This document shows, piece after piece, positions 1 to 40,993 of a DNA stretch of 40,993 nucleotides. Numbering within the stretch: position 1 is the first letter of the stretch; every line of letters starts with the position of its first letter. Under the pieces are notes generated by a model. That model did not search any database. It saw nothing but the letters and a program-made list of their open reading frames with translations, and had not been told where the DNA came from. The stretch comes from a virus (lineage: Duplodnaviria; Heunggongvirae; Uroviricota; Caudoviricetes), in the IMG/VR virus record IMGVR_UViG_2563366956_000009; one strand, 5' to 3'. The position numbers were made by a program, and so were the translations under genes.

Positions 1-146
1 GAGAAGCGGTGTAAGTGAACTGCAGTTGCCATGTTTTACGGCAGTGAGAGCAGAGATAGCGCTGATGTCCGGCGGTGCTTTTGCCGTTACGCACCACCCC
101 GTCAGTAGCTGAACAGGAGGGACAGCTGATAGAAACAGAAGCCACT
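1..146 (-). CDS. insA: IS1 InsA, N-terminal part (partial, runs off window)
   Basis: GTG start 55 nt inside the IS1 end; translation [48 protein letters not shown]. Confidence 0.8.
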
Positions 147-201
147 GGAGCACCTCAAAAACACCATCATACACTAAATCAGTAAGTTGGCAGCATCACC
201 C
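1..201 (-). mobile_element. IS1: IS1 insertion sequence, left end (partial; continues beyond window start)
   Basis: Reverse complement of 1..201 reads GGTGATGCTGCCAACTTACTGAT..., the IS1 terminal inverted repeat followed by the insA leader and coding start, matching IS1 as remembered. Confidence 0.9.
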
Positions 202-357
202 GCCATCTTCAGTAAGTTCTCCGGTTTCTTTGTACACATTACCTATCACGTCAATAAGAATATCATCCTGCATCGACTCGTCATCATAATAGCCAATGCT
301 CTCCATAAAGGCCGAAAAGTCGGCCCTGTCTGCAAATTTGAGTGTTAAATCTTTCAT
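202..357 (-). pseudogene. tail fibre assembly (tfa-like) gene, N-terminal 52 codons only, truncated by IS1
   Basis: ATG overlaps the stf stop (ATGA); translation MKDLTLKFADRADFSAFMESIGYYDDESMQDDILIDVIGNVYKETGELTEDG runs directly into the IS1 terminal repeat at 201. Confidence 0.55.
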
Positions 358-2750
358 TTAATACTCTCCCCCATTTGCGCATCAGTTAATTCTTTATGCC
401 AGAGACGAAGATTTCTCAAATGGCCGAATAGATGACGAGTTCCCGATGTGGCTTGACCTCCAATTCGAATAAAGGTCCGTGTTTTTACGCCCGTCCACTC
501 CGTTTTCATAGTTTTAGTAGCCTCACCGTTAGAAACTACTCGTTTAGTACCATCAGAATAAATATTAAAACCACCAATGAATTTTCGAACATCAGCTCGA
601 CCAGCAAACACACTAGAAACGTAAGTACTTGTCGACGCTTTATAAGTTTGCATATAAAGCTGACCGTAATATTTCTCAGTTGTGTTAAAAGCGTATGTAA
701 TTGACTCAATAGGTGGCACACCAGAAAAATCAAAAATACGCGGTGCTACATTAGGAGGAATATCGCCCCAATTTCTATTAACCTCGACAAGACACGTAAG
801 CGGTCTATTATAGATATTATTTTCAGTTGGGATCGTCACCATATCACTGGAGCGGGTTGCGGGTGCAGTTGTCGTAATAACAAAAGATGAAGCACATCCG
901 CCGTTTTCAAATTGTGGTGTTGCAAGGTAAATATAATCTCCCGCTTCAGTTATACCACCTTTTTTCGGCGCATACTGAATCATTGCGCCAATTAAGGTTT
1001 CACCTTCAACAGCTTCTATAGTTGCCTCATAGAAAATCCACCCTGTAACCGGATCTTTAGTTGCAGTAGCTGCTATTCTATTGGCTGCTCCGCCAGTTTT
1101 TTCTATTATCAGAGTTCCGAAAGTTAAATAAGCATCTCCTAAAAATGTATAAACCGACCCATCGTATTTTTCAAAACGCAAACGACAACGAAGACCATCA
1201 GGAGCTTTAACCCTGCATGAAACAGTGCAATACTTATTATCGCCACAAACATCAATCCCCCGGGATGCACTGCATGTATGCAGACTAAGTGCAGATGATT
1301 GTCCTGTCATATTATCTTTTGTTCGCATTTTGGCATATGAAAAACCAAATTCATCAACACCATTATTAGTTTTATCGATATTGCTGGTACTCGTCCATTC
1401 AGCGGGAGTATTGGATTTAACAAAATAGTTAGTGCGCTGTCCTTCAATCAATAAACCTTCTTTTTCAAATCGTGGCTCATCAATTTTAGCAACACTAAAT
1501 ACGCCTGATTTATTGATATATGTGGCAGTTGATGCGCGTTTAAACTTAACAACCTTGTCGCCAGGCATCGTTATTTCATCATCACCAATAACAATTTTTT
1601 TATATGACGGCGAAAAGCCCGTAATCATATCCAGTGAATCGTTAAACGGTATCCACACATCAGGCAGTGGCTGTAAGACATATTTATACGGCTCTGCTGC
1701 CTGACTTGCATACTCTCTGGCTGCGTCTTCACTTGCTTTAGCTGCTGTCTGGCTTGCTGCCGATGCTTTCGCCGAGTTCGCCGCTGCAGTCTCGCTTGTC
1801 TTTGCATTGGTTTCACTGGTTTTTGCTGCTTTTTGACTGTTGGCTGATGCAGTGGCAGAAGCAGCCGCCGCGCTTGCAGAACCAGCTGCAGCACTCTCGC
1901 TTTGGGCTGCTGCATCCTGACTGTTTTTCGCCGCAGTTTCGCTGGCTTTGGCATTCGTTTCGCTGGTCTTCGCTGCCGTCTGGCTGGACTTTGCGTTAGT
2001 TTCACTCGTCTTCGCAGCTTTCTGGCTGTTAGCCGCAGCAGTTGCTGATCCAGCTGCTGAAGTCGCAGAACCGGCTGCCGCGCTCTCGCTTTGGGCTGCT
2101 GCAACCTGGCTGTTTTTTGCCGCAGTTTCACTGGCTTTGGCATTCGTTTCGCTGGTTTTCGCTGCCGTCTGGCTGGACTTTGCGTTGGTTTCGCTCGTCT
2201 TTGCGGCTGTCTCGCTATTTTTCGCGTTGGTTTCTGATTTTTTGGCTGCTGTCGCGGAGTTTGCCGATGCAGTCTTTGAGGTCGCTGCCGCCTGTGCACT
2301 ATTAGCTGCATTCGTTTCTGAGGTTTTCGCCGCGTTCTTCGATGATGCCGCTGCAGTTTCGGATTTCTTTGCCGCCGCTGCGCTCTGAGAGGCGGCTTCA
2401 GCGTTGCGTGCCGCTTCTTCCACCATTTCCTCAAAACGACGCAATGCCTCCGGCATGACATCATCTTCCGTCATGGCACCGAGAAAATCATTCAGCGTCC
2501 CCGGCTTAGAATCTTCATACACGGTGATGGTCCCGGCATGTGAAGGCGAAAAACCTTCAACCAGCAGGATAACGCTGTACTGGCCATACTCAACATCCAT
2601 ACTGTAACGCCCGGCTTCATCCGGATTTTCTGAGGCCAGCGTGTTCACTACCACCGTGGTGCTGTTACGTTTTGCTTTCAGCTGGATTGAGCAGTTCTGT
2701 ACCGGTTTTCCTGTGCCGTCTTTCAGTACACCTGAAATCTTTACTGCCAT
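354..2750 (-). CDS. stf: side tail fibre protein (lambda Stf-like N-terminus, Ala/Thr/Ser-rich repeat shaft, distinct C-terminal receptor-binding region)
   Basis: 798 aa ORF; N-terminus MAVKISGVLKDGTGKPVQNC...GTITVYEDS matches lambda Stf as remembered; central AAKTSETNAKSSQ repeats; C-terminal ...RHLFGHLRNLRLWHKELTDAQMGE motif. Confidence 0.85.
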   Translation of the reverse strand: MAVKISGVLKDGTGKPVQNCSIQLKAKRNSTTVVVNTLASENPDEAGRYSMDVEYGQYSVILLVEGFSPSHAGTITVYEDSKPGTLNDFLGAMTEDDVMPEALRRFEEMVEEAARNAEAASQSAAAAKKSETAAASSKNAAKTSETNAANSAQAAATSKTASANSATAAKKSETNAKNSETAAKTSETNAKSSQTAAKTSETNAKASETAAKNSQVAAAQSESAAAGSATSAAGSATAAANSQKAAKTSETNAKSSQTAAKTSETNAKASETAAKNSQDAAAQSESAAAGSASAAAASATASANSQKAAKTSETNAKTSETAAANSAKASAASQTAAKASEDAAREYASQAAEPYKYVLQPLPDVWIPFNDSLDMITGFSPSYKKIVIGDDEITMPGDKVVKFKRASTATYINKSGVFSVAKIDEPRFEKEGLLIEGQRTNYFVKSNTPAEWTSTSNIDKTNNGVDEFGFSYAKMRTKDNMTGQSSALSLHTCSASRGIDVCGDNKYCTVSCRVKAPDGLRCRLRFEKYDGSVYTFLGDAYLTFGTLIIEKTGGAANRIAATATKDPVTGWIFYEATIEAVEGETLIGAMIQYAPKKGGITEAGDYIYLATPQFENGGCASSFVITTTAPATRSSDMVTIPTENNIYNRPLTCLVEVNRNWGDIPPNVAPRIFDFSGVPPIESITYAFNTTEKYYGQLYMQTYKASTSTYVSSVFAGRADVRKFIGGFNIYSDGTKRVVSNGEATKTMKTEWTGVKTRTFIRIGGQATSGTRHLFGHLRNLRLWHKELTDAQMGESIK
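1740..2400. repeat. imperfect tandem repeats inside stf (about 189 bp unit, two near-identical copies plus degenerate shorter sub-repeats)
   Basis: The block starting gcactctcgctttgggctgctgca (about 1891) recurs as gcgctctcgctttgggctgctgca (about 2080) with roughly 90 percent identity over more than 130 bp. Confidence 0.6.
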
Positions 2751-2759
2751 ATTCCCCCC

Positions 2760-2800
2760 ACAAAAAAGCCCACCTGAACCGGCGGGCTGTCATAACACTG
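2760..2800 (-). terminator. putative intrinsic terminator downstream of lom
   Basis: Minus-strand hairpin AGCCCGCCGG..GGTGGGCT followed by TTTTTTGTG. Confidence 0.35.
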
Positions 2801-2814
2801 TGTTACCTGGCTAA

Positions 2815-3414
2815 TCAGAATTTATAACCGACACCCACGATGAAACCGTCAGTGCGCCAGTCACCACTGCCAGAACCTTCATAAGCAATATCAATGGCCA
2901 CGGATTCGGTCGGGTTAAACTGCACGCCAGCCCCCCACGCCAGAGACGTGTTGCTGTGGCGACCGTCATCACTTCCGGTCAGCACATCGTGCGTTTTCCC
3001 CTTGTTGTCAGTTACGCGAAGGTAATCCCCGGAAAAAGTCGAAACACGGCTGTAAGCCATACCCGCCATCGCATACGCGCTGAACCATTCATTCACGCGC
3101 ACAGACGGCCCCGCCATCACGCTGAACCAGCGGTTACGCACGGAATCTTCATGCCAGCTGGTATCGCTGTAACGGGTCAGCTGGCGATTCTTGTCTCCTG
3201 CATAGCTGAATGACGTCACCAGCCCCAGCGTATCCGTAAACTCATAACGGTATTTCACGTTAATCCCGTTCAGATCATCACTGCCGGGAACGTTGGTCCG
3301 GGCATGAAGATACCCCGCGCTCAGCGTGGACTGATGTTCAGATGCCCATGCAGGCGCACCGGATACGGCCAGACAAATGGCTGCGGACAAAATGGCGGCA
3401 TAAAGTTTACGCAT
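2815..3414 (-). CDS. lom: outer membrane protein Lom (Ail/Lom family)
   Basis: 199 aa with signal peptide MRKLYAAILSAAICLAVSGAPAWA and C-terminal beta-barrel ending ...GVGYKF; lambda lom position after J. Confidence 0.9.
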   Translation of the reverse strand: MRKLYAAILSAAICLAVSGAPAWASEHQSTLSAGYLHARTNVPGSDDLNGINVKYRYEFTDTLGLVTSFSYAGDKNRQLTRYSDTSWHEDSVRNRWFSVMAGPSVRVNEWFSAYAMAGMAYSRVSTFSGDYLRVTDNKGKTHDVLTGSDDGRHSNTSLAWGAGVQFNPTESVAIDIAYEGSGSGDWRTDGFIVGVGYKF

Positions 3415-3435
3415 AATTACCTCTCGCTTTTCTGC

Positions 3436-3462
3436 AATAAAAAAGGCACCATTTCTGGTGCC
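3436..3462 (-). terminator. intrinsic terminator between J and lom
   Basis: Minus-strand hairpin GGCACCAGAAATGGTGCC followed by TTTTTTATT. Confidence 0.5.
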
Positions 3463-3483
3463 CTTATATGGGTTATAACAATT

Positions 3484-6400
3484 TCAACGAATACTGATGC
3501 CGGAAGCGGCTTTTTTGGTCACAATCACCGTACAGTCGGTGATATTACCTGCCCACTGATTGCCTTTATGGAAAACCTTAAACTCCAGAGTGACGCTTCC
3601 CCTGCCACTCGGCATATCAATAACCGCACTGTAGCTACCGGGAATGGCCCCTTTAGTTTCTCTGGATGCGATTAATACACCGTTTTTGCGAACTTCAAAA
3701 CCATAACCCGTGTATCTTGTACCTCCCGGGTTATTACCACTTCCCGGATCGCTATACGCTATTCCGTTAAAGATAATGGGCGGAATAATGATTTGACGGT
3801 CAAAGTTATGATCATCGCTGATGGTGACTGTAACCGTCCCGTTTGGTGTTTCCGTGTTACCCCACGTACCAGCCTGTTTCGGGAATGATTTGGATACAGC
3901 TTTAACGAAGTCACCTCTGACCTGAGTCGCCTCCAGCATGCCCTTAATCGTACAGTTTTCATTTACCGTGACATTGTTGAGCGTCCCGGCGTTCGCATTC
4001 ACTCTGCCACTGATATCCGCATTTTTAGCGGTCAGCTTTCCGTCTGATGTCAGGGAAAATGCCGGTGGATTTCCACCACTGGTAATGGTCGGGGCCGTCA
4101 GGCGCTTCAGGAACACGTCGTTCATAAATATCTGATTGCCCTGCGCCACAAACATCGGCGTTTCATTCCCGTTTGCCGGGTCAATAAACGCGATACGGTT
4201 AGCGGCAACCAGAAACTGGCTCAGCTTGCCTTCTTCCGTGTCCTCCATGCTGAGGCCAATACCCGCGACATAATGTTTGCCGTCTTTGGTCTGCTCAATT
4301 TTGACGCCCCACATGGCATTCCACTTATCGTTAGCGTCCTGCCACTCTTTCGAAAACTCCTCCAGTCTGCTGGCGTTATCCTCCGTCAGCTCGACTTTTT
4401 CCAGCAGCTCCTTGCCGAGATGGGATTCGGTTATCTGGCCTTTGAAAAAATCCAGGTAACCTTCCGCATCATCGCTCGCCTGACCGACAGCCTCCACGAA
4501 TGCCGATTTGCCAACGGTGTTCACACTGCGGATATAAAAGTAATAATCATGGCCCGGTTTGATATTGATACTGGCGGCTATCCAGTACAGCGCCGTACCA
4601 AGATAGCGGGCTGTGGTTTCAACCTGCCTGATATCGGTAATCCGCTTTTCCGAGAACCAGAACTCAAACTGTACCGTCGGGTCATAAACGGCAAGATGCG
4701 GCGTGGCGGTTATCTGAAAATAGCCCGGCGTCAGCTCAATCCTCGACGGTGCTGCCGGTGCGGCAATCCGGAACGATACCGACGCCGGATCGCCCTGCTG
4801 CCCCCACGCATTTACCGCCCGGACTGTCAGTCTGTAGTTCCCCAGCGCCAGTTGCGTGAAGCGGTATGTGGTTTCCGTCGTCCGGGCCGTGCTGACCAGC
4901 CGCTCACTGCCGTCATCCGCTGTTACGGTCAGACGGAGCAGGAAGCTCACGCCCTTCACCACCTTCGGCGTGTCCCAGCGCGCCAGCACCTGATATTCCC
5001 CGCTGTCTGCGGTGACTTCGGCGGTCAGGTGCTGCACCGCTGGCGGCGTGACACCATTCACCGTGCCGCTCTGGTCGCCGTCAAAGTGCGCCCCGTTATC
5101 CACGATGGCTTCTTTTTCCGGTACATGCTGCACGGCAGTGATGGCATACGTGCCGTCATCGTTCTCACGGATACTCACACAGCGGAACAGGCGCTGACGC
5201 AACGTCGGCAACTTCAGCCCCCACACACTGTATTCTGCAACGCCGTCAGGAACCCGGTTCACTTTCACCTTAAGTCCGTCGGTGACGGACTGAACCTCCA
5301 CGCTGACCGGATTACCACTTCCGTCAACCAGGCTTATCAGCGTGGTACCGGAGGATGGCAGCGTGATTTCACGGTCGAGCGTCAGCGTCCGGGTCTGGCT
5401 GTTCACCGCCAGCACGCGACCACCGGTGCTGATACCGGCATAGTCATCATCGCAGATTTCAATGACATCGCCCGGTACATGGCGAAGCCCTTCAGCACCC
5501 ACGCTGAAATCCACGGTCTGCGTCTCCAGCAGTTCAGTTTTAATCAGCCACAGCCCGGCGCGGTGTGCCTGCCCCCGGCTGGTACAGCCAAAGGCATCCA
5601 TCTTCGTGACATTACGACCGTAACGGACAATGGCCTGCGTATCTTCAACAAGCTCTGTCGCCGTCTCCCAGCCGTTGTTCGGGTCAATCCAGTTCACCTC
5701 AACGGCATTATGGCGGTCCTTCAGGGCGCTGAAGCTGTAGCGGAACGGCGCGCCATCATCCGGCATCACCACATTACTGCGGTTATAGGTCCACACCTTA
5801 TCTGATGGTCGGTCCTGCACGAACGTCAGCGTCTGCCCGTTCCATACCGGCATACAGCGCATCGCCGAGCAGAAATCACTGAGCACATCCCACGCCTTGC
5901 GCTGTGTGGTCAGGTAGGCATTACAGGTGATGCGCGGCTCCGTGCCGCCAAAGCCGTCCGGCACTGACTGGTCGCAGTACTGGCCGATGACATACAGCGC
6001 CCATTTGTCCACATCCGCCGCACCAAGACGTTTCCCCATGCCGTAGCGCGGGTGGGTCAGCATATCCCACAGACACCAGGCCGGGTTGTTGCTGTATGCC
6101 GGCTTAAACGTTCCGTCCCAGATACCGCTGTATTGCCGCGTCTGCGGGTTATAGTTCGACGGCACCTGCAGAATGCGCCCGCGAAGATGATAATTACGGC
6201 TCACCTGCTGGCTGCCGAACTGCTCCGAGTCCACCTGCACGCCGACCAGTGCCGTGTTCGGGTAGCACTGTTTCACATCGATGATTTCGGTGTATGACGA
6301 CCAGAGCGTTTTGTTCTGCAGCTGGTCTGTGGTGCTGTCCGGCGTCATCCTGCGCATCCGGATATTAAACGGGCGCGGCGGCAGGTTACCCACCACCACC

Positions 6401-6897
6401 GAGGCCAGATACTGCGAGGTGGTTTTGCCCTTAATGGTGATGTCTTTTTCCGTCACCCAGCCACCGTTACGTTGTATCTGAACCAGCAGACGGACTTCCG
6501 ACGGATTCCTGTCACCCTTTGAGGTGGTTTCCACCAGTGCCTGTACACCGAAGGTAAAGCGCAGACGGTCGATGTTTGCAGACGTAATGGTGCGGGTGAT
6601 CGGCGTGTCATATTTCACTTCCGTACCCAGCACCGTCTCGGAGCCGGAGGATTCAAACCCCTCCGGCGGTGTCTGCTCCTGCTCACCGGCACGGAACACC
6701 ACCGTGACACCGGAGATGTTGGTATTCCCCTCAGTGTCCAGCACCGGCGTACTGTTCAGCAGCACGCTTTTTAATCCATCCACCGGACCTTCAACCGGCC
6801 CTTCGCTGATGGCATCGATCACACTCAGCAACTGCGTGGACTTCAGGTTGTCCTTCGCTTCGCGCGGGGTATGCCCCTTACTGCTTCCTTTACCCAT
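3484..6897 (-). CDS. J: tail tip / host specificity protein J
   Basis: 1137 aa ORF, N-terminus [24 protein letters not shown] matches lambda J; lambda gene order. Confidence 0.95.
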
Positions 6898-6957
6898 TCC
6901 TCACGCTCCATAAATGACAAAACCGCCCGCAGGCGGTTTCACATAAAACATTTTGCA

Positions 6958-7629
6958 TCAGCGACCAATCACCACAACCTGACCACCGTCCCCTTCGTCT
7001 GCCGTGCTGATCTCCTGAGAAACCACGCGTGACCCCACGCGCATTTCCCCGTACAGAACAGGCAGAACATTGCCCTGGGCAACCATGTTATCCAGTGAGG
7101 AGAAATAGGTGTTCTGCTTACCGTTATCCGTTGTCTGTGTACGGGGAGTTCTGGCTTTCGGTGCCAGCATCTGCGCCACACCACCGAGCACCATACTGGC
7201 ACCGAGAGAAAACAGGATGCCGGTCATACCACCGGCCCCAATGGCTGCCCCCCATGCTGCAAGGGTGGCTCCGGCGGTAAAGAATGATCCGGCAATGGCG
7301 GCAGCCCCCAGGACAATCTGGAATACGCCACCTGACTTGGCCCCGGCGACTCTGGGAACAATATGAATCACAGCGCCATCAGGCAGAGTCTCATGTAACT
7401 GCGCCGTTAACCCGGACGTGCTGACGTCCCGCCCGGCAATCCGTACCTGATACCAGCCGTCGCTCAGTTTCTGACGAAACGCCGGGAGCTGTGTGGCCAG
7501 TGCCCGGATGGCTTCAGCCCCCGTTTTCACACGAAGGTCGATGCGGCGACCAAATCGTTGTAAATCCCCGTAAAGGCAGATGCGCGCCATGCCCGGTGAC
7601 GCCAGAGGGAGTGTGTGCGTCGCTGCCAT
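6958..7629 (-). CDS. I: tail assembly protein I
   Basis: 223 aa, same length and position as lambda I; overlaps K by about 100 nt as in lambda. Confidence 0.9.
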   Translation of the reverse strand: MAATHTLPLASPGMARICLYGDLQRFGRRIDLRVKTGAEAIRALATQLPAFRQKLSDGWYQVRIAGRDVSTSGLTAQLHETLPDGAVIHIVPRVAGAKSGGVFQIVLGAAAIAGSFFTAGATLAAWGAAIGAGGMTGILFSLGASMVLGGVAQMLAPKARTPRTQTTDNGKQNTYFSSLDNMVAQGNVLPVLYGEMRVGSRVVSQEISTADEGDGGQVVVIGR

Positions 7630-8270
7630 TTGTCGGTGTACCTCTCTCGTTTGCTCAGTTGTTCAGGAATATGGTGCAGCAGCTCGCCGTCGCCGCAGTA
7701 AATTGCGGCGTGATTCGGCACCGATGAACCAAAACAGCACAGCAGCACATCGCCCGGCTGTGCCGCTGACAACGGCACCTGATACAGCCCCGTCGCCTCC
7801 AGATTATCCAGATAGAGATTCTGGCCGTTACGCCACCAGTCATCCTCACGATGAAAGTCCGGCATCTCAATCCCCGCCAGATGATAAGCATCCCGGAACA
7901 GTGTGTAACAGTCCGTCACACCGTGCTCAAAGCGCCGCCCGGTGAGATGCGGCACACAGCGGAACTTATGAATCGTCCCCCGGCAGACCAGCCACCACGG
8001 CAAATCACTCTGCACCTGCAGCCGCCGGTCGGCCTCACTCAGCCAGGGCAGGCCACCGGGGTGGCTGTGGACCAGCGCCACAATCTCACCCTGCATTTCT
8101 GCCTGCAGCCAGTCTTCCGGCGACATACGGAAATACGCCTCCGGCTCACCGGAGATATTCACGCAGGGGAAATATCTTTCCCCCTCCGGCGTGCTTACCA
8201 CGAAGCCGCACGACTCCGCTGGCGCACATCGCCGGGCGTGCGCCAGAATCGCTGATTCTGTCTGTGTCAT
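7527..8270 (-). CDS. K: tail tip assembly protein K (JAMM/MPN-like motif plus NlpC/P60-like region)
   Basis: 247 aa ORF MTQTESAILAHARRCAPAESCGF...; HSHPGGLPWLSEAD motif; lambda K position. Classical lambda K is annotated shorter (199 aa). Confidence 0.85.
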   Translation of the reverse strand: MTQTESAILAHARRCAPAESCGFVVSTPEGERYFPCVNISGEPEAYFRMSPEDWLQAEMQGEIVALVHSHPGGLPWLSEADRRLQVQSDLPWWLVCRGTIHKFRCVPHLTGRRFEHGVTDCYTLFRDAYHLAGIEMPDFHREDDWWRNGQNLYLDNLEATGLYQVPLSAAQPGDVLLCCFGSSVPNHAAIYCGDGELLHHIPEQLSKRERYTDKWQRRTHSLWRHRAWRASAFTGIYNDLVAASTFV

Positions 8271-8275
8271 GGGAT

Positions 8276-8974
8276 TTACTGCGAAAGTTTGTTAATGGAA
8301 AGGAAGCCGCCAAAGTTGCCGACGTTATTGCGGAACTTACAACCGCTCAGGCATTTGCTGCATTTATCCTTCGTGATATCGGACGTTGGCTGGTCATATT
8401 CATCCGCGACAGCCGGACCGCTATAACCGCACTCGTCACCGCGATAGGTCCAGGTGCAGGTGTTGGCCAGCATGATACGTCCCGGAAAAACAGCGCCATC
8501 CGTTTCCGTCGGCGTGGACAGTACAAAGGAGGCACTCACCGCGCTCAGTTCGCTGCACTGCTCAATGCGCCAGCGGCTGATCACCTCCTGCTCCGGATCG
8601 GCGTAACTGTTTCCGTTGACGAAGTTCACCGCATCCAGAAAACGGGCGTAAACCTTACGCCGGACCACCGTTCCGCCGACCAGACTCTGCATATCTTCCG
8701 CCATCCCGGTGACCATACCGTACAGGTTAGAAACCGTCAGCGTGGGGCGCGTACTGGTGCCTTTGCCATTCAGTTCAAAACCGCTCCCCTGAATGGGATA
8801 CGGCTGATACTGTCGCCCCTGCCAGGTGACCGGCTCACCTTTTTCGTTCTGCTCATTACAGAAAAAATAACGTTCTCCACCGACCTCTGTCAGGTCGATT
8901 TCCCAGAGCACCACGCTGGCCGACTGCTCCGCACGGGTGCATTCATTCAGTGTTTCCTGCCGGATATCCTGCAT
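8276..8974 (-). CDS. L: minor tail protein L
   Basis: 232 aa, lambda L length and position. Confidence 0.9.
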   Translation of the reverse strand: MQDIRQETLNECTRAEQSASVVLWEIDLTEVGGERYFFCNEQNEKGEPVTWQGRQYQPYPIQGSGFELNGKGTSTRPTLTVSNLYGMVTGMAEDMQSLVGGTVVRRKVYARFLDAVNFVNGNSYADPEQEVISRWRIEQCSELSAVSASFVLSTPTETDGAVFPGRIMLANTCTWTYRGDECGYSGPAVADEYDQPTSDITKDKCSKCLSGCKFRNNVGNFGGFLSINKLSQ

Positions 8975-9303
8975 CAGTTCACCACCTGTTCAAACTCTGC
9001 GCTGAACTCAACACGCAGCATACTGACCCGCGACGACCATTTTGCGCAGGTCACCTTTATCTGCCGCCACTCATAAGGCGGCGTCCACAGAAAGGATTTC
9101 CAGCCCCCGTGCTCTTCCAGAAACGACTCCAGTACCGTGGCCTCCTCACGGGGGACAGAAAGCGTCACGCTGTACGTTTTCAGGTTGGCATTCAGCCCGG
9201 CAGGCGCTCGCTGAGAATAGCCATCACCAAAGCGCACCTTTCTTACAGAAGGGACCGAAGCCACATCCATACCTGGTTTCACTTTCCAGCGGAAGGTCTT
9301 CAT
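8974..9303 (-). CDS. M: minor tail protein M
   Basis: 109 aa, lambda M length and position. Confidence 0.9.
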   Translation of the reverse strand: MKTFRWKVKPGMDVASVPSVRKVRFGDGYSQRAPAGLNANLKTYSVTLSVPREEATVLESFLEEHGGWKSFLWTPPYEWRQIKVTCAKWSSRVSMLRVEFSAEFEQVVN

Positions 9304-11861
9304 CGTCCACCTCCGGAGAACAGGCCACCATCACGCATCTGTGTCTGAATTTCATCACGGGCACCCTTGCGGGCCATGTCATACACCGCCTTCAGAGCAG
9401 CCGGACCTATCTGCCCGTTCGTGCCGTCGTTGTTAATCACCACATGGTTATTCTGCTCAAACGTCCCGGACGCCTGCGACCGGCTGTCTGCCATGCTGCC
9501 CGGTGTACCGACATAACCGCCGGTGGCATAGCCGCGCATCAGCCGGTAAAGATTCCCCACGCCAATCCGGCTGGTTGCCTCCTTCGTGAAGACAAACTCA
9601 CCACGGTGAACAATCCCCGCTGGCTCATATTTGCCGCCGGTTCCCGTAAATCCTCCGGTTGCAAAATGGAATTTCGCCGCAGCGGCCTGAATGGCTGTAC
9701 CGCCTGACGCGGATGCGCCGCCACCAACAGCCCCGCCAATGGCGCTGCCGATACTCCCGACAATCCCCACCATTGCCTGCTTAAGCAGAATTTCTGTCAT
9801 CATGGACAGCACGGAACGGGTGAAGCTGCGCCAGTTCTGCTCACTGCCGGTCAGCATCGCCGCCATATTCTGTGCAATACCATCAAAGGTCTGCGTGGCT
9901 GCACTTTTTACCTGCGACATACTGTCCGTGGCGCTCTCTTCCCACTCACTCCAGCCGGACTTCAGGCCTGCCATCCAGTTCCCGCGAAGCTGGTCTTCAG
10001 CCGCCCAGGTCTTTTTCTGCTCTGACATGACGTTATTCAGCGCCAGCGGATTATCGCCATACTGTTCCTTCAGGCGCTGTTCCGTGGCTTCCCGTTCTGC
10101 CTGCCGGTCAGTCAGCCCCCGGCTTTTCGCATCAATGGCGGCCCGTTTTGCCCGTTGCTGCTGTGCGAATTTATCCGCCTGCTGCGCCAGCGCGTTCAGG
10201 CGCTCCTGATACGTAACCTTGTCGCCAAGTGCAGCCAGCTGGCGTTTGTACTCCAGCGTCTCATCTTTATGCGCCAGCAGGGATTTCTCCTGTGCAGACA
10301 GCTGGCGACGTTGCGCCGCCTCCTCCAGTACCGCGAACTGACTCTCCGCCTTCCACAAATCCCGGCGCTGCTGGCTGATTTTCTCATTTGCTCCGGCATG
10401 CTTCTCCAGCGTCCGGAGTTCTGCCTGAAGCGTCAGCAGGGCAGCATGAGCACTGTCTTCCTGACGATCGCCCGCAGACACCTTCACGCCGGACTGTTTC
10501 GGCTTTTTCAGCGTCGCTTCATAATCCTTTTTCGCCGCCGCCATCAGCGTGTTGTAATCCGCCTGCAGGATTTTCCCGTCTTTCAGTGCCTTGTTCAGTT
10601 CTTCCTGACGGGCGGTATATTTCTCCAGCGGCGTCTGCAGCCGTTCGTAAGCCTTCTGCGCCTCTTCGGTATATTTCAGCCGTGACGCTTCGGTATCGCT
10701 CTGCTGCTGCGCATTTTTGTCCTGTTGAGTCTGCTGCTCAGCCTTCTTTCGGGCGGCTTCAAGCGCAAGACGGGCCTTTTCACGATCATCCCAGTAACGC
10801 GCCCGCGCTTCATCGTTAACAAAATAATCATCCTTGCGCAGATTCCAGATGTCGTCTGCTTTCTTAAACGCAGCCTCTGCCTTAATCAGCATCTCCTGCG
10901 CGGTATCAGGACGACCAATATCCAGCACCGCATCCCACATGGATTTGAATGCCCGCGCAGTCCTGTCTGCCCAGGTCTCCAGCGTGCCCATGTTCTCTTT
11001 CAGGCGGCGGGTCTGGTCATCAAACCCTTTCGTTGCGGCCTCGTTCGCCGCCTGCAATGCCCCGGCTTCATCGCCGGAACGCTGCAACTGAGCAACATAC
11101 GCAATCTGCTCCGCCGTCACGTTATGGAACTGGCGTGCCATCGCCGTCAGCCCCGACGTCGGGTCTGTGGTCAGCTTCCCGAAGGCTTCAGCGACCTTGT
11201 CCACCTCCACGCCGGATGCAGAGGAGAAACGCGCCACACTCTGGCTGATGGACGCAATCTGAGCCTCACCGCTTACCCCCGCCTTAACCAGTGCGCTGAG
11301 TGACTCGCTGGTCTGGTTAAACGTCAGCCCTGCCGCCTGCCCGGCTCTGGACAGGACCAGCATACGATCTGCCGTCAGTCCCGCCTGATTGCCGGAAAGG
11401 ACCAGCGTTTTGTTGAAATCGGACAGGGTTGAGTTGCCCTGATACCAGGCATACGCCAGCGCACCGGTCGCCACCGCCAGCGAGGTGGCCCCCACCATCG
11501 GCAGGGTGATCGCACCGGCAAGCCCCCTGAACATGGGGATCATCCCGCCGAAGGAGTCCTTCACCTGCCCCCCCTGTTGCAGCAGGATCAGCCACGGACT
11601 TTGCCCGCCGGCAAGCTGCGTGGCCACGTCGGTGAACTGTGCAGGCAGCATACGCATGGCGGCTTTATACTGCCCGACGGAAATCCCCGCTTTCTGTGCA
11701 GCCAGCGCCTGTCGGCTCAGCGACTGTTCAACGACTGCCGCTGTTTTTTTCGCATCACTTTCCGTACCGGAAAAATGACGCCTGACTCTGGCCATCTGCT
11801 CGTCAAATCTGGCCGCATCCAGACTCAAATCAACGACCAGATCGCCTACCGGTTCAGCCAT
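9300..11861 (-). CDS. H: tail tape measure protein H
   Basis: 853 aa (lambda H length), coiled-coil-rich, between GT and M. Confidence 0.95.
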   Translation of the reverse strand: MAEPVGDLVVDLSLDAARFDEQMARVRRHFSGTESDAKKTAAVVEQSLSRQALAAQKAGISVGQYKAAMRMLPAQFTDVATQLAGGQSPWLILLQQGGQVKDSFGGMIPMFRGLAGAITLPMVGATSLAVATGALAYAWYQGNSTLSDFNKTLVLSGNQAGLTADRMLVLSRAGQAAGLTFNQTSESLSALVKAGVSGEAQIASISQSVARFSSASGVEVDKVAEAFGKLTTDPTSGLTAMARQFHNVTAEQIAYVAQLQRSGDEAGALQAANEAATKGFDDQTRRLKENMGTLETWADRTARAFKSMWDAVLDIGRPDTAQEMLIKAEAAFKKADDIWNLRKDDYFVNDEARARYWDDREKARLALEAARKKAEQQTQQDKNAQQQSDTEASRLKYTEEAQKAYERLQTPLEKYTARQEELNKALKDGKILQADYNTLMAAAKKDYEATLKKPKQSGVKVSAGDRQEDSAHAALLTLQAELRTLEKHAGANEKISQQRRDLWKAESQFAVLEEAAQRRQLSAQEKSLLAHKDETLEYKRQLAALGDKVTYQERLNALAQQADKFAQQQRAKRAAIDAKSRGLTDRQAEREATEQRLKEQYGDNPLALNNVMSEQKKTWAAEDQLRGNWMAGLKSGWSEWEESATDSMSQVKSAATQTFDGIAQNMAAMLTGSEQNWRSFTRSVLSMMTEILLKQAMVGIVGSIGSAIGGAVGGGASASGGTAIQAAAAKFHFATGGFTGTGGKYEPAGIVHRGEFVFTKEATSRIGVGNLYRLMRGYATGGYVGTPGSMADSRSQASGTFEQNNHVVINNDGTNGQIGPAALKAVYDMARKGARDEIQTQMRDGGLFSGGGR

Positions 11862-12294
11862 ACCGGACTCCTCCTGCGATCCCTTCTGATACTGTCATCA
11901 GCATTACGTCATCCTCCGTCATGTCCGCCACATCCGGGGAAGCGGGGATAACTTCATTCCCGTCCGGGCCAAAGCGGACACCTCCGGCAAGCCCTGCCGC
12001 TTTCTGCATCAGCACATCATCTTCAGGCTCTTCGTCAGCCTCGCGCCGGTTCAGCAGACTGAAATCCAGCGGATGCATATCCGGATCGCTGAAAAACAGG
12101 CTGAGCACGGTGTACGTCAGCCCGGAAAAGTGCATATCCAGCAGAACATCATGAAAATAATGGGTACTGTAAAAGCGGTGCCAGTCGGCATACTCCGTGG
12201 ATGACATCCCGGCAAGCATGGCACGCCAGTCGGGTCGCCCCATCTCACGCGCCAGTTTCAGGGCAAAACTCAGCTCACCGTCGAACACTTTCCC
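11854..12294 (-). CDS. T: T-frame segment of the G-T tail assembly chaperone, made only by -1 frameshift from G
   Basis: ORF ...FDGELSFALKLAREMGRPDWRAMLAGMSSTEY... has no own start and begins at the slippery heptamer. Confidence 0.8.
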   Translation of the reverse strand, partial: GKVFDGELSFALKLAREMGRPDWRAMLAGMSSTEYADWHRFYSTHYFHDVLLDMHFSGLTYTVLSLFFSDPDMHPLDFSLLNRREADEEPEDDVLMQKAAGLAGGVRFGPDGNEVIPASPDVADMTEDDVMLMTVSEGIAGGVRYG

Positions 12295-12692
12295 GCAGAA
12301 ACAGGCTCTGCGGGCCCGGCGTCCTCTGTCTGTTCAGGGGCATTATTCACCACAAACTCATACATACCAGACAGCCGGTACACCACGTTTTCAGCATGAG
12401 AAATTGCCTCCGTGGGCCAGGTGGTAAGCACTTCCTGCTCAATCTGTTTAACGGCTTCATTCATGGACGGCATCTGCGTCTTCTGCGGATGGTTATGCCA
12501 CAGGGACATCGCCACCAGAAACGCGCCGGTTCTGATGGCGTCTTCCACAGTAAACTTCCGGTTGCTGTCTGACTCCGCCTGTTCTGCCTGCCGTTTCATC
12601 AGGGCGAGATGCTCAATGCGCTGCAGGGCTGACAGTTCAGAAAGCGTGACGGTCACACCGTTATGTTCAAATGATTCGGTTTTCAGGAACAT
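12270..12692 (-). CDS. G: tail assembly chaperone G
   Basis: 140 aa, lambda G length; position between V and T. Confidence 0.9.
   Translation of the reverse strand: MFLKTESFEHNGVTVTLSELSALQRIEHLALMKRQAEQAESDSNRKFTVEDAIRTGAFLVAMSLWHNHPQKTQMPSMNEAVKQIEQEVLTTWPTEAISHAENVVYRLSGMYEFVVNNAPEQTEDAGPAEPVSAGKCSTVS
12288..12294 (-). other. programmed -1 ribosomal frameshift slippery heptamer GGGAAAG (G to G-T)
   Basis: Minus strand reads GCGGGAAAGTGTTCGAC at the 3' end of G; 0 frame ends ...SAGKCSTVS, -1 frame continues into T. Confidence 0.8.
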
Positions 12693-12707
12693 CGCTGACT
12701 CTCCGGA

Positions 12708-13448
12708 TTAACTGGCGGTGACGGTAATTTCTGCAACCGCAGCAAACTCACCATTACCGGATACGACCGGAATGTTGACCTTACCTGCAGCAACGCCATT
12801 CACGGTGATGGTCATACCACTGACCGACACGGTAGCTTTTGTTTTATCCGCTGACACCGCACGGAAGCTCTTGTCGGTTGCGCCTTCCGGCTGGAATGCC
12901 ACGGTCAGCGTGGTGCTCTTCCCTTTCACTACGGAAGCGCTGGCTGGCGTCACGGTCATACCGGTTGCCGCCGTCACCGTACTGTGTTCTTCTGCCATTG
13001 ACGGACGACCCACATTGGTGACCTTCACCGTACGGGTGATCACTTCCTTTGCCGTCACCGCCTTACCGATGCTGCTGACCCAGCCACGGAACACATCGAC
13101 CGTGCCGTTCGGGAAGCGGATTTTATAGGCACGGGTATCACCTTCATTAAACCACGCCAGCAGCGCCTGCTGCCCCTGCTCTCCGGGCATCCACGCCAGC
13201 GTGAAGCTGGTATCTCCGGCAGATTTCTGCCCCTGCCCGGTCGCAGTCCAGTCCGCATCCTCATCATCGAGATAGCTGTCGTCATAGGACTCAGCGGTCA
13301 GTTCGCCGGGCGTCAGGTCTTTAACTTTTGCCAGACGCGACCAGTCAACGTCTGAAAGCGGGTTCGCATAAGGGTCACCGCTCCCCTTATAAACCCACAG
13401 GGTGGTCCCGGCACCTTTCACCGGCATTACAGGATTTGGTACAGGCAT
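12708..13448 (-). CDS. V: major tail protein V
   Basis: Start placed at [22 protein letters not shown] (246 aa) by comparison with lambda V; C-terminal Ig-like region ...EITVTAS. Confidence 0.9.
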
Positions 13449-13455
13449 AGCGTCC

Positions 13456-13851
13456 TCACATTTCATAGGTAATGACATAAGTCAGATCGGCTGAACTCCA
13501 CAGGCCCGCATCATCGTCGCGCCGGTAGTCATAGCCACTGGCCACCATACTGGTGATCAAATCTGACAGTGCCGGGATATCGCTCATCACCGGATAAATC
13601 CGGGACTCCATCCACGAATCCAGCTCTGAATCCGGCACCTGAGCAGGCAGGAAAACTTCAATATGCAGCTCCGCCTGCCAGGTATCGCTGTCCAGCTCTT
13701 CGCCCGTGTATTCAGCGCCGGTGAGATAAACGGCAATTGCCGGAAAATCTTCCTCATCAAAAACAGCGGGGCGACCATCAAAAAGCGTCGCCCCGGTGTC
13801 ATGCTTCTCCAGTGCATCCAGTACGGCTGCACGGAGTTCAGTATGTTTCAT
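13456..13851 (-). CDS. U: tail terminator protein U
   Basis: 131 aa, lambda U length and position. Confidence 0.9.
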
Positions 13852-14426
13852 CGCTTTATTACCATTCTCAGTTGATGCTGCAGCGCATAGCCCAGCTCTT
13901 TCGGAAGACGTTCACGCCGTATCCGTTCAATATTCTGTTTAAACGCCGTGGTCAGCGGCACCGCCATCGGGATTTTCACCACATCAATGGGGTAACGGTT
14001 TTTCCCGGCCACACGCTGCATAACATGCCACCGGCCATTTTTCAGTTGCTGAATAAACGCGCCGGGAATACGACGGTTACCCACCACAAGCACGCTGCCG
14101 CCACCTTTCAGGGATGAACGCTGCCCCTTTTTACGACGCCTGCGGCGGGACAGGACAACCCGCGCATTACCCAGCTTGATTACGGGCAAATCCCCCCGGT
14201 TAACTTTGATTCTGGCCTGCGGATTTTTGACCGTGGCCCTTTTCAGCCTGGCCCTTTCCTTTACCAGTTTCCGGCGTACCTTTGTCTCACGGGCAACCTG
14301 TGACGCCGACTGCGATATCGCGGATGACGCAACGCGGTTAATGGCCATTGCGGCGGCACCGGGAACCGCCGTTTTGCTGATACGGCTGAGGTTTTCAACG
14401 GCCTGCTCAAGACCCTGTATGGCCAT
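13848..14426 (-). CDS. Z: tail completion protein Z
   Basis: 192 aa, lambda Z length and position. Confidence 0.9.
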   Translation of the reverse strand: MAIQGLEQAVENLSRISKTAVPGAAAMAINRVASSAISQSASQVARETKVRRKLVKERARLKRATVKNPQARIKVNRGDLPVIKLGNARVVLSRRRRRKKGQRSSLKGGGSVLVVGNRRIPGAFIQQLKNGRWHVMQRVAGKNRYPIDVVKIPMAVPLTTAFKQNIERIRRERLPKELGYALQHQLRMVIKR

Positions 14427-14437
14427 ACATCCCCCTT

Positions 14438-14791
14438 TCAGCGGCGACGGTTAACGGCAGGCGGTACGCCCCGCCCAAGCCAGAGATGACAGCTTCCGCC
14501 ATCATCCGGCGAAACACGATCTATCCAGAAGTTTTCCTCACCGATGGTCAGCGTGTCTCCACGCCGCAGTTGCCGCACATCATCAGTCCGGACAAACAGG
14601 GACGGGCTGGAGCCTTCAACGCGCACGCCCTGTCCGGCATAGCTGATATTTTCAGGGTCATCAAAAACACCACGTATCACAGCACCGGACTGCTCACCGG
14701 ATGTCATGGTGGCTGACGTTCCCATGTACCCGCGTATCGTTTCATCGGCGCGGGCAATGGCAGCATCGAACAGGTTATCGAAATCAGCCAC
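14438..14791 (-). CDS. FII: head-tail joining protein FII
   Basis: 117 aa, lambda FII length and position. Confidence 0.9.
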   Translation of the reverse strand: MADFDNLFDAAIARADETIRGYMGTSATMTSGEQSGAVIRGVFDDPENISYAGQGVRVEGSSPSLFVRTDDVRQLRRGDTLTIGEENFWIDRVSPDDGGSCHLWLGRGVPPAVNRRR

Positions 14792-14802
14792 AGCGCCTCC
14801 CG

Positions 14803-15198
14803 TTATTGCATTCTGGCCAGGCCGCGCTCTGTCATTTCAGCTGCCACACCGGCAGAGACACGGAACGCCGTTCCCGGCAGCACAAATGCCACAGCCTCAT
14901 CCCGCGTGGCGTGAAGTGCATCAGTATGCAGCGTCACCAGTGCCACAACCGTGACCAGATCAGCCGTATCAGTCACGGTATCCGGCTGCGCTGATACAAC
15001 CTCATTTTCATGTCCGGTCAGCACATTTTCCGGGCTGAGAGGGGTATCCTGACCGGCAGTGTCGCCCGTGTCATCAAGCTCTTCTTCCAGCTCTGCCACA
15101 CGGAGCGCCAGTTCTTCTTTCGTCCCCGTCAGGCTGACATCACGGTTCAGTTGTTCACCCAGCGCGTGAAGACGGGCAATCAGTTCATCTTTCGTCAT
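14803..15198 (-). CDS. FI: DNA packaging protein FI
   Basis: Start at MTKDELIARLHALGEQLNRDVSLTG...; C-terminus ...AAEMTERGLARMQ; matches lambda FI as remembered. Confidence 0.85.
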   Translation of the reverse strand: MTKDELIARLHALGEQLNRDVSLTGTKEELALRVAELEEELDDTGDTAGQDTPLSPENVLTGHENEVVSAQPDTVTDTADLVTVVALVTLHTDALHATRDEAVAFVLPGTAFRVSAGVAAEMTERGLARMQ

Positions 15199-15239
15199 GG
15201 ACTCCTCCACAGAGAGACAATGGCCCCGAAGGGCCATGA

Positions 15240-16265
15240 TTACGCCAGTTGTACGGACACGAACTCATCAGGGTCAGCCAGCAGCATCAGCGGTGCTGAC
15301 TGAATCATGGTGAACTCACGTGCCGGATCGCCGGTGGTCACCCAGTTTTTCGGGTAACGGGCAGAGGCGTTAATGCCTTCGCGCTGTGCGTCCGCATCCT
15401 GAATACAACCATAGGTGCGCAGACCGCGTGCCTGAGTGTTCCCCAGCACCATCGTGTTGTCCGGCAGGAAGTTCTTTTTGACGCCGTTTTCCACGTACTG
15501 TCCGGAATACACGACGATGGCAACATCGCCATACATACCCTTATAGGACACCGCTTTACCCAGGTCTTTTACCGCTGTCTCCAGCTCGGAATGAGAGCCA
15601 CGACGGGTATCCAGCTTCTCCCTGACGGCTTTGAAGGAACGGAACAGCGCCCAGCCTTTCGGATCAAACACGATGATATTCACCACACCGCTGGCGTTCA
15701 GCGCGTAGGCTTCGATATCGTCGGTCGGGTCATACGTGGACTTGTCACGCTTGCTCCACTCCGTGCCGCCGGACTGCGTGATGTTATTCGCCGCACTGCG
15801 GCCCATATCCACCTCAACCGGATCGAAGGCTTCACCGGTCATGGTGTATTTGCCCTTAAGCACGGCAGAAACGGCCTGCATCTCTTCGACCTGAGCAATG
15901 GCCAGCTCTTCGTCACGCATGTTCTGCATGATGATGCGACGGCGGCGGTAAGCCGGGTCCGCCAGATTCTGCGGATCTTCATCCGGCAGGCGACGCAGGG
16001 TCATCTGCGGATTCACCTCATGCTTCGGCTTGACATATCCCGGCGTAAATTCAGAGGTGGAGCCGCCACGGGAGCGGATAACCTCACCGGAAACAATCGG
16101 CGAAACGTACAGCGCCATGTTTACCAGTCCCGGAATTTGTGAGAGATAGACTTTCTCCGTGGTGAAGGGATAGCTCTCACGGAAAAAGAGACGCAGAAAC
16201 AGCGGATCAAACTTAAATTTCTGCTCATTTGCCGCCAGCAGCTGGGCGGTTGTGTACATCGACAT
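15240..16265 (-). CDS. E: major capsid protein E
   Basis: Start at MSMYTTAQLLAANEQKFKFDPLFLRLFF (341 aa) matches lambda gpE. Confidence 0.95.
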   Translation of the reverse strand: MSMYTTAQLLAANEQKFKFDPLFLRLFFRESYPFTTEKVYLSQIPGLVNMALYVSPIVSGEVIRSRGGSTSEFTPGYVKPKHEVNPQMTLRRLPDEDPQNLADPAYRRRRIIMQNMRDEELAIAQVEEMQAVSAVLKGKYTMTGEAFDPVEVDMGRSAANNITQSGGTEWSKRDKSTYDPTDDIEAYALNASGVVNIIVFDPKGWALFRSFKAVREKLDTRRGSHSELETAVKDLGKAVSYKGMYGDVAIVVYSGQYVENGVKKNFLPDNTMVLGNTQARGLRTYGCIQDADAQREGINASARYPKNWVTTGDPAREFTMIQSAPLMLLADPDEFVSVQLA

Positions 16266-16320
16266 AAAAAAATCCCGTAAAAAAAGCCGCACAGGCGGCC
16301 TTTAGTGATGAAGGGTAAAG

Positions 16321-16653
16321 TTAAACGATGCTGATTGCCGTTCCGGCAAACGCGGTCCGTTTTTTCGTCTCGTCGCTGGCAGCCTCCGGCCAGAGCACAT
16401 CCTCATAACGGAACGTGCCGGACTTGTAGAACGTCAGCGTGGTGCTGGTCTGGTCAGCTGCAACAGCCAGAATGCCAACGGCAGCACCGTCGGTGGTGCC
16501 ATCCCACGCAACCAGCTTACGGGTGGCGGTGTCAAGCATCAGCGGAGTCATTGCAGGCGCTTTCGCACTCAATCCGCCGGGCGCGGTTGCGGTATGAGCC
16601 GGGTCACTGTTGCCCAGCGGCTGGTAATGGGTAAAGGTTTCTTTGCTCGTCAT
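16321..16653 (-). CDS. D: head decoration protein D
   Basis: Start at [27 protein letters not shown] (110 aa) matches lambda gpD. Confidence 0.95.
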
Positions 16654-16662
16654 AAACATCCC

Positions 16663-17268
16663 TTACACTGGTGTGTTCAGCAAATCGTTAACGGCATCAG
16701 ATGCCGGGTTACCTGCAGCCAGTGGTGCCGGTGCACCCTGCATCAGACGATCCAGCGCAGTGTCACTGCGCGCCTGTGCACTCTGTGGTGCTGCGGCCAG
16801 AATGCGGCGGGCCGTTTCCACGGTCATTCCGGGGGTTTCTGCCAGCACGCGCGCCTGTTCTTCGCGTCCGTGAGCCTCCTCACAGTTGAGGATCCCCATA
16901 ATGCGGCTGTTTTCTGCCGCAACCGCTGCGGTGATCTGCGCGTTCACGTCCGGCTGCGCCGCGCTGGCGTTTTCGCCCTCCGTCGCTTGCACCACGTCAG
17001 TAACGTCAGCCTGCGAAGCGGTGGCTGAAACAGTTGTTGATTGAGTCTCTTTGGTCATTCGCCCTCCTGAGAGACGGGATTTACGTGCATCCAGTGCATC
17101 ACGCATGACGGTGATCGCATCGGTGCTGTTAACAAGTTCATCAGCCAGTCCGGCATCAATGGCCTCCTGACCGCTGTACACTGCAGCCTCGGTATCCAGC
17201 ACAGCCTGCACGGACAGGCCGGTATATGCCGACACCTTCTGCGCAAACATCCGGCGGGTTGCATCCAT
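16663..17268 (-). CDS. Nu3: scaffolding protein Nu3 (in-frame internal start within C)
   Basis: Internal ATG giving a 201 aa product MDATRRMFAQKVSAYTGLSVQ... co-terminal with C, as in lambda. Confidence 0.7.
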   Translation of the reverse strand: MDATRRMFAQKVSAYTGLSVQAVLDTEAAVYSGQEAIDAGLADELVNSTDAITVMRDALDARKSRLSGGRMTKETQSTTVSATASQADVTDVVQATEGENASAAQPDVNAQITAAVAAENSRIMGILNCEEAHGREEQARVLAETPGMTVETARRILAAAPQSAQARSDTALDRLMQGAPAPLAAGNPASDAVNDLLNTPV

Positions 17269-17962
17269 CCGGGACTGCAGTGTCTCCCGGACGTCATCCG
17301 GAAGATGGCTGTAGGGGTTGCCATCCACCTTATGGCTGCCGCTGTAAATCAGCGTGATTTCCACGCCCTGTTTCTCCAGCGCAGCACCGTAATTACTGTG
17401 AGCCATCATGACGCCGATGGAGCCTGTCCGGGCGGTCTGCGTGACCAGACGCCGGGAGGCGGCGCTGGCAAGCAGCTGACCTGCACTGCAGTTCATGTCG
17501 TTGGCCAGCGCCCATACCGGTTTTATGTCACGCACACGGGCGATGATGTCAGCGCAGTCAAATGTCCCTGCCACCATTCCGCCGGGCGTGTCCATATCGA
17601 GCAGAATGCCGTCCACCATCGGGTCACTGGCAGCCTGTTGCAGACGGGCGATAATGCCGTTGTAACCGGTCATCCCCGAATAAGGCTGCAGCGCCCGCGT
17701 CCGGCTGACCAGCGTACCGGACACCGGCAGCACGGCGATGCCGTTCATGACCTGATAACTGCGGGCCTGTCGTGGTCCGTCACCATCACCGACTAACGCC
17801 AGCGTCGCGGGTGCCTCTCCGGCAGTCAGGCTGTCGCCGGACACCGCATCCGTCAGGCGGCTGATCCCAAGCTGGCCTGCAAGCGCACAAAAGAAAACCC
17901 GCGCATAGGCGGGTTCAAGCATCAGCGGCTCATTAAAGGCCATGCTGGCAATATGCGGGAGA

Positions 17963-17982
<20 letters not shown>
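16663..17982 (-). CDS. C: capsid assembly protease / minor capsid protein C
   Basis: 439 aa from a GTG start (..VTAELRNLPHIASMAFNEPLMLEPAYARVFF), lambda C length; overlaps portal gene. Confidence 0.85.
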
Positions 17983-21663
<3,681 letters not shown>

Positions 21664-21689
<26 letters not shown>

Positions 21690-22209
21690 TCAGCAACCCC
21701 GGTATCAGTTCATCCAGCGCGGCTGCTTTGTTCATGGCTTTGATGATATCCCGTTTCAGGAAATCAACATGTCGGTTTTCCAGTTCCGGAAAACGCCGCT
21801 GCACCGACAGGGGGATCCCGTCGAGAATACTGGCAATTTCACCTGCGATCCGCGACAACACGAAAGTACAGAATGCGGTTTCCACCACTTCAGCGGAGTC
21901 TCTGGCATTCTTCAGTTCCTGTGCGTCGGCCTGCGCACGCGTAAGTCGGTGGCGTTCGTACTCAATAGTCCCTGGCTGGAGATCTGCCTCGCTGGCCTGC
22001 CGCAGTTCTTCAACCTCCCGGCGCAGCTTTTCGTTCTCAATTTCAGCATCCCTTTCGGCATACCATTTTATGACGGCGGCAGAGTCATAAAGCACCTCAT
22101 TACCCTTGCCACCGCCTCGCAGAACGGGCATTCCCTGTTCCTGCCAGTTCTGAATGGTACGGATACTCGCACCGAAAATGTCAGCCAGCTGCTTTTTGTT
22201 GACTTCCAT
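21664..22209 (-). CDS. Nu1: terminase small subunit Nu1
   Basis: 181 aa, MEVNKKQLADIFGASIRTIQNWQEQGMPVLRGGGKGNEVLYD..., lambda Nu1. Confidence 0.95.
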
Positions 22210-22420
22210 TGCTCATTCCACGGACAAAAACAGAGAAAGGAAACGACAGAGGCCAAAAAGCTCGCTTTCAGCACCTGTCGTTTCCTTTCTTTTCAGGGGG
22301 TATTTTAAATAAAAACATTAAGTTACGACGAAGAAGAACGGAAACGCCTTAAACCGGAAAATTTTCATAAATAGCGAAAAACCGCGAGGTCGCCGCCCCG
22401 TAACCTGTCGGATCACCGGA
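22210..22420. other. cos: cos region: cosB between Nu1 and cosN, and cosN 12-nt cohesive-end sequence at about 22387..22398
   Basis: Sequence gaggtcgccgccccgtaacctgtcggatcaccggaaaggacccgt is the reverse complement of the lambda cohesive-end junction (GGGCGGCGACCT) with lambda right-end flank. Confidence 0.8.
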
Positions 22421-22597
22421 AAGGACCCGTAAAGTGATAATGATTATCATCTACATATCACAACGTGCATCTACGCCATCAAACCACGTCAAATAATCAA
22501 TTATGACGCAGGTATCGTATTAATTGATCTGCATCAACTTAACGTAAAAACAACTTCAGACAATACAAATCAGCGACACTGAATACAGGGCAACCTC

Positions 22598-22831
22598 ATG
22601 TCAACGAAGAACAGAACCCGCAGAACAACAACCCGCAACATCCGCTTTCCTAACCAAATGATTGAACAAATTAACATCGCTCTTGTTCAAAAAGGGTCCG
22701 GGAATTTCTCAGCCTGGGTCATTGAAGCCTGCCGCCGGAGACTGTGCTCAGAAAAAAGAGTTTCTTCTGAAGCAAACAAAGAAAAGAGTGACATTACTGA
22801 ATTGCTCAGAAAACAGGTCAGACCAGATTGA
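22598..22831 (+). CDS. small basic hypothetical protein (DUF3950-like; YnfO/YlcI-like)
   Basis: 77 aa ORF MSTKNRTRRTTTRNIRFPNQMIEQINIALVQKGSGNF...; lies in lambda right-end-like sequence adjacent to cos. Confidence 0.6.
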   Translation: MSTKNRTRRTTTRNIRFPNQMIEQINIALVQKGSGNFSAWVIEACRRRLCSEKRVSSEANKEKSDITELLRKQVRPD

Positions 22832-22888
22832 AGCAATTTAGATAATCGTGCAGACTACGCCCCCTCATATCACATGGAAGGTTTATCT

Positions 22889-23299
22889 ATGGATCAGGTA
22901 GTCATTTTTAAACAAATATTTGATAAAGTTCGAAACGATTTAAACTATCAATGGTTTTATTCTGAGCTAAAACGTCACAATGTCTCACATTACATTTACT
23001 ATTTAGCCACAGAGAATGTTCATATTGTATTAAAAAATGATAATACAGTGTTATTAAAGGGCCTAAAAAACATTGTGTCTGTCAAATTTTCAAAGGATAG
23101 GCATCTTATAGAAACGACCTCTAATAAGCTGAAATCCAGAGAGATCACATTTCAGGAATACAGAAGAAACCTTGCTAAAGCAGGAGTTTTTCGGTGGGTT
23201 ACAAATATCCACGAACAAAAAAGATATTACTATACCTTTGATAATTCATTACTATTTACTGAAAGCATCCAGAAAACTACACAGATCTTACCACTCTAA
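22889..23299 (+). CDS. ydfO: DUF1398 family protein (YdfO/YbcV-like)
   Basis: Start at [51 protein letters not shown] (136 aa) with GGAAGG RBS. Confidence 0.7.
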
Positions 23300-23450
23300 A
23301 CCATAACGTCCGGCTTCTCTCACTCCTGAGCCGGACTGCATTGGTTTAATAAAAACCATCAACAATTGTGATTTAGATATTCGGAACCATTCAAATATAA
23401 CAAAACCCCGTAAAAACGAGGTTTATGGATAAATTTTATTATTGAATACA

Positions 23451-23624
23451 TCAGATTAAATTAATCTTGACATCATAGCTTTCAAGACCCGTCATTTTTT
23501 CCCGTGCGGTAAACTGAATACTGGTAACTTCTTTCCCGGTCTTTTTCTTAAGTTCAATAATTTTTTTTGTTATATATTCAGAAATATCTGCTTCTGCTTT
23601 TGTTTTTAAGTTTTCAATATTCAT
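23451..23624 (-). CDS. gnsB: Gns family small protein (GnsB-like, 57 aa)
   Basis: Hand-translated: MNIENLKTKAEADISEYITKKIIELKKKTGKEVTSIQFTAREKMTGLESYDVKINLI, preceded by GAGGAA RBS; below the 60 aa cutoff of the ORF track. Confidence 0.55.
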   Translation of the reverse strand: MNIENLKTKAEADISEYITKKIIELKKKTGKEVTSIQFTAREKMTGLESYDVKINLI

Positions 23625-23795
23625 CATTTCCTCTTTTAGTCTGTTATGACTTTCCAGTTACACAGTAAGTCGATTATATGGTGCAAACGTGTAAAAGATA
23701 AGATGAAACATCGCAATAATCAACATACGATAGTCTAAATTTTACACAAACAGACAAAGAGAATTTTCCTGAATTATCAATGCAATAGCATCAAA

Positions 23796-23951
23796 TCAAC
23801 TCAAGAGCCTTATTGCTGCTTCCAGAATTTCTTCTGAAGTAACATGTCGATCCGCGGCTACATAAATGACTTTATGATCTCCGGTCAGAGATGGAAACCC
23901 TGCGGCCATTACAGTAAGGTGTGTTTTTTCGCCATTTGGATATTCACGCAT
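23796..23951 (-). CDS. small hypothetical protein (YnfN-like, 51 aa if started at MREYPNG)
   Basis: ORF 23796..24068 contains MREYPNGEKTHLTVMAAGFPSLTGDHKVIYVAADRHVTSEEILEAAIRLLS; start uncertain (alternative MKKII start at about 24026). Confidence 0.4.
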   Translation of the reverse strand: MREYPNGEKTHLTVMAAGFPSLTGDHKVIYVAADRHVTSEEILEAAIRLLS

Positions 23952-24297
23952 GATGGTGTTAACTCCAGTCATCGCTGGCACTACCACTGCTGGTTCAGAG
24001 TTAAAAAAAACTATGATTTTTTTCATGATGTTACCGTAGTATGTGAGTACCCATCGAATAGACACCAAGCAAAAAAGCTCCCGAAGGAGCCTTCATTTTC
24101 ACTTTTTTAAATCCAACGACAGACGGCTGGCATTTAAGTATTGTGAAATATTATCAAATGTAATCATCATTGATTTACAAAAGATACATTTTGCCCCGAA
24201 AGGATTCATGTCAGAAACATCAAAAGATGATGTTCTATACTGGGAACCATGACAACACGGGCATCTAAAGTGAATATGGTTTGTAATATTGTCTACC

Positions 24298-24510
24298 TCA
24301 AAGCGCTACTACATGAACAGCGGCAGGACCTTTAGGTCCGTTCTCAATACCAAATTCAACTTCCTGATTCTCAGTTAATGTTTTGAAATCGTTGCTCTGA
24401 ATTGCTGAGAAATGGACAAACACATCTTTGCTGCCATCTTTCGGCGTGATGAAACCAAAACCTTTTTCAGGGTTAAACCATTTCACTAAACCAGTCATTT
24501 TGTTAGACAT
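24298..24510 (-). CDS. cspI: cold shock protein, CspA family (CspI-like)
   Basis: 70 aa [53 protein letters not shown]... with RNP motifs; long AT-rich leader upstream. Confidence 0.8.
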
Positions 24511-24872
24511 AATTATTACCTTTTGAAGAAATTAGCCCTTGGGCAGAATGGTCCGAAAAAAAATATCAGAGAGAAAAACCAACAAGGAAATCTCAAGAGG
24601 TACAAATAATAAAATTATAACAATGACTGCTTCAGATAAATTTGTAACAAACCAGAACACCATTAACGCATGATTAACCACCCATAGCAAGGATTACTTT
24701 TGTAAAGAAAAACACAGCAATGAAAGAATAGCTTTATTTATTAATAAAACGTGTCATTCTGATTAAGACCTTTTATCTTACCCTTAAGATTTCAGGAATT
24801 TTGGCTCATGGAAGAGTCCTTTTTATTTAAATTTTACATTCCGCGATGTAAATGTTCCGATTTAATATTACC

Positions 24873-25896
<1,024 letters not shown>

Positions 25897-25900
<4 letters not shown>

Positions 25901-26208
25901 AGATATTTATGATGAGGACGCTCGTGCTTATTGGCAGGATTTTCAATCTTAAAGGAGTACTGATGCTGCAGATAAGACTCAACTTTTTCTGACAATTTTT
26001 CTGCTACTTCCAGGAAGACTTGCCGGACGCTCCTTCTGGCTGCTGCCTCATAAAACTCCAGCGCAGCTCCTTCAACACGGTCCATGGCGACATCCAGGTC
26101 AAAAATTTCACCGTCAAAGCGTTCTTTGTCCTGTAAGGCTACAGTTACCGTAACTTTATTCTCAAAATTACGGACTCCTTTCACAACCAGTTCATAGTCT
26201 TGAGTCAT
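25897..26208 (-). CDS. ydfR: YdfR-like protein (DUF1327)
   Basis: 103 aa MTQDYELVVKGVRNFENKVTVTVALQDKERFDGEIFDLDVAMDRVEG...; between holin and endolysin as in Qin. Confidence 0.7.
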
Positions 26209-26212
26209 TGGA

Positions 26213-26428
26213 TTACTCTCCTCTCGCAGCCTTACGCCTGTCTTCTTTAATCTTGAAATAAAGATTTGTCAGATACGTCAGCAGGCCAAAAACCAGGCTA
26301 CCCAGCACACCGATTGCAGCCCACTGTGACGGAGTTACTTTATCGAGTAACTGCAATGCCCAGAAACCAGCATTACCCGCCGATGTGCCATAGGCAACAC
26401 CTGTTGTTAACTTATCCATTGATTTCAT
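26213..26428 (-). CDS. class II holin (phage-21 S-type pinholin), dual start motif
   Basis: [71 protein letters not shown]; two TM segments, charged C-terminus, Met1/Met4 dual starts, GAGG RBS. Confidence 0.85.
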
Positions 26429-26647
26429 ATCCTCACCCCGATGTACACGGATGGTGCAATATGTTTGAAAAGCTCGGAGTCTACGGGGTAGTTTTGACAG
26501 CACACGTTGTTCTCAACGGCGCTAAAAAAACATACACATTAAAAATGTGGGTAATTATTTTGAAAGAAAGTCATATATAAAATAATAATACGAGAAATGT
26601 TTTCATATTTAGTGTACTGTATACGGCCATTTATACAGGAAAAGCCT

Positions 26648-26818
26648 ATGTCAGAACGTAAAAACTCAAAATCACGCCGTAATTATCTCGTTAAATGTTC
26701 CTGCCCAAACTGCACCCAAGAGTCAGAACACAGTTTTTCAAGAGTACAAAAAGGTGCCCTTTTGATCTGCCCTCATTGCAACAAAGTATTCCAGACAAAT
26801 CTTAAAGCTGTAGCCTGA
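26648..26818 (+). CDS. small zinc-ribbon protein (CxxC...CxxC), 56 aa
   Basis: MSERKNSKSRRNYLVKCSCPNCTQESEHSFSRVQKGALLICPHCNKVFQTNLKAVA with AGGAAA RBS; antisense to the late transcript. Confidence 0.4.
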   Translation: MSERKNSKSRRNYLVKCSCPNCTQESEHSFSRVQKGALLICPHCNKVFQTNLKAVA

Positions 26819-26872
26819 TTGATTTTATTAGTAACAAGTATTTTTTATATTTTAATAATATATTTAAAGCAG

Positions 26873-26900
26873 ATAATAAAAAACCCGCCTGAGCGGGTTT
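26873..26900 (-). terminator. intrinsic terminator (strong on minus strand, possibly bidirectional)
   Basis: Hairpin ACCCGCCTGAGCGGGT; the minus-strand copy is followed by TTTTTTATTATC. Confidence 0.6.
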
Positions 26901-27181
26901 GAGATTGTGGTGCTTTTTGTGGGAGTCATCCACTTACGCACTTTGTTTTGCCATGCCAGCAGTTAGCTTCTGCTGTAAAACTATTCATGCAGCAAACCTG
27001 CACTTCACCACAATGGTTAGCATACTTTTCCTGATTAAGATTTTGCCAAATATGCTAGCCATTGTTTCATGTATTGGACCTCCTTACTTTTTATTAAAGA
27101 GATCCAATATTCACTACTCTGTCCGTATCTCTACTCAGGCATCAGCCTTCTTCGTTATCGTATACAGACGAGCGATGAATT

Positions 27182-27397
27182 TTAATCAGTAATGATGACA
27201 TTTGCTGCTGCAGGACCTTTAGCACCACTCTCTATAGAGAAGGTAACCTTTTGACCTTCAAATAAGGTTCGATAATTATCATTCTGAATCGCAGAAAAAT
27301 GCACAAACACATCTTTACTACCATCAACAGGAGAAATAAAGCCGAAACCTTTATCAGCGTTAAACCATTTTACTAAACCAGTCATTTTATTTGACAT
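27182..27397 (-). CDS. cspB: cold shock protein CspB
   Basis: 71 aa [71 protein letters not shown]. Confidence 0.9.
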
Positions 27398-27697
27398 TCT
27401 ACATTCCTTAACTTGAGCCTTTCGGCATAAATGGTTTGCATAACAGAAACGACTTCGTACTTAATTGGAGAGACTCAAAGAAGGAATAAGTGAATAACAC
27501 CTGAAATGAGAACTGCTTTAGTAAACTACTTCGTATATCGTCTGTTCTTCAAACCGACGCAATCATTAACGCATAGTTGAACATATGAAGCAATGTTTAT
27601 TTTAGACATCCAGCCATCTTCAACCCCATCAAAAAACTATAGCTTTCTTCAGGAACGTGTGTATAGTGCGCCAAGTTATCAGTATTAAGGAATTTTT

Positions 27698-27910
27698 TTG
27701 TCCCGTAAAATGACAGGAATTGTCAAAACCTTTGACGGCAAAAGCGGCAAGGGTCTTATCACCCCATCCGATGGTCGTATCGATGTCCAGCTTCATGTTT
27801 CAGCGCTCAATCTCCGCGATGCAGAAGAAATTACCACCGGATTACGCGTGGAATTTTGCCGGATAAATGGTCTGCGTGGCCCTTCAGCTGCCAATGTTTA
27901 CCTTTCATGA
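27698..27910 (+). CDS. cspF: cold shock protein CspF-like
   Basis: 70 aa [70 protein letters not shown]; divergent from cspB. Confidence 0.85.
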
Positions 27911-28202
27911 GCTATATTAAAGCTTTAATTTCAGGCCCCATCGGATCACACATGGAGAGTTTTTATGAATAACCCCGTCTGTCTTGATGACTGGTTGATT
28001 GGCTTTAAAAGCTTATGCTGTACTTTGGCCGTAATAGCTCTGCTAATAATATAATAAGCAGACTCATTGTGTTTAGGGACATTGTACTGGAAGAAAACAT
28101 TTTAAACATCAGGCAAATAACCAAGTCACCAGCTAAATAATAAGTTAACAGACATGAGTCCCGGGATGAGATTCAACATTACCATTGCCCCATTTAAAGC
28201 AC

Positions 28203-28237
28203 AAAACCCGCTCATCAGCGGGTTTTCTACTTTTTCT
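28203..28237 (+). terminator. intrinsic terminator after cspF; its complement is a candidate tR' of the late operon
   Basis: Hairpin ACCCGCTCATCAGCGGGT followed by TTTCTACTTTTTCTT; the reverse complement also ends in a T-rich run. Confidence 0.55.
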
Positions 28238-28331
28238 TAACGTCGGGTATACAAAGCCCATCGTTGAAAAAATTTTATCCATATTTTTTGAAAAATGCAA
28301 ACATCATGTCGCCATCTTCAGCAAAAATCAT

Positions 28332-29084
28332 TTATCTCGTCACCTTCCTCAATTGCGCTTCCGCGTATGCTTCTTCCTGCCAGCACTTTGTTACCAGTTT
28401 ACCAATGACGTCCGCATACCCCTTATACCACTGATAATCGGTCAGGTCTGGTACCAGCTTCTGGACATGACGTCGTGCCAGCGTGGTCGGTAAACGACTA
28501 AACCGGTTTCCATTACAACGCCCACAAATCTTATATACCGGTACGCCATGAAACCGGGTTCTTTTTTCATCCAGAACAATCCCTTTACCCTTACACCCTC
28601 TGCACGCTGTGCTGGCTTCGCCCTTACCATGGCAATGCTGACATAGTTCCTTCACCCATTCTTCCTTGATTACAGATTCCCCGCGTCTGTAGTGTTTCAC
28701 CACTTCGCGCAATACATTATAAAATCCCGTACCTGAACAATGCTCACAGCGAGCCTTACTTGCCGCAGACCTGGAGTAATCAGCAAAGGCAAAACTCACG
28801 AGGTAAGGAATAATCTGTAACCGGATTTCTTCACTCAATTTGTTCAATGTCGGGTTATTCAGTGCCATCGCGTAATTTAGCAGGCCTTCAATCGCAAACT
28901 GAGGGTCCTGAACACCAACTTTTGCCAGAAATAAGGCCAACCCAAGTGGTGCTTTCGACTGCACCATCCCCTGCGCTGCCATTACATCCGTAATTGTTAA
29001 ACAACCGGTGCCTGTCGCTGGAGCGTCATCGCTCAATTTTGGAGATTTTGGGGAGTAATATTTTGGTAAGGCTTCAAGGTTCAT
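28332..29084 (-). CDS. quuQ: late gene antiterminator Q (phage-21 Q / QuuQ-like)
   Basis: Start at MNLEALPKYYSPKSPKLSDDAPATG (250 aa); Cys-rich zinc-binding motifs CEHCSGTG, CQHCHGKG, CRGCKGKG; immediately upstream of the late region. Confidence 0.8.
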   Translation of the reverse strand: MNLEALPKYYSPKSPKLSDDAPATGTGCLTITDVMAAQGMVQSKAPLGLALFLAKVGVQDPQFAIEGLLNYAMALNNPTLNKLSEEIRLQIIPYLVSFAFADYSRSAASKARCEHCSGTGFYNVLREVVKHYRRGESVIKEEWVKELCQHCHGKGEASTACRGCKGKGIVLDEKRTRFHGVPVYKICGRCNGNRFSRLPTTLARRHVQKLVPDLTDYQWYKGYADVIGKLVTKCWQEEAYAEAQLRKVTR

Positions 29085-29097
29085 GCTCGTTCTCCAC

Positions 29098-30147
29098 TTA
29101 CGCCAGTACGCCAATTGCCAGCGCGCGATCGATAAAACGAAATATCAGCTCCAGTTGGGAGCCATACTTATCTTCAAATGCCACTGTATCCGTATGCAGC
29201 TCGTTGTGATGCTTTCTGCACAAAGGCAACACAAAGAGATCATGTGCTTTTGTTCCCATTCCGCCCTGCCCGTGACCAATCAGATGATGCGGATCGTCGG
29301 CTGGCATACCGCAGCAAGCACACGGCTGTGTCTTAACCCAACGTGTGTATTTCTCCTTAACCCAGCGGCGACGTTTAGGCAGCTTCATGAAAGATTCCGG
29401 AGACTCTGGATCAACGGTGATGCTTACCACCGTCTTTTCCTGTGGTGATTTTTGTTGCTGGTGGGCGTAAGGCAACGGTGCAAGATTTTTTGTGCGTTGT
29501 TTCAATATGCTGGTGGCGGTCTGCTCTCCCGGTACGATGTCGCTTTCGCGGTACACCGAGCAGATTTTTTCCGCTGGTAATCCCAGCGAACGACGCGATA
29601 CAGCCTCAGGTAGTGCATCCACCACCTGATTGCAGACCGCCCACCAGGATAATTCAGCCAAAGATAATTCCCGCTCCTGCGTACCGCTTATTGCGTGACG
29701 GATGACGTCAATCACCCATGCTGTCAGATTTTGTTGAGCAAGCAGCTCCAGTGATTCCGATGTCTGGTCACGCAGTTGGTTGTCGCAGTGCCAGCACAAC
29801 ACCATTGCGCCGGTACCATAACGGTGAATGACTGTTTCAGTGTGATGGTAATCGCCATTAGGCCACTGGCAGGATGTAACATGACGTAATAGCCAGTCGG
29901 ACAATGCGCCAACGCCGCCAGCAGCACGAATCACCCGTTCGTTACTAAAAAACGGCAGCAATGTTTTGTCTTCCGCCAGCGGCTGGCGAACGGCAGGAAC
30001 GACTCCGGATGGCAGATTACGCATGCTTTTTGGTTCCGGTTCCACCAGCACTCGAGGATTATGAAATATCTGTATGGATTCACGGCCCGGCTTAAGGACC
30101 ACCAGCCCAAGCTCAGGCACCAGAACAGGTCTAAGTAATACCCGCAC
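29098..30147 (-). CDS. ydfU: DUF968 family protein (YdfU-like) with Cys/His HNH-like C-terminal motif
   Basis: C-terminal CACCGMPADDPHHLIGHGQGGMGTKAHDLFVLPLCRKHHNELH; start assigned to the GTG giving 349 aa, uncertain (ATG alternative at about 30024). Confidence 0.65.
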   Translation of the reverse strand: MRVLLRPVLVPELGLVVLKPGRESIQIFHNPRVLVEPEPKSMRNLPSGVVPAVRQPLAEDKTLLPFFSNERVIRAAGGVGALSDWLLRHVTSCQWPNGDYHHTETVIHRYGTGAMVLCWHCDNQLRDQTSESLELLAQQNLTAWVIDVIRHAISGTQERELSLAELSWWAVCNQVVDALPEAVSRRSLGLPAEKICSVYRESDIVPGEQTATSILKQRTKNLAPLPYAHQQQKSPQEKTVVSITVDPESPESFMKLPKRRRWVKEKYTRWVKTQPCACCGMPADDPHHLIGHGQGGMGTKAHDLFVLPLCRKHHNELHTDTVAFEDKYGSQLELIFRFIDRALAIGVLA

Positions 30148-30148
30148 G

Positions 30149-30427
30149 TTACCTCCAGATCCGTTGCTGGAAAGTGCGGGACGCACGTGGTGGGCGTTCG
30201 GAATAAGGCAGCCTGACAGAGATTATCCAGTGCCGATAGTCGAGACTGAGAGCTTTCTTAACCTCGAACCCGCGCCTGCGGTAAGAATGAATCAGCCATT
30301 CGGCCTGTTCTGCAGTGCATGGAGGGTGCCGGAACCATTCAGACTTGAATGCGTGAGAATACCGCCCGTGCGTGCAGGCAAGAACGGGCGAATTATCAGA
30401 ATTGTAATATTTTGCGTTGCGTGCCAT
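30149..30427 (-). CDS. hypothetical protein (92 aa)
   Basis: ORF MARNAKYYNSDNSPVLACTHGRYSHAFKSEWFRHPPCTAEQAEWLIHSYRRRGFEVKK...; its stop abuts the ydfU-like gene with GGAGGT nearby. Confidence 0.45.
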   Translation of the reverse strand: MARNAKYYNSDNSPVLACTHGRYSHAFKSEWFRHPPCTAEQAEWLIHSYRRRGFEVKKALSLDYRHWIISVRLPYSERPPRASRTFQQRIWR

Positions 30428-30493
30428 CGGTTTTCTCCGGTGGCACGGTGTTACTCAGCGGGAGTTCAGCCCCGCGCAAGATTGTAGATGAGT

Positions 30494-30745
30494 TTATTCT
30501 CCTGAAAAAGCAGAAAAGCCAGCTTTTATTCCGATCTCTTTCAATGCCTGTAATGAAGTGACAAACTCACCTTCGCGCAAGATAAATCCGTCCGTGACCC
30601 GAGCATCCACAAAATTAATTAACGCAGCCCCATTCTTTCGCAAACACATAATGCGGTAATGACTAACAAGATTTCCATTTTCAACGCACACAGCATAGAG
30701 GCCATCTTCACAAAAAATTTTACGCAGTTCTTCGATGTTCATCAT
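30494..30745 (-). CDS. rem: hypothetical protein (83 aa; Rem-like by position and length)
   Basis: MMNIEELRKIFCEDGLYAVCVENGNLVSHYRIMCLRKNGAALINFVDARVTDGFILREGEFVTSLQALKEIGIKAGFSAFSGE; between ydfU and hokD. Confidence 0.5.
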   Translation of the reverse strand: MMNIEELRKIFCEDGLYAVCVENGNLVSHYRIMCLRKNGAALINFVDARVTDGFILREGEFVTSLQALKEIGIKAGFSAFSGE

Positions 30746-30871
30746 CAGAATCCTTCCGGATAATTAGCTCTCCCCTTTAAGGGACCATCCCTCTTATCCC
30801 TGCGCGCTACTTAAGTATTTTTGATTCTATTCCGGCACCGTCCAGAACTTCAAATGCGTTGAAAATAAAAA

Positions 30872-30896
30872 CAAAAACCCGCCGAAGCGGGTTAAG
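30872..30896 (-). terminator. intrinsic terminator ending the relB-relE-hokD operon
   Basis: Minus strand: hairpin ACCCGCTTCGGCGGGT followed by TTTTTGTTTTTATTTT. Confidence 0.65.
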
Positions 30897-30961
30897 TGCG
30901 GGTGCGTTGAGGATGCCTGCCACATCAGAGGTGGCGAGGGATTTCTCCCCCGCCGGGTCTC

Positions 30962-31117
30962 TTACTCCTCAGGTTCGTAAGCTGTGAAGACAGCGACCTC
31001 CGTCTGGCCGGTTCGGATTCGTACCTCGCAGAGGTCTTTCCTCGTTACCAGTGCCGTCACTATGACGGTTAAACAGATGACGATCAGGGCGATTAACATC
31101 GCCTTTTGCTGCTTCAT
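30962..31117 (-). CDS. hokD: Hok family type I toxin (HokD/RelF)
   Basis: Hand-translated 51 aa: MKQQKAMLIALIVICLTVIVTALVTRKDLCEVRIRTGQTEVAVFTAYEPEE; below the ORF-track size cutoff. Confidence 0.85.
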   Translation of the reverse strand: MKQQKAMLIALIVICLTVIVTALVTRKDLCEVRIRTGQTEVAVFTAYEPEE

Positions 31118-31188
31118 AGCCTGCTTCTCCTGTCAACGCAAAGCAGAAGTGTCACCTTCGGTGCGAAACAGAGATGTCATGCTTTGGT

Positions 31189-31476
31189 TCAGAGAATGCG
31201 TTTGACCGCCTCGCTATATACTTCCGAGCGTTCTCTTTTCCCAACAGAAATCACGAAAACGACAACTTTCTCGTCTATAACCTGGTATACAAGGCGATAG
31301 CCTGAAGACCGGAGCTTAATCTTGTAACAATCAGGCATACCACGGAGCTTGTTTGCTTCAATCCGGGGTGACTCAAGTACTTCAACCAGCTTCTTTTTCA
31401 ACTGTTCACGTACCGTCGAGCCCAGCTTTCGCCATTCCTTTAGTGCCCGCTCGTCAAAATCCAGAAAATACGCCAT
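31189..31476 (-). CDS. relE: RelE mRNA interferase toxin
   Basis: 95 aa MAYFLDFDERALKEWRKLGSTVREQLKKKLVEVLESPRIEANKLRGMPDCYKIKLRSSGYRLVYQVIDEKVVVFVISVGKRERSEVY... Confidence 0.95.
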   Translation of the reverse strand: MAYFLDFDERALKEWRKLGSTVREQLKKKLVEVLESPRIEANKLRGMPDCYKIKLRSSGYRLVYQVIDEKVVVFVISVGKRERSEVYSEAVKRIL

Positions 31477-31715
31477 CAGAGTTCATCCAGCGTCACACGT
31501 ACTGGCTTAGGATTACGAAGCCGTTCTTTCACTATCTCCACAAGTTCAGCATCTTCATCACTCAGGAGTGTCTGTTTGAACGGCAAGCGTTCATTGTCAG
31601 CGATATACTCGAGCATGAGACGAAGCGCTTCAGAAGGAGTTACACCCATTTTTTCAAGCGCGGCGTAAGAACGCGCTTTAAGTTCATCGTCAATACGCAG
31701 GTTAATGCTACCCAT
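31476..31715 (-). CDS. relB: RelB antitoxin
   Basis: 79 aa MGSINLRIDDELKARSYAALEKMGVTPSEALRLMLEYIADNERLPFKQTLLSDEDAELVEIVKERLRNPKPVRVTLDEL; stop overlaps relE start. Confidence 0.95.
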   Translation of the reverse strand: MGSINLRIDDELKARSYAALEKMGVTPSEALRLMLEYIADNERLPFKQTLLSDEDAELVEIVKERLRNPKPVRVTLDEL

Positions 31716-31760
31716 GTCTTACACCTCTTGTAATTACAAATGTCATTACAAGTATCGCAC
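31716..31760 (-). promoter_or_regulatory. relBE promoter/operator (relO)
   Basis: CTTGTAATTACAAATGTCATTACAAG immediately upstream of relB, including the perfect 12-bp palindrome TTGTAATTACAA. Confidence 0.7.
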
Positions 31761-32045
31761 TACAACATGCTTAGGGCAAGTCACGAAGGAAGTCAGAAAG
31801 TAGTCGTAAGAACGGTGATCACTGTCCGCTTTGTGCCAGGAGCAGCCATTGCTAAGTCCATCCTGTATTGTGCAGGTCAGCTCGTTTTTAAAGAGTCCGG
31901 CCATCATCTTACTGGTACAGACACCATATACTTTGTGACGGTCAGGCTACATATGCACAACTCAACTTATTCATCTATTTTTTGCTTTAGCATGTCAGTG
32001 TTGCTTTCTCGTCGGCGGGTGAGCGGTGACCTGACCTGTCGATAA
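31740..32045 (+). CDS. questionable ORF (101 aa; YdfV-like by position and length only)
   Basis: ORF between relB and flxA; ATG lies inside the relO operator, no obvious RBS, low-complexity translation. Confidence 0.25.
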   Translation: MSLQVSHYNMLRASHEGSQKVVVRTVITVRFVPGAAIAKSILYCAGQLVFKESGHHLTGTDTIYFVTVRLHMHNSTYSSIFCFSMSVLLSRRRVSGDLTCR

Positions 32046-32197
32046 AGGAACGTAACACGTTTTATGCAACACCCGCATGCGGCAGAAAATTATTGCCGAA
32101 CGTTTACCCCTGTCAACAAGCTTTACTTTCTGAGGCGCGCCAGCCCGCGAGGAAAACAATCTGAACATCAAACAATTAATGACACAAGAAATACGAT

Positions 32198-32224
32198 TAA
32201 AGATTTTTTTGTGCATGCCGATAG
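32198..32224 (+). promoter_or_regulatory. sigma28 (FliA)-type promoter upstream of flxA
   Basis: TAAAGATT-N11-GCCGATAG, close to the sigma28 consensus TAAAGTTT-N11-GCCGATAA, about 24 nt upstream of the flxA start. Confidence 0.75.
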
Positions 32225-32247
32225 TGCTTTTTTAAAAGGAGAAATCT

Positions 32248-32580
32248 ATGTCTGTCACAATTCAGGGAAATACCTCAACCGTTATTTCAAACAACTCCGC
32301 CCCGGAAGGAACATCAGAAATAGCCAAAATCACAAGACAAATTCAGGTGCTGACTGAAAAGCTTGGGAAAATCTCATCGGAAGAGGGGATGACGACACAG
32401 CAGAAAAAAGAAATGGCTGCATTGGTACAGAAGCAAATTGAAAGCCTCTGGGCTCAACTGGAGCAGTTGTTAAGGCAGCAGGCAGAGAAAAAGAATGAAG
32501 ACGCGACAGTTCAGCCTGATAAAAAAGAAGAGAAAAAAGACGATACAAATACCGCTGGCACCATTGATATTTACGTCTAA
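32248..32580 (+). CDS. flxA: FlxA protein
   Basis: 110 aa MSVTIQGNTSTVISNNSAPEGTSEIAKITRQIQVLTEKLGKISSEEGMTTQQKKEMAALVQKQIESLWAQLEQLLRQQAEKK... Confidence 0.9.
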   Translation: MSVTIQGNTSTVISNNSAPEGTSEIAKITRQIQVLTEKLGKISSEEGMTTQQKKEMAALVQKQIESLWAQLEQLLRQQAEKKNEDATVQPDKKEEKKDDTNTAGTIDIYV

Positions 32581-32594
32581 GTGACAGCCGTATT

Positions 32595-32625
32595 GTGGCC
32601 CTCATCGGGCCACTTTTCGCCATCA
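32595..32625 (+). terminator. intrinsic terminator after flxA
   Basis: Hairpin GTGGCCCTCATCGGGCCAC followed by TTTTCGCC. Confidence 0.5.
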
Positions 32626-32959
32626 GCCTTTTCTTTAAAGACATATTATCTTTGTATCATTTCTGATAGTTAACATTACAAGATATAAGTAATGGACGCA
32701 CTCCCAATTAGTCTATTTAAATCGCCACGAGTTTAACTGACAACCCATGATCAATTATGAATTGCAACTATTTCTGTAGTCACTTTTGTGGGGACAGTCC
32801 ACAAAACTGCCAACTTCCGCTTCTTGCTCTTAGCGGACATTAGCATAGGCTATTTACCATAACGCCTCATTACGCGCACCGCCCAGACTGACTCAGCGCG
32901 TTTCTGGCATATCCCCGGTAAAACAAGTAACAAACCACCCGAAAATGAACACCAGAAAC

Positions 32960-34400
32960 GCGACTTAAGAATCTACCCTATGAATGGATATGCACTCAAC
33001 CGAATCGATCTTGGTTTCAATCTTTTTTATCGGGATCAGGCTTCTTTTTAGGTAACTTCGGGGGCTTAACTTGCTGATGACTTTGCGTTCGGCGCGTAAG
33101 CCAGGGATGGTCAGCTTTAGGTTTAACATAGTATTTTGAGCGTAAATCAATACGGGCATTATCCACTCGTTCATGGACACTCTTTTCATCATCCAGTGGT
33201 ATAGGCTCCGGGCCATCAACATACTTTTCCCAGCCCAGCGCTTTCCCGTCATACAGAACGTTAATTTCACCGTCAAAGTTCTCGCATACAGTAACAACCG
33301 AATGCCTAAGTCGATATCCCCGGCCCTCACTGCGTACCTGAAACGCACTGCTTTTGTACTGGAAAGTGAGATTTTTAGACAGAACGCGCTTCGCCTGTAG
33401 GCTGAAGATATAACCCAGTTCCTCTTCAGAATGGTGCACATCAAGATGAGCATTATCAGTAGTACGAGGCGACGTAGCGAACCGGTTGTTATAGGCTTCA
33501 ATAAAGGTCGGCAACCATGCATTTGCTGTTTCAATATCACTGATATTCTGAAGCCGCATTTCTTTGACCAGCCTGTCCTGTAGTGTCTGATTGGCGCGCT
33601 CTACCCGCCCTTTTGCCTGCGGGCTGTTGGCATGGATTGGCTCGATGCCCAGTGTCTTTATCGCACGAGTGAACTGGGTCAGCTCACCTTCCCGCTCTGG
33701 GTTATTTACCCTGAATATACTGTGTCTATCAGAGTAGAGAGCGAGCGGTACGCCATGATCATTAAGGTAACCCCGGAGGGTTTCCATGTAAGCCCGGGTT
33801 GTTTCAGCAGGCACAAAACGCAACGCCATCAACGCACTGGTGGCATCATCAATGAAAACGATCAGTGTACATCTGGGGCCTCGATTTTCAAACCAGTCAT
33901 GAGGTGAGCCATCAATCTGGATCAGTTCACCGTAAGATGGTCGTCGCATGCGGCGTTGATATATACGGGCAATTTTACGACGGCGTTCACGCCATAACCC
34001 CTCTTCTATCATCCACTTTCTGAGAGTTTCAACGGATAAAGATAAACCGTGTATCTCGCGCAATTTTTCGCACGCAAACGTAGGTCCAAAATCAGCGTAA
34101 CGGCCTTTGAGGAGTGAAATTACTGTTGCTCTGAATTCAGTAGAAAAGGAATTATTAGGACGCTTTCCACGTCGGTGGGAAACCAGAGCAGAAGGCCCTT
34201 CATTTCTATACCGTTGCACCAGACGTTTAACCTGCCGAATAGAAATGCCAATGCGTGCCGCAGCTTGTTCCTGAATAATCTGAAGTCGGTGGAGTTCCTT
34301 ATGACTCATCGTAACAGTCTCTTTGATCATGAAAAATCCCCCAGAGAATTGTCTGGGGACATTTTAGAATGGTTCAAAGGGGACATTACAGCTTGGTGTT
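32960..34400 (-). mobile_element. putative insertion sequence around an rve-type DDE transposase (boundaries not determined)
   Basis: Single large transposase ORF; no clean terminal inverted repeats found by eye, so the ends are approximate. Confidence 0.4.
33017..34330 (-). CDS. DDE transposase, retroviral-integrase (rve) superfamily (IS481/ISNCY-like)
   Basis: 437 aa; N-terminal helix-turn-helix (IGISIRQVKRLVQRY), catalytic core with ...IQIDGSPHDW..., ...LIVFIDDATS... and ...NSPQAKGRVERANQTLQDRL... Confidence 0.7.
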   Translation of the reverse strand: MIKETVTMSHKELHRLQIIQEQAAARIGISIRQVKRLVQRYRNEGPSALVSHRRGKRPNNSFSTEFRATVISLLKGRYADFGPTFACEKLREIHGLSLSVETLRKWMIEEGLWRERRRKIARIYQRRMRRPSYGELIQIDGSPHDWFENRGPRCTLIVFIDDATSALMALRFVPAETTRAYMETLRGYLNDHGVPLALYSDRHSIFRVNNPEREGELTQFTRAIKTLGIEPIHANSPQAKGRVERANQTLQDRLVKEMRLQNISDIETANAWLPTFIEAYNNRFATSPRTTDNAHLDVHHSEEELGYIFSLQAKRVLSKNLTFQYKSSAFQVRSEGRGYRLRHSVVTVCENFDGEINVLYDGKALGWEKYVDGPEPIPLDDEKSVHERVDNARIDLRSKYYVKPKADHPWLTRRTQSHQQVKPPKLPKKKPDPDKKD

Positions 34401-34664
34401 AACAATAGCCTGCTTCTCCGTGCCTTTCGGCACGTAAGAGGCTAACCTACATGTGTCTAGCATGAAATTGGCCTCAGATTAATGTTAAGCGTCTTGCAGG
34501 ACGCGTAATGTTAACTGGGGCTTTTCTCTATCTGCCGTTGGTGTCCATGCCCGAGGCAGATAGCCTCAAGCACCCGCAGTCATTCTACTTAACTAAGATT
34601 TCCCCGCAAACCGTTTTTGTCCAGCACAGTAAATATCCAACTAAACCAATGGAGTTCGCTGTAT

Positions 34665-34844
34665 TTACCGCCAGTATTCAATGCACATGACCGCCATGAA
34701 CACCCCTAAAAAAAGGGCATTTATATATCCAAATATTAATATCAAAACATCAACTTTTTCCATATACCTTGCTGTGAAGATGATGGGCATACATGATGCG
34801 AACAACCAGAACGCAACAAACAAAAACTGCAATGCGTTTTTCAT
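34665..34844 (-). CDS. small putative two-TM membrane protein (59 aa)
   Basis: MKNALQFLFVAFWLFASCMPIIFTARYMEKVDVLILIFGYINALFLGVFMAVMCIEYWR preceded by a near-perfect SD (AGGAGGAATA-ATG). Confidence 0.45.
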   Translation of the reverse strand: MKNALQFLFVAFWLFASCMPIIFTARYMEKVDVLILIFGYINALFLGVFMAVMCIEYWR

Positions 34845-35996
34845 TATTCCTCCTACAATCAATGTGCAATTACATTTAAACACACCTCAATTTGGCCGGA
34901 CATATAAATATCTAAACCAGAAAAAATCACTTACATAGCGTTACAAACTCTTTAGTCTAAAGGTTCATCGTAAAACATTCCCCATACTTATCAGTCCGTT
35001 CCGCGCCAGGTAGCTCATTGCCTTATCTGGCAACCTGTAATCAGGTTTCCGCTTTTTCAGTTGGCTGGTCGTTTAACCGACATAGTTAATCCATTAATCT
35101 AGTTGCCGGATGTTGGTGGATTTTCGCGTTTTAGTTGTTCATAAAAGTGCACAGCTTTAACCAGTTCTTCTGATGTAACGGGGACTGGTGAGGCAGTGAA
35201 TAAGGCCTGAATTTGATAGTTCGGCCTGTCGTTACAATCCTCTTTTTTCGGTACATATTTCCAGTCACCAGACCACTACTTCCCCTGAAAGTCCGTAACG
35301 CCTTTTTTTACGTAGCGATATCGCCATGCCACTGGTTTTGCTTGCCCCGCCGTTTCATGCCCTTCCTGATAATTAATCTCGCTCATTCATCGCCCCACTC
35401 ATCACAATATGCTTCGACCGGAGTTTTTCCCGCTTCATAGTCATCACGCTAGGATTCGACATCAGCAGCACTTCCACCGCGTAACTCACCATAGTCCATT
35501 AATAGTTCATCCCGCTCTTCAAAACTGATGTTATATTTAGCTGAACAAAAATCAGCCACTTTGTGCTTCCTCATCGTCTTTTATTTCGTGGTATGAGTAA
35601 TTGCAGTAGTTAAAGAAAATTTCTTATGCTCCGTCATGAATTTCCTCAGGTGTTGCGTCATCGTCCACTTCGAATACATCCTCAAAATCTCCACCAGCTA
35701 TTCCCGTTTCAATAATAATTTTGAACTTTCGCATTTCACTACCGCCCTTTCGGGCGGCCTCCTGATGTTCTGAGGGTGCAGAAATCCATCCGGTTAAGGA
35801 TTAAATTTTATTTACAGAACTGAATTTAATTATTCAGATATACGTATCTGTAGCCTTACGAATCTACTCACTGGATGCCTCTTTCATAAAAATAATCCAG
35901 TGGGTTTTATCGTTTTTTCCCTGTTCGTTGACAGATAACAGGTTTTCTGTCTGTCAGTGCCAGAATCTGGCTTACCGGTATTTGCGTTTCATTCCA

Positions 35997-36353
35997 TTAA
36001 AAAATCAGAACGCCGTGCGGCCTCAACACCCGAAAGGCTTCTTTAAATCTCTGTCGCGAATCATCACGCCAGGCATCTTTATTCAGCCGTCCATATTTCT
36101 TTCCCATCCAGGCGTTATCACCAACACTCTCAAGATGCGGAGGGTCTAATACAACCATCGAAAAAGATGCGTCTGCAAATGATAATGCACGAAAATCTGC
36201 GATAATGTCAGGGCTGATAATCAAGCGTCTCCCATTGCGTAATGTGTATCCTTCTTTTCTGATATCGCTGAATATCGCCCGTTCGTCAGACTTATCGAAC
36301 CAGAACATGCGGCTGCCACAGCACATATCAAGAATGGTTGCCGGTGCACTCAC
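35997..36353 (-). pseudogene. DNA methyltransferase, N-terminal fragment (N6-adenine/N4-cytosine type), apparently truncated
   Basis: 118 aa with motif I-like ILDMCCGS and motif IV-like VVLDPPH, then an abrupt stop with no continuing reading frame. Confidence 0.5.
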
Positions 36354-36772
36354 TGCGCCACGTCCTGAAAATTACCCTGATAGAAAGCCAGTATGCGCTG
36401 CATAACTTCGCTCTTCCGGCACTCGCGACAGATTATGTTTAGGCGACTGTCGTAGCGACGTATTTCTCCGTCAGGTGATGACCAGATAAGGTCCGGATCA
36501 ACCACAGCAGGTTTCTTCACCTTTGCCCTCGAGAGTTTTTTGCGGGCGTTTTGCCAGTCCTTACGCGCCTGTTCAGAGGGGAATAACCCGTAGCCGGAGT
36601 TGTATACATCGCCACTGGCTACCAGCTCTCTGGCAAGAACGCTCATCAGATATCTAGTCGCACCTGTTTTAGCTTCCAGTTGCCGTAACGTCTCACGGCC
36701 GCTCTGGCGCACGAGTTCCACCACCTGCCATTTAATTTTTTCCCGCTCTTCTTGTGTAAAAACTTTTGCCAC
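36350..36772 (-). CDS. hypothetical protein of the replication module (140 aa)
   Basis: MAKVFTQEEREKIKWQVVELVRQSGRETLRQLEAKTGATRYLMSVLARELV...; immediately downstream of the O-like gene, stop overlaps the next start. Confidence 0.5.
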   Translation of the reverse strand: MAKVFTQEEREKIKWQVVELVRQSGRETLRQLEAKTGATRYLMSVLARELVASGDVYNSGYGLFPSEQARKDWQNARKKLSRAKVKKPAVVDPDLIWSSPDGEIRRYDSRLNIICRECRKSEVMQRILAFYQGNFQDVAQ

Positions 36773-36812
36773 AAGTCCCCCTTAAAATTACCTCATGACC
36801 TGAAATCAACAC

Positions 36813-37778
36813 TTATCCTCTGAAACCAGGCGGAATTTCTGTATCCGGTTCAGAAATATGATTAACACAACGCTGTACAGGTGAACGTCCCAGGCGGATG
36901 ACCAGTTCGTCCCATTTTTCGCGGAGCTTTGACGGGCTCATGATGTTTTTTACCCAGAATGGATCTCGCTGAACCCGACCAAACATTTCGCAAATTTGTC
37001 TGTGGCTTCTGCCATCCAGCATCCGCATTGTGCGCACGTCATTGGCCCAGGCAGTCCAGTTAGGCTCTTTTGGTCGCATGATCTCGCCATCATCACTGGC
37101 TGCCTGTTCGTAGAGACCCACGATCCGCCCCCAGATCCACTGCGCACACGCCAAATCCTCCCTGCTACCCCACTGGCGTTTTTTCGCACTAAACACAACC
37201 GCGTCGGAGTTCCGGGTTAAAAAATCCTGTTCAGTCGTCTGCGGGTCCGGTTGCGAAGCTTCCGGACGAAAAGTGTTTTTATTCTCTGTAGTAATCTCTG
37301 TTGTATTCTCTGTAAGATCATCAGGCCATTTTGACCCGATGACATTGGGTCGTTTTGAACCAATGGAGCGTTTCATTTTGACCTCTTCCATCGTGTCATT
37401 TTGACCTGATGGAGCGGCGCATTTTGAACCGATGGATTCGCTCAATTTGCCACCATCTAAAAGCTCGCTCCCATAGTTGATCGTGTAGAAATTGGTCATA
37501 TCGCGCTTTGATTTATTGAGCTTTTCACAACGCAAAAGCCCCAGCGTTTTCAGACTTGCAAACGCGCGCTTTAACGTTGACTCTGACCAGAATGGGAACT
37601 GTTCCAGCCATTGTTCCGTTGTGTTATAAATCCAGCGAACACCATCACATTCCATGCCGGAGTTGGTATCTCTCAACCAGTAGTGCAGTTGTTGCAAAAC
37701 AATGGCTTCGTTTAAGCCAATTTTCATTGCCAGCTGCGTGTTTATAACCAGTGGGCGTTCAGCAAAAAGAAGGCTCAT
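36813..37778 (-). CDS. replication initiator (lambda O-like) containing the origin iterons
   Basis: ATG at MSLLFAERPLVINTQLAMKIGLNEAIVLQQLHYW...; mid-gene ...SIGSK...SIGSK...VIGSK... repeats are encoded by the iteron DNA; upstream TTG start at 37832 also possible. Confidence 0.7.
   Translation of the reverse strand: MSLLFAERPLVINTQLAMKIGLNEAIVLQQLHYWLRDTNSGMECDGVRWIYNTTEQWLEQFPFWSESTLKRAFASLKTLGLLRCEKLNKSKRDMTNFYTINYGSELLDGGKLSESIGSKCAAPSGQNDTMEEVKMKRSIGSKRPNVIGSKWPDDLTENTTEITTENKNTFRPEASQPDPQTTEQDFLTRNSDAVVFSAKKRQWGSREDLACAQWIWGRIVGLYEQAASDDGEIMRPKEPNWTAWANDVRTMRMLDGRSHRQICEMFGRVQRDPFWVKNIMSPSKLREKWDELVIRLGRSPVQRCVNHISEPDTEIPPGFRG
37261..37456. repeat. ori: putative replication origin: six iterons (about 18 bp, CATTTTGAMCYGATGGA-like, 23-24 bp spacing) plus adjacent AT-rich TTCTCTGTA repeats
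   Basis: Repeats beginning at about 37326, 37350, 37373, 37397, 37420 and 37443; AT-rich tattctctgtagtaatctctgttgtattctctgtaag at 37280..37320. Confidence 0.65.
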
Positions 37779-38280
37779 AATTCCATCCAGCTTTTTGTTG
37801 GTATTGCTGTCGATACGCAAGTTTGAAAGCAATTGCTTTTTCTATAAGTTCGTCAGTTTCACGATCCACTACGGCAGGATCAGCAAAAAGCAGTCCGGAC
37901 TCCACCACATCGCCATATTCTTTGTTTAATCCGGCGATCATGTACGTAATGCTTTTTCCATCACTGATCTCACGATACAACCTGAAATCATTAATCCGGA
38001 TAGCCTCCATAATTGCAGGCACTAGCGCCGTGAACTTTTCACGCTTATCCCTGGTGTCGATAGCCTTCCAGCGTTCAAATATCTTCACTCGATTAACGCC
38101 AAGCGCTCGCTGATCAATCGCGCCACCTTCATATGTGACACGCTGAACATCGATGTTCGGGCGCTCTTTCAAAGCCCAGAATGCTTCAGTGATTAATATC
38201 GTCGCCTGCTCCTGTGTCATTCCTGGTCGACATATCCAGGCATCCAGAGCCTCACGAGCCTGTTCAGGAGTGATTTTCAT
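37759..38280 (-). CDS. hypothetical protein in the cII-equivalent position (173 aa)
   Basis: MKITPEQAREALDAWICRPGMTQEQATILITEAFWALKERPNIDVQRV...; directly downstream of the cro-like dicC. Confidence 0.5.
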   Translation of the reverse strand: MKITPEQAREALDAWICRPGMTQEQATILITEAFWALKERPNIDVQRVTYEGGAIDQRALGVNRVKIFERWKAIDTRDKREKFTALVPAIMEAIRINDFRLYREISDGKSITYMIAGLNKEYGDVVESGLLFADPAVVDRETDELIEKAIAFKLAYRQQYQQKAGWNYEPSFC

Positions 38281-38494
38281 TGTTCAACCGCCCCGCCCGC
38301 TTCGTCTTACGATATTCATCATAAACTTTGGGATCATACTGAAGCTCCCCGCCAGATGCCTCCTGTAGACGCATCGCGCGACCTTCGGGAACTAAATCCC
38401 CTTTCCAGCTATAAAGCGAAGCCAAACGAATACCTGCTGCTTGTGCAAGTTTTGTTTTTGAACCGAAATACAAAAGAGCGTCAGTTTTAAGCAT
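38264..38494 (-). CDS. dicC: Cro-like repressor DicC
   Basis: 76 aa MLKTDALLYFGSKTKLAQAAGIRLASLYSWKGDLVPEGRAMRLQEASGGELQYDPKVYDEYRKTKRAGRLNNENHS; divergent from dicA. Confidence 0.9.
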   Translation of the reverse strand: MLKTDALLYFGSKTKLAQAAGIRLASLYSWKGDLVPEGRAMRLQEASGGELQYDPKVYDEYRKTKRAGRLNNENHS

Positions 38495-38577
38495 TTAAAA
38501 CACCTTTATTGTTAGTCATAACTAACAAGATAGATGTTAACAAAAACATAGTCAATACGATTTAGCATTAGCTAACT
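38495..38577. promoter_or_regulatory. dicA-dicC divergent promoter/operator region
   Basis: Perfect palindrome TTGTTAGT-CATA-ACTAACAA at 38509..38528 and second inverted repeat TTAGC-N4-GCTAA at about 38562..38575. Confidence 0.7.
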
Positions 38578-38985
38578 ATGGAAACAAAAAATTTAACTAT
38601 CGGCGAACGCATCAGGTATCGTCGGAAAAACCTCAAACACACCCAAAGGTCTCTTGCTAAAGCCCTGAAAATCTCCCATGTGTCTGTATCACAATGGGAA
38701 CGGGGTGATAGTGAACCTACAGGGAAGAACCTTTTTGCCCTCAGCAAAGTATTGCAATGCTCACCAACATGGATTCTATTTGGCGATGAAGACAAGCAAC
38801 CAACACCACCTGTTGAGAAGCCAGTTGCCTTATCCCCCAAAGAACTAGAGCTCCTTGAGCTGTTTAATGCACTGCCAGAATCAGAACAGGATACCCAGCT
38901 CGCCGAAATGCGAGCTCGAGTAAAAAACTTCAATAAACTCTTTGAAGAATTACTAAAAGCCCGTCAGCGGACAAATAAAAGATAA
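38578..38985 (+). CDS. dicA: HTH (XRE family) repressor DicA, CI-like
   Basis: 135 aa METKNLTIGERIRYRRKNLKHTQRSLAKALKISHVSVSQWERGDSEPTGKNLFALSKVLQCSPTWILFGDED... Confidence 0.9.
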   Translation: METKNLTIGERIRYRRKNLKHTQRSLAKALKISHVSVSQWERGDSEPTGKNLFALSKVLQCSPTWILFGDEDKQPTPPVEKPVALSPKELELLELFNALPESEQDTQLAEMRARVKNFNKLFEELLKARQRTNKR

Positions 38986-39016
38986 CATCATCAATGAGTT
39001 ATCTTTTACCACATCA

Positions 39017-39080
39017 ATTATGTTAGCTATAGCATACAAAATCACTTGACCGATATGTTAGTCATGGCTAATCTTGTTTG
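39017..39080 (+). promoter_or_regulatory. putative promoter/operator of the dicB operon downstream of dicA
   Basis: TTGACC -35-like hexamer, operator-like ATGTTAGTCATGGCTAAT resembling the dicA-dicC palindrome, and palindrome GCTATAGC. Confidence 0.5.
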
Positions 39081-39151
39081 CATCAACACACCGCACGGTG
39101 TTCTCAGCAAACAGTTCCGCTACCCCAGCGTTAAGGGGAAATGAGGTCAGC

Positions 39152-39307
39152 ATGGATACTATCGATCTTGGCAACAACGAATCTCTGGTGTACGGCGTGT
39201 TTCCAAACCAGGACGGCACGTTCACCGCAATGACGTATACCAAAAGCAAAACGTTTAAAACCGAAAATGGTGCCCGTCGCTGGCTGGAAAGAAACTCAGG
39301 TGAGTGA
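39152..39307 (+). CDS. ydfA: YdfA (51 aa)
   Basis: MDTIDLGNNESLVYGVFPNQDGTFTAMTYTKSKTFKTENGARRWLERNSGE with GAGG RBS. Confidence 0.75.
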   Translation: MDTIDLGNNESLVYGVFPNQDGTFTAMTYTKSKTFKTENGARRWLERNSGE

Positions 39308-39308
39308 T

Positions 39309-39437
39309 ATGGATTTCGACACAATCATGGAAAAGGCTTACGAAGAATACTTCGAAGGCCTTGCCGAAGGCGAAGAAGCTCTCAGCTTCAGTGAGTTTAA
39401 ACAGGCGCTTTCCAGTTCGGCAAAATCTAACGGCTGA
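39309..39437 (+). CDS. ydfB: YdfB (42 aa)
   Basis: Hand-translated MDFDTIMEKAYEEYFEGLAEGEEALSFSEFKQALSSSAKSNG; ATG 1 nt after the ydfA stop; coordinates within about 1 nt. Confidence 0.6.
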   Translation: MDFDTIMEKAYEEYFEGLAEGEEALSFSEFKQALSSSAKSNG

Positions 39438-39466
39438 TAAGCGAAACAGCACCGCGAGGAATCAGT

Positions 39467-39685
39467 ATGCAGAAACGAGAACCCGTCATCATCGCGCCAG
39501 ACTATACCGATGATGAACTTTATGAGTGGATGCGCCAGAAAATTAATGCAGCGCAGGATCTGAAATGGGCTAATGAAGCCAGGGCTAAGCAGGCTGAAAA
39601 TCTGTCCGCTCTGGAGCAGGATATCACCAATCTGGAAAAAGCAGCGGCATTAAGCATTGCCAGAATGATTACATACCCGCGTTAG
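39467..39685 (+). CDS. ydfC: YdfC (72 aa)
   Basis: MQKREPVIIAPDYTDDELYEWMRQKINAAQDLKWANEARAKQAENLSALEQDITNLEKAAALSIARMITYPR. Confidence 0.8.
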   Translation: MQKREPVIIAPDYTDDELYEWMRQKINAAQDLKWANEARAKQAENLSALEQDITNLEKAAALSIARMITYPR

Positions 39686-40025
39686 TAGCTAATCAACAAA
39701 GCTAAGGTTAGTAATTAAGGAGTTCTCCACGGGTGAGGTGGAGTGCGTGCGCCGGACACGGGTGCGCATCCGGAACTGACAGTTTACTGAAAGGATATTT
39801 CCCTGAAAAGTCAGACCATAACGCGAAAGCGCACGGCGAGGTAGCTGGTTCATAGATAGCCTGTCGTTAAATTTTCGTCGACCGTGCGCTTCCGGTTGTG
39901 GCAACCCGCGAAATGGCGCGGCGGTAAGTATGGCGGGGTTATTCCTTCCCCGTTGAGGACACCGGGTTGTCAGGTTGACCATACGCTTAAGTGACAACCC
40001 CGCTGCAACGCCCTCTGTTATCAAT

Positions 40026-40083
40026 TTTCTGGTGACGTTTGGCGGTATCAGTTTTACTCCGTGACTGCTCTGCCGCCCTTTTT
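40026..40083 (+). ncRNA. dicF: DicF small regulatory RNA (processed from the dicB operon transcript)
   Basis: TTTCTGGTGACGTTTGGCGGTATCAGTTTTACTCCGTGACTGCTCTGCCGCCCTTTTT matches DicF as remembered, ending in a GC stem and U-run; ends approximate. Confidence 0.7.
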
Positions 40084-40252
40084 AAAGTGAATTTTGTGAT
40101 GTGGTGAATGCGGCTGAGCGCACGCGGAACAGTTAAAACCAAAAACAGTGTTATGGGTGGATTCTCTGTATCCGGCGTTAATTGTTAACTGGTTAACGTC
40201 ACCTGGAGGCACCAGGCACTGCATCACAAAATTCATTGTTGAGGACGCGATA

Positions 40253-40441
40253 ATGAAAACGTTATTACCAAACGTTAATACGTCTGAAGGTTGTTTTGAA
40301 ATTGGTGTCACTATCAGTAACCCAGTATTTACTGAAGATGCCATTAACAAGAGAAAACAAGAACGGGAGCTATTAAATAAAATATGCATTGTTTCAATGC
40401 TGGCTCGTTTACGTCTGATGCCAAAAGGATGTGCACAATGA
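40253..40441 (+). CDS. dicB: cell division inhibitor DicB
   Basis: 62 aa MKTLLPNVNTSEGCFEIGVTISNPVFTEDAINKRKQERELLNKICIVSMLARLRLMPKGCAQ. Confidence 0.9.
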   Translation: MKTLLPNVNTSEGCFEIGVTISNPVFTEDAINKRKQERELLNKICIVSMLARLRLMPKGCAQ

Positions 40442-40629
40442 ATTCAGCATTTGTGCTTGTTCTGACAGTTTTTCTTGTTTCCGGAGAGCCAGTTGATATT
40501 GCAGTCAGTGTTCACAGGACAATGCAGGAGTGTATGACTGCAGCAACCGAACAGAAAATTCCCGGTAACTGTTACCCGGTCGATAAAGTTATTCACCAGG
40601 ATAATATCGAAATCCCGGCAGGTCTTTAA
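40438..40629 (+). CDS. ydfD: YdfD (63 aa)
   Basis: MNSAFVLVLTVFLVSGEPVDIAVSVHRTMQECMTAATEQKIPGNCYPVDKVIHQDNIEIPAGL; start overlaps dicB stop; N-terminal hydrophobic segment. Confidence 0.8.
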   Translation: MNSAFVLVLTVFLVSGEPVDIAVSVHRTMQECMTAATEQKIPGNCYPVDKVIHQDNIEIPAGL

Positions 40630-40721
40630 AACAGTTCCGTAATAAATATCCGGTTTCATTCTTATATGCCAACAATGGCAGGGATTTGTTCATCCTTAAA
40701 TCTGTCATGAGGTTAAAACAA

Positions 40722-40993
40722 ATGAGTAAAGTCTTTATTTGCGCCGCTATTCCTGACGAACTGGCAACAAGGGAAGAAGGCGCTGTGGCTGTAGCCACAG
40801 CCATTGAAGCTGGCGACGAACGCCGTGCTCGAGCAAAATTTCACTGGCAATTCCTGGAACATTATCCGGCTGCTCAGGACTGCGCTTATAAATTTATTGT
40901 CTGCGAGGATAAACCTGGCATACCCCGCCCTGCCCTCGATTCATGGGATGCTGAATATATGCAGGAAAACCGCTGGGATGAGGAGTCTGCTTC
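40722..40993 (+). CDS. hypothetical protein (YdfE-like), 5' part, runs off window end
   Basis: MSKVFICAAIPDELATREEGAVAVATAIEAGDERRARAKFHWQFLEHYPAAQDCAYKFIVCEDKPGIPRPALDSWDAEYMQENRWDEES... with GAGG RBS. Confidence 0.5.
   Translation, partial: MSKVFICAAIPDELATREEGAVAVATAIEAGDERRARAKFHWQFLEHYPAAQDCAYKFIVCEDKPGIPRPALDSWDAEYMQENRWDEESA

Follow-up and report, generated by a model that had tools for sequence, protein, structure and literature searches.

The window, that is, the whole stretch of 40,993 nucleotides analysed here, begins inside an IS1 element, and the end of that element abuts a short open reading frame that starts within the stop of a side tail fibre gene (stf). This arrangement raises the question of which gene has been interrupted, what its product might do for the fibre, and whether the element marks the end of a damaged prophage. 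The reading favoured with high confidence is that of a simple IS1 insertion in an uncharacterised, fibre-linked gene of the phrog_1361 family, a putative cognate fibre accessory factor without kinship to tfa. The features on which the argument depends are as follows.

1..200 (-): left end of IS1; 200/200 bases identical to IS1A/IS1B (100%, E 1e-99), as in thousands of E. coli records
1-145 (-): 5' part of insA, within the IS1 left end
about 178-200 (-): IS1 terminal inverted repeat, read directly from the sequence
196..357 (-): truncated small gene, 53 aa; the 5' 55% of a 93-aa phrog_1361 gene
201..209 (-): target-site copy AAGATGGCG, the left copy of a 9-bp duplication that flanks both IS1 ends in three near-identical genomes (L003, L004, L006)
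354..357 (-): ATGA overlap of the fibre stop (TGA 356-354) and the small-gene start (ATG 357-355)
354..2750 (-): intact Stf-type side tail fibre gene, 798 aa, stop at 354-356
2815-3414 (-): lom, from the open reading frame list
3484-6897 (-): J gene, from the open reading frame list

An IS1 insertion in a small gene behind stf

The junction can be placed to the base. The reverse complement of positions 181-200, GGTGATGCTGCCAACTTACT, is the IS1 terminal repeat, and that of positions 178-200 is a terminal inverted repeat starting GGTGATGCTGCCAACTTACTGAT, as in the IS1 family. The last base of IS1 is 200 and the first base outside it is 201. The first-pass annotation had placed the IS1 terminal repeat at 201, and is thus correct to within one base. 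The truncated reading frame has 52 native codons of its own (202-357); the junction adds a Gly codon (199-201), and the IS1 end supplies a TGA (196-198; junction letters GG-TGA-TG). A GGGGGAG Shine-Dalgarno-like run at 367-373 lies about 10 nt upstream of the start codon. The proposal that IS1 truncates a gene directly 3' of stf, translationally coupled to it through the ATGA overlap, after 52 native codons is thus upheld, with the IS1 end matching at 100% over 200/200 bases. The element is oriented in the same direction as phage late gene transcription, and no further copy of IS1 or of the small gene was found within the window.

The complete element, the second copy of the duplication and the 3' half of the gene come from the near-identical genomes only, the window's own scaffold having a gap at this point. 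Over 10.2 kb, L003, L004 and L006, two of which are complete chromosomes, show 99.6-99.9% identity with the window, and they share its junction exactly. IS1 is there a complete 768-bp element (at 10158-10925 in L004) with Zn_ribbon_InsA, HTH_Tnp_IS1 and DDE_Tnp_IS1 gene calls, and AAGATGGCG stands on either side of it as a 9-bp duplication. The 3' 41 codons of the interrupted gene resume in frame after IS1, and in-silico removal of IS1 together with one AAGATGGCG copy restores a 93-aa open reading frame in all three genomes. A 768-bp IS1, a duplication of 8-9 bp and resumption of the frame, which the first-pass annotation had proposed to look for, are therefore all present. In these genomes the event does not differ from simple insertions of IS1A/IS1B in E. 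coli genes, being alike in its 768 bp, in insA plus insB and in the 9-bp duplication, and it is a textbook simple insertion. The arrangement is best explained by transposition of a single IS1 copy into the 282-bp gene directly 3' of stf in this lambda-like E. coli prophage, the element landing between codons 52 and 53 and duplicating 9 bp (AAGATGGCG).

An independent insertion is found in the orthologous 93-aa gene of E. coli FDAARGOS_1250 (NZ_CP069571.1; locus L017, 2780-3700). This 768-bp IS1 follows codon 38, 42 bp closer to the beginning of the gene; it has the same orientation and its own 9-bp duplication, ACGTGATAG; the prophage around it is a decayed remnant adjoining appY. That IS1 has entered one 282-bp gene twice, independently, could be due to a target preference or to selection.

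The intact 93-aa gene of E. coli 7/2 encodes exactly these 52 native residues at its positions 1-52, and an uninterrupted 93-aa gene occupies the same place in E. coli loci L001 and L002, where RefSeq labels its product a hypothetical protein (WP_000654154.1). The phrog_1361 profile matches the fragment over positions 1-51 of 92 (E 3.6e-23) and the intact protein over its full length, positions 1-92 of 92 (E 3.1e-45). The family is small: in a set of 1.84 billion representative proteins it forms 49 clusters at 50% identity. Across 24 members the protein is acidic (pI 4.05-4.8) and hydrophilic, and no signal peptide or membrane or hydrophobic segment was found in these sequences. No experiment or publication assigning a function to the family was found in the literature searched.

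An AlphaFold2 model of the intact protein, built from 24 sequences, has a mean pLDDT of 86.6 and predicts a beta-alpha-alpha-beta4-alpha domain. Against a library of predicted viral structures, the model matches uncharacterised proteins only; a profile search of all PDB sequences with the small protein returned nothing relevant, and comparison of the fold with known fibre chaperones gave no significant structural match. In the predicted structure, the truncated product keeps strands 1-3 and helices 1-2 and loses strands 4-5 and the last helix. Because two of the five beta-sheet strands and the last helix of the predicted fold are removed, the fragment is very probably inactive.

Association of the small gene with the fibre tip

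In the fibre encoded upstream, a lambda-type N-terminal attachment domain is followed by an Ala/Ser/Thr-rich repeat shaft and then by a distal part containing a carbohydrate-binding-like beta-sandwich domain. PF08400 matches residues 1-131 at E 1.2e-68, which identifies a lambda-type Stf, and the order J, lom, stf is present both in the window and in related loci. NF048003 (GTA_spike_fiber) matches residues 434-634 (E 5.5e-15). A model of the C-terminal 369 residues is confident for about 170 residues only, and this confident part matches CBM4 and CBM30 modules, lectin jelly rolls and the Pa193/E217 fibre proteins. For the last 180 residues, the carbohydrate-binding reading rests on two indirect lines, PF13385 (Laminin_G_3), precomputed on C-terminal fragments of homologues, and the galectin-like description of a 44%-identical homologue, the C-terminus of IrisVonRoten Gp22, which the BASEL authors describe as a protruding galectin-like domain (PMC11990801). 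Part at least of the shared fibre C-terminal region looks carbohydrate-binding.

Several further features of the fibre gene were observed. Within the shaft, window positions 1782-2234 consist of 2.3 tandem copies of a 189-bp repeat (83% matches), within which periods of 42 bp and 21 bp are nested; they encode the Ala/Ser/Thr-rich ...AAKTSETNAKSSQTAAKTSETNAKASETAAKNSQ... stretch of Stf. In some genomes RefSeq splits the fibre gene at this repeat into two overlapping pieces, for example 4154-6214 and 6187-6553 in L001. The 94-aa 'Tail fiber protein' chain of PDB entries 9e7m/9mgh matches the first 94 Stf residues (E 5e-50), so that the N-terminal attachment part of such fibres may already have a solved structure. 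In E. coli EE72d (NZ_CP065136.1; locus L002, 6674-7132), an IS200C copy lies between lom and the fibre gene.

The small gene is linked to this type of fibre well beyond the lambda-like phages. A tblastn search with the small protein identified 181 phage records among lambda-like phages, Drexlerviridae and Dhillonvirus, T5-like and rV5-like phages, and the last 162 residues of the fibre were found in 205 phage records, which cover these taxa as well. In about 24 of these 205 records no small gene was detected at E<=1e-3, which reflects either search sensitivity or real absence; in rV5 itself the small gene is absent and gp41 is followed directly by gp40. The small gene overlaps the fibre stop by 1 or 4 bases in every locus opened, namely those of PhiR49_1, PeterMerian, CarlMeissner, PhiR41_1, IrisVonRoten, phage 21 and two metagenome contigs. 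The fibres of these loci have their C-terminal 160-560 residues in common and differ in their N-terminal scaffolds (PF08400, PF03406 or PF12571). Identities of the small protein and of the fibre C-terminal part move together, at 98/99%, 45/46%, 41/43% and 38/36%, respectively, and even where identity within the small-gene family falls to 32-33%, the gene in front encodes a distant homologue of the same fibre domain. One distant pair of fibres is 24% identical over 374 residues, including a terminal RNLR[IL]W...LTD.Q motif. By these sequence comparisons, the small gene and the C-terminal part of the fibre are inherited as one cassette across at least four unrelated phage groups.

Two relatives illustrate the range of this cassette. 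One is Escherichia phage PhiR49_1 (PV340568.1), which is lambda-like and recorded with E. coli ECOR13 as its host; about 23 kb of its structural genes are 97.6% identical to the window, and its Stf is 99% identical. It has the gene order of the window's lineage, with stf followed by the 93-aa gene, a 234-aa gene, a 97-aa gene and a ybcY-like gene, and differs in that its 93-aa gene is uninterrupted and the phage carries no IS1. IrisVonRoten (Bas32) is lytic and T5-like, whereas the prophage here is temperate and lambda-like. The C-terminus of its proximal fibre is 44% identical to that of this Stf, and the disrupted gene has a 39%-identical counterpart there in Gp23, a homologue that likewise shows an ATGA overlap. 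The downstream fibre protein of IrisVonRoten shares with the 234-aa protein a Peptidase_S74 chaperone domain and an N-terminal motif; it is T-shaped and 574 aa long, against 234 aa here. The publication on the IrisVonRoten lateral fibre module, Gp22-Gp23-Gp24, does not discuss the small protein Gp23 (PMC11990801). In the IrisVonRoten record (MZ501075.1; locus L019, 5465-5743) the 92-aa homologue is bas32_0023, annotated 'tail fiber protein'; the numbering of the proximal fibre varies within the BASEL paper, being Gp22 in the figure legend and Gp23 in the main text (PMC11990801).

Records labelled as Listeria phage (fragments of 1.6-1.8 kb) and as Campylobacter phage also carry this module (for example OR847733.1, MG065652.1 and MG065654.1); these are probably mislabelled or contaminant sequences.

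Readings of the small protein

A small, coupled gene that is inherited together with a fibre tip is the classical mark of a cognate accessory protein of the fibre, as in the Stf-Tfa, H-G, S-U and gp37-gp38 pairs. Since the gene behind stf is small, translationally coupled and co-inherited with the fibre tip, our best guess is that it encodes a cognate fibre accessory factor, one that either helps the fibre to fold or assemble or is itself a small subunit associated with it. Two variants could be distinguished, one an assembly helper absent from virions and the other a small structural connector or cap. A more specific proposal, for and against which the case is about evenly balanced, is that the family forms a new class of fibre accessory protein: acidic, of ~90 aa, with an alpha/beta fold unlike those of Tfa, gp38 and gp57, and the dedicated partner of this fibre C-terminal type, moving with the tip between lambdoid, Drexlerviridae, T5-like and rV5-like phages. 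Such a protein might serve as chaperone, as transient cap or as connector. If this proposal is true, the IS1 insertion described here and that in FDAARGOS_1250 would be natural loss-of-function alleles.

A role as structural connector, in which the small protein joins a distal fibre protein (here the 234-aa Peptidase_S74 protein) to the upstream fibre to give a branched fibre, is rather unlikely. It would suit the position of bas32_0023 in IrisVonRoten, between the proximal fibre Gp22 and the distal T-shaped Gp24 (PMC11990801). In the window's lineage and a T5-like metagenome contig, and probably also in PeterMerian, the small gene is likewise followed by a Peptidase_S74 fibre gene. In phage 21 and PhiR41_1, however, no further fibre gene lies downstream of the pair of fibre and small gene, and the published model joins Gp24 to the proximal fibre while giving the small protein no role (PMC11990801).

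The genes downstream of the disrupted one have features of their own. The 234-aa protein, whose gene lies with the 97-aa gene at 11069-12077 in L004 and 2858-3866 in L001, has a coiled coil and a Peptidase_S74 intramolecular-chaperone domain; in PeterMerian, a gene of similar size at the same position is annotated 'putative lateral tail fiber chaperone'. The 97-aa protein belongs to phrog_1443 and is 97% identical to a 'putative membrane protein' of phage 21.

The 93-aa gene might instead be a passenger behind stf, encoding an immunity, exclusion or anti-defence factor whose loss has no effect on the fibre. Accessory genes are frequent at this position in lambdoid phages, and the next-but-one gene encodes a membrane protein. 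This explanation is nonetheless improbable. The gene is kept in lytic T5-like, rV5-like and Drexlerviridae phages, and presence of the family in strictly lytic phages argues against a lysogeny-specific accessory gene ('moron'). It overlaps the fibre stop in every locus opened, and its divergence follows that of the fibre C-terminal domain. A PADLOC defence-system scan was negative for the small gene, and the acidic, hydrophilic product, without signal peptide or membrane segment, also speaks against a passenger of this kind.

That the reading frame is 'tfa-like', a Tfa-family (lambda Tfa or Caudo_TAP) assembly chaperone cut by IS1, as the first-pass annotation had it, is very improbable. Position alone favours it: like lambda tfa, the gene comes directly after stf, here with an ATGA overlap, and this likeness is a positional analogy only. 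The intact protein has 93 residues against 191 for K-12 TfaQ; the fragment, the full protein and 24 relatives have no Pfam or NCBIfam match at E<=1; and hhalign against K-12 TfaQ gives a probability of 0.09%. The predicted fold of the small protein is not of the Mu gpU/Tfa or T4 gp38 type, and a genuine Tfa remnant is found elsewhere in related loci, adjoining pinQ. Membership in the Tfa family (PF02413, Caudo_TAP) was accordingly rejected, and the small gene has no relationship to Tfa.

The comparison with the lambda Stf-Tfa, Mu S-U and P2 H-G pairs is thus one of arrangement. The systems are alike in gene order, in translational coupling and in cassette-like co-transfer with the fibre's distal domain. 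They differ in that the small protein, at half the size of Tfa, has neither sequence nor predicted-fold similarity to it, and in that the fibre here carries a lectin/CBM-like beta-sandwich domain in its distal part.

The window edge and the consequences of the insertion

The window's own scaffold is KE137066.1 of GCA_000408405.1, which is 100% identical to window positions 1-10200, and in it a run of 270 N begins exactly at the window start. Past this gap, the scaffold resumes within the next fibre-module gene and is identical to L004 over all 8,929 comparable bases. IS1 therefore exits at the window edge only because the draft assembly broke at the repeat. IS1 promotes adjacent deletions, and the element does exit at the window edge, so that it might mark a deletion, an inversion or a truncated prophage end with unrelated DNA beyond; this is very improbable, given that the edge is a run of N in the scaffold itself, that the sequence past the gap stays in the next fibre-module gene at 100% identity to L004, and that in L003, L004 and L006 the duplication is intact and the 3' half of the gene is present. 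A deletion, rearrangement or truncated prophage end at the insertion, as had been suggested from the window alone, is not supported.

In the near-identical genomes, the interrupted gene is followed by the genes for the 234-aa protein, the 97-aa membrane protein and a ybcY-like methyltransferase, and then by ompT, envY, ybcH and nfrA. The fibre end of the prophage there adjoins ompT, envY and nfrA, which is the DLP12 side of the chromosome, whereas the uninterrupted relatives L001 and L002 are located at ydfJ/pinQ, the Qin site. An exact-sequence look-up found the 53-aa truncated product on at least 121 public contigs, including two complete chromosomes (CP164702.1 and OZ039802.1) as well as KE137066.1. 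The exact junction was not found in a one-genome-per-species collection, nor was an identical junction found by megablast against complete RefSeq E. coli genomes.

At the other end of the window, positions 23000-40993 hold early and lysis regions that are Qin-like, with dicA/dicB/dicC, relBE, hokD, ydfU, Q (ydfT), cspB/cspF/cspI, essD-rrrQ-rzpQ and nohA. This region also contains an ISNCY transposase remnant and a frameshifted open reading frame, and many E. coli genomes have regions that match it at 99.9% identity.

Should the small protein be a fibre accessory factor, its loss to IS1 would most likely harm the side fibre and, through it, adsorption or host range. That the prophage cannot assemble its side fibre, as the first-pass annotation proposed, would be one possible outcome. 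The expected defect would be a missing or defective side fibre, leading to slower adsorption or a narrower host range. Lambda-type phages form plaques without side fibres, as illustrated by the stf frameshift of lambda PaPa, and the phage would for this reason be expected to remain viable. Complementation in trans by a second prophage copy is possible, and many E. coli genomes do have the region in two or more copies.

For the window itself, the finding adds a further example of a prophage accessory gene hit by IS1, and the apparent prophage end is an assembly gap. It also corrects an annotation trap, in that a small gene following stf is not automatically tfa. More broadly, a conserved and unstudied small protein goes with a widespread class of side and lateral fibres in phages of E. 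coli and Salmonella, including the easily manipulated BASEL phages. Where host range is to be engineered by swapping such fibres, the small gene probably must move along with the fibre tip.

What the first reader, a model, noticed from the sequence alone, without database searches (positions are those of the whole stretch)
32780..34560. rve-type transposase without recognisable terminal inverted repeats, flanked by GGGGACA(T)T repeats and long hairpins
The 437-aa DDE transposase is intact, but I could not find matching inverted ends. Instead there are same-orientation GGGGACA copies (about 32791, 34365, 34390), an 8-bp stem hairpin (TTTTGTGG/CCACAAAA at about 32784..32806), a 9-bp stem (CTATCTGCC/GGCAGATAG at about 34526..34561) and TAATGTTAA direct repeats around a GCGTC/GACGC palindrome (about 34469..34507). 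This could be an unusual IS family or a domesticated transposase.
Basis: seen in the sequence. Interest (0 to 1): 0.45.

Follow-up and report, generated by a model that had tools for sequence, protein, structure and literature searches.

The report
relBE-carrying ISEsa1 transposon in hokD
The transposase looks end-less only because its true second end lies 1.7 kb further left: it belongs to a 3.3-kb ISEsa1 (IS1202-family) transposon that carries the relBE toxin-antitoxin genes and has inserted at the start of the hokD toxin gene.

Summary
The 437-aa ORF (33017..34330, minus strand) is the ISEsa1 / IS1202-family transposase. It is neither a new IS family nor a domesticated gene.

The element spans 31131..34404 (3,274 bp):
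- IRL: TGTTAACACCAAGCTGTAATGTCCCC, at 34404.
- Outer IRR: TGTCAACGCAAAGCAGAAGTGTCACC, at 31131. It matches IRL at 21 of 28 positions (0 of 2,000 shuffles reach this score).
- Content: the transposase gene, flxA, ydfV, relB and relE.
- Flanks: a perfect 15-bp target duplication, GGAGAAGCAGGCTAT.

The target is a hok/sok locus. An orphan leader lies at 34405..34575 (Rfam sok, 104 bits) and hokD at 30962..31117. An unoccupied site with one copy of the 15-mer exists in over 2,000 complete E. coli genomes.

The same ends flank 3.3-kb and 12.8-kb versions in three other hok loci on plasmids. Each has its own matching 15-bp duplication. Distant relatives are 1.45-kb ISs with the same ends and 15-17-bp duplications.

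Two GGGGACATT copies are subterminal repeats of IRL. The third GGGGACA and the 8-bp hairpin are at chance level.

This copy's transposase has a 9-aa deletion in its DNA-binding domain. I found no published description of the transposon or of its preference for hok start regions.

The parts
31131..34404 (-). Whole transposon, 3,274 bp. In transposase orientation: IRL - tnp - decayed inner end - cargo - relB - relE - outer IRR.
   Evidence: Bounded by a perfect 15-bp direct repeat. Absent from the empty site in E. coli CP53, where the flanks are collinear. The same ends occur in three other hok loci.
34405..34419 (-). Target-site duplication, copy next to IRL (GGAGAAGCAGGCTAT on the minus strand).
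   Evidence: family D6
31116..31130 (-). Target-site duplication, copy next to the outer IRR. It supplies the Shine-Dalgarno sequence and the AT of the hokD ATG.
34345..34404 (-). Left end (IRL): TGTTAACACCAAGCTGTAATGTCCCCTTTGAACCATTCTAAAATGTCCCC.
   Evidence: The end is identical in about 25 contexts, while the base just outside it varies. It matches the IRL of the Hahella IS at 42 of 50 positions.
31131..31188 (+). Outer right end (IRR), read inward: TGTCAACGCAAAGCAGAAGTGTCACC... It fills the 58 bp between the relE stop codon and the duplication.
   Evidence: Matches IRL at 21 of 28 positions from base 1; 0 of 2,000 shuffles reach the score. By eye, 21 of 26 positions match the IRR of a Rhabdochlamydiaceae IS (...GCGGACATTTCTATTTTGCGTTGACA; sequences).
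33017..34330 (-). Transposase gene, 437 aa, ISEsa1 / IS1202 family. It has a 27-bp in-frame deletion in the N-terminal HTH region.
32798..32841 (.). Decayed inner right end plus a palindrome (AACTTCCGCT N10 AGCGGACATT at 32812-32841). This is about where ISfinder's 1609-bp ISEsa1 would end, and it marks the tnp-side cargo boundary.
   Evidence: Other versions of the element diverge here. In the window it aligns to IRL no better than chance. The corresponding sequence in L089 matches the Hahella IRR with an 8-nt gap.
31844..32818 (.). Variable cargo, 975 bp: flxA (32248..32580, +) and most of the ydfV ORF (31740..32045, +).
   Evidence: Other versions carry 2.36 kb (LysR-type regulator plus hydrolase, L135) or 10.5 kb (ncr/chr metal resistance, L089) between the same boundaries. 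The boundaries are inverted repeats (pair I3).
31189..31715 (-). Conserved passenger genes: relB (31476..31715) and relE (31189..31476), a type II toxin-antitoxin pair.
   Evidence: The module 31131..31842 is shared at 98.9% with the 12.8-kb version.
34405..34575 (-). Orphan hok/sok leader, the upstream half of the target locus.
   Evidence: Full-length Rfam RF01794 match, 104.1 bits, E = 1e-23, ending at the hok AUG position.
30962..31117 (-). hokD coding sequence, the downstream half of the target locus.
   Evidence: It is contiguous with the leader in empty-site genomes.

Best explanation
The transposase is the enzyme module of a 3,274-bp IS1202-family transposon, an ISEsa1 element carrying passenger genes, at window 31131..34404.

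Shown:
- Its ends are the IRL at 34404 and an outer IRR at 31131, just after relE.
- The element inserted into the translation-initiation region of a hok/sok locus of a Qin-like prophage and duplicated 15 bp of target. This separated the hok/sok leader (34405..34575) from the hokD coding sequence (30962..31117).
- The duplication starts immediately 3' of a conserved stem in the hok leader DNA. It re-creates the hokD ribosome-binding site and start codon on the IRR side.
- The same unit, with exchangeable cargo between tnp and relBE, has inserted at the equivalent position of at least three other hok loci. Each insertion has its own matching 15-bp duplication.
- An unoccupied site exists in many E. 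coli genomes.

From the literature: hokD is transcribed as the third gene of the relBE operon (Gotfredsen and Gerdes 1998, as cited in PMC5120126).

Inferred:
- The DDE transposase binds the AATGTCCCC repeats at both ends.
- It moves by copy-out/paste-in, as proposed for the family member ISKpn21.
- It recognises a feature next to the target, as the dif-targeting IS1202 relatives do.
- relBE acts as an addiction module that stabilises the element.
- This window's copy is probably not autonomous, because its transposase lacks 9 conserved residues of the DNA-binding domain.
For: Family membership: NCBIfam ISNCY_2, 455.7 bits, E = 1.2e-136. RefSeq names the 98%-identical copies ISEsa1.

Ends and duplication in the window: a perfect 15-bp direct repeat lies at 31116-31130 and 34405-34419. 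IRL and the outer IRR match at 21 of 28 positions, and 0 of 2,000 shuffles reach the score.

Empty site: a reconstructed sequence of leader plus hokD matches in one piece at 98.6-99.2% in 2,125 E. coli records. Strain CP53 has a single copy of the 15-mer, and its flanks are collinear with the window.

Independent insertions with locus-specific duplications:
- IncI plasmid: TGGAGGGGCTATGAT.
- IncF plasmid: GGAGAAGAAGGCCAT.
- Phytobacter plasmid, 12,843-bp version: GGAGAAGTCAGCTAT.

Target choice: the Rfam sok model ends exactly at the IRL in the window and in L011, L014, L025, L040, L086 and L087. L089 shows the same hok-leader junction in its sequence. L021 shows the same 15-bp target in the opposite orientation.

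Relatives define the family's architecture. Ten Hahella copies are 1,449 bp with TGTTAGCCC.../TGTCAACCC... ends, two AATGTCCCC repeats per end, and 15-17-bp duplications. Nine Rhabdochlamydiaceae copies end in ...TTTTGCGTTGACA and have 15-16-bp duplications.

Frequency in 5,426 complete E. coli genomes: 1,165 carry the relE-IRR-hokD junction and 678 carry the IRL-leader junction.
Against: - No experiment shows transposition.
- Copies of the 1.6-kb tnp segment in Scandinavium, Dryocola and Kluyvera chromosomes lie in non-hok sites. No outer IRR or duplication was found within the 2.5 kb of flank available, so the model is not shown for them.
- One copy of the 3,301-bp unit lies in a non-hok site with only a 6-bp direct repeat (L120).
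- A relic inner right end exists. The outer IRR could therefore be a second end acquired later rather than the original one.
- How cargo is exchanged at fixed internal boundaries is unexplained.
Confidence: 0.88

Rival explanations
1. Two separate events. A standard 1.6-kb ISEsa1, with a degenerate right end near 32800, inserted at the hok start. The relBE-flxA-ydfV DNA arrived beside it by some other route. The 15-bp repeat would then be conserved hok sequence, not a duplication.
For: ISfinder delimits ISEsa1 as 1609 bp (PMC10132070). A relic inner end is detectable in L089. Ramisetty and co-workers describe relBE as having integrated at hokD, with no transposon mentioned (PMC6379469).
Against: The empty site has one copy of the 15-mer, with leader and hokD contiguous. 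Four loci each carry a different 15-mer, and in each it is repeated exactly at the IRL and outer-IRR junctions. The whole 3.3-kb unit recurs with identical end points in different replicons. The inner end aligns to IRL at chance level in the window.
Confidence: 0.05
2. ISEcp1-like read-through. The inner end is the true IRR. The transposase occasionally skips it and uses a chance IRR-like sequence downstream of relE, mobilising adjacent DNA as a transposition unit.
For: A relic inner end lies just after tnp, and the DNA between it and relBE varies. This is the known behaviour of ISEcp1 (my own knowledge).
Against: Every duplication-verified event uses the same outer end, whereas read-through normally gives varied ends. 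The outer IRR resembles the IRRs of distant family members much better than chance: by eye, 21 of 26 positions against the Rhabdochlamydiaceae IS (sequences), and it has the double subterminal motif seen in Hahella. It is also better conserved than the inner end.
Confidence: 0.07
3. The unit spreads between hok loci by homologous recombination through the flanking hok homology, not by transposition.
For: hok loci are similar to one another. One prophage contig has mismatched flanks, with a pnd-type leader on one side and hokD on the other (L149). This shows that such recombination does occur.
Against: Recombination would carry the donor's junction sequence. Instead, each locus has its own 15-mer, present once in the empty state and twice around the element. 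Relatives in other phyla make 15-17-bp duplications at unrelated sites.
Confidence: 0.03
4. A domesticated or decaying transposase that is retained in the prophage for a host function.
For: This copy has a 9-aa deletion in the HTH region but keeps an open frame. The insertion is fixed in many E. coli lineages.
Against: In K-12 and about 490 other genomes, the tnp and IRL have been deleted while relBE-hokD remains, so tnp is dispensable. Copies that are 98-99.9% identical occur on IncF and IncI plasmids of several genera, which indicates recent mobility.
Confidence: 0.03

Closest known systems
ISEsa1 (ISfinder entry; IS1202 family, formerly the ISNCY group)
   Same: The transposase matches: RefSeq uses this name for copies 98% identical to the window's. 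The left end is the same. The entry records a weak TIR (15/22) and no TSD, which agrees with what the 1.6-kb segment shows here (PMC10132070).
   Different: The unit that actually carries a target duplication is 3.3-12.8 kb. It ends at an IRR beyond relE and makes 15-bp duplications. The 1609-bp delimitation appears to stop at a decayed inner end. I could not query ISfinder directly.
IS1202 family, ISTde1 subgroup (TSDs of 16-17 bp)
   Same: A single HTH-DDE transposase. Ends beginning TGT. A long target duplication: 15 bp here and 15-17 bp in the Hahella and Rhabdochlamydiaceae relatives (the family is described).
   Different: Harmer and Hall place ISEsa1 in its own subgroup with ISCARN112. 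No target specificity or passenger genes are reported for the ISTde1 group.
ISAba32/ISAjo2 subgroup of IS1202, which targets dif/pdif (XerC/D) sites
   Same: Oriented, site-specific insertion. The recognised feature lies immediately outside the duplication on the IRL side, so its distance from the IS equals the duplication length. Tandem insertions at the same site also occur (compare L022 and L027 here).
   Different: The target here is the hok leader stem and start region, not a Xer site. The duplication is 15 bp rather than 5-6 bp. One opposite-orientation insertion was seen (L021).
Transporter IS (tIS) such as tISKpn21, tISKpn65 and tISRel10
   Same: IS1202-family elements that carry an extra gene between the transposase gene and the IRR.
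   Different: Those carry one ORF of unknown function. This element carries a relBE module plus exchangeable cargo of 1 to 10.5 kb.
Tn3-family transposons carrying toxin-antitoxin pairs (Lima-Mendez et al. 2020; cited from my own knowledge)
   Same: A type II toxin-antitoxin pair is a conserved internal part of a transposon, presumably stabilising it.
   Different: The transposase family and transposition mechanism are different. That case has no hok targeting.

Membership tests
IS1202 family (ISNCY group 2) | Transposase of 400-500 aa with an N-terminal HTH and a DDE/rve core that matches the family profile | tested here: met
   NF033594: 455.7 bits against a cutoff of 250, E = 1.2e-136, covering profile positions 7-365 of 368. 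Pfam HTH_29, HTH_32 and HTH_28 score above their cutoffs. Pfam rve_3 scores 24.3 bits, just below its cutoff of 26.5.
IS1202 family (ISNCY group 2) | Imperfect terminal inverted repeats of about 22-29 bp beginning TGT | tested here: met
   IRL TGTTAACACC... against outer IRR TGTCAACGCA...: 21 of 28 positions match, and 0 of 2,000 shuffles reach the score. This holds only with the outer IRR at 31131. The inner candidate is at chance level.
IS1202 family (ISNCY group 2) | Target duplication in one of the family's length classes (5-6, 15-17 or 27-28 bp) | tested here: met
   A 15-bp perfect duplication in four independent sites, plus an empty site.
IS1202 family (ISNCY group 2) | Simple IS of 1.3-2 kb with a single ORF | tested here: not met
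   The unit is 3,274 bp and carries relB, relE, flxA and ydfV. Other versions are 4.7 and 12.8 kb. It is therefore a transposon or transporter IS rather than a simple IS.
ISEsa1 as delimited in ISfinder (1609 bp) | At least 95% nucleotide identity to the reference over its length, with the same ends | not testable with these tools
The identity is inferred from RefSeq naming of 98-99% identical copies and from the published length and TIR.
[quoted passage not shown] | Conserved hok mRNA leader / Sok RNA structure upstream of a Hok-family ORF | tested here: met
   RF01794: 104.1 bits against a gathering score of 59, full length. hokD is annotated at 30962..31117. Leader and ORF are contiguous in empty-site genomes.
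Domesticated transposase | Loss of the element's ends and of mobility, with the gene retained under selection at a fixed locus | tested here: not met
   Both ends and the duplication are present. The same unit lies at other sites on plasmids. The tnp is deleted in K-12 while the rest of the element remains.

The most novel reading that the evidence does not exclude
ISEsa1 is mis-delimited as a 1.6-kb IS without a target duplication. It would in fact be the core of a family of cargo transposons with this layout: IRL - tnp - exchangeable cargo - relBE - IRR. These insert, with a 15-bp duplication, immediately after a conserved stem in the translation-initiation region of hok toxin genes. One such insertion would have created the classical relB-relE-hokD (relBEF) operon of E. 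coli and left an orphan hok/sok leader 3.3 kb away. This would be a second kind of site-specific targeting in the IS1202 family, alongside XerC/D-site targeting. It would also be a case in which a type II toxin-antitoxin system rides a transposon that takes over a type I toxin gene.
Probability: 0.6. Interest if true: 0.65.

Novelty: new variant of a known kind. Interest (0 to 1): 0.55.

Why it matters
- It resolves a curated anomaly. ISEsa1 is listed with weak inverted repeats and no target duplication, and it sits in its own IS1202 subgroup.
- It shows that the textbook relBE locus, together with flxA and ydfV, is transposon cargo rather than native Qin prophage DNA. This explains why hokD lacks its own regulatory leader in K-12.
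- It identifies hok start regions on plasmids and prophages as a specific transposition target. The same vehicle also carries nickel and chromate resistance genes between plasmids.
- It corrects an annotation artefact. RefSeq splits this open transposase gene into a 'partial' pseudogene plus ydfW.

Tried and rejected
1. The best inner candidate (about 32798-32822) aligns to IRL no better than shuffled sequence (841 of 2,000), so I rejected it as the functional end for this copy.
2. I searched for a 15-bp duplication or an outer IRR around the 1.6-kb copies in Scandinavium, Dryocola, Kluyvera, Citrobacter and other genera. None lies within the 2.5 kb of flank held. This is unresolved, not negative.
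3. I looked for an empty site for the non-hok insertion L120 in the phage collection. None was found.
4. I looked for a cargo-less version, with tnp joined directly to relBE, in plasmids. No record has the joined query in one place.
5. I considered TAATGTTAA / AGTTAACATTAC (32668-32679 against 34505-34516, pair I16) as possible ends of a larger unit. I rejected this: one copy lies in the hok leader and the other in cargo, and by my own estimate a 12-nt match is near chance for this search space.
6. Literature searches (ISEsa1; ISNCY + relE + hok; hokD + relBE + transposase; ydfW/intK/flxA/ydfV; ncrY/relBE; relF/hokD + TSD) found no description of this transposon. Ramisetty and Santhosh 2016, which reports relBE integration at hokD, is not held.
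Full report
**What is at the coordinates**

The window around the finding is a Qin-like prophage segment of E. coli. On the minus strand it holds hokD (30962..31117), relE and relB. On the plus strand it holds ydfV and flxA (32248..32580). A 437-aa ORF then lies on the minus strand at 33017..34330.

The ORF scores 455.7 bits (E = 1.2e-136) against NCBIfam NF033594, the ISNCY/IS1202-type transposase profile. It also has Pfam HTH domains and a weak rve_3 match. Plasmid copies 98% identical to it are named 'IS1202-like element ISEsa1 family transposase' in RefSeq.

In RefSeq E. coli chromosomes the same open frame is annotated as a 'partial' ISNCY pseudogene plus the 49-aa K-12 gene ydfW. This looks like an artefact of propagating the K-12 annotation, because the plasmid copies are annotated as one 446-aa protein.

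**Checking the observation**

- The GGGGACA copies start at 32790, 34355 and 34379. The window holds 4 such heptamers against 4.4 expected.
- The 8-bp hairpin at 32784..32806 is real. It is one of 18 such hairpins in the window.
- The 9-bp stem and the TAATGTTAA/GCGTC features to the right of the gene all fall inside a full-length Rfam sok match at 34404..34575, minus strand, 104 bits, E = 1e-23. That match ends at the hok start codon. They are structures of a hok/sok leader, not transposon ends.

**Finding the real ends**

I compared about 25 copies from other replicons and species. The end upstream of the transposase gene is invariant: TGTTAACACCAAGCTGTAATGTCCCC, at window 34404 read on the minus strand. 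The base just outside it varies.

On the other side, copies diverge from one another near 32812-32826. Nothing there aligns to the left end better than chance. This matches the published ISfinder description of ISEsa1: 1609 bp, TIR 15/22, and no TSD when multiple examples were examined (PMC10132070).

**The key step**

In many diverged contexts, the DNA just outside the left end is a hok leader ending at the hok start codon. Several plasmids carry the same flxA-ydfV-relBE DNA beyond the transposase gene, followed by a resident hok gene. I therefore read the junctions directly.

- In the window, the 15-mer GGAGAAGCAGGCTAT abuts the left end (34405-34419). It recurs immediately after ...CTTCTGCTTTGCGTTGACA and immediately before the G of the hokD ATG (31116-31130).
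- The IncI plasmid has TGGAGGGGCTATGAT at both junctions.
- The IncF plasmid has GGAGAAGAAGGCCAT at both junctions.
- A Phytobacter plasmid has GGAGAAGTCAGCTAT at both junctions of a 12,843-bp version.

A reconstructed unoccupied site, made of the leader plus hokD with one copy of the 15-mer, matches in a single piece at 98.6-99.2% in 2,125 complete E. coli records. In strain CP53 the leader runs straight into hokD and both flanks are collinear with the window.

The element is therefore 31131..34404 (3,274 bp), with a 15-bp target-site duplication.

**The outer end is a genuine family end**

Read inward, the outer end is TGTCAACGCAAAGCAGAAGTGTCACC. It matches the left end at 21 of 28 positions from base 1, and 0 of 2,000 shuffles reach that score.

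Relatives in other phyla show the ancestral architecture.
- Ten copies in Hahella (62% amino-acid identity) are 1,449 bp. Their ends are TGTTAGCCC... and TGTCAACCC..., each with two AATGTCCCC repeats, and they have 15-17-bp duplications.
- Nine copies in a Rhabdochlamydiaceae genome (50% amino-acid identity) end in ...GCGGACATTTCTATTTTGCGTTGACA and have 15-16-bp duplications. By my count, 21 of 26 positions of that end match the window's outer end.

**Structure and variants**

The left-end/transposase module (34404..32812) and the relBE/right-end module (31842..31131) are shared at 98-99% among versions. The DNA between them differs:
- 975 bp (flxA, ydfV) in the window;
- 2.36 kb (LysR-type regulator plus alpha/beta hydrolase) in a prophage contig with the same hokD duplication;
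- 10.5 kb (ncrABCY, chrBA and others) on the Phytobacter plasmid.

The cargo boundaries carry related palindromes built from the AATGTCC(C/G)C motif. I cannot explain how cargo is exchanged there. A relic inner right end is recognisable in the Phytobacter version.

**Target choice**

In all four duplication-verified events, the duplication begins right after a short conserved stem of the hok leader (for example GCCGAAAGGCAA|GGAG...). The same holds at the left-end junction of at least seven further diverged hok leaders (L008, L011, L014, L016, L025, L039, L040). The distance from the stem is 15-16 nt wherever the ATG happens to lie. One copy (L021) sits on the same 15 bp in the opposite orientation.

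The geometry recalls the dif/pdif-targeting IS1202 relatives. There the recognised site also lies just outside the duplication on the left-end side. Targeting is not absolute: several copies, and one complete 3,301-bp unit (L120), lie elsewhere.

**Consequences**

The insertion leaves an orphan hok/sok leader upstream of the left end. It puts relBE directly upstream of hokD, and the duplication restores the hokD ribosome-binding site and ATG. This fits the known co-transcription of relB-relE-hokD (Gotfredsen and Gerdes 1998, as cited in PMC5120126).

In K-12 MG1655, homology with the window stops at 33201. A deletion has removed most of the transposase gene, the left end and the leader. That explains why the transposon is not evident in K-12, and why ydfW exists as an annotated gene.

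Among 5,426 complete genomes, 1,165 have the relE-right end-hokD junction and 678 have the left end-leader junction.

The window's transposase lacks nine residues (SINRHITQE) of the N-terminal HTH region that every relative keeps. This copy is probably not autonomous, which is an inference.

**What is known and what seems new**

- ISEsa1 and the IS1202 family are known.
- The integration of relBE at hokD has been stated before (Ramisetty and Santhosh 2016, quoted in PMC6379469).
- In the held literature I found no description of the transposon, its outer end, the 15-bp duplication, the hok-start targeting or the exchangeable cargo.
- The key 2016 paper and ISfinder itself could not be consulted, so the claim of novelty is provisional.

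**Verdict**

The flagged feature is a member of a known IS family, not a new family and not a domesticated gene. The missing ends were real for the interval examined, and following them up re-delimits the element as a hok-targeting, relBE-carrying transposon. I have high confidence in the structure and moderate confidence in the proposed mechanism of target recognition. Interest is moderate.

Noticed in passing
window 32659..32683: The 25-bp unit ATTTCTGATAGTTAACATTACAAGA is present once here. It is tandemly duplicated in many otherwise identical E. coli chromosomes, for example K_EC180, which accounts for the 3,299-bp form of the element.
   Followed up: partly
window 31740..32045 (+): The ydfV ORF straddles the cargo boundary at 31843/31844. 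Its first 104 nt lie in the conserved relB-upstream module and the rest in the exchangeable cargo. It may be a chance or fusion ORF rather than a gene.
   Followed up: no
window 33017..33166 and 33287..34330: RefSeq (PGAP) annotates this single open 437-aa frame as ydfW plus an 'incomplete, missing C-terminus' ISNCY pseudogene. The 446-aa plasmid copies are annotated as intact proteins.
   Followed up: partly
window 31823..31843 and 32812..32841; L135 and L089: Related palindromes (A[A/C]TGTCCGCT N9-10 AGCGGAC...) sit at both cargo boundaries. They are built from the same motif as the subterminal repeats of the ends. Cargo of 1, 2.4 or 10.5 kb is exchanged exactly between them, by an unknown mechanism.
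   Followed up: partly
L120 1345..4645 (IMG/VR contig IMGVR_UViG_2912051188_000002): The complete 3,301-bp unit lies in a non-hok site of a lambdoid prophage. It is flanked by only a 6-bp direct repeat (CGCCTT) instead of 15 bp. No empty site was found.
   Followed up: partly
L022 about 2330..2452 (Leclercia sp. EMC7): The left end of a related element (77% amino-acid identity) lies 10 nt after an outer right end downstream of relE. This is a tandem insertion at the same hok start. Hahella L027 likewise has two tandem copies that share one duplication.
   Followed up: no
L149 (IMG/VR): This unit has a pnd-type leader 15-mer at the left end and the hokD 15-mer at the right end. It is probably a recombinant between two inserted copies.
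   Followed up: no
L090 (K-12 MG1655); window 33201: Homology between K-12 and the window ends at window 33201. K-12 has lost most of the transposase gene, the left end, the duplication copy and the hok/sok leader, and it joins directly to ydfX/dicC.
   Followed up: partly
window 30872..30953 (-): A sub-threshold Rfam match to isrK (25 bits, E = 0.018) with a terminator-like hairpin lies just downstream of hokD.
   Followed up: no
L038, L035 (Scandinavium, Escherichia sp. ESNIH1): Related transposase genes are interrupted, with ORFs of 164-165 aa, so several chromosomal relatives are decayed copies.
   Followed up: no

Follow-up and report, generated by a model that had tools for sequence, protein, structure and literature searches.

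A probable lambda-type iteron origin embedded in the initiator gene of a loader-less lambdoid prophage

The ori of the lambda O/P system resides in the middle of the initiator gene, and is made of iterons followed by an AT-rich tract (PMC7466680). O-only modules, defined as a single O-family gene without a helicase or loader gene, have been reported in 34 of 314 Enterobacteriales lambdoid phages, among which LLS (Genome Res 2025, PMC12315714); the same 2025 survey calls O-only replication unstudied and not yet understood. In the host, dnaT and dnaC form one operon and interact genetically, and how DnaT recruits DnaB/DnaC is listed as unknown in a 2026 structural paper (PMC13377028). The locus described here bears likeness to each of these systems.

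The window, i.e. the whole stretch of 40,993 nucleotides analysed, carries a lambdoid prophage of the Qin/DicA-DicC type, which is essentially Escherichia phage PhiR42_1; window positions 16000-40993 match this phage at 99.4% identity over 100% of the length. Both prophage and phage fall under the O-only definition, and the module belongs to this loader-less class. The segment 37237-37460 is most probably a lambda-type, iteron-driven origin embedded in the initiator gene of the prophage. The features considered are the following.

38527..38555, minus strand: pR-like promoter TTGACT-17-TATCTT upstream of dicC (consensus scan)
36813..37778, minus strand: initiator gene, 321 aa, encoding a mosaic O-like protein (ATG at 37778, stop at 36813-36815; ORF list)
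37458..37778, minus strand: N-terminal domain (aa 1-107), predicted winged-helix DNA-binding, presumed iteron reader (AF2, Foldseek)
37237..37460, no strand assigned: full block under apparent DNA-level constraint, proposed origin (sliding synonymous-difference and per-base diversity profiles)
37319..37457, minus strand: iteron array of six 23-bp units (repeat finding, TRF; gene-strand consensus CCATCGGGTCAAAATGACC)
37319-37341, 37343-37365, 37366-37388, 37389-37411 and 37412-37434, plus-strand coordinates: the five strong iteron units
37435-37457: the sixth iteron unit, weak
37277..37318, minus strand: AT-rich segment with three 12-bp repeats (gene strand ACAGAGAnTACw), presumed DNA-unwinding element
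37245..37267, minus strand: GTCCGG-N11-CCGGAC, a GC-rich inverted repeat, conserved and situated at the far end of the block
36891..37232, minus strand: C-terminal domain (aa 183-296), homologous to the lambda O C-domain (tblastn, alignment, AF2)
36816..36878, minus strand: C-terminal tail VQRCVNHISEPDTEIPPGFRG, candidate docking motif for the host helicase-loading machinery (PDB, NCBIfam, BLASTP)
36350..36772, minus strand: DUF977 gene directly after the initiator, in the usual place of a loader gene (Pfam DUF977, 5e-29)

The original prediction placed six repeats with a regular spacing of 23-24 bp in the middle of the initiator ORF, and repeat finding and TRF retrieve them there, at 23/24 bp from each other. 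Periodicity in the region is exceptional: self-similarity at lag 23 reaches 0.59 at the array, against a window mean of 0.25 +/- 0.044, and is the lag-23 maximum of the whole window. The unit had been estimated at about 18 bp, but is of about 23 bp, because dyad arms CATCnGG...CCnGATG flank the core (CATTTTGAC; on the gene strand GGTCAAAATG) in three units; one of the six is weak. Exact copies of GGTCAAAATG are three in the 41-kb window, and every one falls inside the array. Repeats with a sequence of their own were likewise correctly foreseen in the adjacent AT-rich segment, where three 12-mers of the TATTCTCTGTAG family are located at 37280-37315, in a stretch (37260-37319) with a GC content of 0.33-0.35. 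Within the window, exact copies of TACAGAGAATA are found in this segment alone, and the Thr codons of the 12-mer motif are ACA or ACT in 71 of 74 instances. The location proposed for the origin, 37261-37456, holds, but its limits do not, as the conserved DNA block reaches about 37237. The array corresponds to codons 108-167 of the 321-codon ORF, the six units at 23/24 bp being assigned to codons 108-153, and iterons, 12-mers and inverted repeat together to codons 108-178. Along the path of gene transcription the AT-rich segment comes directly after the iterons, the same order found in lambda (PMC7466680), and the supposed mirroring of the lambda ori inside O is borne out by this mid-gene arrangement, in which it is the DNA that is conserved and not the protein. 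The repeats had also been taken to encode IGSK peptide repeats, which is true for three units only. Since 23 is not a multiple of three, codon phases differ, being 0, 2, 1, 0 and 0 in the five strong units and 1 in the weak sixth, and the IGSK peptide repeat is therefore an incidental by-product of the DNA repeat.

Conservation was analysed in 52 unique homologous genes. Synonymous differences amount to 0.29 and 0.34 in the N- and C-domain, respectively, but to 0.064 in the iterons and 0.011 in the 12-mers, so that synonymous sites of the repeats are 5-30 times more conserved than those of the flanking domains; amino-acid differences are not lowered in the repeat region. Diversity at the three codon positions is.12/.06/.33 in the N-domain, and flat (.11/.13/.12) in the iterons. 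Nucleotide diversity in the 12-mer segment is 0.028, and per-base diversity is near zero in the inverted repeat at 37245-37267. The constrained block, of ~220 bp, coincides with the region encoding a disordered linker (aa 108-175). Because units lie in three frames, synonymous differences are low and the codon-position profile is flat, the constraint in 37237-37460 is, to judge from sequence comparison, exerted on DNA and not on protein. Recent recombination of the segment between phages could partly account for the low synonymous diversity, but is unlikely to be the whole cause, since the codon-position profile is flat and amino-acid differences have been retained.

The O-like identity proposed for the ORF finds confirmation in a match to PHROG 391 (replication initiation O-like) at 1e-91, and in the similarity of residues 170-294 to the C-terminal half of lambda O (36% identity, 2e-16, tblastn). 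The view that the ORF encodes a replication initiator is supported by these two homologies. The identical 966-bp CDS in E. coli ATCC 8739 is labelled hypothetical protein by PGAP. No Pfam match was obtained at E <= 0.01, neither to PF04492 Phage_rep_O nor to RepA_N or Phage_rep_org_N, in the same library in which lambda O matches PF04492 at 5.7e-36. The NCBIfam search gave nothing useful except a weak match of the tail to DnaT, and the PDB sequence search only the DnaT tail and YteR, the latter match being spurious. The initiator is a mosaic of a winged-helix-like N-domain, a lambda-O-homologous C-domain and a DnaT-like tail. Residues P239, W244, N246, R249, F274, W275, L285 and R286 of the C-domain are invariant in 20 diverse sequences including lambda O. 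The AF2 model, built on a shallow alignment of 13 sequences, is of low confidence (mean pLDDT 55); it features helices and a beta-hairpin at aa 14-101 of the N-domain (pLDDT about 60-69) and a helical C-domain (pLDDT 65-83), the two folded domains being separated by the disordered linker (pLDDT 23-32). The top Foldseek matches of the N-domain are winged-helix DNA binders throughout, the best being the Rep-DNA complex 5kbj and 4pql, of RepA_N plasmid initiators (weak, E 0.07, target TM 0.46, with a model of mean pLDDT 55). The modelled fold suggests that the N-domain is a winged-helix DNA binder, presumably the reader of the iterons.

Homologs of the N-domain have been found in phages of Klebsiella, Hafnia, Pseudomonas and Staphylococcus, and a matching layout occurs in Klebsiella, Hafnia, Pseudomonas and Shigella phages, in lambda, and in one Staphylococcus element. 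Among 80 species-level loci the strongest periodic array resides inside the initiator gene in about 70, in the large majority at aa 90-150, and both period and sequence of the array track the N-domain type. The tandem ACAGAGANTAC motif is restricted to loci with the N-domain type of the window, including Pseudomonas and Staphylococcus elements. The 42-kb element of Staphylococcus hominis carries the same N-domain, iterons and 12-mers as the window. The 12-mers are conserved from Staphylococcus to Pseudomonas, exclusively in association with this N-domain type. Of 5426 complete E. coli genomes, 1584 carry the 2-kb module at >=80% coverage, the median number of matching places being 2 per genome, and an O-only module with an IPEGFRG end is found also in LLS, a phage grown experimentally. 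From the near-identity to PhiR42_1 and from purifying selection we infer that the origin is probably functional.

Transcription from the pR-like promoter would drive a dicC / cII-like / initiator operon through the origin. The promoter scan highlighted this site only, with no internal promoter or oop-like element standing out, and the Rfam scan of 35500-40993 detected DicF only. DnaA boxes, sought as an alternative route of helicase recruitment, are absent from the origin, the nearest being at 36753 and their count at chance level. By analogy with lambda, and on the grounds of covariation, the N-domain would bind the iterons, each dyad-symmetric unit probably receiving a dimer, and build an O-some able to open the adjacent 12-mer/AT-rich segment, while transcription from the pR-like promoter would traverse the origin in a lambda-like manner. 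The ACAGAGAnTAC 12-mers may serve as an initiator-specific unwinding element that the initiator itself recognises, and not simply as generic AT-rich DNA.

Delivery of the helicase would not depend on a P protein of the phage, given that P is absent. As anticipated in the original prediction, no P/DnaC-like loader follows the initiator, and tblastn revealed no similarity to P or DnaC anywhere in the window. The DUF977 gene was considered as a loader, and rejected: it matches Pfam DUF977, and also PHROG 142 (Ren-like exclusion protein), and in one relative (L171) it comes after P, not in its place.

A possible substitute for P is the tail of the initiator, which is identical at 14 of 20 positions (70%) to the last 20 residues of E. 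coli DnaT (BLASTP, E 9e-8, the alignment being limited to the tail). The initiator is not a member of the DnaT family: the NCBIfam DnaT model scores 16.2 bits, below its cutoff of 201, over the last 20 residues only, and hhalign and BLASTP align the tail alone. The same two methods were used to look for a deeper relationship between the C-terminal domain of DnaT and the lambda-O-type C-domain, and detected none. A comparison of Proteus DnaT with initiator tails of Proteus and Providencia phages was dropped, the supposed DnaT being a prophage replisome organizer. The type of tail correlates with the gene that follows. Lambda P comes after the tryptophan-type tail in 30/30 genomic loci, and in 31/31 cases across relatives. 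In contrast, P follows GFRG tails in 0/19 genomic loci and in 0/79 members of the viral set, DnaC-like genes being found in 2/19 and 22/79, respectively. Overall, among 98 DnaT-like tails none precedes P, 24 precede a DnaC paralog and 74 no loader; these sequences are related and mosaic, and counts do not correspond to independent events, yet no fewer than four N-domain types display the contrast. L171 shares the dicA-dicC-ydaT context, and its initiator is 70% identical to that of the window, but the tail is of the tryptophan type, with P and then DUF977 after it, and DNA similarity between window and L171 ends at 36888, where the tail starts. In another relative (L114), with a 95%-identical initiator and an identical tail, 7 nt separate the initiator from the DnaC paralog downstream of it. 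The binding partner or role of the DnaT tail is not stated in the DnaT structure papers and the review consulted, and the papers searched do not have the PPGFRG string in this context. According to these comparative data the tail (..EPDTEIPPGFRG) may plausibly dock onto the host DnaC-DnaB loading machinery in place of P, a reading advanced tentatively. In more general terms, the ..IPxGFRG tail shared by DnaT and many phage initiators may be a portable recruiter of DnaC or DnaB-DnaC, and its substitution for the tryptophan-type, P-specific tail would free O from P. The DnaT-like tail may thus explain O-only phage replication.

Other interpretations of the array and of the tail deserve consideration. 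It is scarcely credible that the periodicity is a mere IGSK protein repeat, or chance low complexity, devoid of any role in cis. Three units do encode (S)IGSK, but reading frames vary, codon-position diversity is flat, synonymous sites vary less than those of the flanking domains, the lag-23 signal of the window peaks at the array, and the iteron cores are near-identical in Staphylococcus and E. coli elements despite N-domains about 45% identical. Plasmid iterons serve in control too, and repeats might bind the initiator mainly to this end, i.e. autoregulation, copy-number handcuffing, or exclusion of related phages. Inhibition of related phages by cloned fragments of the lambda ori has been reported (PMC3349717). 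A prevailing control function is nonetheless highly improbable, as the adjacent, conserved block of AT-rich 12-mers suits an origin, and so do order and position, which resemble those of lambda, and no second candidate origin is seen in the replication module.

Granted that 37237-37460 is an iteron-driven origin, the way the helicase reaches it may differ from docking of the tail on DnaC-DnaB. The origin might need a P-type loader provided in trans by a co-resident lambdoid prophage, or be a relic no longer firing. The half of lambda O to which the C-domain is homologous is the one interacting with P, E. coli genomes often host several related prophages, as the median of 2 matching places indicates, and pseudogenes and a transposase lie downstream of the methyltransferase in relatives. 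Yet P tracks the tail and not the C-domain, and never follows the initiator at the 98 GFRG-tail loci; the initiator gene is intact, purifying selection on the origin block is strong, and the module resides also in the deposited phage PhiR42_1, a comparable O-only module being present in cultivated LLS. All this renders either possibility improbable. Doubtful, though less remote, is the view that the origin is real and the helicase is delivered by PriA-PriB restart, the tail docking onto PriA/PriB or O substituting for DnaT, or that replication is mainly recombination-dependent. DnaT is a preprimosome component, and its C-terminal domain contacts PriA (PMC13377028). Moreover, the prophage encodes a RecE-type exonuclease, and LLS, which is O-only and has a matching tail type, needs RecBCD/Chi recombination for growth (PMC12315714). 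The PriB-binding linker and the ssDNA-binding domain of DnaT are however missing in the initiator, which has the tail alone in common with it, and the co-occurrence of GFRG tails with phage DnaC paralogs located immediately downstream, as in dnaT-dnaC, points to DnaC.

Iteron origins located within lambdoid initiator genes are of a textbook kind; the present version differs by its occurrence in a family lacking a Pfam model, and in the loader-less class. RefSeq names the family hypothetical protein, in spite of the diffusion of the module in E. coli. The covariation of tail and loader, tryptophan tails going with P, DnaT-like tails with a DnaC paralog or with nothing, provides a concrete hypothesis for O-only replication. 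If true, the proposed role of the tail also points to the recruitment of DnaB/DnaC by the DnaT preprimosome in replication restart. Origins and iteron specificities determine prophage induction yield and incompatibility of co-resident prophages, and bear on annotation quality.

Similarities to lambda are several. In both systems internal dyad symmetry and a TCAAAAyG-like A-tract at the centre characterise the iterons, the initiator gene follows cro and cII or their analogues in the pR operon, and the C-terminal domains of the two initiators are homologous. Six iterons, as in the window, are found in the Stx phages 933W and P27. In contrast, the N-domain of lambda O belongs to PF04492, to which the N-domain of the window is unrelated at the Pfam level, and iteron sequences differ; lambda has a P gene, which the window lacks, and an O tail ending in ..NTDWIYGVDL rather than a DnaT-like tail. 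Furthermore, the AT-rich part of the window carries conserved 12-mers (ACAGAGAnTAC) specific to its N-domain family. LLS O resembles the initiator in having intragenic iterons and a ..KIPEGFRG end, but features an HTH_36-type N-domain, 15-bp iterons and a Phg_2220_C-type C-domain (as loci L003 and L004), so that the two proteins have the tail alone in common. The likeness to E. coli DnaT is C-terminal in both proteins and does not extend beyond the tail, which is a short common motif and not a sign of family membership; the order dnaT-dnaC is resembled by close relatives in which a DnaC paralog begins 7 nt beyond the point where the initiator gene, with its tail-coding part, ends. Gram-positive initiators of the RepA_N and SPP1 G38P type combine a winged-helix N-domain, mid-gene iterons and a host-specific C-terminal part. 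The fold of the N-domain is matched best by the RepA_N structures 5kbj and 4pql, albeit weakly (E 0.07, low-confidence model) and without an accompanying Pfam RepA_N match.

Repeat finders detect in the middle of the initiator gene, at 37319-37457, six 23-bp units spaced by 23 or 24 bp, five strong and one weak, with the consensus CCATCGGGTCAAAATGACC on the gene strand. The number and the spacing of the repeats are those of the original prediction, but the unit measures about 23 bp and not 18. Periodicity is marked: self-similarity at lag 23 is 0.59, the maximum in the whole window (mean 0.25 +/- 0.044), and every exact copy of GGTCAAAATG in the 41 kb falls within the array. Dyad arms (CATCnGG...CCnGATG) are clear in three units, as would be expected for sites bound by a dimer. 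The five strong units lie in codon phases 0, 2, 1, 0 and 0, and the weak sixth in phase 1; the IGSK peptide thought to be encoded by the repeats is specified, as (S)IGSK, by three units only. The AT-rich repeats predicted to adjoin the iterons are there as well, in a region of 33-35% GC, and an inverted repeat lies further on:

37280-37315, gene strand: three TACAGAGAATAC-like 12-mers, directly downstream of the iterons in the gene direction
37245-37267: conserved GC-rich inverted repeat GTCCGG-N11-CCGGAC

DnaA boxes were looked for at the origin, and none was found. Natural E. coli variants of 290 aa (proteins P0016-P0021) lack exactly 31 residues (93 nt; 37344-37436 in the window), a stretch that reaches from the unit-1 IGSK to the unit-5 IGSK. 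The gap is a deletion between iterons which leaves two units, and recalls the ori- deletions of lambda. With a 23-bp period, losing just one unit would put the gene out of frame.

Selection on DNA rather than protein is indicated by the codon alignment of 52 distinct homologs of the gene, taken from genomes and viral contigs and 68-100% identical as proteins. Among pairs sharing the same residue, synonymous differences drop from 0.29 (N-domain) and 0.34 (C-domain) to 0.064 over the iterons and 0.011 over the 12-mers, while amino-acid differences in the iterons remain 0.23. Nucleotide diversity at the three codon positions follows the usual coding pattern in the N-domain (.12/.06/.33), and is flat in the iterons (.11/.13/.12), where the invariant bases fall in the TCAAAA.G core and in the CCAT flank. 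The 12-mer block is nearly invariant (diversity 0.028), and the conserved block, which includes the inverted repeat, extends from ~37460 to ~37237. AlphaFold2 modelled the initiator with low overall confidence (mean pLDDT 55), yet with a clear domain pattern: the N-domain is folded (aa 10-101), aa 108-175 are disordered, the C-domain (aa 183-296) is helical, and the tail is again disordered. As DNA constraint and predicted disorder coincide, the putative origin occupies the coding region of a disordered linker, in which the protein can accept the demands of DNA. Within the 12-mer motif, 71 of 74 Thr codons are ACA or ACT, versus 104 of 225 in the rest of these genes; every Glu codon is GAG, and one Staphylococcus copy lies in a different reading frame. 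Codon choice and the other-frame copy indicate that the 12-mer, too, is a DNA signal, and more than AT-richness or a TETTTE peptide.

The initiator has no match in Pfam, and matches the PHROGs family 'replication initiation O-like' (1e-91). The initiator belongs to a large family, with 12,343 cluster representatives at E <= 0.001. Over residues 170-294 it shares 36% identity with the C-terminal half of lambda O, and eight residues are invariant in 20 diverse sequences including lambda O. The N-domain is distinct from Phage_rep_O of lambda; its best fold matches are all winged-helix DNA binders, the top one, a weak match, being a plasmid Rep-DNA complex. Homologs of the N-domain occur in Klebsiella, Hafnia, Pseudomonas, Staphylococcus and Bacillus phages. 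In one viral contig (L123, 4001-4941) the initiator gene is a pseudogene, frameshifted near codon 98.

The origin architecture recurs in relatives. Klebsiella phage vB_VIPKPNMC05 combines six 23-bp units (CATCAGGTCAAAATGACACGATG) with three ACAGAGAATACA repeats; in Hafnia phage yong2 the 23-bp units have the core changed to GGGACAAATTGTCC; and in Pseudomonas phage USP_25 five 23-bp GGGCAwwwwGCC units, recognised by eye, accompany two TACAGAGACTAC repeats. A 42-kb element of Staphylococcus hominis encodes the same N-domain, and its three 23-bp units (CATCGGGACAAAATGACCCGACG) come with the same 12-mers. Iterons are 15 bp long in a Shigella phage whose N-domain is different, and the four iterons of lambda were seen in the same comparison. 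In a survey of 80 loci, with each species represented by one genome, the strongest periodic array lies inside the initiator gene in ~70, for the large majority at aa 90-150; period (23, 15, 22 or 24 bp) and sequence track the N-domain type. Tandem ACAGAGAnTAC repeats, constant in position, are confined to loci whose N-domain is of this type or of one related type, and are shared by elements of E. coli, Pseudomonas and Staphylococcus (window 37280-37315; related loci L003 2966-3000, L006 2969-2991, L169 1956-1978).

The window is a lambdoid E. coli prophage of the Qin/DicA-DicC type, organized as follows:

40027-40078 (+): DicF RNA (Rfam, 76.7 bits)
38578-38985 (+): dicA
38264-38494 (-): dicC, Cro-like
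37759-38280 (-): YdaT/cII-like gene
36813-37778 (-): initiator gene, after the YdaT/cII-like gene
36816-36878 (-): DnaT-like C-terminal tail of the initiator, 14/20 identical to the last 20 residues of E. coli DnaT
36350-36772 (-): DUF977 gene, next after the initiator
35997-36353 (-): methyltransferase ORF, 118 aa, after DUF977

The genes dicA, ydfA, ydfB, ydfC and dicB (38578-40441) form, with DicF, the cell-division-inhibition cassette of Qin-type prophages. The methyltransferase ORF covers only positions 52-165 of a 229-position profile (PHROG, Pfam) and appears truncated; pseudogenes and a transposase lie further downstream in relatives. Elsewhere, a large ORF (354-2750), probably a tail-fibre gene, contains an in-frame tandem repeat of 189 bp, or 63 codons (1782-2216, minus strand; 2.3 copies at 83% matches, with sub-periods of 21 and 42). 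The 2-kb module is found at >=80% coverage in 1584 of 5426 complete E. coli genomes, where PGAP labels the initiator 'hypothetical protein'. Escherichia phage PhiR42_1 (host ECOR13), 99.4% identical to bases 16000-40993 over the whole length, names it 'DNA replication protein O'. Circular ~40-kb records labelled plasmids (H67, H68, H70, H71; 39-44 kb), from E. coli, Klebsiella and Enterobacter, hold the origin block at 80-87% identity, and may be phage-plasmids or circularised phage genomes.

That no helicase loader follows the initiator was confirmed: the next gene is DUF977, tblastn of lambda-P and DnaC-like references against the 41-kb window gave no match, and a near-identical, fully annotated prophage likewise has no P or DnaC-like gene. 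An O homolog stands alone in 34 of 314 Enterobacteriales lambdoid phages (2025 survey, PMC12315714). The initiator ends in ..RCVNHISEPDTEIPPGFRG, and E. coli DnaT in ..RDVNTVSEPDSQIPPGFRG; the last 20 residues are 70% identical, and the pairwise alignment (9e-8) is limited to the tail, the rest of both proteins being unaligned. The ..IPxGFRG ending is also found on initiators with other N-domains, and even with another C-domain type (Phg_2220_C), a group including the cultivated O-only phage LLS; records of such initiators are sometimes labelled 'primosomal protein (I)'. Initiators with the lambda-O-type C-domain were sorted by tail class, the tryptophan-type being ..HWNSAEAWENTL or ..NTDWIYGVDL, and by the next downstream genes.

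Tail class of initiators and helicase-loader genes downstream, in genomes and viral contigs
Tail class, source; lambda P next; DnaC-like; no loader
Tryptophan-type, genomes; 30/30; 0; 0
Tryptophan-type, viral contigs; 1/1; 0; 0
GFRG (DnaT-like), genomes; 0/19; 2; 17
GFRG (DnaT-like), viral contigs; 0/79; 22; 57

The contrast is seen again in at least four N-domain types, and thus does not reflect one inherited event. In the related locus L171, which has the same dicA-dicC-ydaT context, the initiator (70% identical, same N-domain type) ends in ..DGWEDVL and is followed by lambda P, then DUF977. DNA similarity to the window (81%) runs from 38600 to 36888, and ends at codon 297, where the tail starts; position 36888 is a mosaic junction, and tail and loader thus act as an exchangeable cassette. 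In L114 an initiator 95% identical, with the same DnaT-like tail, is followed 7 nt past the stop codon by a DnaC paralog (4973-5719; PRK12377 at 1.5e-153, DnaC model 304 bits), the same order as host dnaT-dnaC. A DnaC paralog comes right after the initiator in about one fourth of the viral contigs with this tail (also L109, L116, L119-L122, L145 and others), with a 270-aa winged-helix protein and DUF977 next in line; in the window DUF977 adjoins the initiator.

From these comparisons we infer that the tail may be a loader-specific docking motif: it would address DnaC, either host or phage-encoded, and through DnaC reach DnaB. The main rival is a PriA/PriB route in place of docking on DnaC. According to a 2026 structural paper, dnaT and dnaC interact genetically, and the way in which DnaB/DnaC are recruited by the DnaT preprimosome is not known (PMC13377028). 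Proteins named for a 'DnaT-like ssDNA-binding domain', which share homology with DnaT residues ~78-153 and are often joined to DUF1376, are encoded on many plasmids (records H98-H136, as an example) and in many prophages; in L172 one such gene (976-1941) precedes an apparent P-type gene (by eye). These proteins and the tails indicate that parts of DnaT recur in more than one way in replisome organizers of mobile elements.

The repeats are real, and their interpretation as an intragenic iteron origin is supported by sequence analyses, to which this work adds DNA-level evidence, an origin module shared across phyla and the covariation of tail and loader. The initiator is not a member of the DnaT family, and differs from lambda O/P in two features, the Phage_rep_O N-domain and the P partner. 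The module fits the O-only class, described yet unexplained. The putative origin is a variant of a well-known kind: the proposed likeness to lambda ori holds for the mid-gene array, for the AT-rich tract after the iterons and for the place of the gene in a pR-type operon (PMC7466680), and also for the lambda-O-type C-domain; the array has six iterons, as many as in Stx phages.
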